The position numbers were made by a program, and so were the translations under genes. A stretch of 35,339 bases of DNA from Thermoplasmata archaeon (lineage in GTDB: Archaea > Thermoplasmatota > SW-10-69-26 > JACQPN01 > JAJPHT01): NCBI GenBank assembly GCA_034667685.1, contig JAXDQU010000023.1, positions 1-35,339 on the forward strand, read 5' to 3'. Shown here piece after piece: positions 1 to 35,339 of the stretch. The notes under the pieces were generated by a model. The model had not been told where the DNA came from, searched no databases, and saw only the letters and a list, made by a program, of their open reading frames with translations. Position 1 is the first letter of the stretch, and the number at the start of each line of letters is the position of its first letter.

Positions 1-40
1 TCTGAGCTAGATCTATCCAGATCTAGCTCCGATCCGTTCT

Positions 41-120
41 CGTTCACGACTCACGTTCCACGTTCACGTTGTCGTTCCACGTCGCACGTGAAACGAAAAC
101 ATACGCCGTGAACGTGAACG
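41..120. repeat. Imperfect CGTTCAC tandem units with an inverted copy (hairpin-forming intergenic repeat)
   Basis: Repeated cgttcac/cgttccac units at 41-80; CGTTCACGTT (61-70) is the reverse complement of AACGTGAACG (111-120). Lies just downstream of the tRNA 3' end. Confidence 0.5.
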
Positions 121-152
121 GCCGGACGGAGCTTCCGCTCGTCCAAGAAAGG

Positions 153-364
153 TGGGGGCACTGGGAATTTCACCCAACCTGTTCGAATCAGGTAGGCTTT
201 GAACCCAGACAAGCAGGTCTCTTCTACGATTGCGCGTTCTGCGCTCCAGTCAACCGTCACCGCTCGCCAGACCCCGGCCGGGGTTGGTTCGCTCAGCAGA
301 CCTGGTGATCGTCATTTGGCTCGTAACTGGAGCCTGCCGTCATGCCTGGTTAGACCATGCCCCC
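153..364 (-). tRNA. trnW: tRNA-Trp(CCA) with two introns (37/38: 326-219; 59/60: 197-167)
   Basis: Minus strand: acceptor stem GGGGGCA(364-358)/TGCCCCC(160-154) plus discriminator A153; D stem GTC/GAC; anticodon stem GCAGG/CCTGC; anticodon CCA at 330-328; T stem CTGGG/CCCAG. Removing both introns gives a 73-nt cloverleaf with T loop TTCAAAT. Confidence 0.93.
219..326 (-). ncRNA. Intron-encoded box C/D guide RNA of pre-tRNA-Trp (predicted Cm34 and Cm39)
   Basis: Order in intron: box C-like ATGACGA, guide CAGGTCT, D' CTGA, C'-like GTGACG, guide ACTGGAGC, D-like CAGA. The guides are complementary to the pre-tRNA, and the N+5 rule lands on C39 and C34, as known for euryarchaeal pre-tRNA-Trp. Confidence 0.85.
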
Positions 365-446
365 GGTGTGAGAGCCCCGCCCGGGGGGCGGGGTGTCGGG
401 GCCGCGTCGAGGCGACCCCCAAGGCGCCAGAGGCGCCGCAGCCTGC

Positions 447-557
447 TTACAGGCCACGGCGCAGCTTGGCGGCGCGCCTCCTTCGGCGCATCTTCTTCTT
501 CCGCCACTTCCAGCGCTGGTTGCCCTTCTTCTTCCAGACCCGGGAGCTCCTCTTCAT
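447..557 (-). CDS. rpl41e: Ribosomal protein eL41 (L41e/eS32), 36 aa
   Basis: Manual translation (below the ORF-track cutoff): MKRSSRVWKKKGNQRWKWRKKKMRRRRRAAKLRRGL, the archaeal L41e pattern; GAGG upstream and a TTAAAA box near 632-637 on the minus strand. Confidence 0.88.
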   Translation of the reverse strand: MKRSSRVWKKKGNQRWKWRKKKMRRRRRAAKLRRGL

Positions 558-700
558 GGGATGATCCTCAAACGATGAGCAATCCCAAGGGGAAACCCCC
601 TGGGGAACGAGTCGGGGATGGCATTCCCCTTTTTAATGCTTTGGACGGACCGCCCCGCGGCTCCCGGGATCGAGGCATGCGCGCGCGAGGGAAGGGGGGC

Positions 701-835
701 TCACGCGCCCGTGGGGCGCGAGGCGCGACGGCGCGCGAGGCGGGGGGCGATGCCCAGCTTCCAGAGCGAGAAGAAGCCCACGACACCCATGCCGCTGAGC
801 GAGAGCAGGTCGACGGGCGGAAGGGGCATGGTCAT
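701..835 (-). CDS. Putative small single-TM protein, 44 aa
   Basis: Manual translation MTMPLPPVDLLSLSGMGVVGFFSLWKLGIAPRLARRRASRPTGA; hydrophobic segment followed by an Arg cluster; GC3-rich codons. Confidence 0.4.
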   Translation of the reverse strand: MTMPLPPVDLLSLSGMGVVGFFSLWKLGIAPRLARRRASRPTGA

Positions 836-889
836 GTCCTCGGGCGAAGGAGGATAGTCGTTTGTCGTGCAGATGTGGAAGGGACCAGA

Positions 890-1162
890 TCATTTCGGGG
901 ATTGGCGCAGCCTTGCGAGCCAGTCGCGCAGCGCGTCCACGAGCGGGCTGACGTGGACCGTGCCCGCCTCGTCCTGAACGCTCTGCACGAAGCGCTCCGG
1001 CGGGCCGGCGGCGTCCTGCCGTTCGATCTCCGCGCCTTCGGGCGTCCTCGTGTGGAGCTTCACGCCTTCGGGCGTCTCGTCCACCCGCAGCAGCGTCTCC
1101 TTCTGGCCGAGCATCCTGGCGAACGCGCTGATCACGGGGTGCGCTTCGCGCCACGGGGGCAA
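890..1162 (-). CDS. Hypothetical protein (~90 aa)
   Basis: Host-like codon usage and ordinary amino-acid composition; TTG start uncertain. Confidence 0.55.
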   Translation of the reverse strand: MPPWREAHPVISAFARMLGQKETLLRVDETPEGVKLHTRTPEGAEIERQDAAGPPERFVQSVQDEAGTVHVSPLVDALRDWLARLRQSPK

Positions 1163-1206
1163 GTCCGTTCGCGTCGGGTCCGCGGGGCCCAGGGTCCTTT
1201 TTGGTG

Positions 1207-1372
1207 GGCCTCAGCCTCATCCCCTAGCCCTAGCCTCAGCCTTAGCCTCAGCCTCTGTCCCTCCAGCCACAGAGGACACAGAGGAGCACAGAGGAACGAG
1301 AAAAGTCGCCTCTGTGGCTGGAGGAGTCGAGGCTACAGGCTGGGGCTGAGGCTAAGGCTGGGGCTGAGGGCC
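1207..1372. repeat. Nested long inverted repeat (CCTCAG hexamers around CACAGAGG units)
   Basis: Perfect 17-bp IR 1237-1253/1344-1360 and 16-bp IR 1260-1275/1309-1324; immediately downstream of the stop of the large surface protein gene. Confidence 0.85.
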
Positions 1373-1373
1373 C

Positions 1374-4300
1374 CTACACCGGGAGCGTCGTCCCGCTCGC
1401 CTCGACCGACAGGAGGCTCTGGCCCACCGCGTTCCACTCCGTGATCTTGTAGTAGTACGTGGTGCTCGTGCTCATGCCGCTGTTGTCGGAGAGCGTGAGC
1501 GTCGTGCCGCTGCCGGTGTTCGAGAGCGCGTAGGTCGCCTCATGGCCCGAGGCGCCCGCGCCGCTGCTGCGGTAGACCGTGAAGTTGAGCACGGTCATCG
1601 AAGGCGAGCTGCCGGCGGTCCACGTGATGGCGAGGCACTTCGAGCCGCACGTCGCGAGCACCGAGACGATGGTCGGCGCGCTGGGCACGCTGGCGGTGGT
1701 GCCGCTGGCGACCGAGGTGTTGGCGCCGACACCCGCGTCGCTCCAGCCCGCCACCTGGTAGTAGCGCGTGGCGCCGTCGGCGCCGACGTTGCTGTCCACG
1801 AAGCTGGTGTTCAGGCTGTTCGTCGTGGCCGCGATCTGCACGAGGTTGCTGCTGTTCGTGCCGCGGAAGATCAGGAAGCCCTGGCCCGTGGCGCCCGCGC
1901 CCCAGTTGACGGGCGGGACCCACGTGAGCGTGAGCGACTTGGCGGTGTTCGACGTGACGCTGACCACGAGGTTCGTGGGCGCGACGGCGAGGCCCTTGGG
2001 CGTGGCGCTGGCCTCGTTGCTGTTGGCCGAGGCGCCGCCGCCGCTTGCGACGCCCACGACGTAGAAGTAGTACGTCGTGCCGTTGACCGCGTTGTTGTAG
2101 GTGAAGCTGGCGTTGCCGCTCGTCGTGTAGATGAGCGACTCGCCGCCCGAGGTCGATCCCTCGTAGACCTTGTAGCTGCTGATGGAGTCGCCGCCGGTGG
2201 GCACCGAGGCGGTCCAGGTGAGCGCGATCGTGCGCGCGTTGGCGTTGGCCGTGGCCGTGAGCGCCGGCGCGGTGGGCGCGCCCCACGTGCTGCCGCTGGC
2301 GACCGACGAGTTGGCGCCCACGCCGCCCGTGCCGTAGCCGGCCACGCTGTAGTAGCGCGTCGTGCTGGTGCCCCCGACGTTGTCGTCCTCGAACGAGACG
2401 TTGTTCGCGTTCGTCGTGGCGGCGATCTGCGTGAGGCTGCCGCTGCTGGTGCCGCGGAAGATGAGGAAGCCCGAGCCGGAGGCGCCCGTGCCCCAGCTGG
2501 AGGGGCCGACCCACGTCAGCGTCAGCGAGCCGCCCACGCCGGCCGTGGGGGCGACCGCGAGGCTCGTGGGGGCGGTCGCGACGCCGTAGTTCGTCACGCT
2601 GACCTCGTTGGAGTGCGAGCCCTCCCCGCTCGACGAGACCGCCGCCACGTAGTAGTAGCGCGCCGAGCCGTTGGCGATGTTCGCGTCGGTCCACGAGAGG
2701 TTGCCGCCGTTGGTGCCCAGGAGCGTCTCGGCGCCGGCGCTGGAGCCCTCGTAGATGCGGAACGCGGTCACGCTGTCGCCCGCGGAGACGGTGGCGTTGG
2801 TCCACGTGAGCGTGATCTGGCGAAGCGCCGCGTTGCCCACGCCCGCGAGCACGGGCGCCGTGGGCAGGGCGAAGGCGCCCGCCGCGCTGGCGGTGGTGAG
2901 GGCGGACTCGCCGTTGGCGTTCTGCGCGCTCACCGCGTAGTAGTACGAGACGCCCGTGCCGAGCACGTCGGTCCACGTGGTGTTGCTCGCGGCGGGGAAG
3001 GAGGCCAGGAGCGAGAGGGAGTTGGACGTCGCGCCGCGGTAGACGTTGTAGAGCGTCAGCGCGCTTCCGCCAGTGGAGGGCGCGGTCCAGGCGAGGACGA
3101 CGGCGCCCACGCCGCCCGTCGCGGTGAAGCCCGTGGCGGCGGAGGGCGTCGTGGAGGGCGTGGCGGAGATCTCGATGCTGCTGGAGCTCCTGCCGTAGGA
3201 GTTGCTCGTGCTGAGGTTGTAGTAGTACGTCTGGCCGTTGGTCAGGCCCGTGTCGTTGTAGTCGAACACGGTGTTCGCGACGTGCGCGAGGAGCGTCTCG
3301 GCGCCGCTCGAGGTGCTGCGCCAGAGGTCGTACCCGCTGTTCTTGCCGTCGCTGGTCGTGCCGTTCGACGTGGGCCATTGCCAGTAGACGTGGGCCGCGC
3401 CGTTCCAGGGCGTGACGTTGAGCGCGCGCGGGGCGCCGGGCACGGCGGTCGTCGCGCTCACGCTGCTGCTCGAAGCTGGCGTCGCGCCCTGCCAGATGTA
3501 CATCGTGATGGAGATCTCCACGTAGATGCCCGAGCCGTCGGTCGTCATGTCGATGACCGCGGTGCGCGTGGAGACCGCGACGGGGACGCCGGTGGGCACG
3601 GTGGGTCCGAGGTCGAAATACAGCGCGCGGTACTTGCCGTACGTGAGCGTGTTGGCGAAGAACGACGCGCGCTGGTCCGCGCTCATCGTGTAGGGCAGGT
3701 ACGTGGTGAGGATGACGGAGCCGTTCTTGCCGTACGCGCCGAACGCGCCCGTGTTGGAGAGCGCGAGGATGTCCTGGCCCGCGGTCGTCTGCACGACGCC
3801 GGTGAAGAGGCCGTTGTCGCTCCCGCCGCTGAAGTCCCAGACCTTGTTGTTGTTGGAGTAGCTCGACCAGTCGAGCTCGTTGGGCACCGAGAGGAGCGGG
3901 TTGGTCGTGTCGGGCGTGGCGACCGAGGACGAGGAGCCCGAGATGCCCACGTGCATGAGCGGCTGGAGCCACTGCACGTTCTGCTCGCCGCCGAGCACCA
4001 TCAGGCGGCCGCCGTAGACGTTGACGTAGTTGCCGATGGCGCTCTTCACGGCGTTGTCGGTGAGCGCGTTCTGCGCGACGCTGGAGCCGATGACGAGCAT
4101 GTCGTAGACCGGCTTCTCGAAATTCTGGCTGAAGCCGGTGCTCCCGATCGAGACGTCGTCGATGATCCAGCCCTTGCCGGTCGTGCTGTCGGTGTCCGCC
4201 ACCCAGTGGAACGCGACCTCGACGGCCACGGCGCCCAGGCAGGAGGGGCAGTTGGTCGCGTCGATGGTGATGGTGTGCGTCGTCCAGTTGGAGACGCCGC

Positions 4301-5372
4301 CCGAGGTGTCGGTGGAGCGCGCGTTGAGCCCGTTGGTGATCGCGTGCCACGTGGCGCCGTTGTCGGAGCTGAGCTCGACGAAGCCGTAGTCGCCCTGGTC
4401 GCCGCTCGTGTTGACCAGCTCGGTCCACGTCATCGTCGTCGTGACGGGGACGCTGGCGAAGTCCGCGATGCCCACGACGGCGCGCATCTCGCGCCCCTTC
4501 GTGTAGCCCAGGCTCGACTTCGAGGCGGTGCCGCCGTCGCTGATCGCCAGCGCGCGCGTCGTGCTCCCCGTGACGGGCGAGACGGCGGTGCCGTTGACGA
4601 CGGTGAAGTCGTCCTTGGGCGTGCCCTGGCCGTTGGCGACGAGCGTCTGCGTGACGCCGATGCCGAGGTTGGGCACGAGGTTCGTGCGCAGGAAGGTGGA
4701 GTCGTCCTCGTACTTGTCGCCGGTGGGCGCGGTGGTCGCGTCGTGGAGCGCCGGGTTGTAGTCGATCGGGAGGCTCGCGAGCGAGTCGGACTCCGTGACG
4801 GCGGCGCTGGAGAACTGGCCGCCGGTGAACTGGCCCACGTACGCGACGTGGAACGTGCTCATGCCCACGACGCCGTGGTCCGAGGAGCTGGAGATCACCG
4901 GCGAGCCGCGCAGGTGGAACTCGTACCCCGTCAGGCCCAGCGCGGCCTTCGCCTCCGGGTAGTCGACGTAGCCGTTGCTGCTCGCGGCGCTGCTCGACCC
5001 GTGGGTGAGGGCGTCGAACTTGGCCGCGTCGACGCGCGAGGTCGAGCCCCCCTGGAGGAGCCCGAGCTGCGAGACGCCGTCCACGCCCGAGGTGGTGTCG
5101 CTCCAGGTGGAGGGCACGCCGGCGCCGCCCAGGAGGACCTGCATGGTGTGGTCGCTGGTCGACTTCAGGTCGGCCGTGGTGAGCGCGTCCTGCTGCGCGC
5201 CGGGAGGCTGCATGGCGAAATGCAGCAGGTACGTCGCGCCGATGAGGAAGACGGCCGCCCCCACGACGAAGGAGACGAGGGAGCCGGACGCGCGATCATC
5301 GCCGCGCCAGAAGCGGGCCCGCAGCCACGCATAGACGCGCGGCGTGCACGGCCCAGCCACCCGATTCGCCAA
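1374..5372 (-). CDS. Large Ser/Thr/Gly-rich surface protein with class III (pilin-like) signal peptide and about 7 fibronectin type III repeats
   Basis: N-terminal RGDDRA followed by a hydrophobic helix; a beta-rich domain (YGFVELSSDNGATW..GWIIDDVSI); C-terminal half of repeated LTW..Y.IYR..YYY.V.A.N..G FN3 units. Start placed at TTG 5372 after GAGGT and downstream of TTATATAA; start uncertain. Confidence 0.85.
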   Translation of the reverse strand: MANRVAGPCTPRVYAWLRARFWRGDDRASGSLVSFVVGAAVFLIGATYLLHFAMQPPGAQQDALTTADLKSTSDHTMQVLLGGAGVPSTWSDTTSGVDGVSQLGLLQGGSTSRVDAAKFDALTHGSSSAASSNGYVDYPEAKAALGLTGYEFHLRGSPVISSSSDHGVVGMSTFHVAYVGQFTGGQFSSAAVTESDSLASLPIDYNPALHDATTAPTGDKYEDDSTFLRTNLVPNLGIGVTQTLVANGQGTPKDDFTVVNGTAVSPVTGSTTRALAISDGGTASKSSLGYTKGREMRAVVGIADFASVPVTTTMTWTELVNTSGDQGDYGFVELSSDNGATWHAITNGLNARSTDTSGGVSNWTTHTITIDATNCPSCLGAVAVEVAFHWVADTDSTTGKGWIIDDVSIGSTGFSQNFEKPVYDMLVIGSSVAQNALTDNAVKSAIGNYVNVYGGRLMVLGGEQNVQWLQPLMHVGISGSSSSVATPDTTNPLLSVPNELDWSSYSNNNKVWDFSGGSDNGLFTGVVQTTAGQDILALSNTGAFGAYGKNGSVILTTYLPYTMSADQRASFFANTLTYGKYRALYFDLGPTVPTGVPVAVSTRTAVIDMTTDGSGIYVEISITMYIWQGATPASSSSVSATTAVPGAPRALNVTPWNGAAHVYWQWPTSNGTTSDGKNSGYDLWRSTSSGAETLLAHVANTVFDYNDTGLTNGQTYYYNLSTSNSYGRSSSSIEISATPSTTPSAATGFTATGGVGAVVLAWTAPSTGGSALTLYNVYRGATSNSLSLLASFPAASNTTWTDVLGTGVSYYYAVSAQNANGESALTTASAAGAFALPTAPVLAGVGNAALRQITLTWTNATVSAGDSVTAFRIYEGSSAGAETLLGTNGGNLSWTDANIANGSARYYYVAAVSSSGEGSHSNEVSVTNYGVATAPTSLAVAPTAGVGGSLTLTWVGPSSWGTGASGSGFLIFRGTSSGSLTQIAATTNANNVSFEDDNVGGTSTTRYYSVAGYGTGGVGANSSVASGSTWGAPTAPALTATANANARTIALTWTASVPTGGDSISSYKVYEGSTSGGESLIYTTSGNASFTYNNAVNGTTYYFYVVGVASGGGASANSNEASATPKGLAVAPTNLVVSVTSNTAKSLTLTWVPPVNWGAGATGQGFLIFRGTNSSNLVQIAATTNSLNTSFVDSNVGADGATRYYQVAGWSDAGVGANTSVASGTTASVPSAPTIVSVLATCGSKCLAITWTAGSSPSMTVLNFTVYRSSGAGASGHEATYALSNTGSGTTLTLSDNSGMSTSTTYYYKITEWNAVGQSLLSVEASGTTLPV

Positions 5373-5406
5373 CCGAACGACCTCGCCCCTGGCTCTCCGG
5401 AACCGA

Positions 5407-5458
5407 TTATATAAGGTCACGGCGGCAAACCAGGGGGCAGCGCCCAATCTCCTTAAGC
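5407..5458. promoter_or_regulatory. Divergent archaeal TATA boxes
   Basis: TTATATAA (5407-5414) and CTTAAG (~5452-5457) are AT-rich boxes in a GC-rich context, ~25-35 nt upstream of the two divergent starts. Confidence 0.55.
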
Positions 5459-5480
5459 GGGTGGTTCATTCCTCGCCCCG

Positions 5481-6563
5481 ATGCAGGGCGTGGACGAGCG
5501 GGCCCCCATCCTCCGGGAGGACGGGACCGTCGACAAGGCGCGCGACCCCAACCTCCCCGACGCGCAGCTCGTCAAGATGTACCGCGCGATGCGCCTGACC
5601 CGTCTTCTGGACGACCGGTGCATGATCCTCCAGCGCCAGGGGCGTCTGGCCTTCTTCGGCTCCTCGACGGGCGAGGAGGCGGCCGTCATCGGCTCGGCCA
5701 GCGCGCTGCGCGACGACGACTGGATCTTCCCAGCGCTCCGCCAGGGGGGCGCGCTTCTCATGCGCGGCTTCCCGCTGAAGGCCTACTTCGACCACATGTT
5801 CGGCAACGGCGGCTCCGTCGAGCTGGGCCGCAGCATGCCGATGCACTTCAGCGACCGGCGCGCCAACTTCGTCACGTGGTCCTCCTGCATGGCGACCCAG
5901 CTCCCGCACGCGGCGGGCATGGCCTACGGCGCCAAGCTCAAGAAGACGGGCCAGGTCGCCATGGGCTACCTGGGCGACGGCGCCAGCAGCGAGAACGACT
6001 TCCACACCGCGCTCAACTTCGCCGGCGTCTGGAAGGCTCCGGTCGTCTTCTTCTGCAACAACAACCAGTGGGCCATCAGCGTCCCCTTCGCGCACCAGAC
6101 CGCGAGCGGCTCGGTCGCCGTGAAGGCGCGCGCCTATGGATTCCCCGGCGTCAGGCTCGACGGAAATGATATCCTGGGCGTCCACGTCGCCACCGCCGAG
6201 GCCGTCGCGCGCGCCCGCCGCGGCGAGGGCCCCACGCTGGTCGAGGCCGTCACGTACCGCATGCAGGGGCACAGCAGCAGCGACGACCCCACCCGGTACC
6301 GCAGCGACGCCGAGGTCGCGGCGTGGGCCCGGCGCGATCCGGTCGCGCGCTTCGCGCGCTACCTCCAGCAGCGCGGCGCGTGGGACGACGAGAAGGACGC
6401 CGCGCTCACGGCGGAGCTGACCGAGGCCATCAGCGAGGCGATCCGGCAGAGCGAGGCGACGGCCGCGCCGCCGACGGATTCGCTCGTGAAGGAAGTGTAC
6501 GCGGACGTGCCGTGGCACCTGGAGCGCGAGTACGCCGAGCTCCAGGAATCCCTGAAGCGCTGA
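5481..6563 (+). CDS. pdhA: 2-oxoacid (pyruvate/branched-chain) dehydrogenase E1 alpha subunit
   Basis: TPP motif GDG..(x)n..NNQWAIS, LQRQGR, TYRMQGHSSSDDP phosphorylation-loop motif. Substrate specificity unresolved (could be BCKDH). Confidence 0.9.
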   Translation: MQGVDERAPILREDGTVDKARDPNLPDAQLVKMYRAMRLTRLLDDRCMILQRQGRLAFFGSSTGEEAAVIGSASALRDDDWIFPALRQGGALLMRGFPLKAYFDHMFGNGGSVELGRSMPMHFSDRRANFVTWSSCMATQLPHAAGMAYGAKLKKTGQVAMGYLGDGASSENDFHTALNFAGVWKAPVVFFCNNNQWAISVPFAHQTASGSVAVKARAYGFPGVRLDGNDILGVHVATAEAVARARRGEGPTLVEAVTYRMQGHSSSDDPTRYRSDAEVAAWARRDPVARFARYLQQRGAWDDEKDAALTAELTEAISEAIRQSEATAAPPTDSLVKEVYADVPWHLEREYAELQESLKR

Positions 6564-6579
6564 GCGCGCGCCGTTCCCG

Positions 6580-6655
6580 CCAGCCACAGAGGACACAGAG
6601 GGCCACAGAGGCTCCGTTCTTCGTCCTCGGTGACCTCTGTGTCCTCCGTGGCTGG
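6580..6655. repeat. Inverted repeat of CACAGAGG units; likely bidirectional terminator or REP-like element
   Basis: 22-bp IR with one mismatch (6580-6601/6634-6655) between convergent genes; left arm identical to 1263-1284. Confidence 0.85.
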
Positions 6656-6677
6656 AACAGGAAACAAGACGAGCGGG

Positions 6678-6980
6678 TTAGGAGAACGTCGCGCCCACGT
6701 CGCCGGAGACGCCCGCCGCCACGAGGCCGCAGGTGTTGAACTGCGCGTCGGGCGTGGCGACGGAGACGATGACCTTCGTCGCGCCCGCGGGGATCGCGAA
6801 GGAGTCGCCGGGGCAGAAGACGACGCTCGGGGGCGTCCCGCCAACGTTCGTCACGAACTGGATCGCGCCCGCCTCGGCGCCCAGCGCGGCGTCGGTCACG
6901 AAGGGCGTGATGCTGGTGGCGCCCGCGGGGATCCGGATGCACGTCGAGCTCGTGTGGAGCCCGCCCGCGCAGTTGGTCAT
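6678..6980 (-). CDS. Hypothetical small Cys-containing beta-rich protein (N-terminus uncertain)
   Basis: Strong GC3 bias; the frame stays coding-like upstream of the ATG (LTAPLVHAEPY) without a clear start. Confidence 0.55.
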   Translation of the reverse strand: MTNCAGGLHTSSTCIRIPAGATSITPFVTDAALGAEAGAIQFVTNVGGTPPSVVFCPGDSFAIPAGATKVIVSVATPDAQFNTCGLVAAGVSGDVGATFS

Positions 6981-7175
6981 GGCGAGCGGGCCCGTGTACG
7001 GCTCGGCGTGGACGAGCGGCGCGGTGAGAATACGAAGAGCACGGATGCCGAAGCATGGGGCGGCTATCCGTCGCGAAGATGGCTCGGGTGGTTATCCCGG
7101 ACGCAGAGCTCTTGAATCCCGGCTCCATTGCGGTGGCTGGGGGGCGGTTCTATTCCTTCCGCTTGCCAGCGATCC

Positions 7176-8477
7176 ATGACCCTGCTCGTAGCCTCCGCTT
7201 TACTGATTCCCGTCCTCAGCATGAGCATGCCCGGGGCTCAGGCCGAGAATATTCCAAACCAAACTCCGATCCGGAGCGCCACGGGCGCCATCGTCACATT
7301 GAATTTGACCACTACGCCCGCACACATCCAGTTTGGCGACCTCAGCACGGCGAATTCCACCTTCATTGTGGGTGCGCCGGAGCTGGCGGGACTGGAACTC
7401 ATTGCGCCAAATGGAACGGCATACGTCCAGCAAGGCCAGCACTGGCACACGACCCTCCTGAATGGATTCTACTATCTCTTCCTCAACGTCACCCCGAAGA
7501 CGACTGGGACCTGGCTCTTCAGAAACGCGACAAACCACGCAGTTGTTGACACATTCGTGAACACGGGGACGAACGTCGCCATCAATCCCAATGGCCCGTC
7601 CTGCGTCGGGCAGACTTGGTCGCCGTATTACTACAGCAACGACTACTCCGCGGATTGGAACGCGCCCCTCCACGACGACTACATCTACATGACTAGCCAA
7701 GCGCAGGGGGCGGTCATGTACTGCGGCGGCGTGAATGCGGAACAGCGGGACAATGCCTGGCGATACGGATACAACTTCTATGGGCGGAGTTCCCTCGGGG
7801 GTTCAACCTATCAGTTCAGTGTTGGCATCGCGGACTACGGTGCAGGCTGCGACATCGTGAATCGCGACTTCTTCGGCGGGCCTGCGCAGGAGATTTGCTA
7901 TTCTGCAAAGAATCCACAAGCGGGAATCTACCAAGTCAATACCGATGAGTGGTCGGGGAGCAACTACGTGCCCGGATGCAACGCTGCGGCGTACCTGGGG
8001 AACGGCCCCCAGGGCTGTCCTGATCGGTGGTATTCGTGCTGCAGTCAGATCTCGAAAGAGAGCAAGGATTCAGACGGATCTGCGCAAGATCAACGAATTC
8101 TGGACACGATCAGCCGTCTTGCGTCCTATGCTGGGGCTGCAGCGGATGCATGGTACGTTCAACCGCTTATCGACATCATCGACTGTGTGCTGACGTGCCA
8201 GTCCGATTACACGACAACGTATGGGACTCTAGGGGAGAGCGCGAATCGCGCGCCTGAGGACTATGTCTACTGGAGCTACGTAGACGAAGGGTCTCATTCG
8301 TACGGCACTCTCCACGAGTTGCAATTCGCGTCGGCCATGACGGGGTACTACGAGATCCATGCGGGGCTCAAAGCTGAGGTCGATGACTTCTATATCTTCC
8401 AGGGCTTCCCGGACCTCGTTCAAGAATGGGAGCACTGGATCGAAACTGATGTCGAAGTGCTGATTACTCATGGATAG
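7176..8477 (+). CDS. Secreted Cys/Tyr/Asn-rich hypothetical protein (lower-GC segment)
   Basis: Signal peptide MTLLVASALLIPVLSMSMPGAQA; long ORF with atypical codon usage. Confidence 0.75.
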   Translation: MTLLVASALLIPVLSMSMPGAQAENIPNQTPIRSATGAIVTLNLTTTPAHIQFGDLSTANSTFIVGAPELAGLELIAPNGTAYVQQGQHWHTTLLNGFYYLFLNVTPKTTGTWLFRNATNHAVVDTFVNTGTNVAINPNGPSCVGQTWSPYYYSNDYSADWNAPLHDDYIYMTSQAQGAVMYCGGVNAEQRDNAWRYGYNFYGRSSLGGSTYQFSVGIADYGAGCDIVNRDFFGGPAQEICYSAKNPQAGIYQVNTDEWSGSNYVPGCNAAAYLGNGPQGCPDRWYSCCSQISKESKDSDGSAQDQRILDTISRLASYAGAAADAWYVQPLIDIIDCVLTCQSDYTTTYGTLGESANRAPEDYVYWSYVDEGSHSYGTLHELQFASAMTGYYEIHAGLKAEVDDFYIFQGFPDLVQEWEHWIETDVEVLITHG

Positions 8478-9549
8478 AATCTGCGTCGTCCTGCTCGTCG
8501 CGATTGTGGCGATCCCAGGGTGCACCTCGATCGCGCCAGAACACCATGAAACACGGGCCACCGAGGTTGCCACAGAAGCGTGTCCCATTGGCGTATTCGA
8601 CCCCGCAATCCATGCTGGCGTTGCCGGGGATGTCCTAACGGCCGAGAGGCAGGCCTTTCCTTCCTCCTCCCTTGAGCACAACAACGATTCTGATCATGAG
8701 CAGGCTCGTGCCATGCTTAGAACCGCGGAGGCTCAGATCTCCGAAGGGAACGCGTCGCTCGGGCTCGAATCACTCCGCGAGGCCTTCGCGATGACATACG
8801 CGACGTCTGAAGGGTTCCGATACATGAGCCAAACAGCAGTTCGGGAACATGCGAACTCGACATCCGAAGAGATCGCAGCCCTCCTCACCCGCTTGGCGCA
8901 GCAACGTGATGGTGACAAGACCGATACAGACCAGCTTGCGCTGGCCGAAATGCTCGCGATCGAGTCCAAGTACTACCTTCTGCACAACGTCGCGTTTGAG
9001 ATGGGGAGAAACCTCGACATACCGAACAATCGAGAAATCGTCGGTGTTGAGCTTGGGAGAATCGAGCGAAGGCTTCTGGATGCTGAGACACTTATGAATA
9101 CGACGGGGCGCAAGAATGAGTCGGCACTCTTCGTCTACACGCCTCCCGACTCGCTCCCAGAGAGCGCTAGTCCGCCCTTGTCTTCGCCGCCGGAACTTTC
9201 CTGGTTCAAGTTCCTGGGCTTCGAGCTATACCCGTGGGTTGCGCGAGAAGCCGGGAACTTGAGCTTTCCTGAAGCTCAGTTCGAGGCAGCGCTCGAAGGG
9301 CGGCTCTATGCAAGCGGAGTCCTATCAGCAGCAGGCTCTGCGCAGGCCAATTCGAGCCAGTTGATGTCGCCCACAAGCGTCCGCACGGCAGGCGATGCAT
9401 GGGATGCATCGATTCTTGCGCAGTACGCGGAGGAGTGCGGCGAGATCAGGACACCTCTGGAAGCCCGAGTCGTGTCTTCGCTTGTGGTTTCTGTTGAACA
9501 GAACGAAGAGGCGCGGTCCGCCGCGTATCACGTGGTTCTCTCGCCATGA
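8470..9549 (+). CDS. Hypothetical lipoprotein, largely helical (lower-GC segment)
   Basis: MDRICVVLLVAIVAIPGC lipobox-like signal; 8-nt overlap with the upstream gene. Confidence 0.7.
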   Translation: MDRICVVLLVAIVAIPGCTSIAPEHHETRATEVATEACPIGVFDPAIHAGVAGDVLTAERQAFPSSSLEHNNDSDHEQARAMLRTAEAQISEGNASLGLESLREAFAMTYATSEGFRYMSQTAVREHANSTSEEIAALLTRLAQQRDGDKTDTDQLALAEMLAIESKYYLLHNVAFEMGRNLDIPNNREIVGVELGRIERRLLDAETLMNTTGRKNESALFVYTPPDSLPESASPPLSSPPELSWFKFLGFELYPWVAREAGNLSFPEAQFEAALEGRLYASGVLSAAGSAQANSSQLMSPTSVRTAGDAWDASILAQYAEECGEIRTPLEARVVSSLVVSVEQNEEARSAAYHVVLSP

Positions 9550-9582
9550 ATGCGGTGGCCCGTTTCTTGCAAAGGACACGTT

Positions 9583-9948
9583 CTAGAGGACGCGCTGCCT
9601 CAGCTTGCCGAGCCGGTCGGTCAGGACGGCCTGCAGCTCGCCGCGGAACGCCTCGAGGTCGCGCAACGGGCGGCGCGCGAGCCGGTCGATGCGGCGCGCG
9701 AGCGCGGGGTCGCCCAGCGTTCGCTCGACCCACGCCGCGTAGTCGGCGCGGTGGTGCGCGACGAGGTGCCCCGTCTTGGCGCCCACGGCGTGGTGCAGGT
9801 CGGCGAGGTCGCGCGCGCTGGTCCCGTCGGCGAAGCGGAACGCCTCGTCGCCCGCGCACGGCGTCAGCGCGCGGCGCGCGACGGTCTGCAGGTTCTTCGC
9901 CATGCCCGGCAGGGTGGCGAGGGACGGCTTGGCTTTGTCGGCAGGCAT
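9583..9948 (-). CDS. DUF5752-like small protein
   Basis: Pattern F.F.DG..A.DL.DL...H...DYA.WV...LGD..LA.RI resembles this family (from recall). Confidence 0.6.
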   Translation of the reverse strand: MPADKAKPSLATLPGMAKNLQTVARRALTPCAGDEAFRFADGTSARDLADLHHAVGAKTGHLVAHHRADYAAWVERTLGDPALARRIDRLARRPLRDLEAFRGELQAVLTDRLGKLRQRVL

Positions 9949-10017
9949 GCAGGCAGGAGCGATGGCACGATCCCGGGAGCGTCGCCTTCATGCGGCGGGG
10001 TCGGGCTGCGGCTCCTG

Positions 10018-11187
10018 ATGCCAGGCGAGCAGACCACGAGCGTGCATGGCCGCGATGCGCCGAAGGCGGGCCCGCTGGTCACGCCGATCCACCAGACCTC
10101 GACCTTCGTGCTCGCGAGCGCGCAGGAGGTCGACGACGTCTACGAGGGGCGCCGCGAGGGCGACGTCTACACGCGCTACTCGAACCCCTCGACCACGAGC
10201 GTCGAGTCGCGCCTGGCCGCGCTGGAGGGGACGCAGGACGCGCTCGTCTCGGGCTCCGGCATGGCGGCCATCGCCGCGGGCGTCATGGCGTTCGTGGGCG
10301 CGGGGGGCCGCATCGTCTCCACGGGCGACCTCTACGGGGGCACGATCAACCTCTTCAGGATGCTATCAAGCCGCTTCGGCATCCGGATCGACTACGTGCC
10401 CACGGCCGACGTGGACGCGCTGCGCGCCGCGCTGCGGGAGAAGGCCGACCTCGTCTACCTGGAGACGCCCACGAACCCGACGCTCCGCCTCGCGGACCTC
10501 GCGCAGGCCGCCGAGCTGGCGCGCGCGGCGGGCGCCGTGAGCATGGTGGACAGCACGTTCGCGAGCCCGATCAACAGCCGCCCGCACGCGCTGGGGATCG
10601 ACGTCGTGATGCACAGCGCGACGAAGTACCTGGGCGGACACAGCGACATCAGCGCGGGCGCGCTCTGCGGCTCGCGCGACCACGTCGCCCGCATGCGCGG
10701 CGTCCACAAGCTGCTCGGTCCCGTCCTCGACCCGCACGCGGCGTTCCTCCTGGAGCGCGGCCTGCGGACGCTGCCGCTGCGCGTGCGCGCCGCGAACCAC
10801 AACGCGCAGACCGTGGCCGAGCACCTCGCGCGCCACCGGGCCGTCCGGCGCGTCCACTACCCGGGGCTCCCGTCGCACCCGCAGCACGCGCTCGCGCGCC
10901 GCCAGATGCCCGGCGGGCACGGCGGCCTGCTATCATTCGACCTGGCGAGCTTCGAGGACGCGAAGACGTTCCTCGACGGCCTGCGCGTCGTGCGCAATGC
11001 CGCGAGCCTCGGCGGCGTCGAGAGCCTGTGCAGCCTGCCGCTCCAGCAGAGCCACCGCAACCAGCCCCAGGAGGTCCTCGACCGCGCGGGCATCGTGCCG
11101 GGCACGGTGCGCCTCGCGCTTGGCATCGAGGACGCCGCGGACCTCGTCGCGGACGTCGACGCGGCGCTTGCCAAGGTGAAGAAGTGA
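10018..11187 (+). CDS. Cys/Met metabolism PLP-dependent enzyme (cystathionine gamma-lyase/synthase or methionine gamma-lyase family)
   Basis: PIHQTSTF, YTRYSNP, SGMAAI, ETPTNPTL, DSTFASP, HSATKYLGGHSD (PLP lysine), SLGGVESL. Confidence 0.93.
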   Translation: MPGEQTTSVHGRDAPKAGPLVTPIHQTSTFVLASAQEVDDVYEGRREGDVYTRYSNPSTTSVESRLAALEGTQDALVSGSGMAAIAAGVMAFVGAGGRIVSTGDLYGGTINLFRMLSSRFGIRIDYVPTADVDALRAALREKADLVYLETPTNPTLRLADLAQAAELARAAGAVSMVDSTFASPINSRPHALGIDVVMHSATKYLGGHSDISAGALCGSRDHVARMRGVHKLLGPVLDPHAAFLLERGLRTLPLRVRAANHNAQTVAEHLARHRAVRRVHYPGLPSHPQHALARRQMPGGHGGLLSFDLASFEDAKTFLDGLRVVRNAASLGGVESLCSLPLQQSHRNQPQEVLDRAGIVPGTVRLALGIEDAADLVADVDAALAKVKK

Positions 11188-11843
11188 GCTTCTGCGCGCG
11201 CTGCGGCGCCCCGCTCGCGCCGGGCGTCTCGTTCTGCACCTCCTGCGGCGCGCTGGCGAGCGCCCCGGCCTCCGTCGCGCCCGCCTGGGTCCAGCCCGTG
11301 GAGCCGCGCGGCCCGCGCCCGGTGGGCCGCACGCTGGAGCCGTGGCTCGTGCCGCTCCTCGTCTTCATCACGCTGGGCATCTACGCGCTCGTCTGGCTCT
11401 GGCGCGTCTCGCAGGAGGTCGACGCCTTCACCGGCCGGCCCGAGCGCGCGCATCCGCGGGTCCGCACCGGCGTCTGGCTCGCCGTCGCGGCCGCCGTCGC
11501 GCTCGTCCTCGCGCTCGTCGTGCTCGTGCCCGTCGCCGTGCGGAACGCGGGCGCCGACACGCTCGCGCCCGACGACGAGGCGGCCACCGCGCTGGGCGGG
11601 CTCGTGATCCTCGCGGGCGGCGCCATCGGCCTCGCCGCGGCCATCTTCCTCCTCGTGGGGGGCTGGCGCGTCTGGGAGGCGATCCGCGAGGACGAGCGCC
11701 GGCGCGGCGTCGTCTCCGCCCTCAGCCCCGGCCTCATGCTGGCGTTCCTGCTGATCCCGTACGTGAACCTCGTCACGTCCTGGATCGTCTACTGGCGCAC
11801 GCAGAAGGGGTTGAACGGCATGTGGGCGGCGCAGACCGGATAA
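11184..11843 (+). CDS. Zinc-ribbon plus DUF4234-like membrane protein
   Basis: GTGA overlap with the upstream stop; FCARCG..FCTSCG double zinc ribbon; ITLGIY..W motif; TM helices; Q.GLN.W tail. Confidence 0.8.
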   Translation: MSFCARCGAPLAPGVSFCTSCGALASAPASVAPAWVQPVEPRGPRPVGRTLEPWLVPLLVFITLGIYALVWLWRVSQEVDAFTGRPERAHPRVRTGVWLAVAAAVALVLALVVLVPVAVRNAGADTLAPDDEAATALGGLVILAGGAIGLAAAIFLLVGGWRVWEAIREDERRRGVVSALSPGLMLAFLLIPYVNLVTSWIVYWRTQKGLNGMWAAQTG

Positions 11844-11916
11844 CAGCCAACGGAGTTCACGCGAAGGTTCTACGAAAATAACGACCTCTCGCGCGCCCTT
11901 GTGGGCCGCGAGACCC

Positions 11917-12672
11917 ATGCACCTCCGGGCGCTGTCGACGATCACGATCCTTCTTGTCACGACGGTTGCGCTTGCGGAAGCGCAAGCGAGGGTGACTGCC
12001 GCAGCCGAGGACGTGCCCTCCATCTCGGACGCGCTTGTTCCCGACCCGACGACGGAAACCTGCCACGGCGCGACGACCATCTTCGTTCCCTCGGGTCCCG
12101 ACGTGAGGGAAGCTTCTGTGTCGGTCCGGCACGTCGGCTGCGTGGGCGTTGTCGAGAGCGTCACCTACGTCCTCGACAATGGCACCGTGGTCCACTCGCG
12201 GCAACCGCCGTCCCCTGACAACCACCCCAACGCTCCAGCCGGGGGATCGGGCAACGTCAAGACTCCGTGCGATCCCGTGGGGCGGGCGGGGCAGGTCATC
12301 GGCGTCTTGACGTTCAACACTGCGGGAGGAAGCACGACCTACACCGACGAGACGATGAACTTCGAATGGAACTCCTGCGACTCCAGCATGTCCGGGAACT
12401 GGGTAACCACCCAGTGTAGCTGGTACGGCTCATTCCAGTGCGACCGCGCATATGGAAGCGCCTGGGGCCAGCATGACGGGAGCCCCATCAACTCCTGGGG
12501 CTATGCGGACTTCCATTCCTTCATCCCACCCGCGGACGCCCACACGGATTTCGTGAGCACGGCCGCTTGGCATGCAGGACAATCGTGGTACGCAGGGGTC
12601 TATTGCAGCCAGTCCGGCGACCTGCCGTGGGATTACTGGACGGATTGCAGCGCTTACACTTCGAACCCCTGA
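11917..12672 (+). CDS. Secreted hypothetical protein with Trp/Cys/Gly/Ser-rich C-terminal domain
   Basis: Signal peptide MHLRALSTITILLVTTVALAEAQA; Pro-rich linker; C-terminal domain with 6 Cys and many Trp; somewhat lower GC than neighbours. Confidence 0.75.
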   Translation: MHLRALSTITILLVTTVALAEAQARVTAAAEDVPSISDALVPDPTTETCHGATTIFVPSGPDVREASVSVRHVGCVGVVESVTYVLDNGTVVHSRQPPSPDNHPNAPAGGSGNVKTPCDPVGRAGQVIGVLTFNTAGGSTTYTDETMNFEWNSCDSSMSGNWVTTQCSWYGSFQCDRAYGSAWGQHDGSPINSWGYADFHSFIPPADAHTDFVSTAAWHAGQSWYAGVYCSQSGDLPWDYWTDCSAYTSNP

Positions 12673-12719
12673 CACAATCCACCACCATAACAGGCTTGAA
12701 CCCTGGGCGCCTTCCTCGG

Positions 12720-13211
12720 ATGACGACCATGCCAAGAGACCGGACCGTCGGGAGGGTCGTTGGGCACCTGGGGGCGGTCGTGGCGGTCTTGGCGGGCGCG
12801 ATCCTCGCCTATCAAGCGCTCATGCGGGAGCGGATCGGCGGAAGCCGGAGCGATATGATCTCCGGAGCGGGCCCGCCGACCTACGGCCAATCCGGCCCCT
12901 CGCTCCTGGCCCCCTTCTGGCTCTCCTTCATCCCCGCGGCGTTGTTCCTGGCGGTCGGCACCGCGTCCGCGCTCGTGGCCCACCGGACCGATTCGCCCCG
13001 GTTCTGGACGTGGCGCGTCATCCTTCTCCTCGTCGGTGGCGCGCTTGCCGGGTCGGCCCTCGTGGCTGCGCCGACCGGCTGGCTCTGGCCCTACGACACG
13101 CTCCTGCTGGTCGTCGGGCTCGCCCTGTACGTTCCCGCGCTCGTGCCGCTCGTCACCGGGCGCTTCTCCGGGGGCGACGACGGAACCGCCGCCCTGGGGT
13201 CCCGGAGCTGA
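12720..13211 (+). CDS. Hypothetical membrane protein (~4 TM)
   Basis: Four hydrophobic segments; ATG at 12720. Confidence 0.7.
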   Translation: MTTMPRDRTVGRVVGHLGAVVAVLAGAILAYQALMRERIGGSRSDMISGAGPPTYGQSGPSLLAPFWLSFIPAALFLAVGTASALVAHRTDSPRFWTWRVILLLVGGALAGSALVAAPTGWLWPYDTLLLVVGLALYVPALVPLVTGRFSGGDDGTAALGSRS

Positions 13212-13259
13212 GCCCCGCCGAGGGAGCCCTTAAATCCCAGGGCGGTGGAGATGGCCCGC

Positions 13260-13772
13260 ATGATGGTCACGAGCCACCTGCTTGCCGCGCTGCTGCTGGG
13301 GCTCGTCCTGACGCAGTGGCGCCGGCTCACGCCGCGCGACTGGGCGCTCGCCCTGGGCTTCGGCGTGGCGATCGACCTGGACCACCTGCTCCAGCTGCGC
13401 AGCTACGTCCTTGCGCACGGCGGCCTCTCGGCGAGCCTGCGCGGCGCGACGATCGTCCACTGGGGCGCCTCGTGGCAGGGCTTCATGCACACGCCGCTCG
13501 CGCTGATCCTCGTCGTGCCCGCGGTGTTCGTCTTCCGCAGCCTCGTCCCCGCGATCTTCTGGGGCCTGCACATGTTCCAGGACTTCGTGATCGCGCGCCA
13601 CTACGTCGTCTTCGGGAGCCCCACCGAGATGGCGATCGACGTCGCGCTCCTCGGGCTGGTCATCGCGGGCTTCTGGCTCGACCGCCGGCGCCAAGGCTCG
13701 GCGGATCCGCTGCTCTGGCACGCCGCGGCGCAGTTCGGCGCGAAGCCGCCCAAGGCTCAGCCAAGCGAGTAG
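13260..13772 (+). CDS. Membrane-bound metal-dependent hydrolase (YdjM-like)
   Basis: SH..., DLDH, FMHTP and LHMFQD His/Asp motifs in TM context; CTTAAAT box ~25 nt upstream; start may be 13251. Confidence 0.75.
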   Translation: MMVTSHLLAALLLGLVLTQWRRLTPRDWALALGFGVAIDLDHLLQLRSYVLAHGGLSASLRGATIVHWGASWQGFMHTPLALILVVPAVFVFRSLVPAIFWGLHMFQDFVIARHYVVFGSPTEMAIDVALLGLVIAGFWLDRRRQGSADPLLWHAAAQFGAKPPKAQPSE

Positions 13773-14851
13773 GTCAACGCGCGGCAGTAGGTGCTCCCGT
13801 ACGCGAGCCCGCGCGCCTCGACGGGCCGCGGATCGTACTGCTCGAATCGCCGGTCGCCCACGAGAAGGACCGCCGTCGCGGGGCGCCACTCCGCGAGCTT
13901 CGCGCGCAGCATCGCGCCGACGCGGTCGCTCCCCTGCCGGCTCTCGACGCGCAGCCCCCAGGGCGGGTTCGCGACCACCGTCGAGAGCCCCTCGGGCCGC
14001 GCGAGGTCCGCCACGTCGCCCTCGCGCCATGCGATGCGCGCCGCCGCCCGCGCGCCGTTCTGCCGCGCGCCGTTCAGGTGCCTCGCGTTCCGCTCGTGGC
14101 CCACGATCGGCGGGCCTTCGTCCAGCGCCTCGCAAGCGAGCGCATCGCGCGCCGATTGATACCGTTCTTCGTCGTGGAGCCGCAGCCGCGCGAAGGCCCA
14201 GTCCTGCCGCGCGAGGTTCACGGCCCGGCGCCGCGCGCGGAAGTCCGCCTCGATGGGAATCGTGCCCGAGCCGCACGTGGGATCGAGCAGGAGGCCGCCT
14301 TGCTCCAGCCAGCCCGACCAGGCCACCAGCGCGCTCGCGATGCACGCGTTGAGCGTGGCCGGATGCTGGTAGACGCGCCACGGCCGCTCGTGGAGCGACG
14401 CGCCGCTCGCGTTCACCGCCACGAACGCGTGCGCCCCGCGGACCTCGACGTGCACCTCCACGTCGGGCCGGTTGAGCCGCACGCGCGCGCCGGTGGCCTG
14501 CTGGATCGCGGCGCCCGCCGCGCGCTTGACGTCCTGGCTCGTCCACGCGTGCTCGCCCACGCGCAGGCACTCCACCGCGAACGAGAGGTCGGGCGCGAAC
14601 ACGCGCGTCCAGTCGACCTCGCGCGCCAGCCGCGCCACGTCCTCGGGCGCGTGGACCTCGCCCTCCGCGAGCACGAGATGGACGCGCGTCGCGGTGGGGT
14701 GCGCGAGGTTGAGCGCGTAGAGCAGGTCAGCATCGCCCTCGACGAGCGCGCGGCCCACGAGCGGCTCGGCCGACTTCGCGCCGAGGGCGAGCGCGTCCTG
14801 CGCGACGACCTGCTCCAGGCCTTCGTGGCAGGGGAGGAGGAAGCGGGTCAG
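13757..14851 (-). CDS. THUMP-domain tRNA guanine-N2 methyltransferase (Trm14/TrmN-like)
   Basis: THUMP region (V.L.RPD), SGASLHERPWR, LLDPTCGSGTIPIEA, VVANPPWG. The family-like N-terminus (LTRFLLPCHEGLE) extends to a CTG at 14851; first canonical start is GTG 14758. Confidence 0.88.
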   Translation of the reverse strand: MTRFLLPCHEGLEQVVAQDALALGAKSAEPLVGRALVEGDADLLYALNLAHPTATRVHLVLAEGEVHAPEDVARLAREVDWTRVFAPDLSFAVECLRVGEHAWTSQDVKRAAGAAIQQATGARVRLNRPDVEVHVEVRGAHAFVAVNASGASLHERPWRVYQHPATLNACIASALVAWSGWLEQGGLLLDPTCGSGTIPIEADFRARRRAVNLARQDWAFARLRLHDEERYQSARDALACEALDEGPPIVGHERNARHLNGARQNGARAAARIAWREGDVADLARPEGLSTVVANPPWGLRVESRQGSDRVGAMLRAKLAEWRPATAVLLVGDRRFEQYDPRPVEARGLAYGSTYCRALTYSLG

Positions 14852-16039
14852 CTACGCCCCGCCTCTGAGGATCTCCACCAGCTTCTCCTCCAGCACGCGC
14901 GCGGGGATGTCGGGGAGCGAGATCAGCGTCGTCGTGCCCACGACGCCCTTGCCGCTGCGCTTGGTGTGGATGAATCCCAGCGAGTCGAGGTCCTTGAGGA
15001 AGGTCCAGAACTGCGTGTGGGCGCGCGCCTTCTCGCCGAGCTCCTCGCAGGCCAATTGATAGCGCTCTTCGGCCTCTCCCGTCGTCGCGAACGCGCCCCC
15101 CTTCTTGAGGACGCGCGCGATGCCCAGGAGCGCGATGGCCTTGTGCTTCTCCAATTCCATGAGCTTCGTCTCGGTGACGAAGGGGTGGCTCTCCGCGGCG
15201 GCGGCGCGGATGTCCTCCGGGTCGACGTGGTCGCGGCCCACGTCCTCGGCGAGCTGGCCCGACTTCTGGAGCAATTCGATCGCGTAGCGCGCGTCGCCGT
15301 AGGGCGCGGCCGTGTCCGCCGCCAACTCCTCCAGCTCCTCGGGGAAGGCGTGTTTGTGGAAGGCGAGGTCGACGCGCTGGTGGATGATGCCCTTGAGCTG
15401 GTCCGCGTCGTAGCGCTCCAATTGCAGCGTGCCGGTGCGCTTGAAGGTGGACTGCGCGGCCTCGTCGAGCAGCGTGCGCGCGTCCTGCTGGCTGACCATG
15501 ATGAGGCTCACGCTGAACTTCGCCTTGCCGCTCTCCTCGTTGAAGCGGGTGAGGTTGTAGATCAGGTCGGAGCCGCTCTTCTTGAGGAGGATGTCCACCT
15601 CGTCGAGGATCACGATGAGGTGCGCCTCGGCGCGCTCCAGGCGCTTCTTGAGGATCTCCAGCATCTCGGCGTTGCTGAAGCCGCGGTCGGGGAAGCGCTC
15701 GTCGAAGTGCGTGAGGATCTTCAGCAGCGCGGCGCCTTCCGTGCTGCGGCGGCGGCAGTTGACGTCGGTGAACTCGATGTTGACGTTCTGCGCGCGCGCG
15801 ACGGACTTCAGGTCGCGGCAGAAGGCGCGGGAGAGCGCGGTCTTGCCGCTGCCCACGGGGCCCGTGATGAGGACGTGCTGCGCGGCGCCGCCCTGCAGCA
15901 AGGGCCGGAACTGCCGGGCGAGCTTCGCGATCTCCTCCTCGCGGCCCGGGAGCCGCTCGGGGACGTAATCGTAGGAGAGCTTGCCGGCGTCCTTGAAGAG
16001 CGACGGCCCCTCCATCTCGCCCGCGATGATGTCGCGCAT
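14852..16039 (-). CDS. cdc6: Orc1/Cdc6 family replication initiation protein
   Basis: LSYDYVPERLPGRE, Walker A GPVGSGKT, VNC, Walker B VILDEVD, GDARYAIELL, C-terminal winged helix. Confidence 0.95.
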   Translation of the reverse strand: MRDIIAGEMEGPSLFKDAGKLSYDYVPERLPGREEEIAKLARQFRPLLQGGAAQHVLITGPVGSGKTALSRAFCRDLKSVARAQNVNIEFTDVNCRRRSTEGAALLKILTHFDERFPDRGFSNAEMLEILKKRLERAEAHLIVILDEVDILLKKSGSDLIYNLTRFNEESGKAKFSVSLIMVSQQDARTLLDEAAQSTFKRTGTLQLERYDADQLKGIIHQRVDLAFHKHAFPEELEELAADTAAPYGDARYAIELLQKSGQLAEDVGRDHVDPEDIRAAAAESHPFVTETKLMELEKHKAIALLGIARVLKKGGAFATTGEAEERYQLACEELGEKARAHTQFWTFLKDLDSLGFIHTKRSGKGVVGTTTLISLPDIPARVLEEKLVEILRGGA

Positions 16040-16111
16040 GCTGCCTCGCAAGCGGCAGCGCCGGAAGAAGGTTTCGTAGTTTCGGCGCACGTGGGACGAA
16101 AGTTGGCGGCC

Positions 16112-17296
16112 TCAGGCGCGGCGGCCCCGCGCGAGCAGCGCCGCCAACGCCAGGACGCCCAGGCCCAGCGCGAGGCCCGGGCCGGGCACGACGTAGGTCC
16201 CCGTCTTGAGGTCCTTGAGGACGATCGGGGGCAGGTCGCCGTTGGCGTTGTCGATCGTGAGCGTGTCGCCGGCCGAGACCTTGCCGTCGTGGTCGTTGTC
16301 CGCGAACGCCAGCGTGAGGCCGTCCTGCGTCTTCGGGCTCTGGTCGAGCGTCATGCTCCACGCCGTCGTCATCGTCGGGTAGTCCGGGAACGAGAAGCCG
16401 GCCGGGCCCGACGAGGAGTCCGAGGGCTGCTTGACCTCGATCGAGACGTCGGAGAGCGAGCGCACGGGGGCGCCCTTGAACGTCCAGACCTGGTGCGAGG
16501 TGTTCGTGGCGCCGCTCTTCTCGTAGAGGAGGCCCAGCGCGTCCTTGGCCGCCGCGGGGATCGCGGGCACCTGGCTGTCGTAGAGGAAGTCCGCGCGCAC
16601 GGAGGCGCCGGACGTGGGGTCGGCCTGCGCGTTGGCCCGGGTGGGCATCGTCGTCTCCAGGTGGCAGAGGCGCGGGGGCTGCGTCGTGAGCAGGTCGGCC
16701 ACGGCCACGTTGGACTGGCTCTGCACCGTGTGGTTGAACGTGACGCGCACGGCGGACTGGCCCGCGCAGGTCGTGGGCTCGACGCTCTGCACCTTCACCT
16801 GGTCGCCTTCGAGGTACGCGAGCGCGGAGCCGCCCGAGAGGAACGGCGCGAGGCCGCTGCCGCGCGCCTGGTTGAGCAGGAGCGACGACTGGCCCGACGC
16901 GTTCTCCGGGGGCAGGACGAGCGAGGTCGAGGGGCCCGAGGCGACGATGCCGTTGGGGCCCTTGTAGACCGTGAGCGACGAGAAGGGGAGCGACCCGGTG
17001 GGCGAGAGGCGGCCCACGAGACCGCCGCCGACCTCGAGGTAGGCCTCCTTCGTGTCGTTGAGGTACGTCGCGTTGGAGGTGGCCACGAGGTCCGTGCCCT
17101 TCCAGAACTGGATGGCGACGTGGAACCGGTCGGGGGGCGACTGGAGGGCGCTCGCGAGCATCGCCTGCGCCGAATCCGCGGTGAGCGTGGAGCCGGGAGG
17201 CGTCTGCGAGCCGGGCGTGCCACCGTTGTTGCCCGTGCAGCCCGCGAGGAGGATGGCCCCCGCCACGAGGGCGAGGAGAAGGGAGCGCGACATCAT
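16112..17296 (-). CDS. Surface lipoprotein with C-terminal PGF-CTERM-like sorting signal
   Basis: LLAGC lipobox; DNDHDGKVSAGD Ca-binding-like loop; C-terminus VPGPG + TM + RGRRA. Confidence 0.8.
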   Translation of the reverse strand: MMSRSLLLALVAGAILLAGCTGNNGGTPGSQTPPGSTLTADSAQAMLASALQSPPDRFHVAIQFWKGTDLVATSNATYLNDTKEAYLEVGGGLVGRLSPTGSLPFSSLTVYKGPNGIVASGPSTSLVLPPENASGQSSLLLNQARGSGLAPFLSGGSALAYLEGDQVKVQSVEPTTCAGQSAVRVTFNHTVQSQSNVAVADLLTTQPPRLCHLETTMPTRANAQADPTSGASVRADFLYDSQVPAIPAAAKDALGLLYEKSGATNTSHQVWTFKGAPVRSLSDVSIEVKQPSDSSSGPAGFSFPDYPTMTTAWSMTLDQSPKTQDGLTLAFADNDHDGKVSAGDTLTIDNANGDLPPIVLKDLKTGTYVVPGPGLALGLGVLALAALLARGRRA

Positions 17297-17319
17297 CCGC
17301 ACCAGGGGCGAGTTCGGTT

Positions 17320-18444
17320 TCAAGATTGCGGATGTCCTCTTGAAGCCCGGCGCGCCAGCGCGGCGGGGTCGTGCCCCAGGTCCGCGAGCGTGGCGCGCGT
17401 CTCGCCCTCGACGAGGAGCGGCGCGTGCGCCAGGTCCGCGGCGCGGGGCACGCCAGCGAGGAAGCATGCCGTGCGCAGCTCCAGCTTCAGCTGCCCGCCG
17501 AACGCGATTGCGGCCTCCGGGCTCGCGTTGGCCGCGCGCAGGAACGCGCTCGCGAAGCCCGCCAGCGTCGCGCCCAGCCCGAGCGCGCGCGCCGCGTCAA
17601 GCCCGCTGCGCAGGCCGCCCGTCGCGACGATCGGGAGCCCGACCTGCGCCTCCAGCACGGAGGCGGGCGTGGGGATGCCCCAGTCGCGGAAGAGCGCGCC
17701 CACGCGCTCGCGGTCGACGCGCCCCTCGGCCTGCGCGCGGAACGCCTCGACCGCGGCGAACGTGGTGCCCGAGAGCCCTCCGACGTCGAGCGCGGCGACG
17801 CCCGCCTGCGCGAGCGCCTGCGCCGTGCCGCGCGAGAGCCCCGCGCCGGTCTCCTTGGCGATGACGGGGACGCCCAGGTCCTGCGCGAGGTCGCGGATCG
17901 CGGCGCGCACGCCCCGGCTGGCGAGGTCGCCCTCGGGCTGCACGGCCTCCTGGAGCGGGTTGAGGTGCACGATCAGCGCGTCCGCGTCGAGCATCTTCAC
18001 CAGCTCGTCGATCTGCGCGCGGGAGAGCGCCGCGCGCTGCCCCTGCGGGATCAGCTGCGGCGCGCCGATGTTCGCGCACAGGAACGGCAGGTCGTGGTCG
18101 CGCACCACGGTGAACGTGCGCCGGGCCTCCGGTGATAGCAAGGCCGCGCGCTGCGAGCCCACGCCCATCGCCAGGCCGTGCGCGGCGGCCGCGGCGGCGA
18201 GGTTGCCGTTGATGCGCTCCGCGTCGGGGTAGCCGCCGGTCATCGAGGCGACCATGATCGGCGCCTCCAGCTGCGCGTGCAGGAAGCGCGCGCGCAGGTC
18301 CACGGCGGGCAGGTCGACGTCGGGCGCCGCGTCGTGGAGCAGCCTGATATCATCCCAGGCGTTGCGCCGCGCGCGGACGTCCTCGCGCAGGATGATGTCC
18401 ACGTGCTCCTGCTTGCGGCTGCGCGTCTGCTCGGGCTCGCCCAT
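17320..18444 (-). CDS. fni: Type 2 isopentenyl-diphosphate delta-isomerase
   Basis: RKQEH, SMTGG, MGVGSQR, NIGAPQL, HLNPLQEAVQPEGD, KETGAG, GGLSGT, WGIPT, TGGLRSGLD. Confidence 0.96.
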   Translation of the reverse strand: MGEPEQTRSRKQEHVDIILREDVRARRNAWDDIRLLHDAAPDVDLPAVDLRARFLHAQLEAPIMVASMTGGYPDAERINGNLAAAAAAHGLAMGVGSQRAALLSPEARRTFTVVRDHDLPFLCANIGAPQLIPQGQRAALSRAQIDELVKMLDADALIVHLNPLQEAVQPEGDLASRGVRAAIRDLAQDLGVPVIAKETGAGLSRGTAQALAQAGVAALDVGGLSGTTFAAVEAFRAQAEGRVDRERVGALFRDWGIPTPASVLEAQVGLPIVATGGLRSGLDAARALGLGATLAGFASAFLRAANASPEAAIAFGGQLKLELRTACFLAGVPRAADLAHAPLLVEGETRATLADLGHDPAALARRASRGHPQS

Positions 18445-18519
18445 TGCAGGCGCGCCAAGCCGCGCGGGCCGCTTCAACGTGCCGAGACCCTTAAGGAAGC
18501 GAAGAGGGCATCCTCATCC

Positions 18520-18666
18520 GTGGACCCGCGCGAGCGCGCCGCGAAGAAGCGGCGGGAGGCCGAGCAGCTTCGGGACGTGCCCCCCGAGCAGACGCTCGCG
18601 ATGGGATTCAGCCTCATGGCGTTCGCCCGCAAGCTTGCGGAGGCCGCGGACCGTGGCGGGCGTTGA
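18520..18666 (+). CDS. Small helical protein, putative antitoxin partner (48 aa)
   Basis: GTG ~25 nt after CTTAAG; R..PPEQ.L......L pattern; overlaps the downstream nucleotidyltransferase gene. Confidence 0.6.
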   Translation: MDPRERAAKKRREAEQLRDVPPEQTLAMGFSLMAFARKLAEAADRGGR

Positions 18667-19195
18667 GCGGACGGCGCTCGCGTTCGACCGCGCATGCGCC
18701 AAGGCGGGCGTGGCCTATGCCTACGTCGGCGGCGTCGCGGTCCTGGCCTGGGGCCAGCCGCGCGCGACGTCGGACGTCGACGCGATCATCGTGGCTCCCA
18801 CGGCGTTCGGACCCTTCGTCGAGGCGCTCGCCCGCGAGGGCCTCGTAGTCGATCCGCGCGACCTCGAGGACGCGCGGCGGGATGGCGGCCACGTGAGCAT
18901 CTTCGACGATGCGACCGGCTTCCACGTCGACTGCAAGATGGTGAAGAGCGACCTCGAGCGCGGCGAGATCGCGCGCGCCCGCATCGTGCCATTCGAGGAC
19001 GGGAGGCTCGTCGTGATCGCGCCCGAAGAGGCCATCGCGTTCAAGCTGAAATTCGGCTCGCCCCAGGACATCCAGGACGCGCGCTCGATCCTCGTGCGCC
19101 AGGCCGGCCGTCTTGACATGGCGCGGTTGCGCGCGCTGGCCGAGACCATTGGGGTGCGGACGGCGCTCGACGCGCTTGTCTCCGAGACGGACTAG
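18653..19195 (+). CDS. Nucleotidyltransferase (DUF6036/AbiEii-like)
   Basis: YAYVGGVAV..WGQPRATSDVD (GG..R.T.DxD), PEE.I..KL..G.PQD..D motif; GGAGG upstream of the GTG. Confidence 0.8.
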   Translation: MAGVERTALAFDRACAKAGVAYAYVGGVAVLAWGQPRATSDVDAIIVAPTAFGPFVEALAREGLVVDPRDLEDARRDGGHVSIFDDATGFHVDCKMVKSDLERGEIARARIVPFEDGRLVVIAPEEAIAFKLKFGSPQDIQDARSILVRQAGRLDMARLRALAETIGVRTALDALVSETD

Positions 19196-19947
19196 GCCGT
19201 GACGATCGTTCCGAGCGTGGCCTTGCCCGCCAGCGCGTCGGCGAGCCGCCCCGGAACGAGCCCGTTGACGACCACGACCTCGACGCCCGCCTTCGCCACC
19301 TCGCGGGCGCGCGCGAGCTTGCCGACCATGCCGCCCGTGACGTCGTTCTTCGCGCCGGCGGCCCCGACGTGGTCGTGCGGCCCGATGCGCGGGAGCAGCC
19401 GCCCCTCGGGCCAGCGGTCGAAGATGCCATCCACGTCCGTGACGAACACGGCGCGCTGCGGCCGGAACGCGCGGGCCAGCTCGGCCATGATGACGTCGCC
19501 GCTCAGGATGCCCCAGCCGCGCGAGGCGTCGAGCACGCCGTCGCCTGATAGCACCGGGATGAAGCCCGCGGCGAGGGTGTCGGCGACCGCGACGTGGGCG
19601 AACGAGAGCAGCTTTCCCTCGTGGAGGCGCGCCAGGTCGTAGGTCGAGTGCGCCAGCGCCGGCAGGCCCGCGTCGCGCAGCGCCTCCAGCACGAGCACCG
19701 AAAGCTCGCGCACGTCGGCGTGCACCTGCGCGAACGCGGCGTCGCGGCGCGCATCCTCATCGCGGCCGCGCGCGAGGTCGAACTGCTTGGCGAGGACGTG
19801 GCCGTAGGAGCCCGCGCCGTGCACCACGATGAGCGGCTCGCGCGTCGTGGCCGATTCCTGCGCGAGGCGCGAGAGCACGTCGAGGCGCGGCGCGCGGTAG
19901 GCGGCCTTGTCGGTGACGACGCTGCCGCCCAGCTTCACCAGGAGGAT
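19192..19947 (-). CDS. ipk: Isopentenyl phosphate kinase
   Basis: VKLGGSVVTDK, VHGAGSYGH, SGD, TDVDG, DVTGGMVGKL; follows mvk. Start ambiguous (GTG 19938 or non-canonical ~19947). Confidence 0.92.
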   Translation of the reverse strand: MLLVKLGGSVVTDKAAYRAPRLDVLSRLAQESATTREPLIVVHGAGSYGHVLAKQFDLARGRDEDARRDAAFAQVHADVRELSVLVLEALRDAGLPALAHSTYDLARLHEGKLLSFAHVAVADTLAAGFIPVLSGDGVLDASRGWGILSGDVIMAELARAFRPQRAVFVTDVDGIFDRWPEGRLLPRIGPHDHVGAAGAKNDVTGGMVGKLARAREVAKAGVEVVVVNGLVPGRLADALAGKATLGTIVTA

Positions 19948-20876
19948 GGCTGCACCCCCGGGGCGCCCAGGTGGACGACGAGCGGCACGCCGCCGCGCTT
20001 GGCGATCGCGGCCGCGCACGCCTCGGGCTCGTCGGTGAGCGCGATCATGCTCCCCCCGCCGCCGGAGCCGGTGAGCTTCGCGCCGTAGGCGTGCTGGCGC
20101 GCGGCGTGGCAGAGGTCGTCGAGCTTCGGCGTGGAGACGCCCAGGATGGTGAGCAGGTCGTGCGCCTCGTCCATCGCGACGCCCAGCGCCAGCTTCTCGT
20201 GCCCCTGCATGAGCTCCACCGCGTCGCGGCTGATGCGCCCCAGGTCGCGGATCACCTCGCGCGCGAAGCCCGTCTTCTTCACGAACTTCCCGACCTTGGC
20301 GACCTCGTCGGCGGTGCGGCCGCGCTGCATCGTGTTGCCCACCACGAGCGTGAGCGGCGGGATCTCGACGTGGTGCAGGAACCAGCGCCGCTCGTTGCGG
20401 GCGATCTCCCAGAGGAAGCCCGGCCCCTTCTCCTTGTCCACGAGGACCGCGTGGCCGTGCGTGACGGTGCTCGTGTCGGTGGGGCTGCCGCGCCCCTTCT
20501 GCGCGGAGACCTCCGCCGCGTACGCCTCGCGCGCGCAGCGCTCCTCGCCGAACTCCCCCTTCAGCTGAAGGAGCGCGGCCGTCGTGGCGACGGAGAGCGC
20601 GGCGCTGCTGCCCAGGCCGGAGGCGGAGGGGACGCGGCTGTCGGTGCGGATGTCGAGGGGTCCGCCCTTCCAGAGCGCCTCCACGGCGTCCTTGATGTAC
20701 GCGTGGTGGTAGGGCGCCAGCGGCGCGCCGTTGACGCGGTGCTGGTCCCCCTTCTCCTGGATGGCGACCTCGGTGCGCAGCGAGAGCGCGACCGCGATGG
20801 CCGGCTCGCCGTAGACCACGGCGTGCTCCCCGAAGAGGATCACCTTCCCGGGGGCCGAGGCCTTGGCGCCCGCCAT
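19935..20876 (-). CDS. mvk: Mevalonate kinase
   Basis: SAPGKVILFGEHAVVYG, GHMP motif PSASGLGSSAA, SPTD, GAKLTGSGGGG. Confidence 0.95.
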   Translation of the reverse strand: MAGAKASAPGKVILFGEHAVVYGEPAIAVALSLRTEVAIQEKGDQHRVNGAPLAPYHHAYIKDAVEALWKGGPLDIRTDSRVPSASGLGSSAALSVATTAALLQLKGEFGEERCAREAYAAEVSAQKGRGSPTDTSTVTHGHAVLVDKEKGPGFLWEIARNERRWFLHHVEIPPLTLVVGNTMQRGRTADEVAKVGKFVKKTGFAREVIRDLGRISRDAVELMQGHEKLALGVAMDEAHDLLTILGVSTPKLDDLCHAARQHAYGAKLTGSGGGGSMIALTDEPEACAAAIAKRGGVPLVVHLGAPGVQPSSW

Positions 20877-20980
20877 GACGGCGCGGCATGCCGAGGATGC
20901 CGGATAAGCACTCCGAACCGGAAGAGTGACGGGACCGGCGCGGCGAAACCAACATACCCACCAAGCGCCGAAGCACCCGC

Positions 20981-21223
20981 ATGCCCGACCCGCTCCGCGC
21001 CGTGCCGGACGCTCTCCTGGGCCTCGCGCCCACGCGGTCGACCGCCTGCCCTCGGTGCGGGTCCGCGACGAGCGCGCTCGCCAACGGCCGGGGCCGGCTC
21101 GACATCTGCACGCATTGCGGCACGTTCGAGATGACGAACCCGGAGGGCATGCAGCTCTTCAGCCTGAAGGGGCTGGAGCTGCCGCGCGCGGTTCTCAAGG
21201 TTCAGGTAGAAGAGGAGCGATAG
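20981..21223 (+). CDS. Small zinc-finger protein (CPxCG..CxxCG)
   Basis: CPRCG and CTHCG pairs; ends 8 nt before the next gene. Confidence 0.6.
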   Translation: MPDPLRAVPDALLGLAPTRSTACPRCGSATSALANGRGRLDICTHCGTFEMTNPEGMQLFSLKGLELPRAVLKVQVEEER

Positions 21224-21231
21224 CGCGGCGT

Positions 21232-22032
21232 ATGGCCTCCTGGACGCTGGCGGTCGAGGGCCTCGTCCAGCTTGCGACGCTCGCGAGCTTCGCGTTCGTC
21301 GGGAACGTGCTGCGCGCCCGGGGCTCCCACGAGCCGGGCGCCGGCGTCGCCACGCGCGCCATCGTCGCGTGGTGGTGGGGACTGGGCGCCTACCTGGGCA
21401 TGCTGGGCGCGCTCGACCTGCTCGCGTTCGTCGGCTTCGCCCCCTACGCGCTCCACCTCGCCGCGCGGATCGTGGGCGTCGCGCTCCTCGCCCTCTGCGC
21501 CTGGGGATTCTCCACGTACGTGCTCTACCTCTACGGCGGCCCTTCGCGCGCGCTCTTCCGCCTGACCGCGATCTACGGCGCGCTCGCGGCGCTCGCCTTC
21601 TACGCCGAGACGTGGATCGACCATCCCACCGGCGTCGTCGTCTCTGCCTGGGCCTCCGGGCTCGCGCCGCCCGCCGATCCGCGGCTCCTCCAGGGCGTCT
21701 ACGCCTTCTTCGCGATCCCGCTGGTGGCCTCGATCCTGGCCTACGCGAGCCTCTTCGTCCGCGTCCGCGAGCCGCTCCAGCGCTACCGCATCGCGCTGGT
21801 CTCCAGCTCGCTGCTCGCGTGGGTCGTGGGCGGCTTCGTGGGCGCCTCCTCGGGCGGCGCGGCGGAGTTCGTCGCCGTCACGCTCCTGGGGCTCCTCGCC
21901 GCCGGCGCGGTCGTCCTCGCCTACCATCCGCCGCGCTGGGTGCTCGCGCGCATCGATCCGGAGAGCGAGGCCGCGATCGAGACGCGCCGGCGCCGCACGC
22001 GGCTGCAGGACCGCCTCGCGGAGCTGGTGTAG
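21232..22032 (+). CDS. Seven-TM membrane protein (sensor-like, no cytoplasmic output domain)
   Basis: About 7 hydrophobic helices, AY.PP.W motif after the last helix, short charged tail. Confidence 0.75.
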   Translation: MASWTLAVEGLVQLATLASFAFVGNVLRARGSHEPGAGVATRAIVAWWWGLGAYLGMLGALDLLAFVGFAPYALHLAARIVGVALLALCAWGFSTYVLYLYGGPSRALFRLTAIYGALAALAFYAETWIDHPTGVVVSAWASGLAPPADPRLLQGVYAFFAIPLVASILAYASLFVRVREPLQRYRIALVSSSLLAWVVGGFVGASSGGAAEFVAVTLLGLLAAGAVVLAYHPPRWVLARIDPESEAAIETRRRRTRLQDRLAELV

Positions 22033-22035
22033 CGC

Positions 22036-22860
22036 CTACTTCGGCGGCTCGTCGCCGTCCTCGAACTTGTCGAACTTCTCGGGGTCCCACGTGCCGCTCC
22101 CCACGCCCGGCGGGGGCCACTGGCGCAGCCCGCGCAGCGCGCGTCCGAGCGTGCCCATGAGGCGGTGGTATTCCCACGAGGTCAGCCCCGCGCGGCCCAG
22201 GAGGCGGCGCAGCATCAGCTCGCTCTGCTCGACGCGGTGCGTGGGGAACTCGACGACGTTGTTGAGGTGGCGCCACGTCGCGAAGAGCACCTCCTTCTCG
22301 TGGGGCTTCGCCATCGAGACGTGGGGCACGCGCGGGTGCGCCTCGCGCTGGAACTCGTAGAGCGCCACCGCCACCGCGTGGCTGAGGTTCATGCTGCGGT
22401 ACTGCTGGCGCGTCGGGATGTTGCACAGGAGGTCGCAGATCTCCACGTCCTCGTTGGAGAGGCCGAAGTCCTCGCGGCCGAAGACGAGCCCGACGCGCCC
22501 GCCCATCGCGTGCACGCGGCGCGCGATGGGCTCCACGCCCTCCGACATGCGCCGGTGCGCCTTGTTGAGCGTGCTGATGCGCGACGCGAAGCCCACGAGG
22601 ATATCAAAATGCGCCTTCGCCTCCGCGAGCGTCGCGACGGTGCGCGCGTTCCGCAGCACGTCCTGCGCGTGGACGGCGCGCTGCGCCATCTCGCCCTCCG
22701 GGTCGACCTGCGCGTTCACGAGGACGAGCTCGGAGACGCCGAAGTTGAGCATGCAGCGGGCGACGTGCCCCACGTTCCCGCCGTACTGCGGCTCGACGAG
22801 CACGACGCCGAAGCGCGACTCGGGCAGCGGCTCGCCCGCGCGCGGGTTGGTGCTGTCCAT
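22036..22860 (-). CDS. trmJ: TrmJ/LasT family SPOUT tRNA methyltransferase
   Basis: VVLVEP..GGNVG.VAR.M.NFG, LVFGREDFGLSNE, SMNLSHAV. Confidence 0.93.
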   Translation of the reverse strand: MDSTNPRAGEPLPESRFGVVLVEPQYGGNVGHVARCMLNFGVSELVLVNAQVDPEGEMAQRAVHAQDVLRNARTVATLAEAKAHFDILVGFASRISTLNKAHRRMSEGVEPIARRVHAMGGRVGLVFGREDFGLSNEDVEICDLLCNIPTRQQYRSMNLSHAVAVALYEFQREAHPRVPHVSMAKPHEKEVLFATWRHLNNVVEFPTHRVEQSELMLRRLLGRAGLTSWEYHRLMGTLGRALRGLRQWPPPGVGSGTWDPEKFDKFEDGDEPPK

Positions 22861-22863
22861 GGC

Positions 22864-23262
22864 TCAGGCCGAGCGGCGCGACGTGGCGCCGAACTCGGAT
22901 TCCTTCGCCGAGATGCGGTCGCCGAACTTGTCGGGCAGGCGCCTCGCGAGGTCCTCGAGGTCCTTGCGGCGGGCCGAGAACTCGCTGCGCTTGGGCGTGT
23001 CCAGCATCTTCTCGAAGCGCCGGCGCAGGACGAGCTGCTCGCCGAAGTAGAAGCCGCCGATGATGAGCAGGATCGGGCCCGCGATCGAGAGGAGCGTGTT
23101 GTAGTTGCCCTCGGTGCGGTGGACGAGCGAATCGTAGCTCGTGAGCGCGCTGGGCGTGGGCGTGACGAAGATGTCCAGGTACGCCAGGACCGTCAGGACC
23201 AGCCCGATGACGCCGACGATGAGGCCGATCTCGAGCATGTGGTTCTTCGTCCACTTCGCCAT
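22864..23262 (-). CDS. DUF3198-like membrane protein
   Basis: Two TM helices, then F..MLDT.KRSEF.....LE.LA.RLP, resembling a Thermoplasmata-associated family (from recall). Confidence 0.7.
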   Translation of the reverse strand: MAKWTKNHMLEIGLIVGVIGLVLTVLAYLDIFVTPTPSALTSYDSLVHRTEGNYNTLLSIAGPILLIIGGFYFGEQLVLRRRFEKMLDTPKRSEFSARRKDLEDLARRLPDKFGDRISAKESEFGATSRRSA

Positions 23263-23316
23263 GGAACTACCTTCGGCCGCCGCACCCGCGATGGGCCACT
23301 TAAAGATTCGGAAGGC

Positions 23317-23419
23317 GAAGGGAAGCGGGGGAAGGTGGGGAAGACGGGAAGCGAGGGAAGAAGGGGGCCTTGCATGGGACCCGTCTTCCCGTCTTCCCCA
23401 CCTTCCCCCGCTTCCCTTC
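23317..23419. repeat. Perfect 35-bp inverted repeat of GGGAAG-type units
   Basis: 23317-23351 is the exact reverse complement of 23385-23419; lies between divergent genes. Confidence 0.9.
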
Positions 23420-23500
23420 AGCGTCGGCTCGTCCGGACGTCGTTTCCAAATCGCATGCTTCTTAACCCGCCGCGGAGCATTCGCAGCGCGGGATGCATCA

Positions 23501-23824
23501 ATGACGCTCAGCATCGAGGAACTCTGGGTCAAGGCAGCCGTGGAGCACCGCTGCGTGTACATCTCGTACAAGAACCCCGAGACGCGGCTGGTCTACAACA
23601 ACCGCAACATCCGGCCCGAGATCGTGACCCAGGACGAGAACGGCAACGTGACCCTCTGGGGCTTCCTGGACCACAACCCCTTCGTCGGCCTGAAGGCCTT
23701 CAGCCCCCGGTACTTCCAGAACGCGCGCCTGACCGGCGACGGCTTCAAGCCGCAACCCGGCTCGCGCTGGCAGGAGCTCGTCCCCATCTACGACCAGATG
23801 GGCCTCAAGCAGAAGGACAACTAG
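23501..23824 (+). CDS. Stand-alone WYL-domain-like protein (107 aa)
   Basis: Pattern A....R.V.ISY......R.I.P......L.G......K.F....F....LTGD.F.P resembles the WYL fold. Confidence 0.6.
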   Translation: MTLSIEELWVKAAVEHRCVYISYKNPETRLVYNNRNIRPEIVTQDENGNVTLWGFLDHNPFVGLKAFSPRYFQNARLTGDGFKPQPGSRWQELVPIYDQMGLKQKDN

Positions 23825-23918
23825 TCGCGTCCTGTTTTGGTTCGGCGAGGCTTCGCCTCCGGCCCGCTGGACGCTTCTCCCCGTATCGGTCCAGCCGGGG
23901 CGCGGCATCTCGGGGCCG

Positions 23919-25553
23919 TCACGGGCGCGCGAAGGCCGGCGTGACGCTCCCGTCCGCGGGGACCGGCGCTCCAGCCTTGCACACGCCGTCGAGGAGGCCG
24001 GGCGTCACGGTGGTCGGCGGGAGCCTGCGGTGGCTCTGCTGCTCGTAGGCGTAGGCGTAGCCCAGGAGCTTGGCCTCGCTCCACGCGGGCCCGAAGAAGC
24101 TGACGCCCTCCGGATTGTGGCCGTTGTAGCCCGCGGGCACGATGACCGTGGGATAGCCCGCTTCGGCGCCCGTCTGGTAGTAGGAGAGCGAGGGCCCGAC
24201 GATGACGTCGAGCGAGTCCTTGGCGAAGAGGCCGTCGTCGTACTGCTGCGCGGCCTTCTGCGCGGCGAGACCCGTCGCCATCGAGAGCGTGGGGTCGCCC
24301 GGCGTCGCGTCGCTGGCCTGGAGCAGGTCCTGGCCGTACTTCACCTGGTCCGGGTGCTGGCTGTTGTACGCGATGATGTCGGCGAGCGTCTTCACCGGCA
24401 GGCCGGGCCCCGCCTCGTGGGCGAGGTAGTCGTTGATGCCCTGCTTGAACTCGTTGGGGATCACGCCCAGCTCGCTCGTGCCCCACTGGTCGGCGCCGGT
24501 CGTCCCCGCGTTGGGCGCGCCCGCGCTGCTCTGGATGGGCACGAGCGTCGCGCCCGCCTTTTTGATATCGTCGAGCGCCTTCGCGAAGATGGCGTCCGAC
24601 TGGTAGTTGGCGTCGTAGCCCACGCGCTTGCCCTTGAGCGCGTCGAGCGTGAGGCCGGCCGTGAAGTCCGTGACGTGGGACGCGCTCGCGGCGGTGGCGG
24701 CGTCCTCCGGGTCGGGCCCCGCGATGGCGTTGAGCACGCGCGCCGCGTCCTCCACGTTCCGCGCCATGGGGCCGGGCGTGTCGAAGTCGGCGGCGAGCGG
24801 GATGACGCCCGCGCGGCTCACGAGGCCCAGCGTGGGCTTCACGCCCACGAGCGAATTGGCGTCCGAGGGCCCGAGGATGCTGCCCTGCGTCTCGGTGCCG
24901 ATGGTGGCGGCGGCGTACGCCATGCTGCCCGCGACGCCGCTTCCGCTGCTGCTCCCGCTGGGGTCGCCGCCATTGTAGGCGTTGTGCACCTGGCCGCCCA
25001 GGCTGCTGTAGCCGTTGGGGTTGTTGAGCGAGATCCACTGCGCGAACTCGCTCATCTTGGCCTTGCCCAGCACGATGGCGCCCGCGGCGGCGAGCTTGTC
25101 GGTGAGCGTCGCGTTCTTCGGCGGCGTGTTGTTGGCGAGCGCGATCGAGCCCGCGGTCGTGGGCATCCAGTTGGTGCCGACGTTGTCCTTCACGAGGATC
25201 GGGATGCCGTGCAGCGGCCCGCGCAGGTGGCCCGCGGCGCGCTCGGCGTCCATCTGCGCGGCGAGGTCGCGCGCGTGCGGGTCGAGCGTCTGGACCGCGT
25301 TGGTCTTGTCGTCGAAGGCGTGGATGCGCGCCTCGTAGGCGTCGACGAGCTGCACGCTCGTGATCGTCCGGTTCGCCAGCGCGCCTTCGAGCTGGCCGAT
25401 CGTGGCGTTCTGGAGGTCGAGGCCGCCCACCGCGCCCAGGCAGTCGCCGCCCACCGCGCTCGTCGCCGGGCTGTTCGCGGGCGAGGTGCCGGGCGTGGCG
25501 AGGCATCCGGCGCTCAGCAGGACGACGAGGACGAACGCGGCCGTGGCGCGCAT
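23919..25553 (-). CDS. Amidase signature family lipoprotein
   Basis: LSAGC lipobox; GPLHGIPILVKDN, GSSSGS, GTETQGSI, VGVKPTLGLVSR (Ser-cisSer-Lys triad motifs). Confidence 0.93.
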   Translation of the reverse strand: MRATAAFVLVVLLSAGCLATPGTSPANSPATSAVGGDCLGAVGGLDLQNATIGQLEGALANRTITSVQLVDAYEARIHAFDDKTNAVQTLDPHARDLAAQMDAERAAGHLRGPLHGIPILVKDNVGTNWMPTTAGSIALANNTPPKNATLTDKLAAAGAIVLGKAKMSEFAQWISLNNPNGYSSLGGQVHNAYNGGDPSGSSSGSGVAGSMAYAAATIGTETQGSILGPSDANSLVGVKPTLGLVSRAGVIPLAADFDTPGPMARNVEDAARVLNAIAGPDPEDAATAASASHVTDFTAGLTLDALKGKRVGYDANYQSDAIFAKALDDIKKAGATLVPIQSSAGAPNAGTTGADQWGTSELGVIPNEFKQGINDYLAHEAGPGLPVKTLADIIAYNSQHPDQVKYGQDLLQASDATPGDPTLSMATGLAAQKAAQQYDDGLFAKDSLDVIVGPSLSYYQTGAEAGYPTVIVPAGYNGHNPEGVSFFGPAWSEAKLLGYAYAYEQQSHRRLPPTTVTPGLLDGVCKAGAPVPADGSVTPAFARP

Positions 25554-25611
25554 GCTCGCGGCACCTCGCGTGGGGCCGATAAGAGTTGTTGCGGCGCAAC
25601 GCGCCCGATCG

Positions 25612-25816
25612 CACGAAGGCCGAAGAGCGAAGCCTCCGAAGCTGCCCGTGTGGGGTGTCGTGGGCGCGCTCCGCGCGGAAACAGCCCGAATCACGAAGAC
25701 CCGAATCCCGCCTTTTCGTCGTGATTCGGGTCTTCGTGATTCGGGCTGCTCCCCGCCGGAGGCGGCGCAACCTCACAGAGTCCGGATTTCGGAGGCTTCG
25801 GCGATCGGCCTTCGTG
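25612..25816. repeat. Nested inverted repeats of CGAA-containing units
   Basis: Perfect 26-bp IR 25682-25707/25723-25748, inside an outer IR 25612-25640/25788-25816. Confidence 0.88.
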
Positions 25817-25832
25817 TGAGTGAGGTCTGGCG

Positions 25833-27293
25833 TCAGCCCACGAGCCGAATGAGCGGCGGCACCACGATGGGCAGCAGGATCAGCGCGAGGATGAAGAGGC
25901 CGATGCCGGTCGTCGTGCGGCGCACCTGCCGCTGCACGAGGTCGAGCTTGGCCTGCGTCTCCTCGTCCTTGCCCTTGACCTTGAGCACGCCCATCTCCTC
26001 GCGCTCCACGCTCAGGCGCGCCTTGTCGACGCCCGCGCGGCGCATGAGGCGGTCCGAGAGCGTGGCGCGGAACATCTGGCCGCCGTCCAGCGGACCCGCG
26101 GGCAGCGCGTTGAACGTGCCGAGCATGAGGTTGATCCACACGATCCAGTAGAGCAGCGTGGCGATGCCGAAGAACACCGGCGCGCCCAGCGCGGCCAACG
26201 GCCCGTGGATGGTGTAGAGCGCGTTGAACGGCGGCGCCATGAGGTCGATGCCGCTGCCGAAGACGAAGAACGGATAGCCCACGTAGAAGCCGAACGCCAG
26301 GAGGCTGCCGAAGGGGTGACGGAGCCAGTCGGCGCGCTGCGCGAGCGTGCCCACGTCGATGCCCGCCACGCCGAGGAATCCCTTGCCCTTGTTGTCGGGC
26401 GTGTTGGCCGAGGGCTGCGCCTTCTGCACGTAGTCATACTTGTCCGTGAGGATCGGCGTCGCGCTGAGCGCCTTCCCGTCGCGCAGGAACGCGACCTGGA
26501 TGGCCTGGCCCGCGTGCGTGCCGTTCATCACCGTCGTGTAGTCGTCGCGCGTGGTGATATCAACGCCGTTGACCTTGGTCAGGACGTCGCCCGGACGCAG
26601 CCCCGCGGCCTCCGCGCCGCTGCCGGGCTCGACGCTGCCCACGACCACGCCGTGGCCGTCGTTGACGAACGTGAGCGAGCCCAGGAACGCGAACGCGAGC
26701 AGCGAGCCCGCGACGAGCGCGAGGACGAGGTTGCTCGTGGGCCCCGCGGCGAACACGCGGTTCTTCTCGCGGGTCGTGGCGCGCAGCAGGTCCTCCTCGT
26801 CGGGCTCCACGAACGCGCCCACCGGGATGACCAGCACGAGCAGGCCCAGCGCCTTGACGCGCATGCGGCCCACGTACGCCATGACGCCGTGGCTCCCCTC
26901 GTGGATCACGAGCGCGACGAGCAGCGCCACGAGGCCGTAGCCCACCGGGATGAGCGGGTTGACGCCCGGGATGCCCAGCAGGAACTCGGGCGCCGGCGCG
27001 TTGGCGGCGGCCTGGCGCGGCGCGCTCACGTACTGCCACAGGCTCGCCACGAGCAGCACGAAGACGAGCACGCCCACGATCCACGTCACGACGATGCCCA
27101 CGTCGGCGACGATCTCCCAGAAGCGGCGCGGCGTCGCGACCTTCTGGATCGCCTTCTTGCCGAACTGCGTGCGCCAGAATAGGAACGGCCCATTGAGCTC
27201 GAAGCCCCCCTTGAGCGGGCCGCGCGTGCGCAGGAACAGCACGAGCAGCGCGTACGCCACGACGAGGCCGAGGAAGACGAGCCAGCCGTTCAT
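25833..27293 (-). CDS. Site-2 protease (M50) with PDZ domain
   Basis: HEGSH (HExxH), GAFVEP, AGPTSN, PDZ (AGLRPGDVL), FNALPAGPLDGG. Confidence 0.94.
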   Translation of the reverse strand: MNGWLVFLGLVVAYALLVLFLRTRGPLKGGFELNGPFLFWRTQFGKKAIQKVATPRRFWEIVADVGIVVTWIVGVLVFVLLVASLWQYVSAPRQAAANAPAPEFLLGIPGVNPLIPVGYGLVALLVALVIHEGSHGVMAYVGRMRVKALGLLVLVIPVGAFVEPDEEDLLRATTREKNRVFAAGPTSNLVLALVAGSLLAFAFLGSLTFVNDGHGVVVGSVEPGSGAEAAGLRPGDVLTKVNGVDITTRDDYTTVMNGTHAGQAIQVAFLRDGKALSATPILTDKYDYVQKAQPSANTPDNKGKGFLGVAGIDVGTLAQRADWLRHPFGSLLAFGFYVGYPFFVFGSGIDLMAPPFNALYTIHGPLAALGAPVFFGIATLLYWIVWINLMLGTFNALPAGPLDGGQMFRATLSDRLMRRAGVDKARLSVEREEMGVLKVKGKDEETQAKLDLVQRQVRRTTTGIGLFILALILLPIVVPPLIRLVG

Positions 27294-27344
27294 GGACGGC
27301 GAGGACTCGGCCCCTCTTCATTTAAGGGTTGCCGGATCGGACGG

Positions 27345-27986
27345 TCAGAGCCCGACGACGCGCAGCCCTTCGAGCCCGCGCCGCACCAGGTCCTCGATCT
27401 CGACACGCCCCTCCTCCTTCTGCACGCGCTCGTAGGCCGCGCCGGTGCTCGGGTTGGAGGGGCCCAGCACGTCGCACAGCTCGGGGCCCTTGCTGATCTC
27501 GTACGTCCCCCAGCCGCGCGCCAGGTCGATGATGTCCACCTTGTCGTAGGCGAGCAGCGGGCGCAGCACGGGCAGGGGCGCGGCGCGGTCGATGCTCGCC
27601 AGGTTGGTCAACGTCTGGCTGCTCACCTGGCCGAGGTTCTCGCCCGTGGCGATCGCCACGCAGCCAAGCTGGGGCGCCAACGCGCCGGCGATGCGCGCCA
27701 TGAGGCGTTTCGATAGCACGAAGTAGAGCCGGTCGTCCGCGCGCTTCACCAGCTCGCCGAAGAGCGGCCCCGCGGGGACCACGTGCAGGCGCGCCAGGCC
27801 CAGCGCCTTGGCGAGCGCCTTCGCCTTCTCCTCGCCGCCCGCGTCGGTGAACGGCTCCAGCGAGAAGTGCACGGCCTCCAGCTCCACGCCCTGCTCCTGG
27901 AGGAGCTTGCCCGCGACGGGCGAGTCGATGCCGCCGCTCAGGAGCAGGAGCGCCTTGGCCTTCAGGGGCGGCGCGAGGAGGGTCAC
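27345..27986 (-). CDS. thiI: ThiI-like PP-loop sulfurtransferase, catalytic domain only
   Basis: LLSGGIDSPVA, TGENLGQVSSQTL, RPL..DK..I; 213 aa with no N-terminal NFLD/THUMP; own TTTATC box ~25 nt upstream. Confidence 0.85.
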   Translation of the reverse strand: MTLLAPPLKAKALLLLSGGIDSPVAGKLLQEQGVELEAVHFSLEPFTDAGGEEKAKALAKALGLARLHVVPAGPLFGELVKRADDRLYFVLSKRLMARIAGALAPQLGCVAIATGENLGQVSSQTLTNLASIDRAAPLPVLRPLLAYDKVDIIDLARGWGTYEISKGPELCDVLGPSNPSTGAAYERVQKEEGRVEIEDLVRRGLEGLRVVGL

Positions 27987-28027
27987 GCGGCGCGCTGAGG
28001 CGTCCGCCACGATAAAGCTGCGCGCGG

Positions 28028-29278
28028 CTACGCGAGGGCCCTCGGCGCCAGGAGCGTGGGGATCGTGGGCTCCGAGACGCGCAGCAGCGCGTGCCCGATA
28101 CCGGCGATGCCCGTCAGGAGCGAGAGGCTGGGGTGGTAGAAGACGCCCGTGGGCCATCCGGAGAGCCCGGCCACGTCCGCGTCCTGTCCTGCGAAGCGCT
28201 CCACCTGCTCGTCCACCCAGCGGCGCACGGCGGCCAGCGCGCGCTCGTCGCCCAGGTCGCGCGCCATCTCGAAGGCACAGTCGGCCAGGCCCAGCCCGCC
28301 GTGGCAGAGCGTGAGGTCGGAGCCGGGCGCGTCGCCGAAGCGCTGGAGCGCGTCGAGCGTGGTGCGCAGCGCGACGCGCACCTCGGCCTGCGTCCTGGCG
28401 TCGCGGACCGACATGCGCGCGCGGGCGAGGCCGATGCCGGGCGCGCCGTGGCACCAGGCCGTGGCGCAGATCCGCCGCGCGCCGGGGCGCAGGGCTCGCA
28501 GGTCGCGCCAGTTCTGCTGCTCCTCGTCGAAGTGCTCGCGCTCGTAGGCCACCGCGGCGCGCGCCGTCTCCTCGTAACGCGCCTCGCCGGTGAGGCGGCC
28601 GAGCTGGTCGAGCGCGAGCGCGATCCCGGCGTTGCCGTGGCTCAGCCCCGTGAGGTGCATGAGGTTGTCCCCGCCGCCGTTGGACCACGAGGCCGTCTCG
28701 CCGCGCACGCGCGCGTCCGCCACGAGCGCGTCGCCCACCTCGCCGGCCAGGCGCGCCGAGCCTTCGTGGCCGCGGTGCGCGAGGTCGGTGAGCGCGAGCA
28801 GCGTCCCGGCGCGGCCGGTGATGAGGTCGTCGCGCTCCCACGGGACGGATTTCGATCGCACCTCGTCGAGCAGGCCGATGGCGTTGCGCCGCAGGTCGGC
28901 CGCGCCGTGCGCGTCGGCGATGCGGTGGGCCGCCCAGCAGGTTCCGACGTTCCCGGCGTAGAATCCCCAATGCAGCATGGCGTTCCCGGCGCGCACGCGG
29001 GCGCGGGCCACGCGCAGGGCGTAGGTCGCGGCGGCGATGGCCGTGCGCTCCGCGTCGGGGTCGCGCAGGGCGATCGCGACGTCCGAGAGGAAGAGCGCGA
29101 CGCCGGCGGCGCCGTCGTAGATCCAGGGGCCCAGGGCCCGGCTGGAGGCGAAGGGGAGGCTCGACGTGCCCACCTCGGGGACGACGGGGCCGACCCACGT
29201 GCACTCGCCGCGCGCCCAGATGGCGGAGCCCACGAGGAGCCCGGCCAGGTGCGCGACCTCGTCGCGGGCGCCCGTCAT
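28028..29278 (-). CDS. Stand-alone lanthionine cyclase (LanC-like)
   Basis: YDGAAG, DLITGRAG, GLSHGNAG (catalytic His), NWRDLR, AWCHGAPG and LCHG (Zn ligands), LLTGIAGIG..LLR; ATGA overlap with the upstream gene. Confidence 0.92.
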   Translation of the reverse strand: MTGARDEVAHLAGLLVGSAIWARGECTWVGPVVPEVGTSSLPFASSRALGPWIYDGAAGVALFLSDVAIALRDPDAERTAIAAATYALRVARARVRAGNAMLHWGFYAGNVGTCWAAHRIADAHGAADLRRNAIGLLDEVRSKSVPWERDDLITGRAGTLLALTDLAHRGHEGSARLAGEVGDALVADARVRGETASWSNGGGDNLMHLTGLSHGNAGIALALDQLGRLTGEARYEETARAAVAYEREHFDEEQQNWRDLRALRPGARRICATAWCHGAPGIGLARARMSVRDARTQAEVRVALRTTLDALQRFGDAPGSDLTLCHGGLGLADCAFEMARDLGDERALAAVRRWVDEQVERFAGQDADVAGLSGWPTGVFYHPSLSLLTGIAGIGHALLRVSEPTIPTLLAPRALA

Positions 29279-30204
29279 GGCGCGCCCTCCTGGAACGGGT
29301 CAGGGCCCTGCGAGTCGCACAGGTAGGGCGCCTCGATGGACAGGTTGGCGGCGGCGAAGCTCGCGGCGAGGGCGGCGGGCAGATCCTCGCCCGTGGCGCG
29401 GGCGCGGTCGATGCCGGCGGCGAGCGCGCGGCACGTGACGATGCCGAAGCTCTCGTGGCTGCGCGGGCTGAGCGCGAGCCCCGTGCCGTGCGCCAGCGGG
29501 AAGGTGAAGAGCGGCTGCCAGGGGCGCAGGTGGCGCCGAACGTCGCGCGAGGCCGCGAGGATCGCCTCCCGCGCGGGCTTCCAGCTGCTCCTCGGGACGT
29601 ACACGACCACGGCGTCGGCGCGCGTGTACGCGACGGGATCGGAGAGGCATTTCATCGTGAACTCGGCCCCCGCGTTGCGCAGCGCGCCCCACGTGGCGCG
29701 CACGACGTCGGTCACGCCCTGCGCCGAGGCGTTCAGGTAGACGCGGACCACGCCTTCCCCCGGGCGCGGGCCCCCGTCGCTGCCGAAGAGGAAGAACCAG
29801 CCCGGCGAGACGCCGGCCGTGAGCGCGCGGCGGCGCACGAGCACCGCGTCGCCTTCGCGGCGGATCTCGTCGGGCGCGGGGCGCAGCACCTCGCCGTTCA
29901 CGAGGAACGCGTGGCCGCCGCGGCCGGGGAGCGGGAATCCGGGCTGCCAGCTCGCGCTCTGGTCGAACTCCGCCTTCAGGCGAAGGAAGAGGCGCTCGTT
30001 GGCCAGCGGGTCCCGCGCGGTGGGCGCGCCGGGGATCGTCTGGAACGCGGTGCAGTACGCGCGCCGGTAGAGGTGATCCGCGAGCCGCTCCGCGAAGGGG
30101 CGGGGGTCGTCGGGGGCCGCGTGGGGGACGGGCGCCTCGGCGATGGCCACGTGGTCGTCCTGGAGCGCGACGACGCGCAGCAGCGAGGAGATCGAGGCGT
30201 GCAT
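29275..30204 (-). CDS. HopA1-like phospho-Ser/Thr lyase (LanY-like)
   Basis: RVYLN, F.MKCL.DP..Y.RADAVVVY, PLFT.PLA.G.G.A..P...ESFG...C motifs; context between kinase and cyclase. Confidence 0.82.
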   Translation of the reverse strand: MHASISSLLRVVALQDDHVAIAEAPVPHAAPDDPRPFAERLADHLYRRAYCTAFQTIPGAPTARDPLANERLFLRLKAEFDQSASWQPGFPLPGRGGHAFLVNGEVLRPAPDEIRREGDAVLVRRRALTAGVSPGWFFLFGSDGGPRPGEGVVRVYLNASAQGVTDVVRATWGALRNAGAEFTMKCLSDPVAYTRADAVVVYVPRSSWKPAREAILAASRDVRRHLRPWQPLFTFPLAHGTGLALSPRSHESFGIVTCRALAAGIDRARATGEDLPAALAASFAAANLSIEAPYLCDSQGPDPFQEGAP

Positions 30205-30207
30205 GGG

Positions 30208-31335
30208 TCACTCCAGCGCGACGCCGAGCGCGCCGCGCATCCAGGCCGCGGGGTCGCGCACGGCGTCGCGGCACCACGCCAGCGCGACCTCGCCCATGAG
30301 GTTCGTCCGCTCGCCGGGGCGCATCATGCGGATGGAGGACTGCTCCCAGGCGATCATCGCGAGGATCGTGGGGACGTAGCGCGCGGCGCGGCGCTCGTGC
30401 TCGCGGCGCTGGGCGGGCGTGAGCCCGCGCGCGGCCGCGTACGCGTCGAGGAAGGCGCGGGCATTCTCCGCGGGACGGATCGCGCGCAGCGTCTCGTGGA
30501 CGTCCTGGGCGGCGACGAGGTTGCGCGCGCCGGCCACGACGAGGGAGAACCGCGCGTACTCCGCGAGGTAACAGGCCACGTCGTAGGCCTGGTCGCCCAC
30601 GAGGGCCAGCTCCCAGTCGATGAGGCGCGTCGCGAACTCGCGCTCGTCGTCGGCGGGCGTCACGAGGACGTTGTCCCAGCGGATGTCGCCGTGCACAAGG
30701 TCGTCGCGCTCCTGCCAGAGCGACGTGAGGGCCGGCAGGAGGGCGAGGACGCCCGTCTCCTCCAGCGCGTCGAGGAACTCGTGCGTCACCTCGCGCGAGC
30801 TCACCCCGGCTTCGAGCGCGGCGGTCATCATGCGCAGCGCGAGGGGACGCTCGGCTGCGGGGTCGGGGCGCGGGGCGGAGGCGGCGACCGGGCCGCGCGC
30901 GCCGTGGAGGTCGCCCAGCAGGGCGCCGGTGATGAGCCCCGCCGACGCGGAGAACTGGACATCGCCCAGGTTCAGGTGGTACTTGGTGAGCGTGGTCGCG
31001 GGGTGGATCAGCCGCGTGACGATGACGCGCTGCTCGGGGTCGAAGTCCACGAGCGCGGGCAGGCTGGGCCAAGCGCGCGCGAAGCGATGGTCCTGCTCGA
31101 GCGACCGGAGGATCATGGCCTCGCGGGCGGTGGCGTCCCCCTCCGCCGACTTGGCCTGCTTGACCAGGAGGCCGGTCCCGTCGCCGAACGTGATGCGCAG
31201 GTTGCGGTTGCGGCGCGAGCGGTCCTCGACCTCGAGGTCCGGCGCGTCCAGGACCTCCATGCCACCCAGGACGCCGCGCGCCATGAGGTAGGGGATGACG
31301 TTGGCTGCGTGCAGCTCGAATGCCGGCTTGGGCAC
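30208..31335 (-). CDS. APH/phosphotransferase-family Ser/Thr kinase (LanK-like)
   Basis: L...NV.PYL N-terminus, SRRNRN, LLVKQ (ATP Lys), LVHGDIRWDNVL, LIDWE...GD.AYD; GTG start 8 nt after GGAGG. Confidence 0.88.
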   Translation of the reverse strand: MPKPAFELHAANVIPYLMARGVLGGMEVLDAPDLEVEDRSRRNRNLRITFGDGTGLLVKQAKSAEGDATAREAMILRSLEQDHRFARAWPSLPALVDFDPEQRVIVTRLIHPATTLTKYHLNLGDVQFSASAGLITGALLGDLHGARGPVAASAPRPDPAAERPLALRMMTAALEAGVSSREVTHEFLDALEETGVLALLPALTSLWQERDDLVHGDIRWDNVLVTPADDEREFATRLIDWELALVGDQAYDVACYLAEYARFSLVVAGARNLVAAQDVHETLRAIRPAENARAFLDAYAAARGLTPAQRREHERRAARYVPTILAMIAWEQSSIRMMRPGERTNLMGEVALAWCRDAVRDPAAWMRGALGVALE

Positions 31336-31405
31336 GGCTCTGCCTCCTCGCGGCGGTGCCAAGGGCCCAACCCGTCGAGAACCTTTGCATGGCTGGGACG
31401 ACCGT

Positions 31406-31435
31406 AGAAAGAGAAGAGGGCCCCGCCGCGCGGGG
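31406..31435 (-). terminator. Hairpin plus pyrimidine tract downstream of the precursor gene
   Basis: CCCCGC-3nt-GCGGGG (31421-31435) followed on the minus strand by CCCTCTTCTCTTTCT. Confidence 0.5.
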
Positions 31436-31447
31436 TGGACGGACGGA

Positions 31448-31645
31448 TCAGCAGAAGAAGATCGTGCAGGTGCACGACTGGCCCGTGCCGCTGATGGGCG
31501 GCGGACAGATGCCCGTCCCCTGCGAGCACTGGTGGGTGGGGCACGTGGGGGAGACCGCCTCGGCGGGGCGCGACGCGCGGCCGAAGACGGCGGTAGGGCT
31601 GGTCTTGTCCATCGTCAGAATCTGGTTCGCACTGAGCTTCGTCAT
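31448..31645 (-). CDS. RiPP (lanthipeptide) precursor peptide, 65 aa
   Basis: MTKLSANQILTMDKTSPTAVFGRASRPAEAVSPTCPTHQCSQGTGICPPPISGTGQSCTCTIFFC; GGAGG (31655-31659) 9 nt before the ATG; Cys-free N-half, and 6 Cys + 10 Ser/Thr in residues 31-65; first gene of the modification operon. Confidence 0.87.
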   Translation of the reverse strand: MTKLSANQILTMDKTSPTAVFGRASRPAEAVSPTCPTHQCSQGTGICPPPISGTGQSCTCTIFFC

Positions 31646-31762
31646 GGTCTGAAGCCTCCATTCATGGTGTCGGCCGCGGAGCGGCCGCGCTTGCCGCGAA
31701 GCGCAGGGTCGAGCATGTAACTTGCGGCGCGCGGGGGGCGCGTCCGTGCGGGCCAAGCCATT

Positions 31763-32839
31763 ATGAGGACTCGCGAGGGTGACCTTTCGCGAGGAGGCAC
31801 GAGGCTGGCGTCCCACGACGACGTCGTCATCCGCGCGGAGGACCTCTCCTTCCGCTATCGCAGCGCGCGCCCCGAGGCGCCGCCCGCGCTCGAGGACATC
31901 TCCTTCCACGTGCGGCGGGGCGAGGTCTTCGGCATCCTCGGCCCCAACGGCGCCGGCAAGACGACGCTCATCAAGATGATCAGCACCATCCTCCTCCCGC
32001 AGGCGGGACGCCTGGACGTGCTGGGGCACGCGCTCCCCGCGGGCGAGCAGCAGGTGCGGCTGAGGCTGGGCGTGTGCCTCGCGGAGTCGGAGCGCGCCTT
32101 CGCGTGGCGCCTGACGGGCCGGCAGAACCTGGCGTACGCCGCGGCGTTCTTCCGCCTGGACCGGCGCGAGGCGGAGCGGCGCATCGACGAGCTGCTCGCG
32201 ATGCTCGGGCTGCGCGAGCACGCCGACAAGCTCTTCCAGGAGTACTCGACGGGCCTGAAGCACCGCCTGGCCCTGGCGCGCGCGCTCCTGCCGCGCCCCG
32301 ACCTCCTCGTCCTCGACGAGCCCACCGCGGGCCTCGACGTCCGCAGCAGCCACGAGCTGGCCGAGACGCTGCGCCGGCTCGCCGCGGGCGGCGTCACCAT
32401 CGTCTACACCACGCACCGGCTCGAGGAGGCCGCCGCGCTCTGCGACCGCGTCCTCGTGGTGCGGGAAGGACGCCTGGCGGCGGTCGCGGCGCCCACCGAG
32501 CTGGCGCGCCTCGTCCAGCAGGCCCGCGTCGTGGAGGTCGCGCTGGAGGGCGTGGTCCCCGCGTCCTACGCCGAGCTTCCGGGGCGCGGCACCGTGTCGC
32601 GCGCGGAGCTGACGGGCCGCTCCTCGCTGCGCCTCCAGTGCGGCGACGTCGACGCGGCGCTGGGCGAGGTCCTGGCGTGGGCGCGCGCCGAGCGCGTCGG
32701 GATCGCTTCCGTCGCCTCCACGGGCCCCACGCTGGTCGACGCGTTCGTCGCCATCACCGAGGGGCGCCTCCAGACCCTTCCCGCCGGGCCGCCCGCGCGC
32801 CCCCGCGTCGAGTTCACCCTCGTGGAGGCGCGCCGGTGA
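31763..32839 (+). CDS. ABC-2 type exporter ATP-binding subunit
   Basis: GPNGAGKTT, YSTG signature variant, LVLDEPTAGLD, TTH; the start may instead be CTG 31805 after GGAGG. Confidence 0.93.
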   Translation: MRTREGDLSRGGTRLASHDDVVIRAEDLSFRYRSARPEAPPALEDISFHVRRGEVFGILGPNGAGKTTLIKMISTILLPQAGRLDVLGHALPAGEQQVRLRLGVCLAESERAFAWRLTGRQNLAYAAAFFRLDRREAERRIDELLAMLGLREHADKLFQEYSTGLKHRLALARALLPRPDLLVLDEPTAGLDVRSSHELAETLRRLAAGGVTIVYTTHRLEEAAALCDRVLVVREGRLAAVAAPTELARLVQQARVVEVALEGVVPASYAELPGRGTVSRAELTGRSSLRLQCGDVDAALGEVLAWARAERVGIASVASTGPTLVDAFVAITEGRLQTLPAGPPARPRVEFTLVEARR

Positions 32840-33828
32840 AGCCCCGCGCGCCGCAGGCCGCGGGCGCGGCGCTGGCCGCGGCGCTGCTCGTCGTCGCCTT
32901 CCTCCTCCCCGGGGGCGCGCGGCGCTGGCTCGCGCCCCTGGCCGTCATCGCGCTGGGCGCGGGGCTCGTCTACGCCCTCGGCGGGGGGCGGAGCGTCCTG
33001 CGCATCGGGAACGCCATGATGCGGCGCAACTGGCTCACGATGGTGAGCTACCGCATGCAGATCGTGGCCTTCGCCGTGTACGTCGCGCTGGGCCTGGCCC
33101 TGATCTGGCTGGTGGGCAAGCCCGTCCTCGACGCGCTGGTCGGGCCCGCCCAGCTCCTCCACGGCGCGGGGCTTCCGCCCGACGCGGCCTTGCTCCTGAT
33201 CGTGGGCGTGGTCTCGTGGCCGCTCTTCTGGCGCTCCTGTGAGGTCACCGCCAACGGCGTGCGCCAGGAGCAGTGGTCGGGCACCTTCGAGTCCATCGTC
33301 CCGACGCCCGACGGCGTGCGCGCGCTCCCGTTCTGCTATCTCTACAGCAACGTGGGGGTCAGCATCCTTTCGCAGGCCGCGATCCTGGTCCTTCTCGGCT
33401 TCGCGCTCCCCGCGGGCAGCCTCCACCTGGTCGACCCCGCGCTGGCCCTCAACTTCCTCGCGGTGACGTTCGTCTGCATGCTTTGCATGTGGGGGCTCGG
33501 GCTCCTCTTCGGCGGGCTCGCCGTGCTCTACAAGCAGCTCGGCCCCGCGGACGCCGTCGTCAAGCTGCTCTTCATCGCGCTGGCCGGGATCTTCGTCCCG
33601 CTGCAGCTCCTGCCGGGCTGGATGCAGGCGGCGTCCCGCGCGATCCCGGTGACGTACGCGCTGGACCTGCTTCGGGGCATCGCGGTGGACGGACGGGGCA
33701 TCGCGGACCAGCCGGTGGCCTTCGCCATCCTCGTGGGCTTCACCGTGGCCACGGTCGTCGCGGGGAACCTGGCCTATCGCGCGCTCGTGGACCGCGCGCG
33801 GCGGCAGGGCGCGATCCAGGGGTACTGA
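32836..33828 (+). CDS. ABC-2 type exporter permease
   Basis: GTGA overlap with the ATPase stop, GGAGG upstream; EQWSGTFE..P, G.FVP...LPGW.Q..S..IP.TY....R motifs; multiple TM helices. Confidence 0.9.
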   Translation: MKPRAPQAAGAALAAALLVVAFLLPGGARRWLAPLAVIALGAGLVYALGGGRSVLRIGNAMMRRNWLTMVSYRMQIVAFAVYVALGLALIWLVGKPVLDALVGPAQLLHGAGLPPDAALLLIVGVVSWPLFWRSCEVTANGVRQEQWSGTFESIVPTPDGVRALPFCYLYSNVGVSILSQAAILVLLGFALPAGSLHLVDPALALNFLAVTFVCMLCMWGLGLLFGGLAVLYKQLGPADAVVKLLFIALAGIFVPLQLLPGWMQAASRAIPVTYALDLLRGIAVDGRGIADQPVAFAILVGFTVATVVAGNLAYRALVDRARRQGAIQGY

Positions 33829-33835
33829 GCGCTCC

Positions 33836-33961
33836 TCAGCTCTTCTTCGTCCCCTTGATCTGCGTCCAGTCGAAGTATTTCCCGCACTTCTTGCAGCGCC
33901 ACTTGTTCGCGATCACGAAGACGACCGCGCGTTCGCCGCAGGCCGGGCAGGTCTCGACCAC
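33836..33961 (-). CDS. Small zinc-ribbon protein (41 aa)
   Basis: MVETCPACGERAVVFVIANKWRCKKCGKYFDWTQIKGTKKS; GTG start with GGAG upstream. Confidence 0.65.
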   Translation of the reverse strand: MVETCPACGERAVVFVIANKWRCKKCGKYFDWTQIKGTKKS

Positions 33962-34008
33962 GTCTTGCCGCTCCGGGTGGCTTGCACGGCCTCGCCGGGC
34001 ATAAGGCT

Positions 34009-34500
34009 TCACGAAGGCCGAGCCGGGACGCCCAGCACGAGCACCTGGAAGCGGATCTCGCCGCTCTGCTGCGAGAAGGAGACGCGCTGGTGGCCGTGCG
34101 GCGCGGGGACGCAGTCGAACGCGAGCGTCTGGCCTTGCGCCGCGACGTCGCCGAACGAGTAGGAGCACGCGCCCGGGCCGGTGGCGCGCAGGCCGACGCT
34201 GGCGCCCGAGAGGGGCGTGACGAGCACGCGCACCGCGCTGAGGTTCGCCGGGAGGTCGGCGTCGAGCGAGGCCGTGGCGTTCACGGGACCGACGTTGGGC
34301 AGGCCCAGCGAGAGCGTGCCGTTGGCGAGCGCGTAGGGGGCGGCCGGCGCGGGCGCGGCCGTGGGCGCCGGCGCGAGGGCCGCGGTGGCGAGCGTGGCGG
34401 CGGGCGCGACGGGCGCGTCGGCGAGCAGCGCCAGCACGGCCAGGCCCAGGAGGACGCCCACGAGGAACGCGCCTGCGATGCCCAAGACGAGCCTGCGCAT
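34009..34500 (-). CDS. Hypothetical exported or membrane-anchored protein
   Basis: N-terminal MRR + hydrophobic helix, Ala/Pro linker, beta-rich domain with a Cys pair. Confidence 0.65.
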   Translation of the reverse strand: MRRLVLGIAGAFLVGVLLGLAVLALLADAPVAPAATLATAALAPAPTAAPAPAAPYALANGTLSLGLPNVGPVNATASLDADLPANLSAVRVLVTPLSGASVGLRATGPGACSYSFGDVAAQGQTLAFDCVPAPHGHQRVSFSQQSGEIRFQVLVLGVPARPS

Positions 34501-34550
34501 GGGGCGCAGGGATGCGCGAGGGGGGCTTCACGCTTGTGGCGGGCGCCGCG

Positions 34551-35255
34551 TCAGGTGCTCTCGTCGGCCGCGCCGCGGTAGAAGCGCCGGTAGAGGCGCC
34601 CCCAGAACGGGTTCGGGAAGAACGTCAGGATGGGCACCGCGACGCAGATGACGAAGCCCGCCGCGGGGCTGACCATCGCGACGGCGAGCGCGAGGGCGAA
34701 GAGGATCGGCGCCACGGCGAAGGCGACGCTCGTGCCCCGGAAGATGCGGCGGTCGAAGACGGGGTTGATCATGAGCGGGTCGCGCGTCGCGTAGAGCAGC
34801 ATCTGGAGGAGCGCCAGGCCGCAGAGGATCAGGTCGACGCAGTAGAGCGCGATCGCCAGCCGGTCGCCGGAGAACTTGCCCAGGTACGTCGTCGTGAACG
34901 GCACGAGGCTCACGAAGAGCAGGTAGACGACGGTGGTGACCATGAGCGGGCGGTCGCTGCGCACGATGTAGTGGAACACGATGGCGTGCGCGACCCAGTA
35001 GGAGCCCAGCAGCACGAAGCTCATGGCGTACACCAGCAGCGGCGTGGAGAACGTGCCCCAGAACTGGGCGGGCGTCTCGGCGCGCTCGGGCATGCTCGAG
35101 AGGAGCGAGAAGGCCAGCAGCGTCATCGCGATGCTGAACACGCCGTCCGAGAGGCTCTTGATGCGCGAGTTGTCGCTGTAGTGCGCCTGGTCGTCGAGCT
35201 CCACGACCCGCTCGGGAATGTGCGGGCGGTTGCGCATCACGCGCGACTCGGCCAT
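34551..35255 (-). CDS. TMEM175 family potassium channel
   Basis: R...LSDGVFSIAMTLL signature; YW..H; L.FVSLVPFTT; 6 TM helices. Confidence 0.9.
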   Translation of the reverse strand: MAESRVMRNRPHIPERVVELDDQAHYSDNSRIKSLSDGVFSIAMTLLAFSLLSSMPERAETPAQFWGTFSTPLLVYAMSFVLLGSYWVAHAIVFHYIVRSDRPLMVTTVVYLLFVSLVPFTTTYLGKFSGDRLAIALYCVDLILCGLALLQMLLYATRDPLMINPVFDRRIFRGTSVAFAVAPILFALALAVAMVSPAAGFVICVAVPILTFFPNPFWGRLYRRFYRGAADEST

Positions 35256-35339
35256 GCGGAGCGGAATACGGCCTTCGGGGAAGAGCGTTGGGAAAGACGA
35301 CGGGCTCGGGGCTCTGGACTGAGGACTCAGGGCTCCGGA

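Follow-up and report, generated by a model that had tools for sequence, protein, structure and literature searches.

The six genes between positions 28028 and 33828 of the window (the whole stretch of DNA analysed, 35,339 nt) appear to form a complete island for lanthipeptide biosynthesis of the class Vb type, carried by an archaeon of the Thermoplasmatota, a reading that, judged from the sequence, we place at a probability of about 0.8. A candidate precursor gene and the genes for a kinase (LanK), a lyase (LanY) and a cyclase (LanC) lie on the minus strand, and the ATPase and permease genes of an ABC-2 transporter diverge from them (Table 1). An earlier note on this DNA had proposed a lanthipeptide-type cluster of the split kinase/HopA1-lyase/LanC kind, complete with a precursor gene and an ABC-2 transporter, and had suggested profile searches with APH, HopA1 and LANC_like. 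All three profiles matched, HopA1 falling on the middle gene, and the Pfam matches support the proposed cluster; together with the ORF coordinates, the matches for all five enzyme and transporter proteins bear out the gene positions and order given there.

Table 1. Features of the island, in positions of the window
Feature	Positions	Strand	Basis
Candidate precursor LanA, 65 aa	31448..31645	-	translation MTKLSANQILTMDKTSPTAVFGRASRPAEAVSPTCPTHQCSQGTGICPPPISGTGQSCTCTIFFC
LanK, putative APH-fold Ser/Thr kinase, 384 aa	30208..31362	-	Pfam APH (PF01636), 1.1e-9
LanY, putative HopA1-type phosphoSer/phosphoThr lyase, 309 aa	29275..30204	-	Pfam HopA1 (PF17914), 2.1e-25
LanC, putative stand-alone zinc lanthionine cyclase, 416 aa	28028..29278	-	Pfam LANC_like (PF05147), 3.4e-46
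Divergent intergenic region between precursor gene and ABC ATPase gene, 117 nt	31646..31762	.	coordinates
ABC transporter ATPase, DrrA-like, 358 aa	31763..32839	+	Pfam ABC_tran, 2.7e-29
ABC-2 permease, DrrB-like, 330 aa	32836..33828	+	Pfam ABC2_membrane, 5e-10
Limits of the accessory island	27954..33841	.	DNA without counterpart at the same site in congeners

Translational coupling is kept within the island. The ORF coordinates confirm the 3-nt gap between the kinase and lyase genes (30205-30207) and the ATGA shared by the lyase and cyclase genes (29275-29278), both described in the earlier note, and a GTGA overlap joins the ATPase and permease genes. The start of LanK is uncertain: translation may begin with the TTG at 31362 or, about 27 nt further downstream, with a GTG. 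The precursor gene lies 85 nt upstream of the kinase gene on the same strand, and the intergenic region between the two divergent arms presumably holds both promoters. An attenuator hairpin after the precursor gene (31385-31450, minus strand) was considered and dropped: at -16.7 kcal/mol its z is 0.39, and 129 of 200 shuffles fold equally well. The six genes fill the island, leaving gaps of 85 and 117 nt, and neither the flavoprotein decarboxylase LanD nor LanX is encoded within its limits, as in class Vb; aminovinyl-cysteine is therefore not expected. The flanking genes are archaeal housekeeping genes (ThiI-like, M50 protease, TrmJ, Orc1/Cdc6 and type-2 IPP isomerase), which confirms the setting described previously.

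The three enzymes retain their catalytic residues. LanK displays the hallmarks of a stand-alone APH-fold kinase, namely, a Pfam match above the cut-off, the catalytic loop and the Mg-binding Asp; K68, H224-x-D226-x-R-W-D-N231 and D249-W-E are invariant among six archaeal copies. The APH match is modest. The best PDB match of the LanK profile is 9dk1_A, ‘Kinase’ (3.1e-6), and the LanY profile matches 9dk1_B, ‘Lyase’ (1.8e-34), that is, two chains of one PDB entry. In addition to its Pfam match as a stand-alone HopA1-family protein, LanY carries an Arg/Lys/Arg/Tyr set, and across 16 sequences R154, K185, R195 and Y202 do not vary. These residues are spaced 31/10/7, compared with 32/10/7 in CaoY (by published positions only), in which the catalytic residues R187, K219, R229 and Y236 were shown by mutagenesis (PMC9486802). 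Among the 148 best database relatives of LanY, 65 are at least 590 aa long, the length of lyase-cyclase fusions. In a FastTree phylogeny of 157 rows, which has many long branches, nine archaeal LanY rows fall into four groups, at least two of them forced by starred branches. Since the archaeal rows are scattered and the nearest relatives are metagenomic, we dropped any naming of a donor or of the direction of transfer. LanC contains H214 and the motifs W-C276-H-G and C325-H326-G, which supply the zinc ligands (C276, C325 and H326) and the active-site histidine (H214) of a dedicated LanC, consistent with class Vb. Among NCBIfam models the protein is matched best by TIGR03897, the cyclase end of LanM (2.3e-61), and among PDB entries by LicM2 (6st5). 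The ATPase matches NCBIfam drrA (4.6e-68, below the family cut-off), and the permease matches drrB (4.4e-6).

The 65-aa ORF has the build of a lanthipeptide-type precursor beside a synthetase, that is, a leader followed by a core bearing Ser, Thr and Cys: all six cysteines and 10 Ser/Thr are within the last 34 residues, and the first 31 contain no Cys. With a GC3 of 0.94, the gene resembles real genes of the host genome, and GGAGG lies 9 nt ahead of its ATG. The peptide matches no Pfam or NCBIfam family. A complex model of LanK with the precursor scored 0.79 compared with 0.00 for the best of three controls; it was built on unpaired alignments, and as the PDB contains a comparable kinase-lyase complex, the score may reflect likeness. 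Among solved complexes, 58 of 80 attain the mark used for such models, as do 2 of 110 mismatched pairs. Residues 1-6, 9-13, 15 and 17 of the precursor are predicted to contact the invariant LanK motif P-A-T-T (121-124), with at least 27% of contacts shared between runs and an uncertain precursor fold (pLDDT about 41-46). The model supports, rather than establishes, binding of the precursor N-terminus (residues 1-17) by LanK.

Of 401 genomes sampled from the phylum, 5 contain HopA1, each time in the order kinase-lyase-cyclase, and eight further loci of this composition are distributed across four other genomes and the host genome. All of those with sufficient flanking DNA carry adjoining Cys-rich small precursor genes. 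A search for syntenic clusters, suggested earlier, was thus answered in part: the same gene trio does occur in other archaeal genomes, and synteny was not borne out. We define here a leader family, the DIERLENTS-box ([DE]-[IV]-E-R-L-[ED]-x-[TA]-[SP], about 8-12 residues from the start), which is present in eight of the nine archaeal clusters, has no Pfam or NCBIfam model and counts another 27 members in databases. All 27 of these new matches, like the other 14 archaeal precursors, carry the box or a close variant, so that at least 41 precursors can be recognised, 14 of them at the loci studied and 27 in databases. The window precursor lacks the box, agreeing with it only at I9, M12, D13, T15 and S16. 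An independent leader profile, made from 37 family members with all sequences of the window's genome left out, gives it -2.0 bits, and shuffles reach 6.8; its membership in the family was dropped on this negative result, and in statistical terms the peptide is an outlier to the conserved leader family of the archaeal clusters. A regular-expression leader scan of the genome returned six matches, five of them at the two clusters, with a pattern widened to include the window and hence partly circular. In the G246 and G312 clusters, an M50-like intramembrane protease is coupled to LanK. The phylum label of G246 rests on the NCBI name of its precursor protein and on phylum grouping; a marker scan of 10 proteins on its contig gave a weak HerA-like match alone. 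We give about even odds to a broader picture in which Thermoplasmatota own a radiating, horizontally mobile class Vb-type lanthipeptide lineage, with a dedicated box leader read by the kinase motif P-A-T-T-L, hypervariable cores of 3-21 Cys, and the M50-like protease, an LLM reductase and the ABC-2 pump as lineage-specific additions. The window cluster would then be its most divergent member, with a leader that has drifted from the box. If true, such a lineage would be the first archaeal lanthipeptide machinery outside Halobacteria and the first without a LanM basis.

Similarity to the congeners G003 and G001 stops at 27953 and to G002 at 27988, and resumes at 33842, inside a small zinc-ribbon gene. 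In G001 and G002, the ThiI gene is 330-360 bp from the zinc-ribbon gene, i.e. the flanks are adjacent without the block. The block is a 5.8-kb presence/absence island, absent at the same site in two congeners, and a single indel accounts for the joint gain or loss of precursor, three enzymes and pump. The island ends showed neither a flanking direct repeat nor an integrase. The earlier note had read the codon usage as host-like and as a sign of long residence; the former holds, the GC3 of the cluster (0.96) being equal to that of neighbouring genes, whereas the latter is not supported, given the absence of the island from two congeners and the non-syntenic places that sister clusters occupy.

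As had been suspected, the host belongs to the Archaea, within the phylum to which NCBI gives the label Thermoplasmatota. Orc1/Cdc6 is encoded on the window's contig, a second, paralogous cluster shares another contig of the same genome with an archaeal 16S/23S operon some 21 kb away, L31e is encoded elsewhere in the genome, and NCBI labels a same-phylum genome Thermoplasmatota. Given the archaeal rRNA operon on the contig of the paralogous cluster, it is very improbable that a bacterial fragment was misjoined to an archaeal contig during assembly or binning, even though the GC content of 28001-31000 (0.75-0.76) exceeds that of the genome (0.71), the nearest LanY relatives are metagenome proteins and the public record of G003 is titled ‘Proteobacteria bacterium’. 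Indeed, that title is a mislabel, because the flanks of the four G003 clusters are 78-91% identical in DNA to host-genome contigs, and the GC3 of the cluster matches its neighbours. Moreover, as to the continuity called for in the earlier note, exact, independently assembled Logan contigs from two soil runs bridge both borders at even, flank-level depth (X1, 26500-28457 and 32821-34600; X2, 27276-28177 and 32876-34600). These runs may be the source samples and therefore provide independent assembly, not independent data. A run from a third study, X3, contributed nothing but short pieces, one of them 165 nt long (29934-30098) and carrying six differences.

Somewhat less improbable, although still unlikely, is an intact cluster that is silent or decaying, being recently acquired and either unexpressed or deprived of a functional partner (for example, a leader protease), in which case no mature peptide would be made. 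The strain-variable island would fit this, as would the lack of any protease gene inside it, compared with the protease-coupled G246 and G312 clusters, but every reading frame is open, the catalytic residues are intact, the translational coupling is retained and GC3 (0.94-0.96) is as in host genes. The housekeeping M50/PDZ protease at 25833-27293 was considered as the leader peptidase and rejected: it is kept beside ThiI in nine of nine family genomes, whether these have clusters or none, and therefore shows no specific link. There is only a slight chance that the three enzymes act on proteins or another substrate, for instance by LanCL-like thiol addition to dehydrated protein residues, with the 65-aa ORF being incidental. 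Such a role could account for a peptide that the independent leader profile misses and for which a database search found no homologue, and eukaryotic LANCL1/2 are among the PDB matches of LanC. However, LanC lies closer to the cyclase domains of LanM than to LANCL, and Cys-rich small genes adjoin all other archaeal kinase-lyase-cyclase loci with sufficient DNA. Furthermore, the cysteines of the peptide are confined to its C-terminal half, its gene has host-like GC3, and the complex model, unlike its controls, places the peptide N-terminus on the conserved LanK motif. A class Vb-type lanthipeptide island is thus the reading we prefer.

For this island we infer the substrate, expression, export and all chemical steps, the chemistry by homology to CaoK/CaoY and LanC enzymes. 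LanK would bind the 65-aa precursor by the N-terminal leader and, at the expense of ATP, phosphorylate Ser/Thr in the C-terminal 34 residues. LanY, probably complexed with LanK, would then remove the phosphate to leave dehydroalanine or dehydrobutyrine, and the zinc enzyme LanC would join the six Cys thiols to dehydrated residues, so that as many as six (methyl)lanthionine rings could form. Export of the product, or protection of the producer, may fall to the divergent DrrAB-like ABC-2 pump, and the leader would be cut off by a protease encoded outside the island.

To our knowledge, all characterised archaeal lanthipeptides come from haloarchaeal LanM enzymes. A three-protein route in soil Thermoplasmatota would broaden both the host range of class V and the chemical repertoire of non-halophilic archaea. 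The system is small, comprising four genes and the pump, and is readily testable by co-expression; the highly variable Cys-rich cores may yield new ring topologies. The mobile-island behaviour suggests strain-level competition in soil. Speculatively, a wall-less producer would need no immunity should the product act on the cell-wall precursors of bacteria.

Related enzymes are known from several systems. The thioamitide pair TsaC/TsaD (TvaC/TvaD) likewise combines an APH kinase with a HopA1-like partner to dehydrate Thr/Ser, whereas the island has LanC and lacks YcaO/TfuA, a LanD-type decarboxylase and thioamide chemistry. Class Va (cacaoidin CaoK/CaoY, lexapeptide LxmK/LxmY/LxmX/LxmD, pristinin, triantimycins and rosins) shares dehydration by LanK/LanY phosphorylation-elimination, and the catalytic Arg/Lys/Arg/Tyr of CaoY have counterparts in LanY with the same spacing. 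According to the accessible part of PMC12291118, class Va works without LanC, requires the LanD decarboxylase and the kinase-fold cyclase LanX, and ends in AviMeCys; by contrast, the island has no LanD or LanX, although its peptide has a C-terminal Cys. The gene trio is also common to the HopA1-LanC families of Eyles et al. 2021, whose survey, in the portion available to us, covers bacterial phyla only and reports 1,340 HopA1 proteins, 96% beside a phosphotransferase and 20% near or fused to LanC (PMC8153245), so that HopA1-LanC co-occurrence in bacteria was on record in 2021; lyase and cyclase are separate genes here. In Archaea, surveys describe lanthipeptides as a hypersaline speciality, and class II products (archalans, sallans and others) are made by a single LanM enzyme reported as exclusive to Halobacteria (PMC10105419, PMC12144867). 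In Liang 2023, 2 of 50 representative archaeal lanthipeptide clusters are given as not class II. The window shares with the class II systems lanthipeptide machinery in Archaea and a LanC nearest to LanM cyclase domains, but has a three-protein system, in Thermoplasmatota.

The closest parallel is class Vb itself, defined by LanK, LanY and LanC, for which the available parts of PMC11186320, PMC12291118 and PMC12328550 list one characterised member, mSmoA from Streptomyces, with overlapping rings; its system, SmoK/SmoY/SmoC with the precursor SmoA, is credited there to Pei et al. 2022 (J Am Chem Soc 144:17549). Each system combines an APH-type kinase with a HopA1-type lyase, both stand-alone, and adds a dedicated, likewise stand-alone LanC; neither has LanD or LanX, and only (Me)Lan rings are expected. 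The earlier note had considered the cluster plausibly undescribed; the three-enzyme architecture is known from mSmoA, whereas for its archaeal occurrence the suggestion stands, in that we found no printed description of a kinase/lyase/LanC cluster in Archaea, while survey supplements (Liang 2023, PMC12144867, Eyles 2021) may list some. Unlike the Smo system, the window has a DrrAB-like ABC-2 pump within the island and an apparently unrelated precursor and leader. What is new is the archaeal host, the presence/absence island, the recurrence in the five genomes of the phylum and the leader family that profile libraries do not yet hold.

The gene calls bear out the layout described in the earlier note, including its coordinates, the 3-nt gap and the ATGA overlap: four minus-strand genes spanning 28028-31645 stand divergently from an ABC pair (see table). 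A Pfam scan placed the kinase, the middle gene and the cyclase each in the family that the note had expected.

Genes, spacers and bridging Logan contigs of the lanthipeptide block (window positions)
Feature	Position	Strand	Remarks
Peptide gene, 65 aa	31448-31645	minus	first of four tightly packed genes
Gap, peptide gene/kinase gene			85 nt
APH-fold kinase (LanK)	30208-31362	minus	PF01636, 1.1e-9
Gap, kinase gene/HopA1-family gene			3 nt
HopA1-family protein (LanY)	29275-30204	minus	PF17914, 2.1e-25
LanC-like protein	28028-29278	minus	PF05147, 3.4e-46; ATGA overlap with HopA1-family gene
Divergent spacer, peptide gene/ABC ATPase gene			117 nt
ABC ATPase	31763-32839	plus	best NCBIfam match DrrA, below cut-off
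ABC-2 permease	32836-33828	plus	best NCBIfam match DrrB, below cut-off; GTGA overlap with ATPase gene
Logan contigs, soil run X1	26500-28457, 28429-31964, 32821-34600		depth 8.8-10.7
Logan contigs, soil run X2	27276-28177, 28170-30775, 32876-34600		depth 5-7.5

Residues R154, K185, R195 and Y202 of LanY do not vary when the window protein is aligned with 5 paralogues from archaea and 10 relatives from the databases. Their spacing is 31/10/7, versus 32/10/7 for Arg187/Lys219/Arg229/Tyr236 of the cacaoidin lyase CaoY, in which mutagenesis covered Arg187 and Lys219 (ACS Chem Biol 2022, PMC9486802). In the PDB, the LanY profile matches 9dk1_B, deposited as 'Lyase' (1.8e-34), and HopA1 itself (4rsx, 2.6e-4), and the best match of the LanK profile is the partner chain of the former, 9dk1_A 'Kinase' (3.1e-6). 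Six archaeal LanK copies have K68, H224-x-D226-x-R-W-D-N231 and D249-W-E in common, as well as the family-specific stretches R-R-N-R-N and P-A-T-T-L. The window LanC has H214, W-C276-H-G and C325-H326-G and is nearest to LanM cyclase domains (NCBIfam TIGR03897, 2.3e-61; LicM2 6st5, 2.3e-19); a six-copy LanC profile gives 3.9e-32 on 6st5 versus only 2.5e-7 on NisC. Whereas this LanC and three others display C-H-G, those at L005 6710-7789 and L013 6358-7449 have C-C-G and therefore a predicted three-Cys zinc site, as in ProcM-type LanM enzymes.

The window precursor, MTKLSANQILTMDKTSPTAVFGRASRPAEAVSPTCPTHQCSQGTGICPPPISGTGQSCTCTIFFC, is free of Cys up to residue 31, and 6 Cys and 10 Ser/Thr fall in its last 34 residues. 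Its GC3 (0.94) is like that of real genes of the genome, and GGAGG lies 9 nt ahead of its ATG. A model of its complex with LanK, built on unpaired alignments, had a median score of 0.79 over three runs, against 0.00 for the best of 3 controls; 58 of 80 solved complexes attain this mark, as do 2 of 110 mismatched pairs. Contact agreement between runs was at least 27% and partner pLDDT at least 41, the peptide fold being uncertain; confident contacts join precursor residues 1-6, 9-13, 15 and 17 to LanK 121-124 (the invariant P-A-T-T), 127-131, 234-243 and 279. The model supports, without demonstrating, binding of the precursor by LanK, and likeness may drive the score because a kinase-lyase complex of the family is already in the PDB.

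The window is one whole 35.3-kb contig of a 3.48-Mb genome, G000 (124 contigs, 71% GC, 99% complete, 1.3% contamination). It encodes Orc1/Cdc6 (273 bits, cut-off 181), type-2 IPP isomerase, TrmJ and a Trm14-like protein, for which the archaeal Trm14 model scores best, though below cut-off. At 69.2-72.2 kb, contig C89 of the same genome carries a complete archaeal 16S (1498 bits) and the beginning of a 23S that is likewise archaeal, archaeal models being best within the respective Rfam clans; ribosomal protein L31e is also found in G000. The phylum name derives from one link, as the cluster precursor of G246, a genome grouped in the same phylum, is identical, letter for letter, to an NCBI-named 'Thermoplasmatota archaeon' protein. 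This link, Orc1/Cdc6 and the rRNA genes of C89, a contig that also bears a paralogous cluster, uphold the proposal of a probable Thermoplasmatota host. A 1,357-aa ORF at 1374-5447 (minus strand), with fibronectin type III and Ig-like domains and matching no NCBIfam family, probably encodes a surface protein.

A chimeric contig is very unlikely, since Logan contigs of both soil runs match the window exactly and cross both cluster borders, although X1 and X2 may be the source samples, which makes the match a second assembly and not second data. The host-like codon usage seen earlier is borne out by GC3 (0.96 in cluster genes, 0.94-0.98 in neighbours). The long residence suggested on that ground is not supported: the cluster is a presence/absence island, missing at the same site in two congeners, G001 and G002. 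DNA similarity ends at 27953 for G001 and a third congener, G003, and at 27988 for G002, and restarts at 33842, inside a 56-aa zinc-ribbon gene. G001 and G002, which lack the 5.8-kb block, have a ThiI-like gene 330-360 bp from the zinc-ribbon gene, and synteny in G003 is interrupted at the same point. The whole block is an indel among congeners, so precursor, three enzymes and pump come and go together, and no other observation speaks as strongly for the pump being part of the lanthipeptide system; the other eight archaeal loci, within the DNA fetched, contain no relative of the ABC pair. Neither a repeat nor an integrase marks either island end.

Further segments of the contig vary. An amidase gene (23919-25694; PF01425, 5.6e-67) is missing between the same neighbours in all three congeners, which makes 23819-25851 a second indel. 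The low-GC segment 7001-9549 (0.57-0.59 vs 0.71 for the genome) may be a further foreign insert; its ORFs 7128-8477 and 8470-9549 overlap at their ends and are without a Pfam or NCBIfam match. Right of the zinc-ribbon gene, 34009-35339 encodes a 163-aa protein and a TMEM175-like channel. Both genes are absent near ThiI in G001 and G002, where DNA like G000 contig C24 takes their place; the conserved zinc-ribbon gene is therefore flanked by two variable segments.

Judging by the flanks, sister clusters show island behaviour like that of the window cluster. G003 has four, with flanks 78-91% identical in DNA to G000 contigs without those clusters; for example, G000 contig C110 has ~0.7 kb in place of G003's 4 kb. 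The clusters on C89 and on G003 contig C50 share 60-69% protein identity in different genomic contexts; compared with the window's proteins, those of all six clusters of the genus reach only 31-38% identity. Public records title the G003 contigs (L014-L016) 'Proteobacteria bacterium'. Being collinear with G000 contigs and 78-91% identical to them in DNA, they show G003 to be a mislabelled congener, and the public label looks wrong.

The search for further archaeal clusters yielded kinase-lyase-cyclase loci in G000 and G003 as well as in three genomes from a different family, f30, with that gene order in 9/9 archaeal loci. HopA1 matches occur in 2/41 relatives and, in an evenly drawn sample of the phylum, in 5/401 genomes (G000 counted), 1/262 high-quality genomes and 4/162 genera; the genomes concerned are G000 with 2 copies, G003 with 4, and three of the 19 f30 genomes. 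An exhaustive phmmer search returned 2,170 representatives at E<=0.001, with 37% identity for the top match other than self. The tree includes 148 database rows, of which 80 fall below 450 aa and 65 reach at least 590 aa, the length of lyase-cyclase fusions. Of 163 confirmed metagenome loci 80 were kept; lyase and/or cyclase stand beside the kinase in 19, and 12 of these have all three enzymes (GC 0.33-0.76). Given such loci and the database relatives, the trio is common in environmental DNA, probably mostly from bacteria.

None of the archaeal precursors matches Pfam or NCBIfam, and those outside the window are linked by an N-terminal leader box defined here, [DE]-[IV]-E-R-L-[ED]-x-[TA]-[SP]. 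A relaxed box scan found Cys-rich small genes beside all archaeal loci but one, the 2.5-kb fragment L021, in total 14 peptides besides the window's; G003 contig C39, G246 and G312 (the latter two of the other family) share approximately L-K-A-R-D-I-E-R-L-E-N-T-S-F-A, and the short-peptide clusters have shorter variants. The box is found in 0/80 metagenome loci. A leader profile searched against 5.8 billion proteins gave 35 matches at E<=0.01, 8 of them the query's own; all 27 new ones have the box and 3-17 Cys each, and the two of the 35 with NCBI names are both 'Thermoplasmatota archaeon'. With an independent profile, built without any G000 sequence, two C89 precursors take the top two places among 49,725 frames, though with E values of no better than about 2. 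Membership of the window peptide, a first impression, proved not demonstrable: it scores -2.0 bits while shuffles reach 6.8, and it resembles the box at I9, M12, D13, T15 and S16 only.

Accessory genes differ among these loci. The C89 cluster (~44.7-48.1 kb; L005 6710-10103), ~21 kb from the rRNA operon, encodes three precursors of 32-37 aa in tandem, with T-G-C-Y cores, and has a fourth similar peptide gene on the opposite strand, overlapping the 5' end of the kinase gene. In G246 and G312 a 525-aa HExxH membrane protein (L022 5233-6810, L023 4800-6383) overlaps the kinase gene start. This M50-like protein, matched best in NCBIfam by the daptide intramembrane metalloprotease at a score under the cut-off, is a candidate leader peptidase of a kind missing from the window's island. 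On G003 C39, an MsnO8-family LLM oxidoreductase gene (L010 5669-6574; 192.6 bits, above cut-off), whose product may reduce dehydro residues, lies between the gene for a 117-aa, 16-Cys precursor and the kinase gene, and a second precursor gene, 85% identical, follows the cyclase gene.

Dehydration by LanK and LanY is established for cacaoidin (PMC9486802). As outlined in PMC11186320, PMC12291118 and PMC12328550, class V falls into Va, with LanD and LanX, AviMeCys and no LanC, and Vb, in which a dedicated LanC is present and only (Me)Lan is formed, with mSmoA from Streptomyces as sole characterised member of Vb; Eyles et al. 2021 (PMC8153245) place 20% of 1,340 bacterial HopA1 proteins near or fused to LanC. 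Having neither LanD nor LanX, the window's island fits Vb, despite the C-terminal Cys of its peptide. The archaeal lanthipeptides described in PMC10105419 and PMC12144867 are LanM systems only, confined to Halobacteria; the main text of Liang 2023 gives 2/50 representative archaeal clusters as not class II, with no detail. Full-text literature searches on class V/HopA1 and archaea brought up no archaeal class V cluster, and supplements may list such clusters. On its sequence, the block is a genuine class Vb-type lanthipeptide island, intact and carried by an archaeon of the Thermoplasmatota; we infer all its enzymatic steps, export and expression, and by analogy its chemistry would be of known kind. 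The system had been called plausibly undescribed, which fails for the kinase/lyase/LanC architecture, known from mSmoA, whereas for an archaeal host the searches found no description. Compared with known class Vb, the new elements are a host from the domain Archaea, the behaviour as an island and the precursor family linked to these archaeal clusters.

Follow-up and report, generated by a model that had tools for sequence, protein, structure and literature searches.

The window, by which the whole analysed stretch of 35,339 nucleotides is meant, contains a compact gene cluster in which LanA, LanK, LanY and LanC form an operon, with LanA as its first gene, and follow one another in this order on one strand, with a divergent ABC exporter pair adjoining them. 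The features of this cluster are as follows:

31655..31659, minus strand: Shine-Dalgarno sequence GGAGG, located 9 nt ahead of the start codon of LanA (ATG, 31645..31643)
31448..31645, minus strand: putative LanA precursor ORF of 65 aa, recognised by its translation, a GC content at third codon positions (GC3) of 0.92, its position directly upstream of LanK, and co-folding
30208..31362, minus strand: LanK, stand-alone APH-fold Ser/Thr kinase (PF01636, E 1.1e-9; 38.8 bits, the cut-off being 23.2)
29275..30204, minus strand: LanY, stand-alone HopA1-type phosphoSer/phosphoThr lyase (PF17914, E 2.1e-25)
28028..29278, minus strand: LanC, stand-alone zinc cyclase (PF05147, E 3.4e-46; C-terminal part of TIGR03897, 207.7 bits)
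31763..32839, plus strand: ABC transporter ATPase, DrrA-like (PF00005, E 2.7e-29; TIGR01188, 229.7 bits)
32836..33828, plus strand: ABC-2 permease (PF01061, E 1.3e-9, in an overlapping long frame; TIGR01247, E 4.4e-6)

The LanA frame (window 31645..31448, minus strand) translates into 65 residues followed by a stop: MTKLSANQILTMDKTSPTAVFGRASRPAEAVSPTCPTHQCSQGTGICPPPISGTGQSCTCTIFFC. The ORF list includes this peptide only as the end of a longer ORF of 322 aa with a GTG start (31448..32416, minus strand), which runs antisense to the ABC ATPase gene (31763-32839). The first-pass annotation had drawn attention to a short ORF hidden in this manner and provided with a GGAGG Shine-Dalgarno sequence, and both the translation and the ORF list confirmed this. 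The pairing of the GGAGG is exact, because the complementary CCTCC lies at the 3' end of the host genome's own 16S rRNA (...GATCACCTCCT). GGAGG was found 7-9 nt before the starts of LanA, LanK (GTG 31335), LanC and the permease (GTG), and a partial GGAG is present before LanY. For LanK, the ORF listing gives a TTG start at 31362; GTG 31335, with GGAGG before it, is the likelier start.

The composition that had been claimed for the peptide was also reproduced by the translation. The putative leader (approximately residues 1-30) is devoid of Cys and Tyr and ends in R-P-A-E-A, and the core (residues 31-65) contains six Cys and ten Ser/Thr, is free of Arg, carries the G-T-G tripeptide twice in modules flanking a PPP segment, and terminates in Cys.

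Coding evidence and searches for relatives of the precursor

At the G+C content of the window, 70.5%, long frames that are spurious and have much Arg, Ser, Cys and Pro occur frequently. The GC contents at the three codon positions were 0.45/0.64/0.92 in the 65 codons of LanA versus 0.93/0.51/0.74 in the remainder of the 322-aa ORF, and the GC3 of the genes adjoining LanA was 0.96-0.98. Among 38,081 frames of the genome (stop-to-stop, at least 40 aa), only 20 had at least six Cys and at least ten Ser/Thr in their last 35 residues. LanA is the only one of these 20 with no more than one Arg (it has none, and the others carry 3 to 13), and it is the one Cys/Ser/Thr-rich, Arg-poor frame located directly upstream of a LanK gene. 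The GC3 value, the genome-wide frame count and the position upstream of LanK show that the LanA frame is more than a product of chance. The gap between LanA and LanK (31336-31450, minus strand) was considered as a possible terminator or attenuator, but its predicted fold was not more stable than that of shuffled sequences (z +1.31).

Searches with the peptide itself recovered no relatives in the collections covered. No Pfam or NCBIfam family was matched, a word-based protein search gave no match, and all matches in the own genome and 40 relatives had E values above 0.01. A phmmer search against 1.84 billion representatives found no real homologue, the sole match being a BACON-repeat surface protein that resembled LanA in composition only. 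Another 102 LanK loci of genomic and metagenomic origin (L031-L132) contained no match among their small frames either. In these collections, no LanK was more than 39% identical to the window LanK over a best aligned segment of at least 170 residues; higher identities (41-77%) were confined to short pieces or low-scoring matches. A related-locus search with the single LanY protein gave 108 pattern matches, none of which was confirmed. An all-against-all BLAST of Cys-bearing small frames yielded mostly high-GC noise, including one cluster of 1430 frames.

Known leader types were compared as well. The FNLD-type motif is F-N/D-L-D/N, and double-Gly leaders end in GG or GA. By reading, the LanA leader lacks the F-N/D-L-D/N motif and does not end in GG or GA, and no curated precursor model of Pfam or NCBIfam, such as those for Nif11 or NHLP, matched it, in agreement with the earlier remark that the leader is not recognisable as one of the double-Gly, FNLD or Nif11 type. 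The further suggestion of a new precursor family was overstated: the enzymes are of the published class Vb type, and the peptide stands alone in its sequence and does not form a family.

Enzymes, genomic island and host

In LanK, H224, D226 and N231 together with D249 are invariant across seven paralogues, and the phosphotransfer motif is intact. The best NCBIfam match of LanC is the cyclase part of LanM. Its invariant residues include H214 (SHG) and W275-C276-H277-G278 (WCHG), and the window copy has C325-H326 (LCHG). As in NisC, H214, C276, C325 and H326 would be the zinc ligands and the active-site His. R154, K185 and R195 of LanY are invariant across the seven paralogues and have the same spacing as R187, K219 and R229 of CaoY, an equivalence by spacing rather than by alignment with CaoY; these CaoY residues have been named as active-site residues (PMC9486802). 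Judged from the sequences, the catalytic motifs of LanK, LanY and LanC are intact and all six island genes are open. Within the island (28028-33828), neither a LanD flavoprotein nor a second APH protein (LanX) was matched in Pfam or NCBIfam searches, and no leader peptidase is encoded within its 5.8 kb. The GC3 of the island genes (0.96-0.97) equals that of the host housekeeping genes, with 0.92 for the LanA ORF. The divergent ABC pair is likely to be an export or self-protection component.

The host genome (3.48 Mb, 124 contigs, 99% complete) is that of an uncultured archaeon of the Thermoplasmatota. Its 16S gene scored 1498 bits on the archaeal model versus 1086 bits on the bacterial model, and a tRNA gene and an archaeal 23S gene come after it; the contig with this rRNA operon, C89, is also the site of the genome's second LanK-LanY-LanC locus. 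The order of the genes for AA-kinase, SpoU, M50-PDZ peptidase and ThiI is kept in the same-genus genome G003, and the order SpoU, M50-PDZ and ThiI is kept in G001 and G002, in each case with no lan genes adjoining (tblastn). In G001 and G002, the gene directly after ThiI is a homologue of window 33836-34531, and thus 28028-33828 represents a 5.8-kb insertion of LanC, LanY, LanK, LanA and the two ABC genes. This six-gene island is absent from the same site in the two same-genus genomes, and the soil archaeon acquired it horizontally.

Contigs from two DNA runs, both possibly the source of the assembly, tile 27300-34600 with no differences and bridge both island junctions; as they are identical, they offer no variants from which selection could be judged. 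A contig joint from 28107 to 34026 with a 22-letter side was set aside, being in mismatch with the island ends. Two neighbouring genes were ruled out as parts of the pathway. The ThiI-like gene (27345-27989), considered as a tailoring enzyme, has a PP-loop domain only, without THUMP; it was matched in all 13 genomes searched (G000 included) and is by its synteny a conserved housekeeping neighbour. The M50-PDZ peptidase (25833-27293), considered as a leader peptidase, is also a housekeeping gene whose order is kept without lan genes.

Sister loci and the leader

Of 301 genomes of the phylum, 214 being at least 90% complete, only 3 contained PF17914, at seven loci: two in the host genome (the window and L020), four in the same-genus G003 (L021-L024) and one in G246, which belongs to another family (L025). 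The APH-HopA1-LanC triad is present at all seven, and so are short Cys-bearing ORFs beside LanK, numbering one to six each (one at the window locus, L023 and L025, two at L022 and L024, four at L020 and six at L021). The check for short ORFs next to homologous kinases proposed in the first-pass annotation was therefore positive at all six sister loci. On a quick maximum-likelihood tree of 51 rows, the seven archaeal LanK sequences formed one group (SH-aLRT 99); the tree stems from a quick search only, with 16 of 67 rows dropped for scoring below 100 bits on the LanK profile, and the bacterial neighbours of the archaeal group were not resolved on it. The window LanK shares 31-38% identity with the sister copies.

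The sister loci thus resemble the window locus in having the same triad, one LanK clade and precursors beside LanK. An alignment of the 16 sister peptides revealed a common N-terminal motif of approximately L-(K/S/T)-x-x-(D/E)-(I/V)-(E/D)-x-(I/L/M)-(E/D)-x-(T/A)-(S/P). The leaders scored 23.8-32.3 bits against their own profile, and the leader-motif profile recovered one unseeded peptide of the six at L021 (27.5 bits). Two further peptides with the same type of core were present at L057, a short metagenome contig; the leader profile scored one of them weakly (6.3 bits), and BLAST clustering put the two together with the L024-type peptide. The sister leaders have D-I-E-x-(I/L/M)-E where the window has Q-I-L-T-M-D, and the cores of the sister clusters are unrelated to the window core. 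In one L022 peptide, G-P-E-A stands before the first Cys region, which may be compared with the R-P-A-E-A end of the LanA leader. Two sister clusters carry a dedicated M50-like gene (34% identical mutually, E 7e-70); BLASTP found no relation between these proteins and the housekeeping M50 protein of the window (E 0.45).

Binding of the leader was modelled by co-folding LanK and LanY (with a 7-row alignment each) with the LanA peptide. Three runs scored 0.57, 0.69 and 0.68 (median 0.68) versus 0.00 for the best of three controls. Of 157 solved complexes, 116 attained the mark used, as did 2 of 215 mismatched pairs; this calibration is only rough here because own alignments and three chains were used. 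The runs shared at least 29% of their contacts, with a partner pLDDT of at least 38 and a pLDDT of about 40 for the peptide itself. Confident contacts connected peptide residues 1-6, 9-13, 15-18 and 20-22 with LanK 121-133, 234-243 and 275-280, and the pairs with least error were those of I9, M12 and D13 with LanK 121-132 and 234-236. Of these LanK residues, P121, A122, T123 and L125 do not vary among the seven kinases. For LanY, no confident contact was listed, and the core was not confidently placed. We know of no solved complex of this family, and therefore the pass is unlikely to reflect a memorised structure. The leader/kinase/lyase co-fold, which had been proposed as a check of the precursor, thus places the leader on LanK, and residues 1-22 are predicted to dock on a conserved surface of the kinase. 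A similar arrangement has been modelled for cacaoidin: the AlphaFold-Multimer model of CaoA-CaoK-CaoY has the leader bound to the kinase, not to the lyase, and a mobile core (PMC9486802), which the predicted LanA-LanK pair would parallel.

It is less clear whether the LanA leader belongs to the sister family. We would give somewhat less than even odds to the reading that LanA is a real precursor modified by LanK, LanY and LanC whose leader is a divergent member of the sister archaeal family. This would be a refinement of the best explanation, keeping a hydrophobic-x-x-hydrophobic-acidic pattern followed by T/A and S/P, with two acidic residues lost. In a MAFFT alignment with 15 sister leaders, LanA residues 4-18 fell into register with the motif, and the closest-looking leaders, those of L021, match LanA at the L, S, A, T, S and V positions. 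The precursor that immediately precedes another LanK at the metagenomic locus L058 (GTG start 2353, preceded by AGGAAAGG) also aligned with LanA by BLASTP, with the N-termini in register (L058:2371-2601; 16.2 bits, E 0.024 in a single comparison). Moreover, the window LanK falls inside the archaeal LanK group, and it is I9, M12 and D13 that give the most confident co-fold contacts with invariant LanK residues. However, a leave-one-out HMM of the 15 other leaders gave LanA only 1.5 bits (rank 403 of 54,784 genome frames) versus 27.8-30.9 bits for the four precursors of the host's other locus, and profiles built from the closest-looking sister leaders only produced no in-register LanA match. A strict pattern singling out the window and L058/L059 is circular, because it was written after both had been seen. 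A profile of bacterial RFLTGDFT-type precursors did not detect LanA. Since the statistics fail despite the match by eye, membership in the leader family is treated as unproven; of the leader alignment once suggested as a check, the part that stood is a motif common to the sister leaders, and the part that did not is the inclusion of LanA, which matches by eye and fails the profile test.

Predicted product, alternatives and relation to known classes

We consider it very likely, with a probability of roughly 0.8, that the 65-aa ORF encodes the LanA precursor of a class Vb-type pathway, carried on the 5.8-kb acquired island of a soil Thermoplasmatota archaeon. The reading as a lanthipeptide precursor, which goes back to the first-pass annotation, draws on the presence of LanK, LanY and LanC directly downstream, the coding-type GC3 and the co-fold of the leader with LanK. 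Each of the six Cys has a Ser/Thr three or four residues upstream, as do those of only 1168 of 200,000 core shuffles (a statistic chosen after looking at the sequence). The pairs, in core numbering, are S2-C5, T7-C10, T14-C17, T24-C28, S27-C30 and T31-C35, and this spacing makes a chain of up to six small rings possible, which may leave up to four further dehydro residues. Cleavage after A30, where the first-pass annotation placed it, is putative, as are the ring pattern and the stereochemistry.

The following course of maturation is proposed from the enzyme families rather than from the window copies. The leader (residues ~1-22, centred on I9, M12 and D13) would dock on the conserved LanK surface, and LanK would phosphorylate Ser/Thr residues of the core (residues 31-65). 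The HopA1-type LanY would then eliminate the phosphate to give dehydroalanine or dehydrobutyrine, to which the zinc cyclase LanC would add the six Cys thiols, forming (methyl)lanthionine rings; from the Cys/Ser/Thr spacing, up to six small rings in a chain would be sterically possible. The leader would presumably be removed by a protease encoded outside the island, and the divergent ABC-2 transporter would export the product or protect the producer.

Two other readings would deprive the cluster of a product. One is that the LanA frame is untranslated, its 198 bases being the 5' untranslated leader of LanK-LanY-LanC and its composition an accident of 70% G+C. High-GC genomes do yield spurious Cys/Ser/Thr-rich frames (the 20 of 38,081 that reach the counts), and the peptide has no homologue; nevertheless, we regard this as highly unlikely, in view of a GC3 of 0.92 compared with 0.74 for the portion of the frame that precedes LanA, the GGAGG 9 nt before the ATG, the Arg-rich composition of the other 19 frames (3 to 13 Arg against none in LanA) and a co-fold that passes its controls. 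If there were no precursor, LanK, LanY and LanC would also be left without a substrate, and each of the six sister loci carries at least one. It appears scarcely more probable that the peptide is made and the island is decaying or silent, so that no mature lanthipeptide is produced. Such a state could fit an island that was inserted recently, being missing from its site in two same-genus genomes, and that lacks a leader peptidase when two sister clusters carry an M50-like gene, but the six genes are open, the putative zinc ligands, the kinase motif and the lyase Arg/Lys/Arg are intact, and the GC3 of the island (0.96-0.97, LanA ORF 0.92) is that of host housekeeping genes. We regard LanA as very probably a real, though easily overlooked, class Vb-type precursor gene.

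The island has LanC and neither LanD nor LanX, and therefore the cluster is of the class Vb type. The class Vb SmoA system of Streptomyces was reportedly described by Pei et al. 2022, J Am Chem Soc 144:17549. It shares with the window three separate enzymes (APH-type kinase, HopA1-type lyase and LanC), the lack of LanD and LanX, and a short precursor with a Cys/Ser/Thr-rich core, the precursors being likened by description and not by the SmoA sequence. Streptomyces is an actinobacterium, whereas the window host is a Thermoplasmatota archaeon. Class V lanthipeptides are made by stand-alone LanK (PF01636) and LanY (PF17914), with subgroup Va adding LanD and LanX without LanC and subgroup Vb using a dedicated LanC; the sole Vb member characterised as of 2024 was mSmoA from Streptomyces, which is stapled by two overlapping rings and one C-terminal ring (PMC11186320, PMC12291118, PMC12328550). 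The architecture described there differs from the window core with its six Cys. Class Va is represented by cacaoidin (CaoA/CaoK/CaoY), lexapeptide and pristinin, and its type-A leaders are characterised by a fully conserved Tyr-17, by Glu/Asp-12 with a hydrophobic residue after it, and by Ala-3/Pro-2 (PMC9486802). The dehydration chemistry of LanK and LanY and the Arg-Lys-Arg spacing of the lyase are common to class Va and the window, but the window cluster has LanC and lacks LanD and LanX, and no AviMeCys is expected; within leader residues 1-30, LanA has no Tyr and no Ala-3/Pro-2 end.

Lanthipeptides of other Archaea are of a different kind. Archaeal class II lanthipeptides (archalans and others) depend on a fused LanM and, according to PMC12144867, are found only in haloarchaea (Halobacteria), whereas the window system has a split kinase, lyase and cyclase and belongs to a non-halophilic soil lineage. 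The main text of that study does not contain "class V", "HopA1" or "LanK", and its supplement has at least three "lanthipeptide-class-v" rows, three of which are Nitrososphaeria genomes. Among the full-text matches listed, no paper on an archaeal class V cluster was found, by title or start of the abstract, and none on a Thermoplasmatota lanthipeptide cluster, by title. The enzyme system is already known, and LanA adds a new sequence and a new host to it rather than a new kind of system.

A broader scenario may be sketched, which is possible and, taken as a whole, rather doubtful. Soil Thermoplasmatota might have taken up a bacterial class Vb cassette once and diversified it into a lineage-specific toolkit of seven loci with at least 17 precursors in three genomes. 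The precursors would have a distinct leader code in common, in which an N-terminal helix of the pattern hydrophobic-x-x-hydrophobic-acidic binds to the conserved H-P-A-T-T-L surface of LanK. The window leader would have been re-coded for the same site and joined to a new two-module core with up to six thioether rings.

Archaeal lanthipeptides have so far been demonstrated only as haloarchaeal class II products. If the scenario holds, the lanthipeptide chemistry of the toolkit would be the first of its class in Archaea and the first outside haloarchaea. The orphan six-Cys precursor of a soil Thermoplasmatota archaeon would widen the host range of class V, and its cluster would offer a compact four-gene test case for heterologous expression. 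In addition, a single lineage that holds seven paralogous kinases and whose leaders have diverged would constitute a natural experiment on how LanK reads its leader.

Sister loci in the same genome and genus

The genome to which the window belongs carries a second LanK-LanY-LanC locus, L020, which encodes four short precursors (32-38 aa); their cores contain two Cys or one Cys and are of the T-G-C-Y-(F/L/V) type. Three of the four lie upstream of LanK on the same strand as this gene, and the remaining one is on the opposite strand, overlapping the listed 5' end of LanK. An archaeal rRNA operon is also present on the contig of this locus (C89).

G000:C89:38000-54000, second LanK-LanY-LanC locus (L020), precursors at about 9600-10110 of the locus

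The biggest among the sister clusters was L021 (G003:C39:67000-83000), from a genome of the same genus, which encodes six precursors of 68-119 aa with cores very rich in Cys, an M50-like membrane protease, and two luciferase-like monooxygenases (PF00296), the gene of each standing immediately after precursor genes. In class Va pathways, D-amino acids are made by F420-dependent reductases. After the cluster come five small secreted proteins encoded in tandem, each ending in a conserved T-S-T-C-I-N-P motif.

L021 14166-15619, five small secreted proteins in tandem, after the cluster

The public title of the record behind G003 (which also holds L027, L029, L030, and L033) names a bacterial phylum, which looks like a mislabel: both the 16S and 23S rRNAs of the window's genome are archaeal, and the genome collection places this genome and G003 in one genus.

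Zinc motif variants of archaeal LanC

Among the seven archaeal LanC proteins, two have L-C-C-G instead of L-C-H-G as the second zinc motif, giving a three-Cys ligand set similar to that of the 'CCG' group of LanM cyclases.

L020:6710-7792, LanC with L-C-C-G
L024:6358-7449, LanC with L-C-C-G (a sister locus in G003)

Neighborhood of the island

Beside the island lies a ThiI homolog, which in this lineage consists of the PP-loop domain alone (214 aa) and lacks the THUMP domain. It was matched in all 13 genomes searched, including the window's own, in which it was the sole strong match to PF02568 (the second match scored 29 bits). Two giant ORFs were also detected in the window.

1374-5447 (-), 1357-aa ORF with fn3 and Ig-like domains
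12572-18232 (+), 1886-aa ORF, no Pfam match
27345-27989 (-), ThiI homolog, PP-loop domain only

One contig of X1, a DNA sequencing run that is possibly the source of the window's DNA, joins position 28107 to 34026 and leaves out 5918 bases. The shorter side of this contig has only 22 letters, and the joint differs from the island borders (28028/33828). The contig may be an artifact of assembly or belong to a different organism.

Conserved frames downstream of bacterial LanK genes

Approximately 2-3 kb downstream of bacterial LanK genes, a frame of 120-310 aa, as counted from stop to stop with no start codon assigned, whose C-terminal part is conserved, was observed at L038, L039, L040, L044, L063, L071, L072, L077/L078, and L111/L113, loci that are mostly Solirubrobacterales-titled or derived from metagenomes. 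The conserved part contains (D)VIWV, then R-F-L-T-G-D-F-T-R-A-G-D-F, and then a short Cys-bearing end (C...CC). The two members checked against NCBIfam (L077 and L039) had no family match. Such frames may represent a long-leader precursor type of bacterial class Vb clusters.
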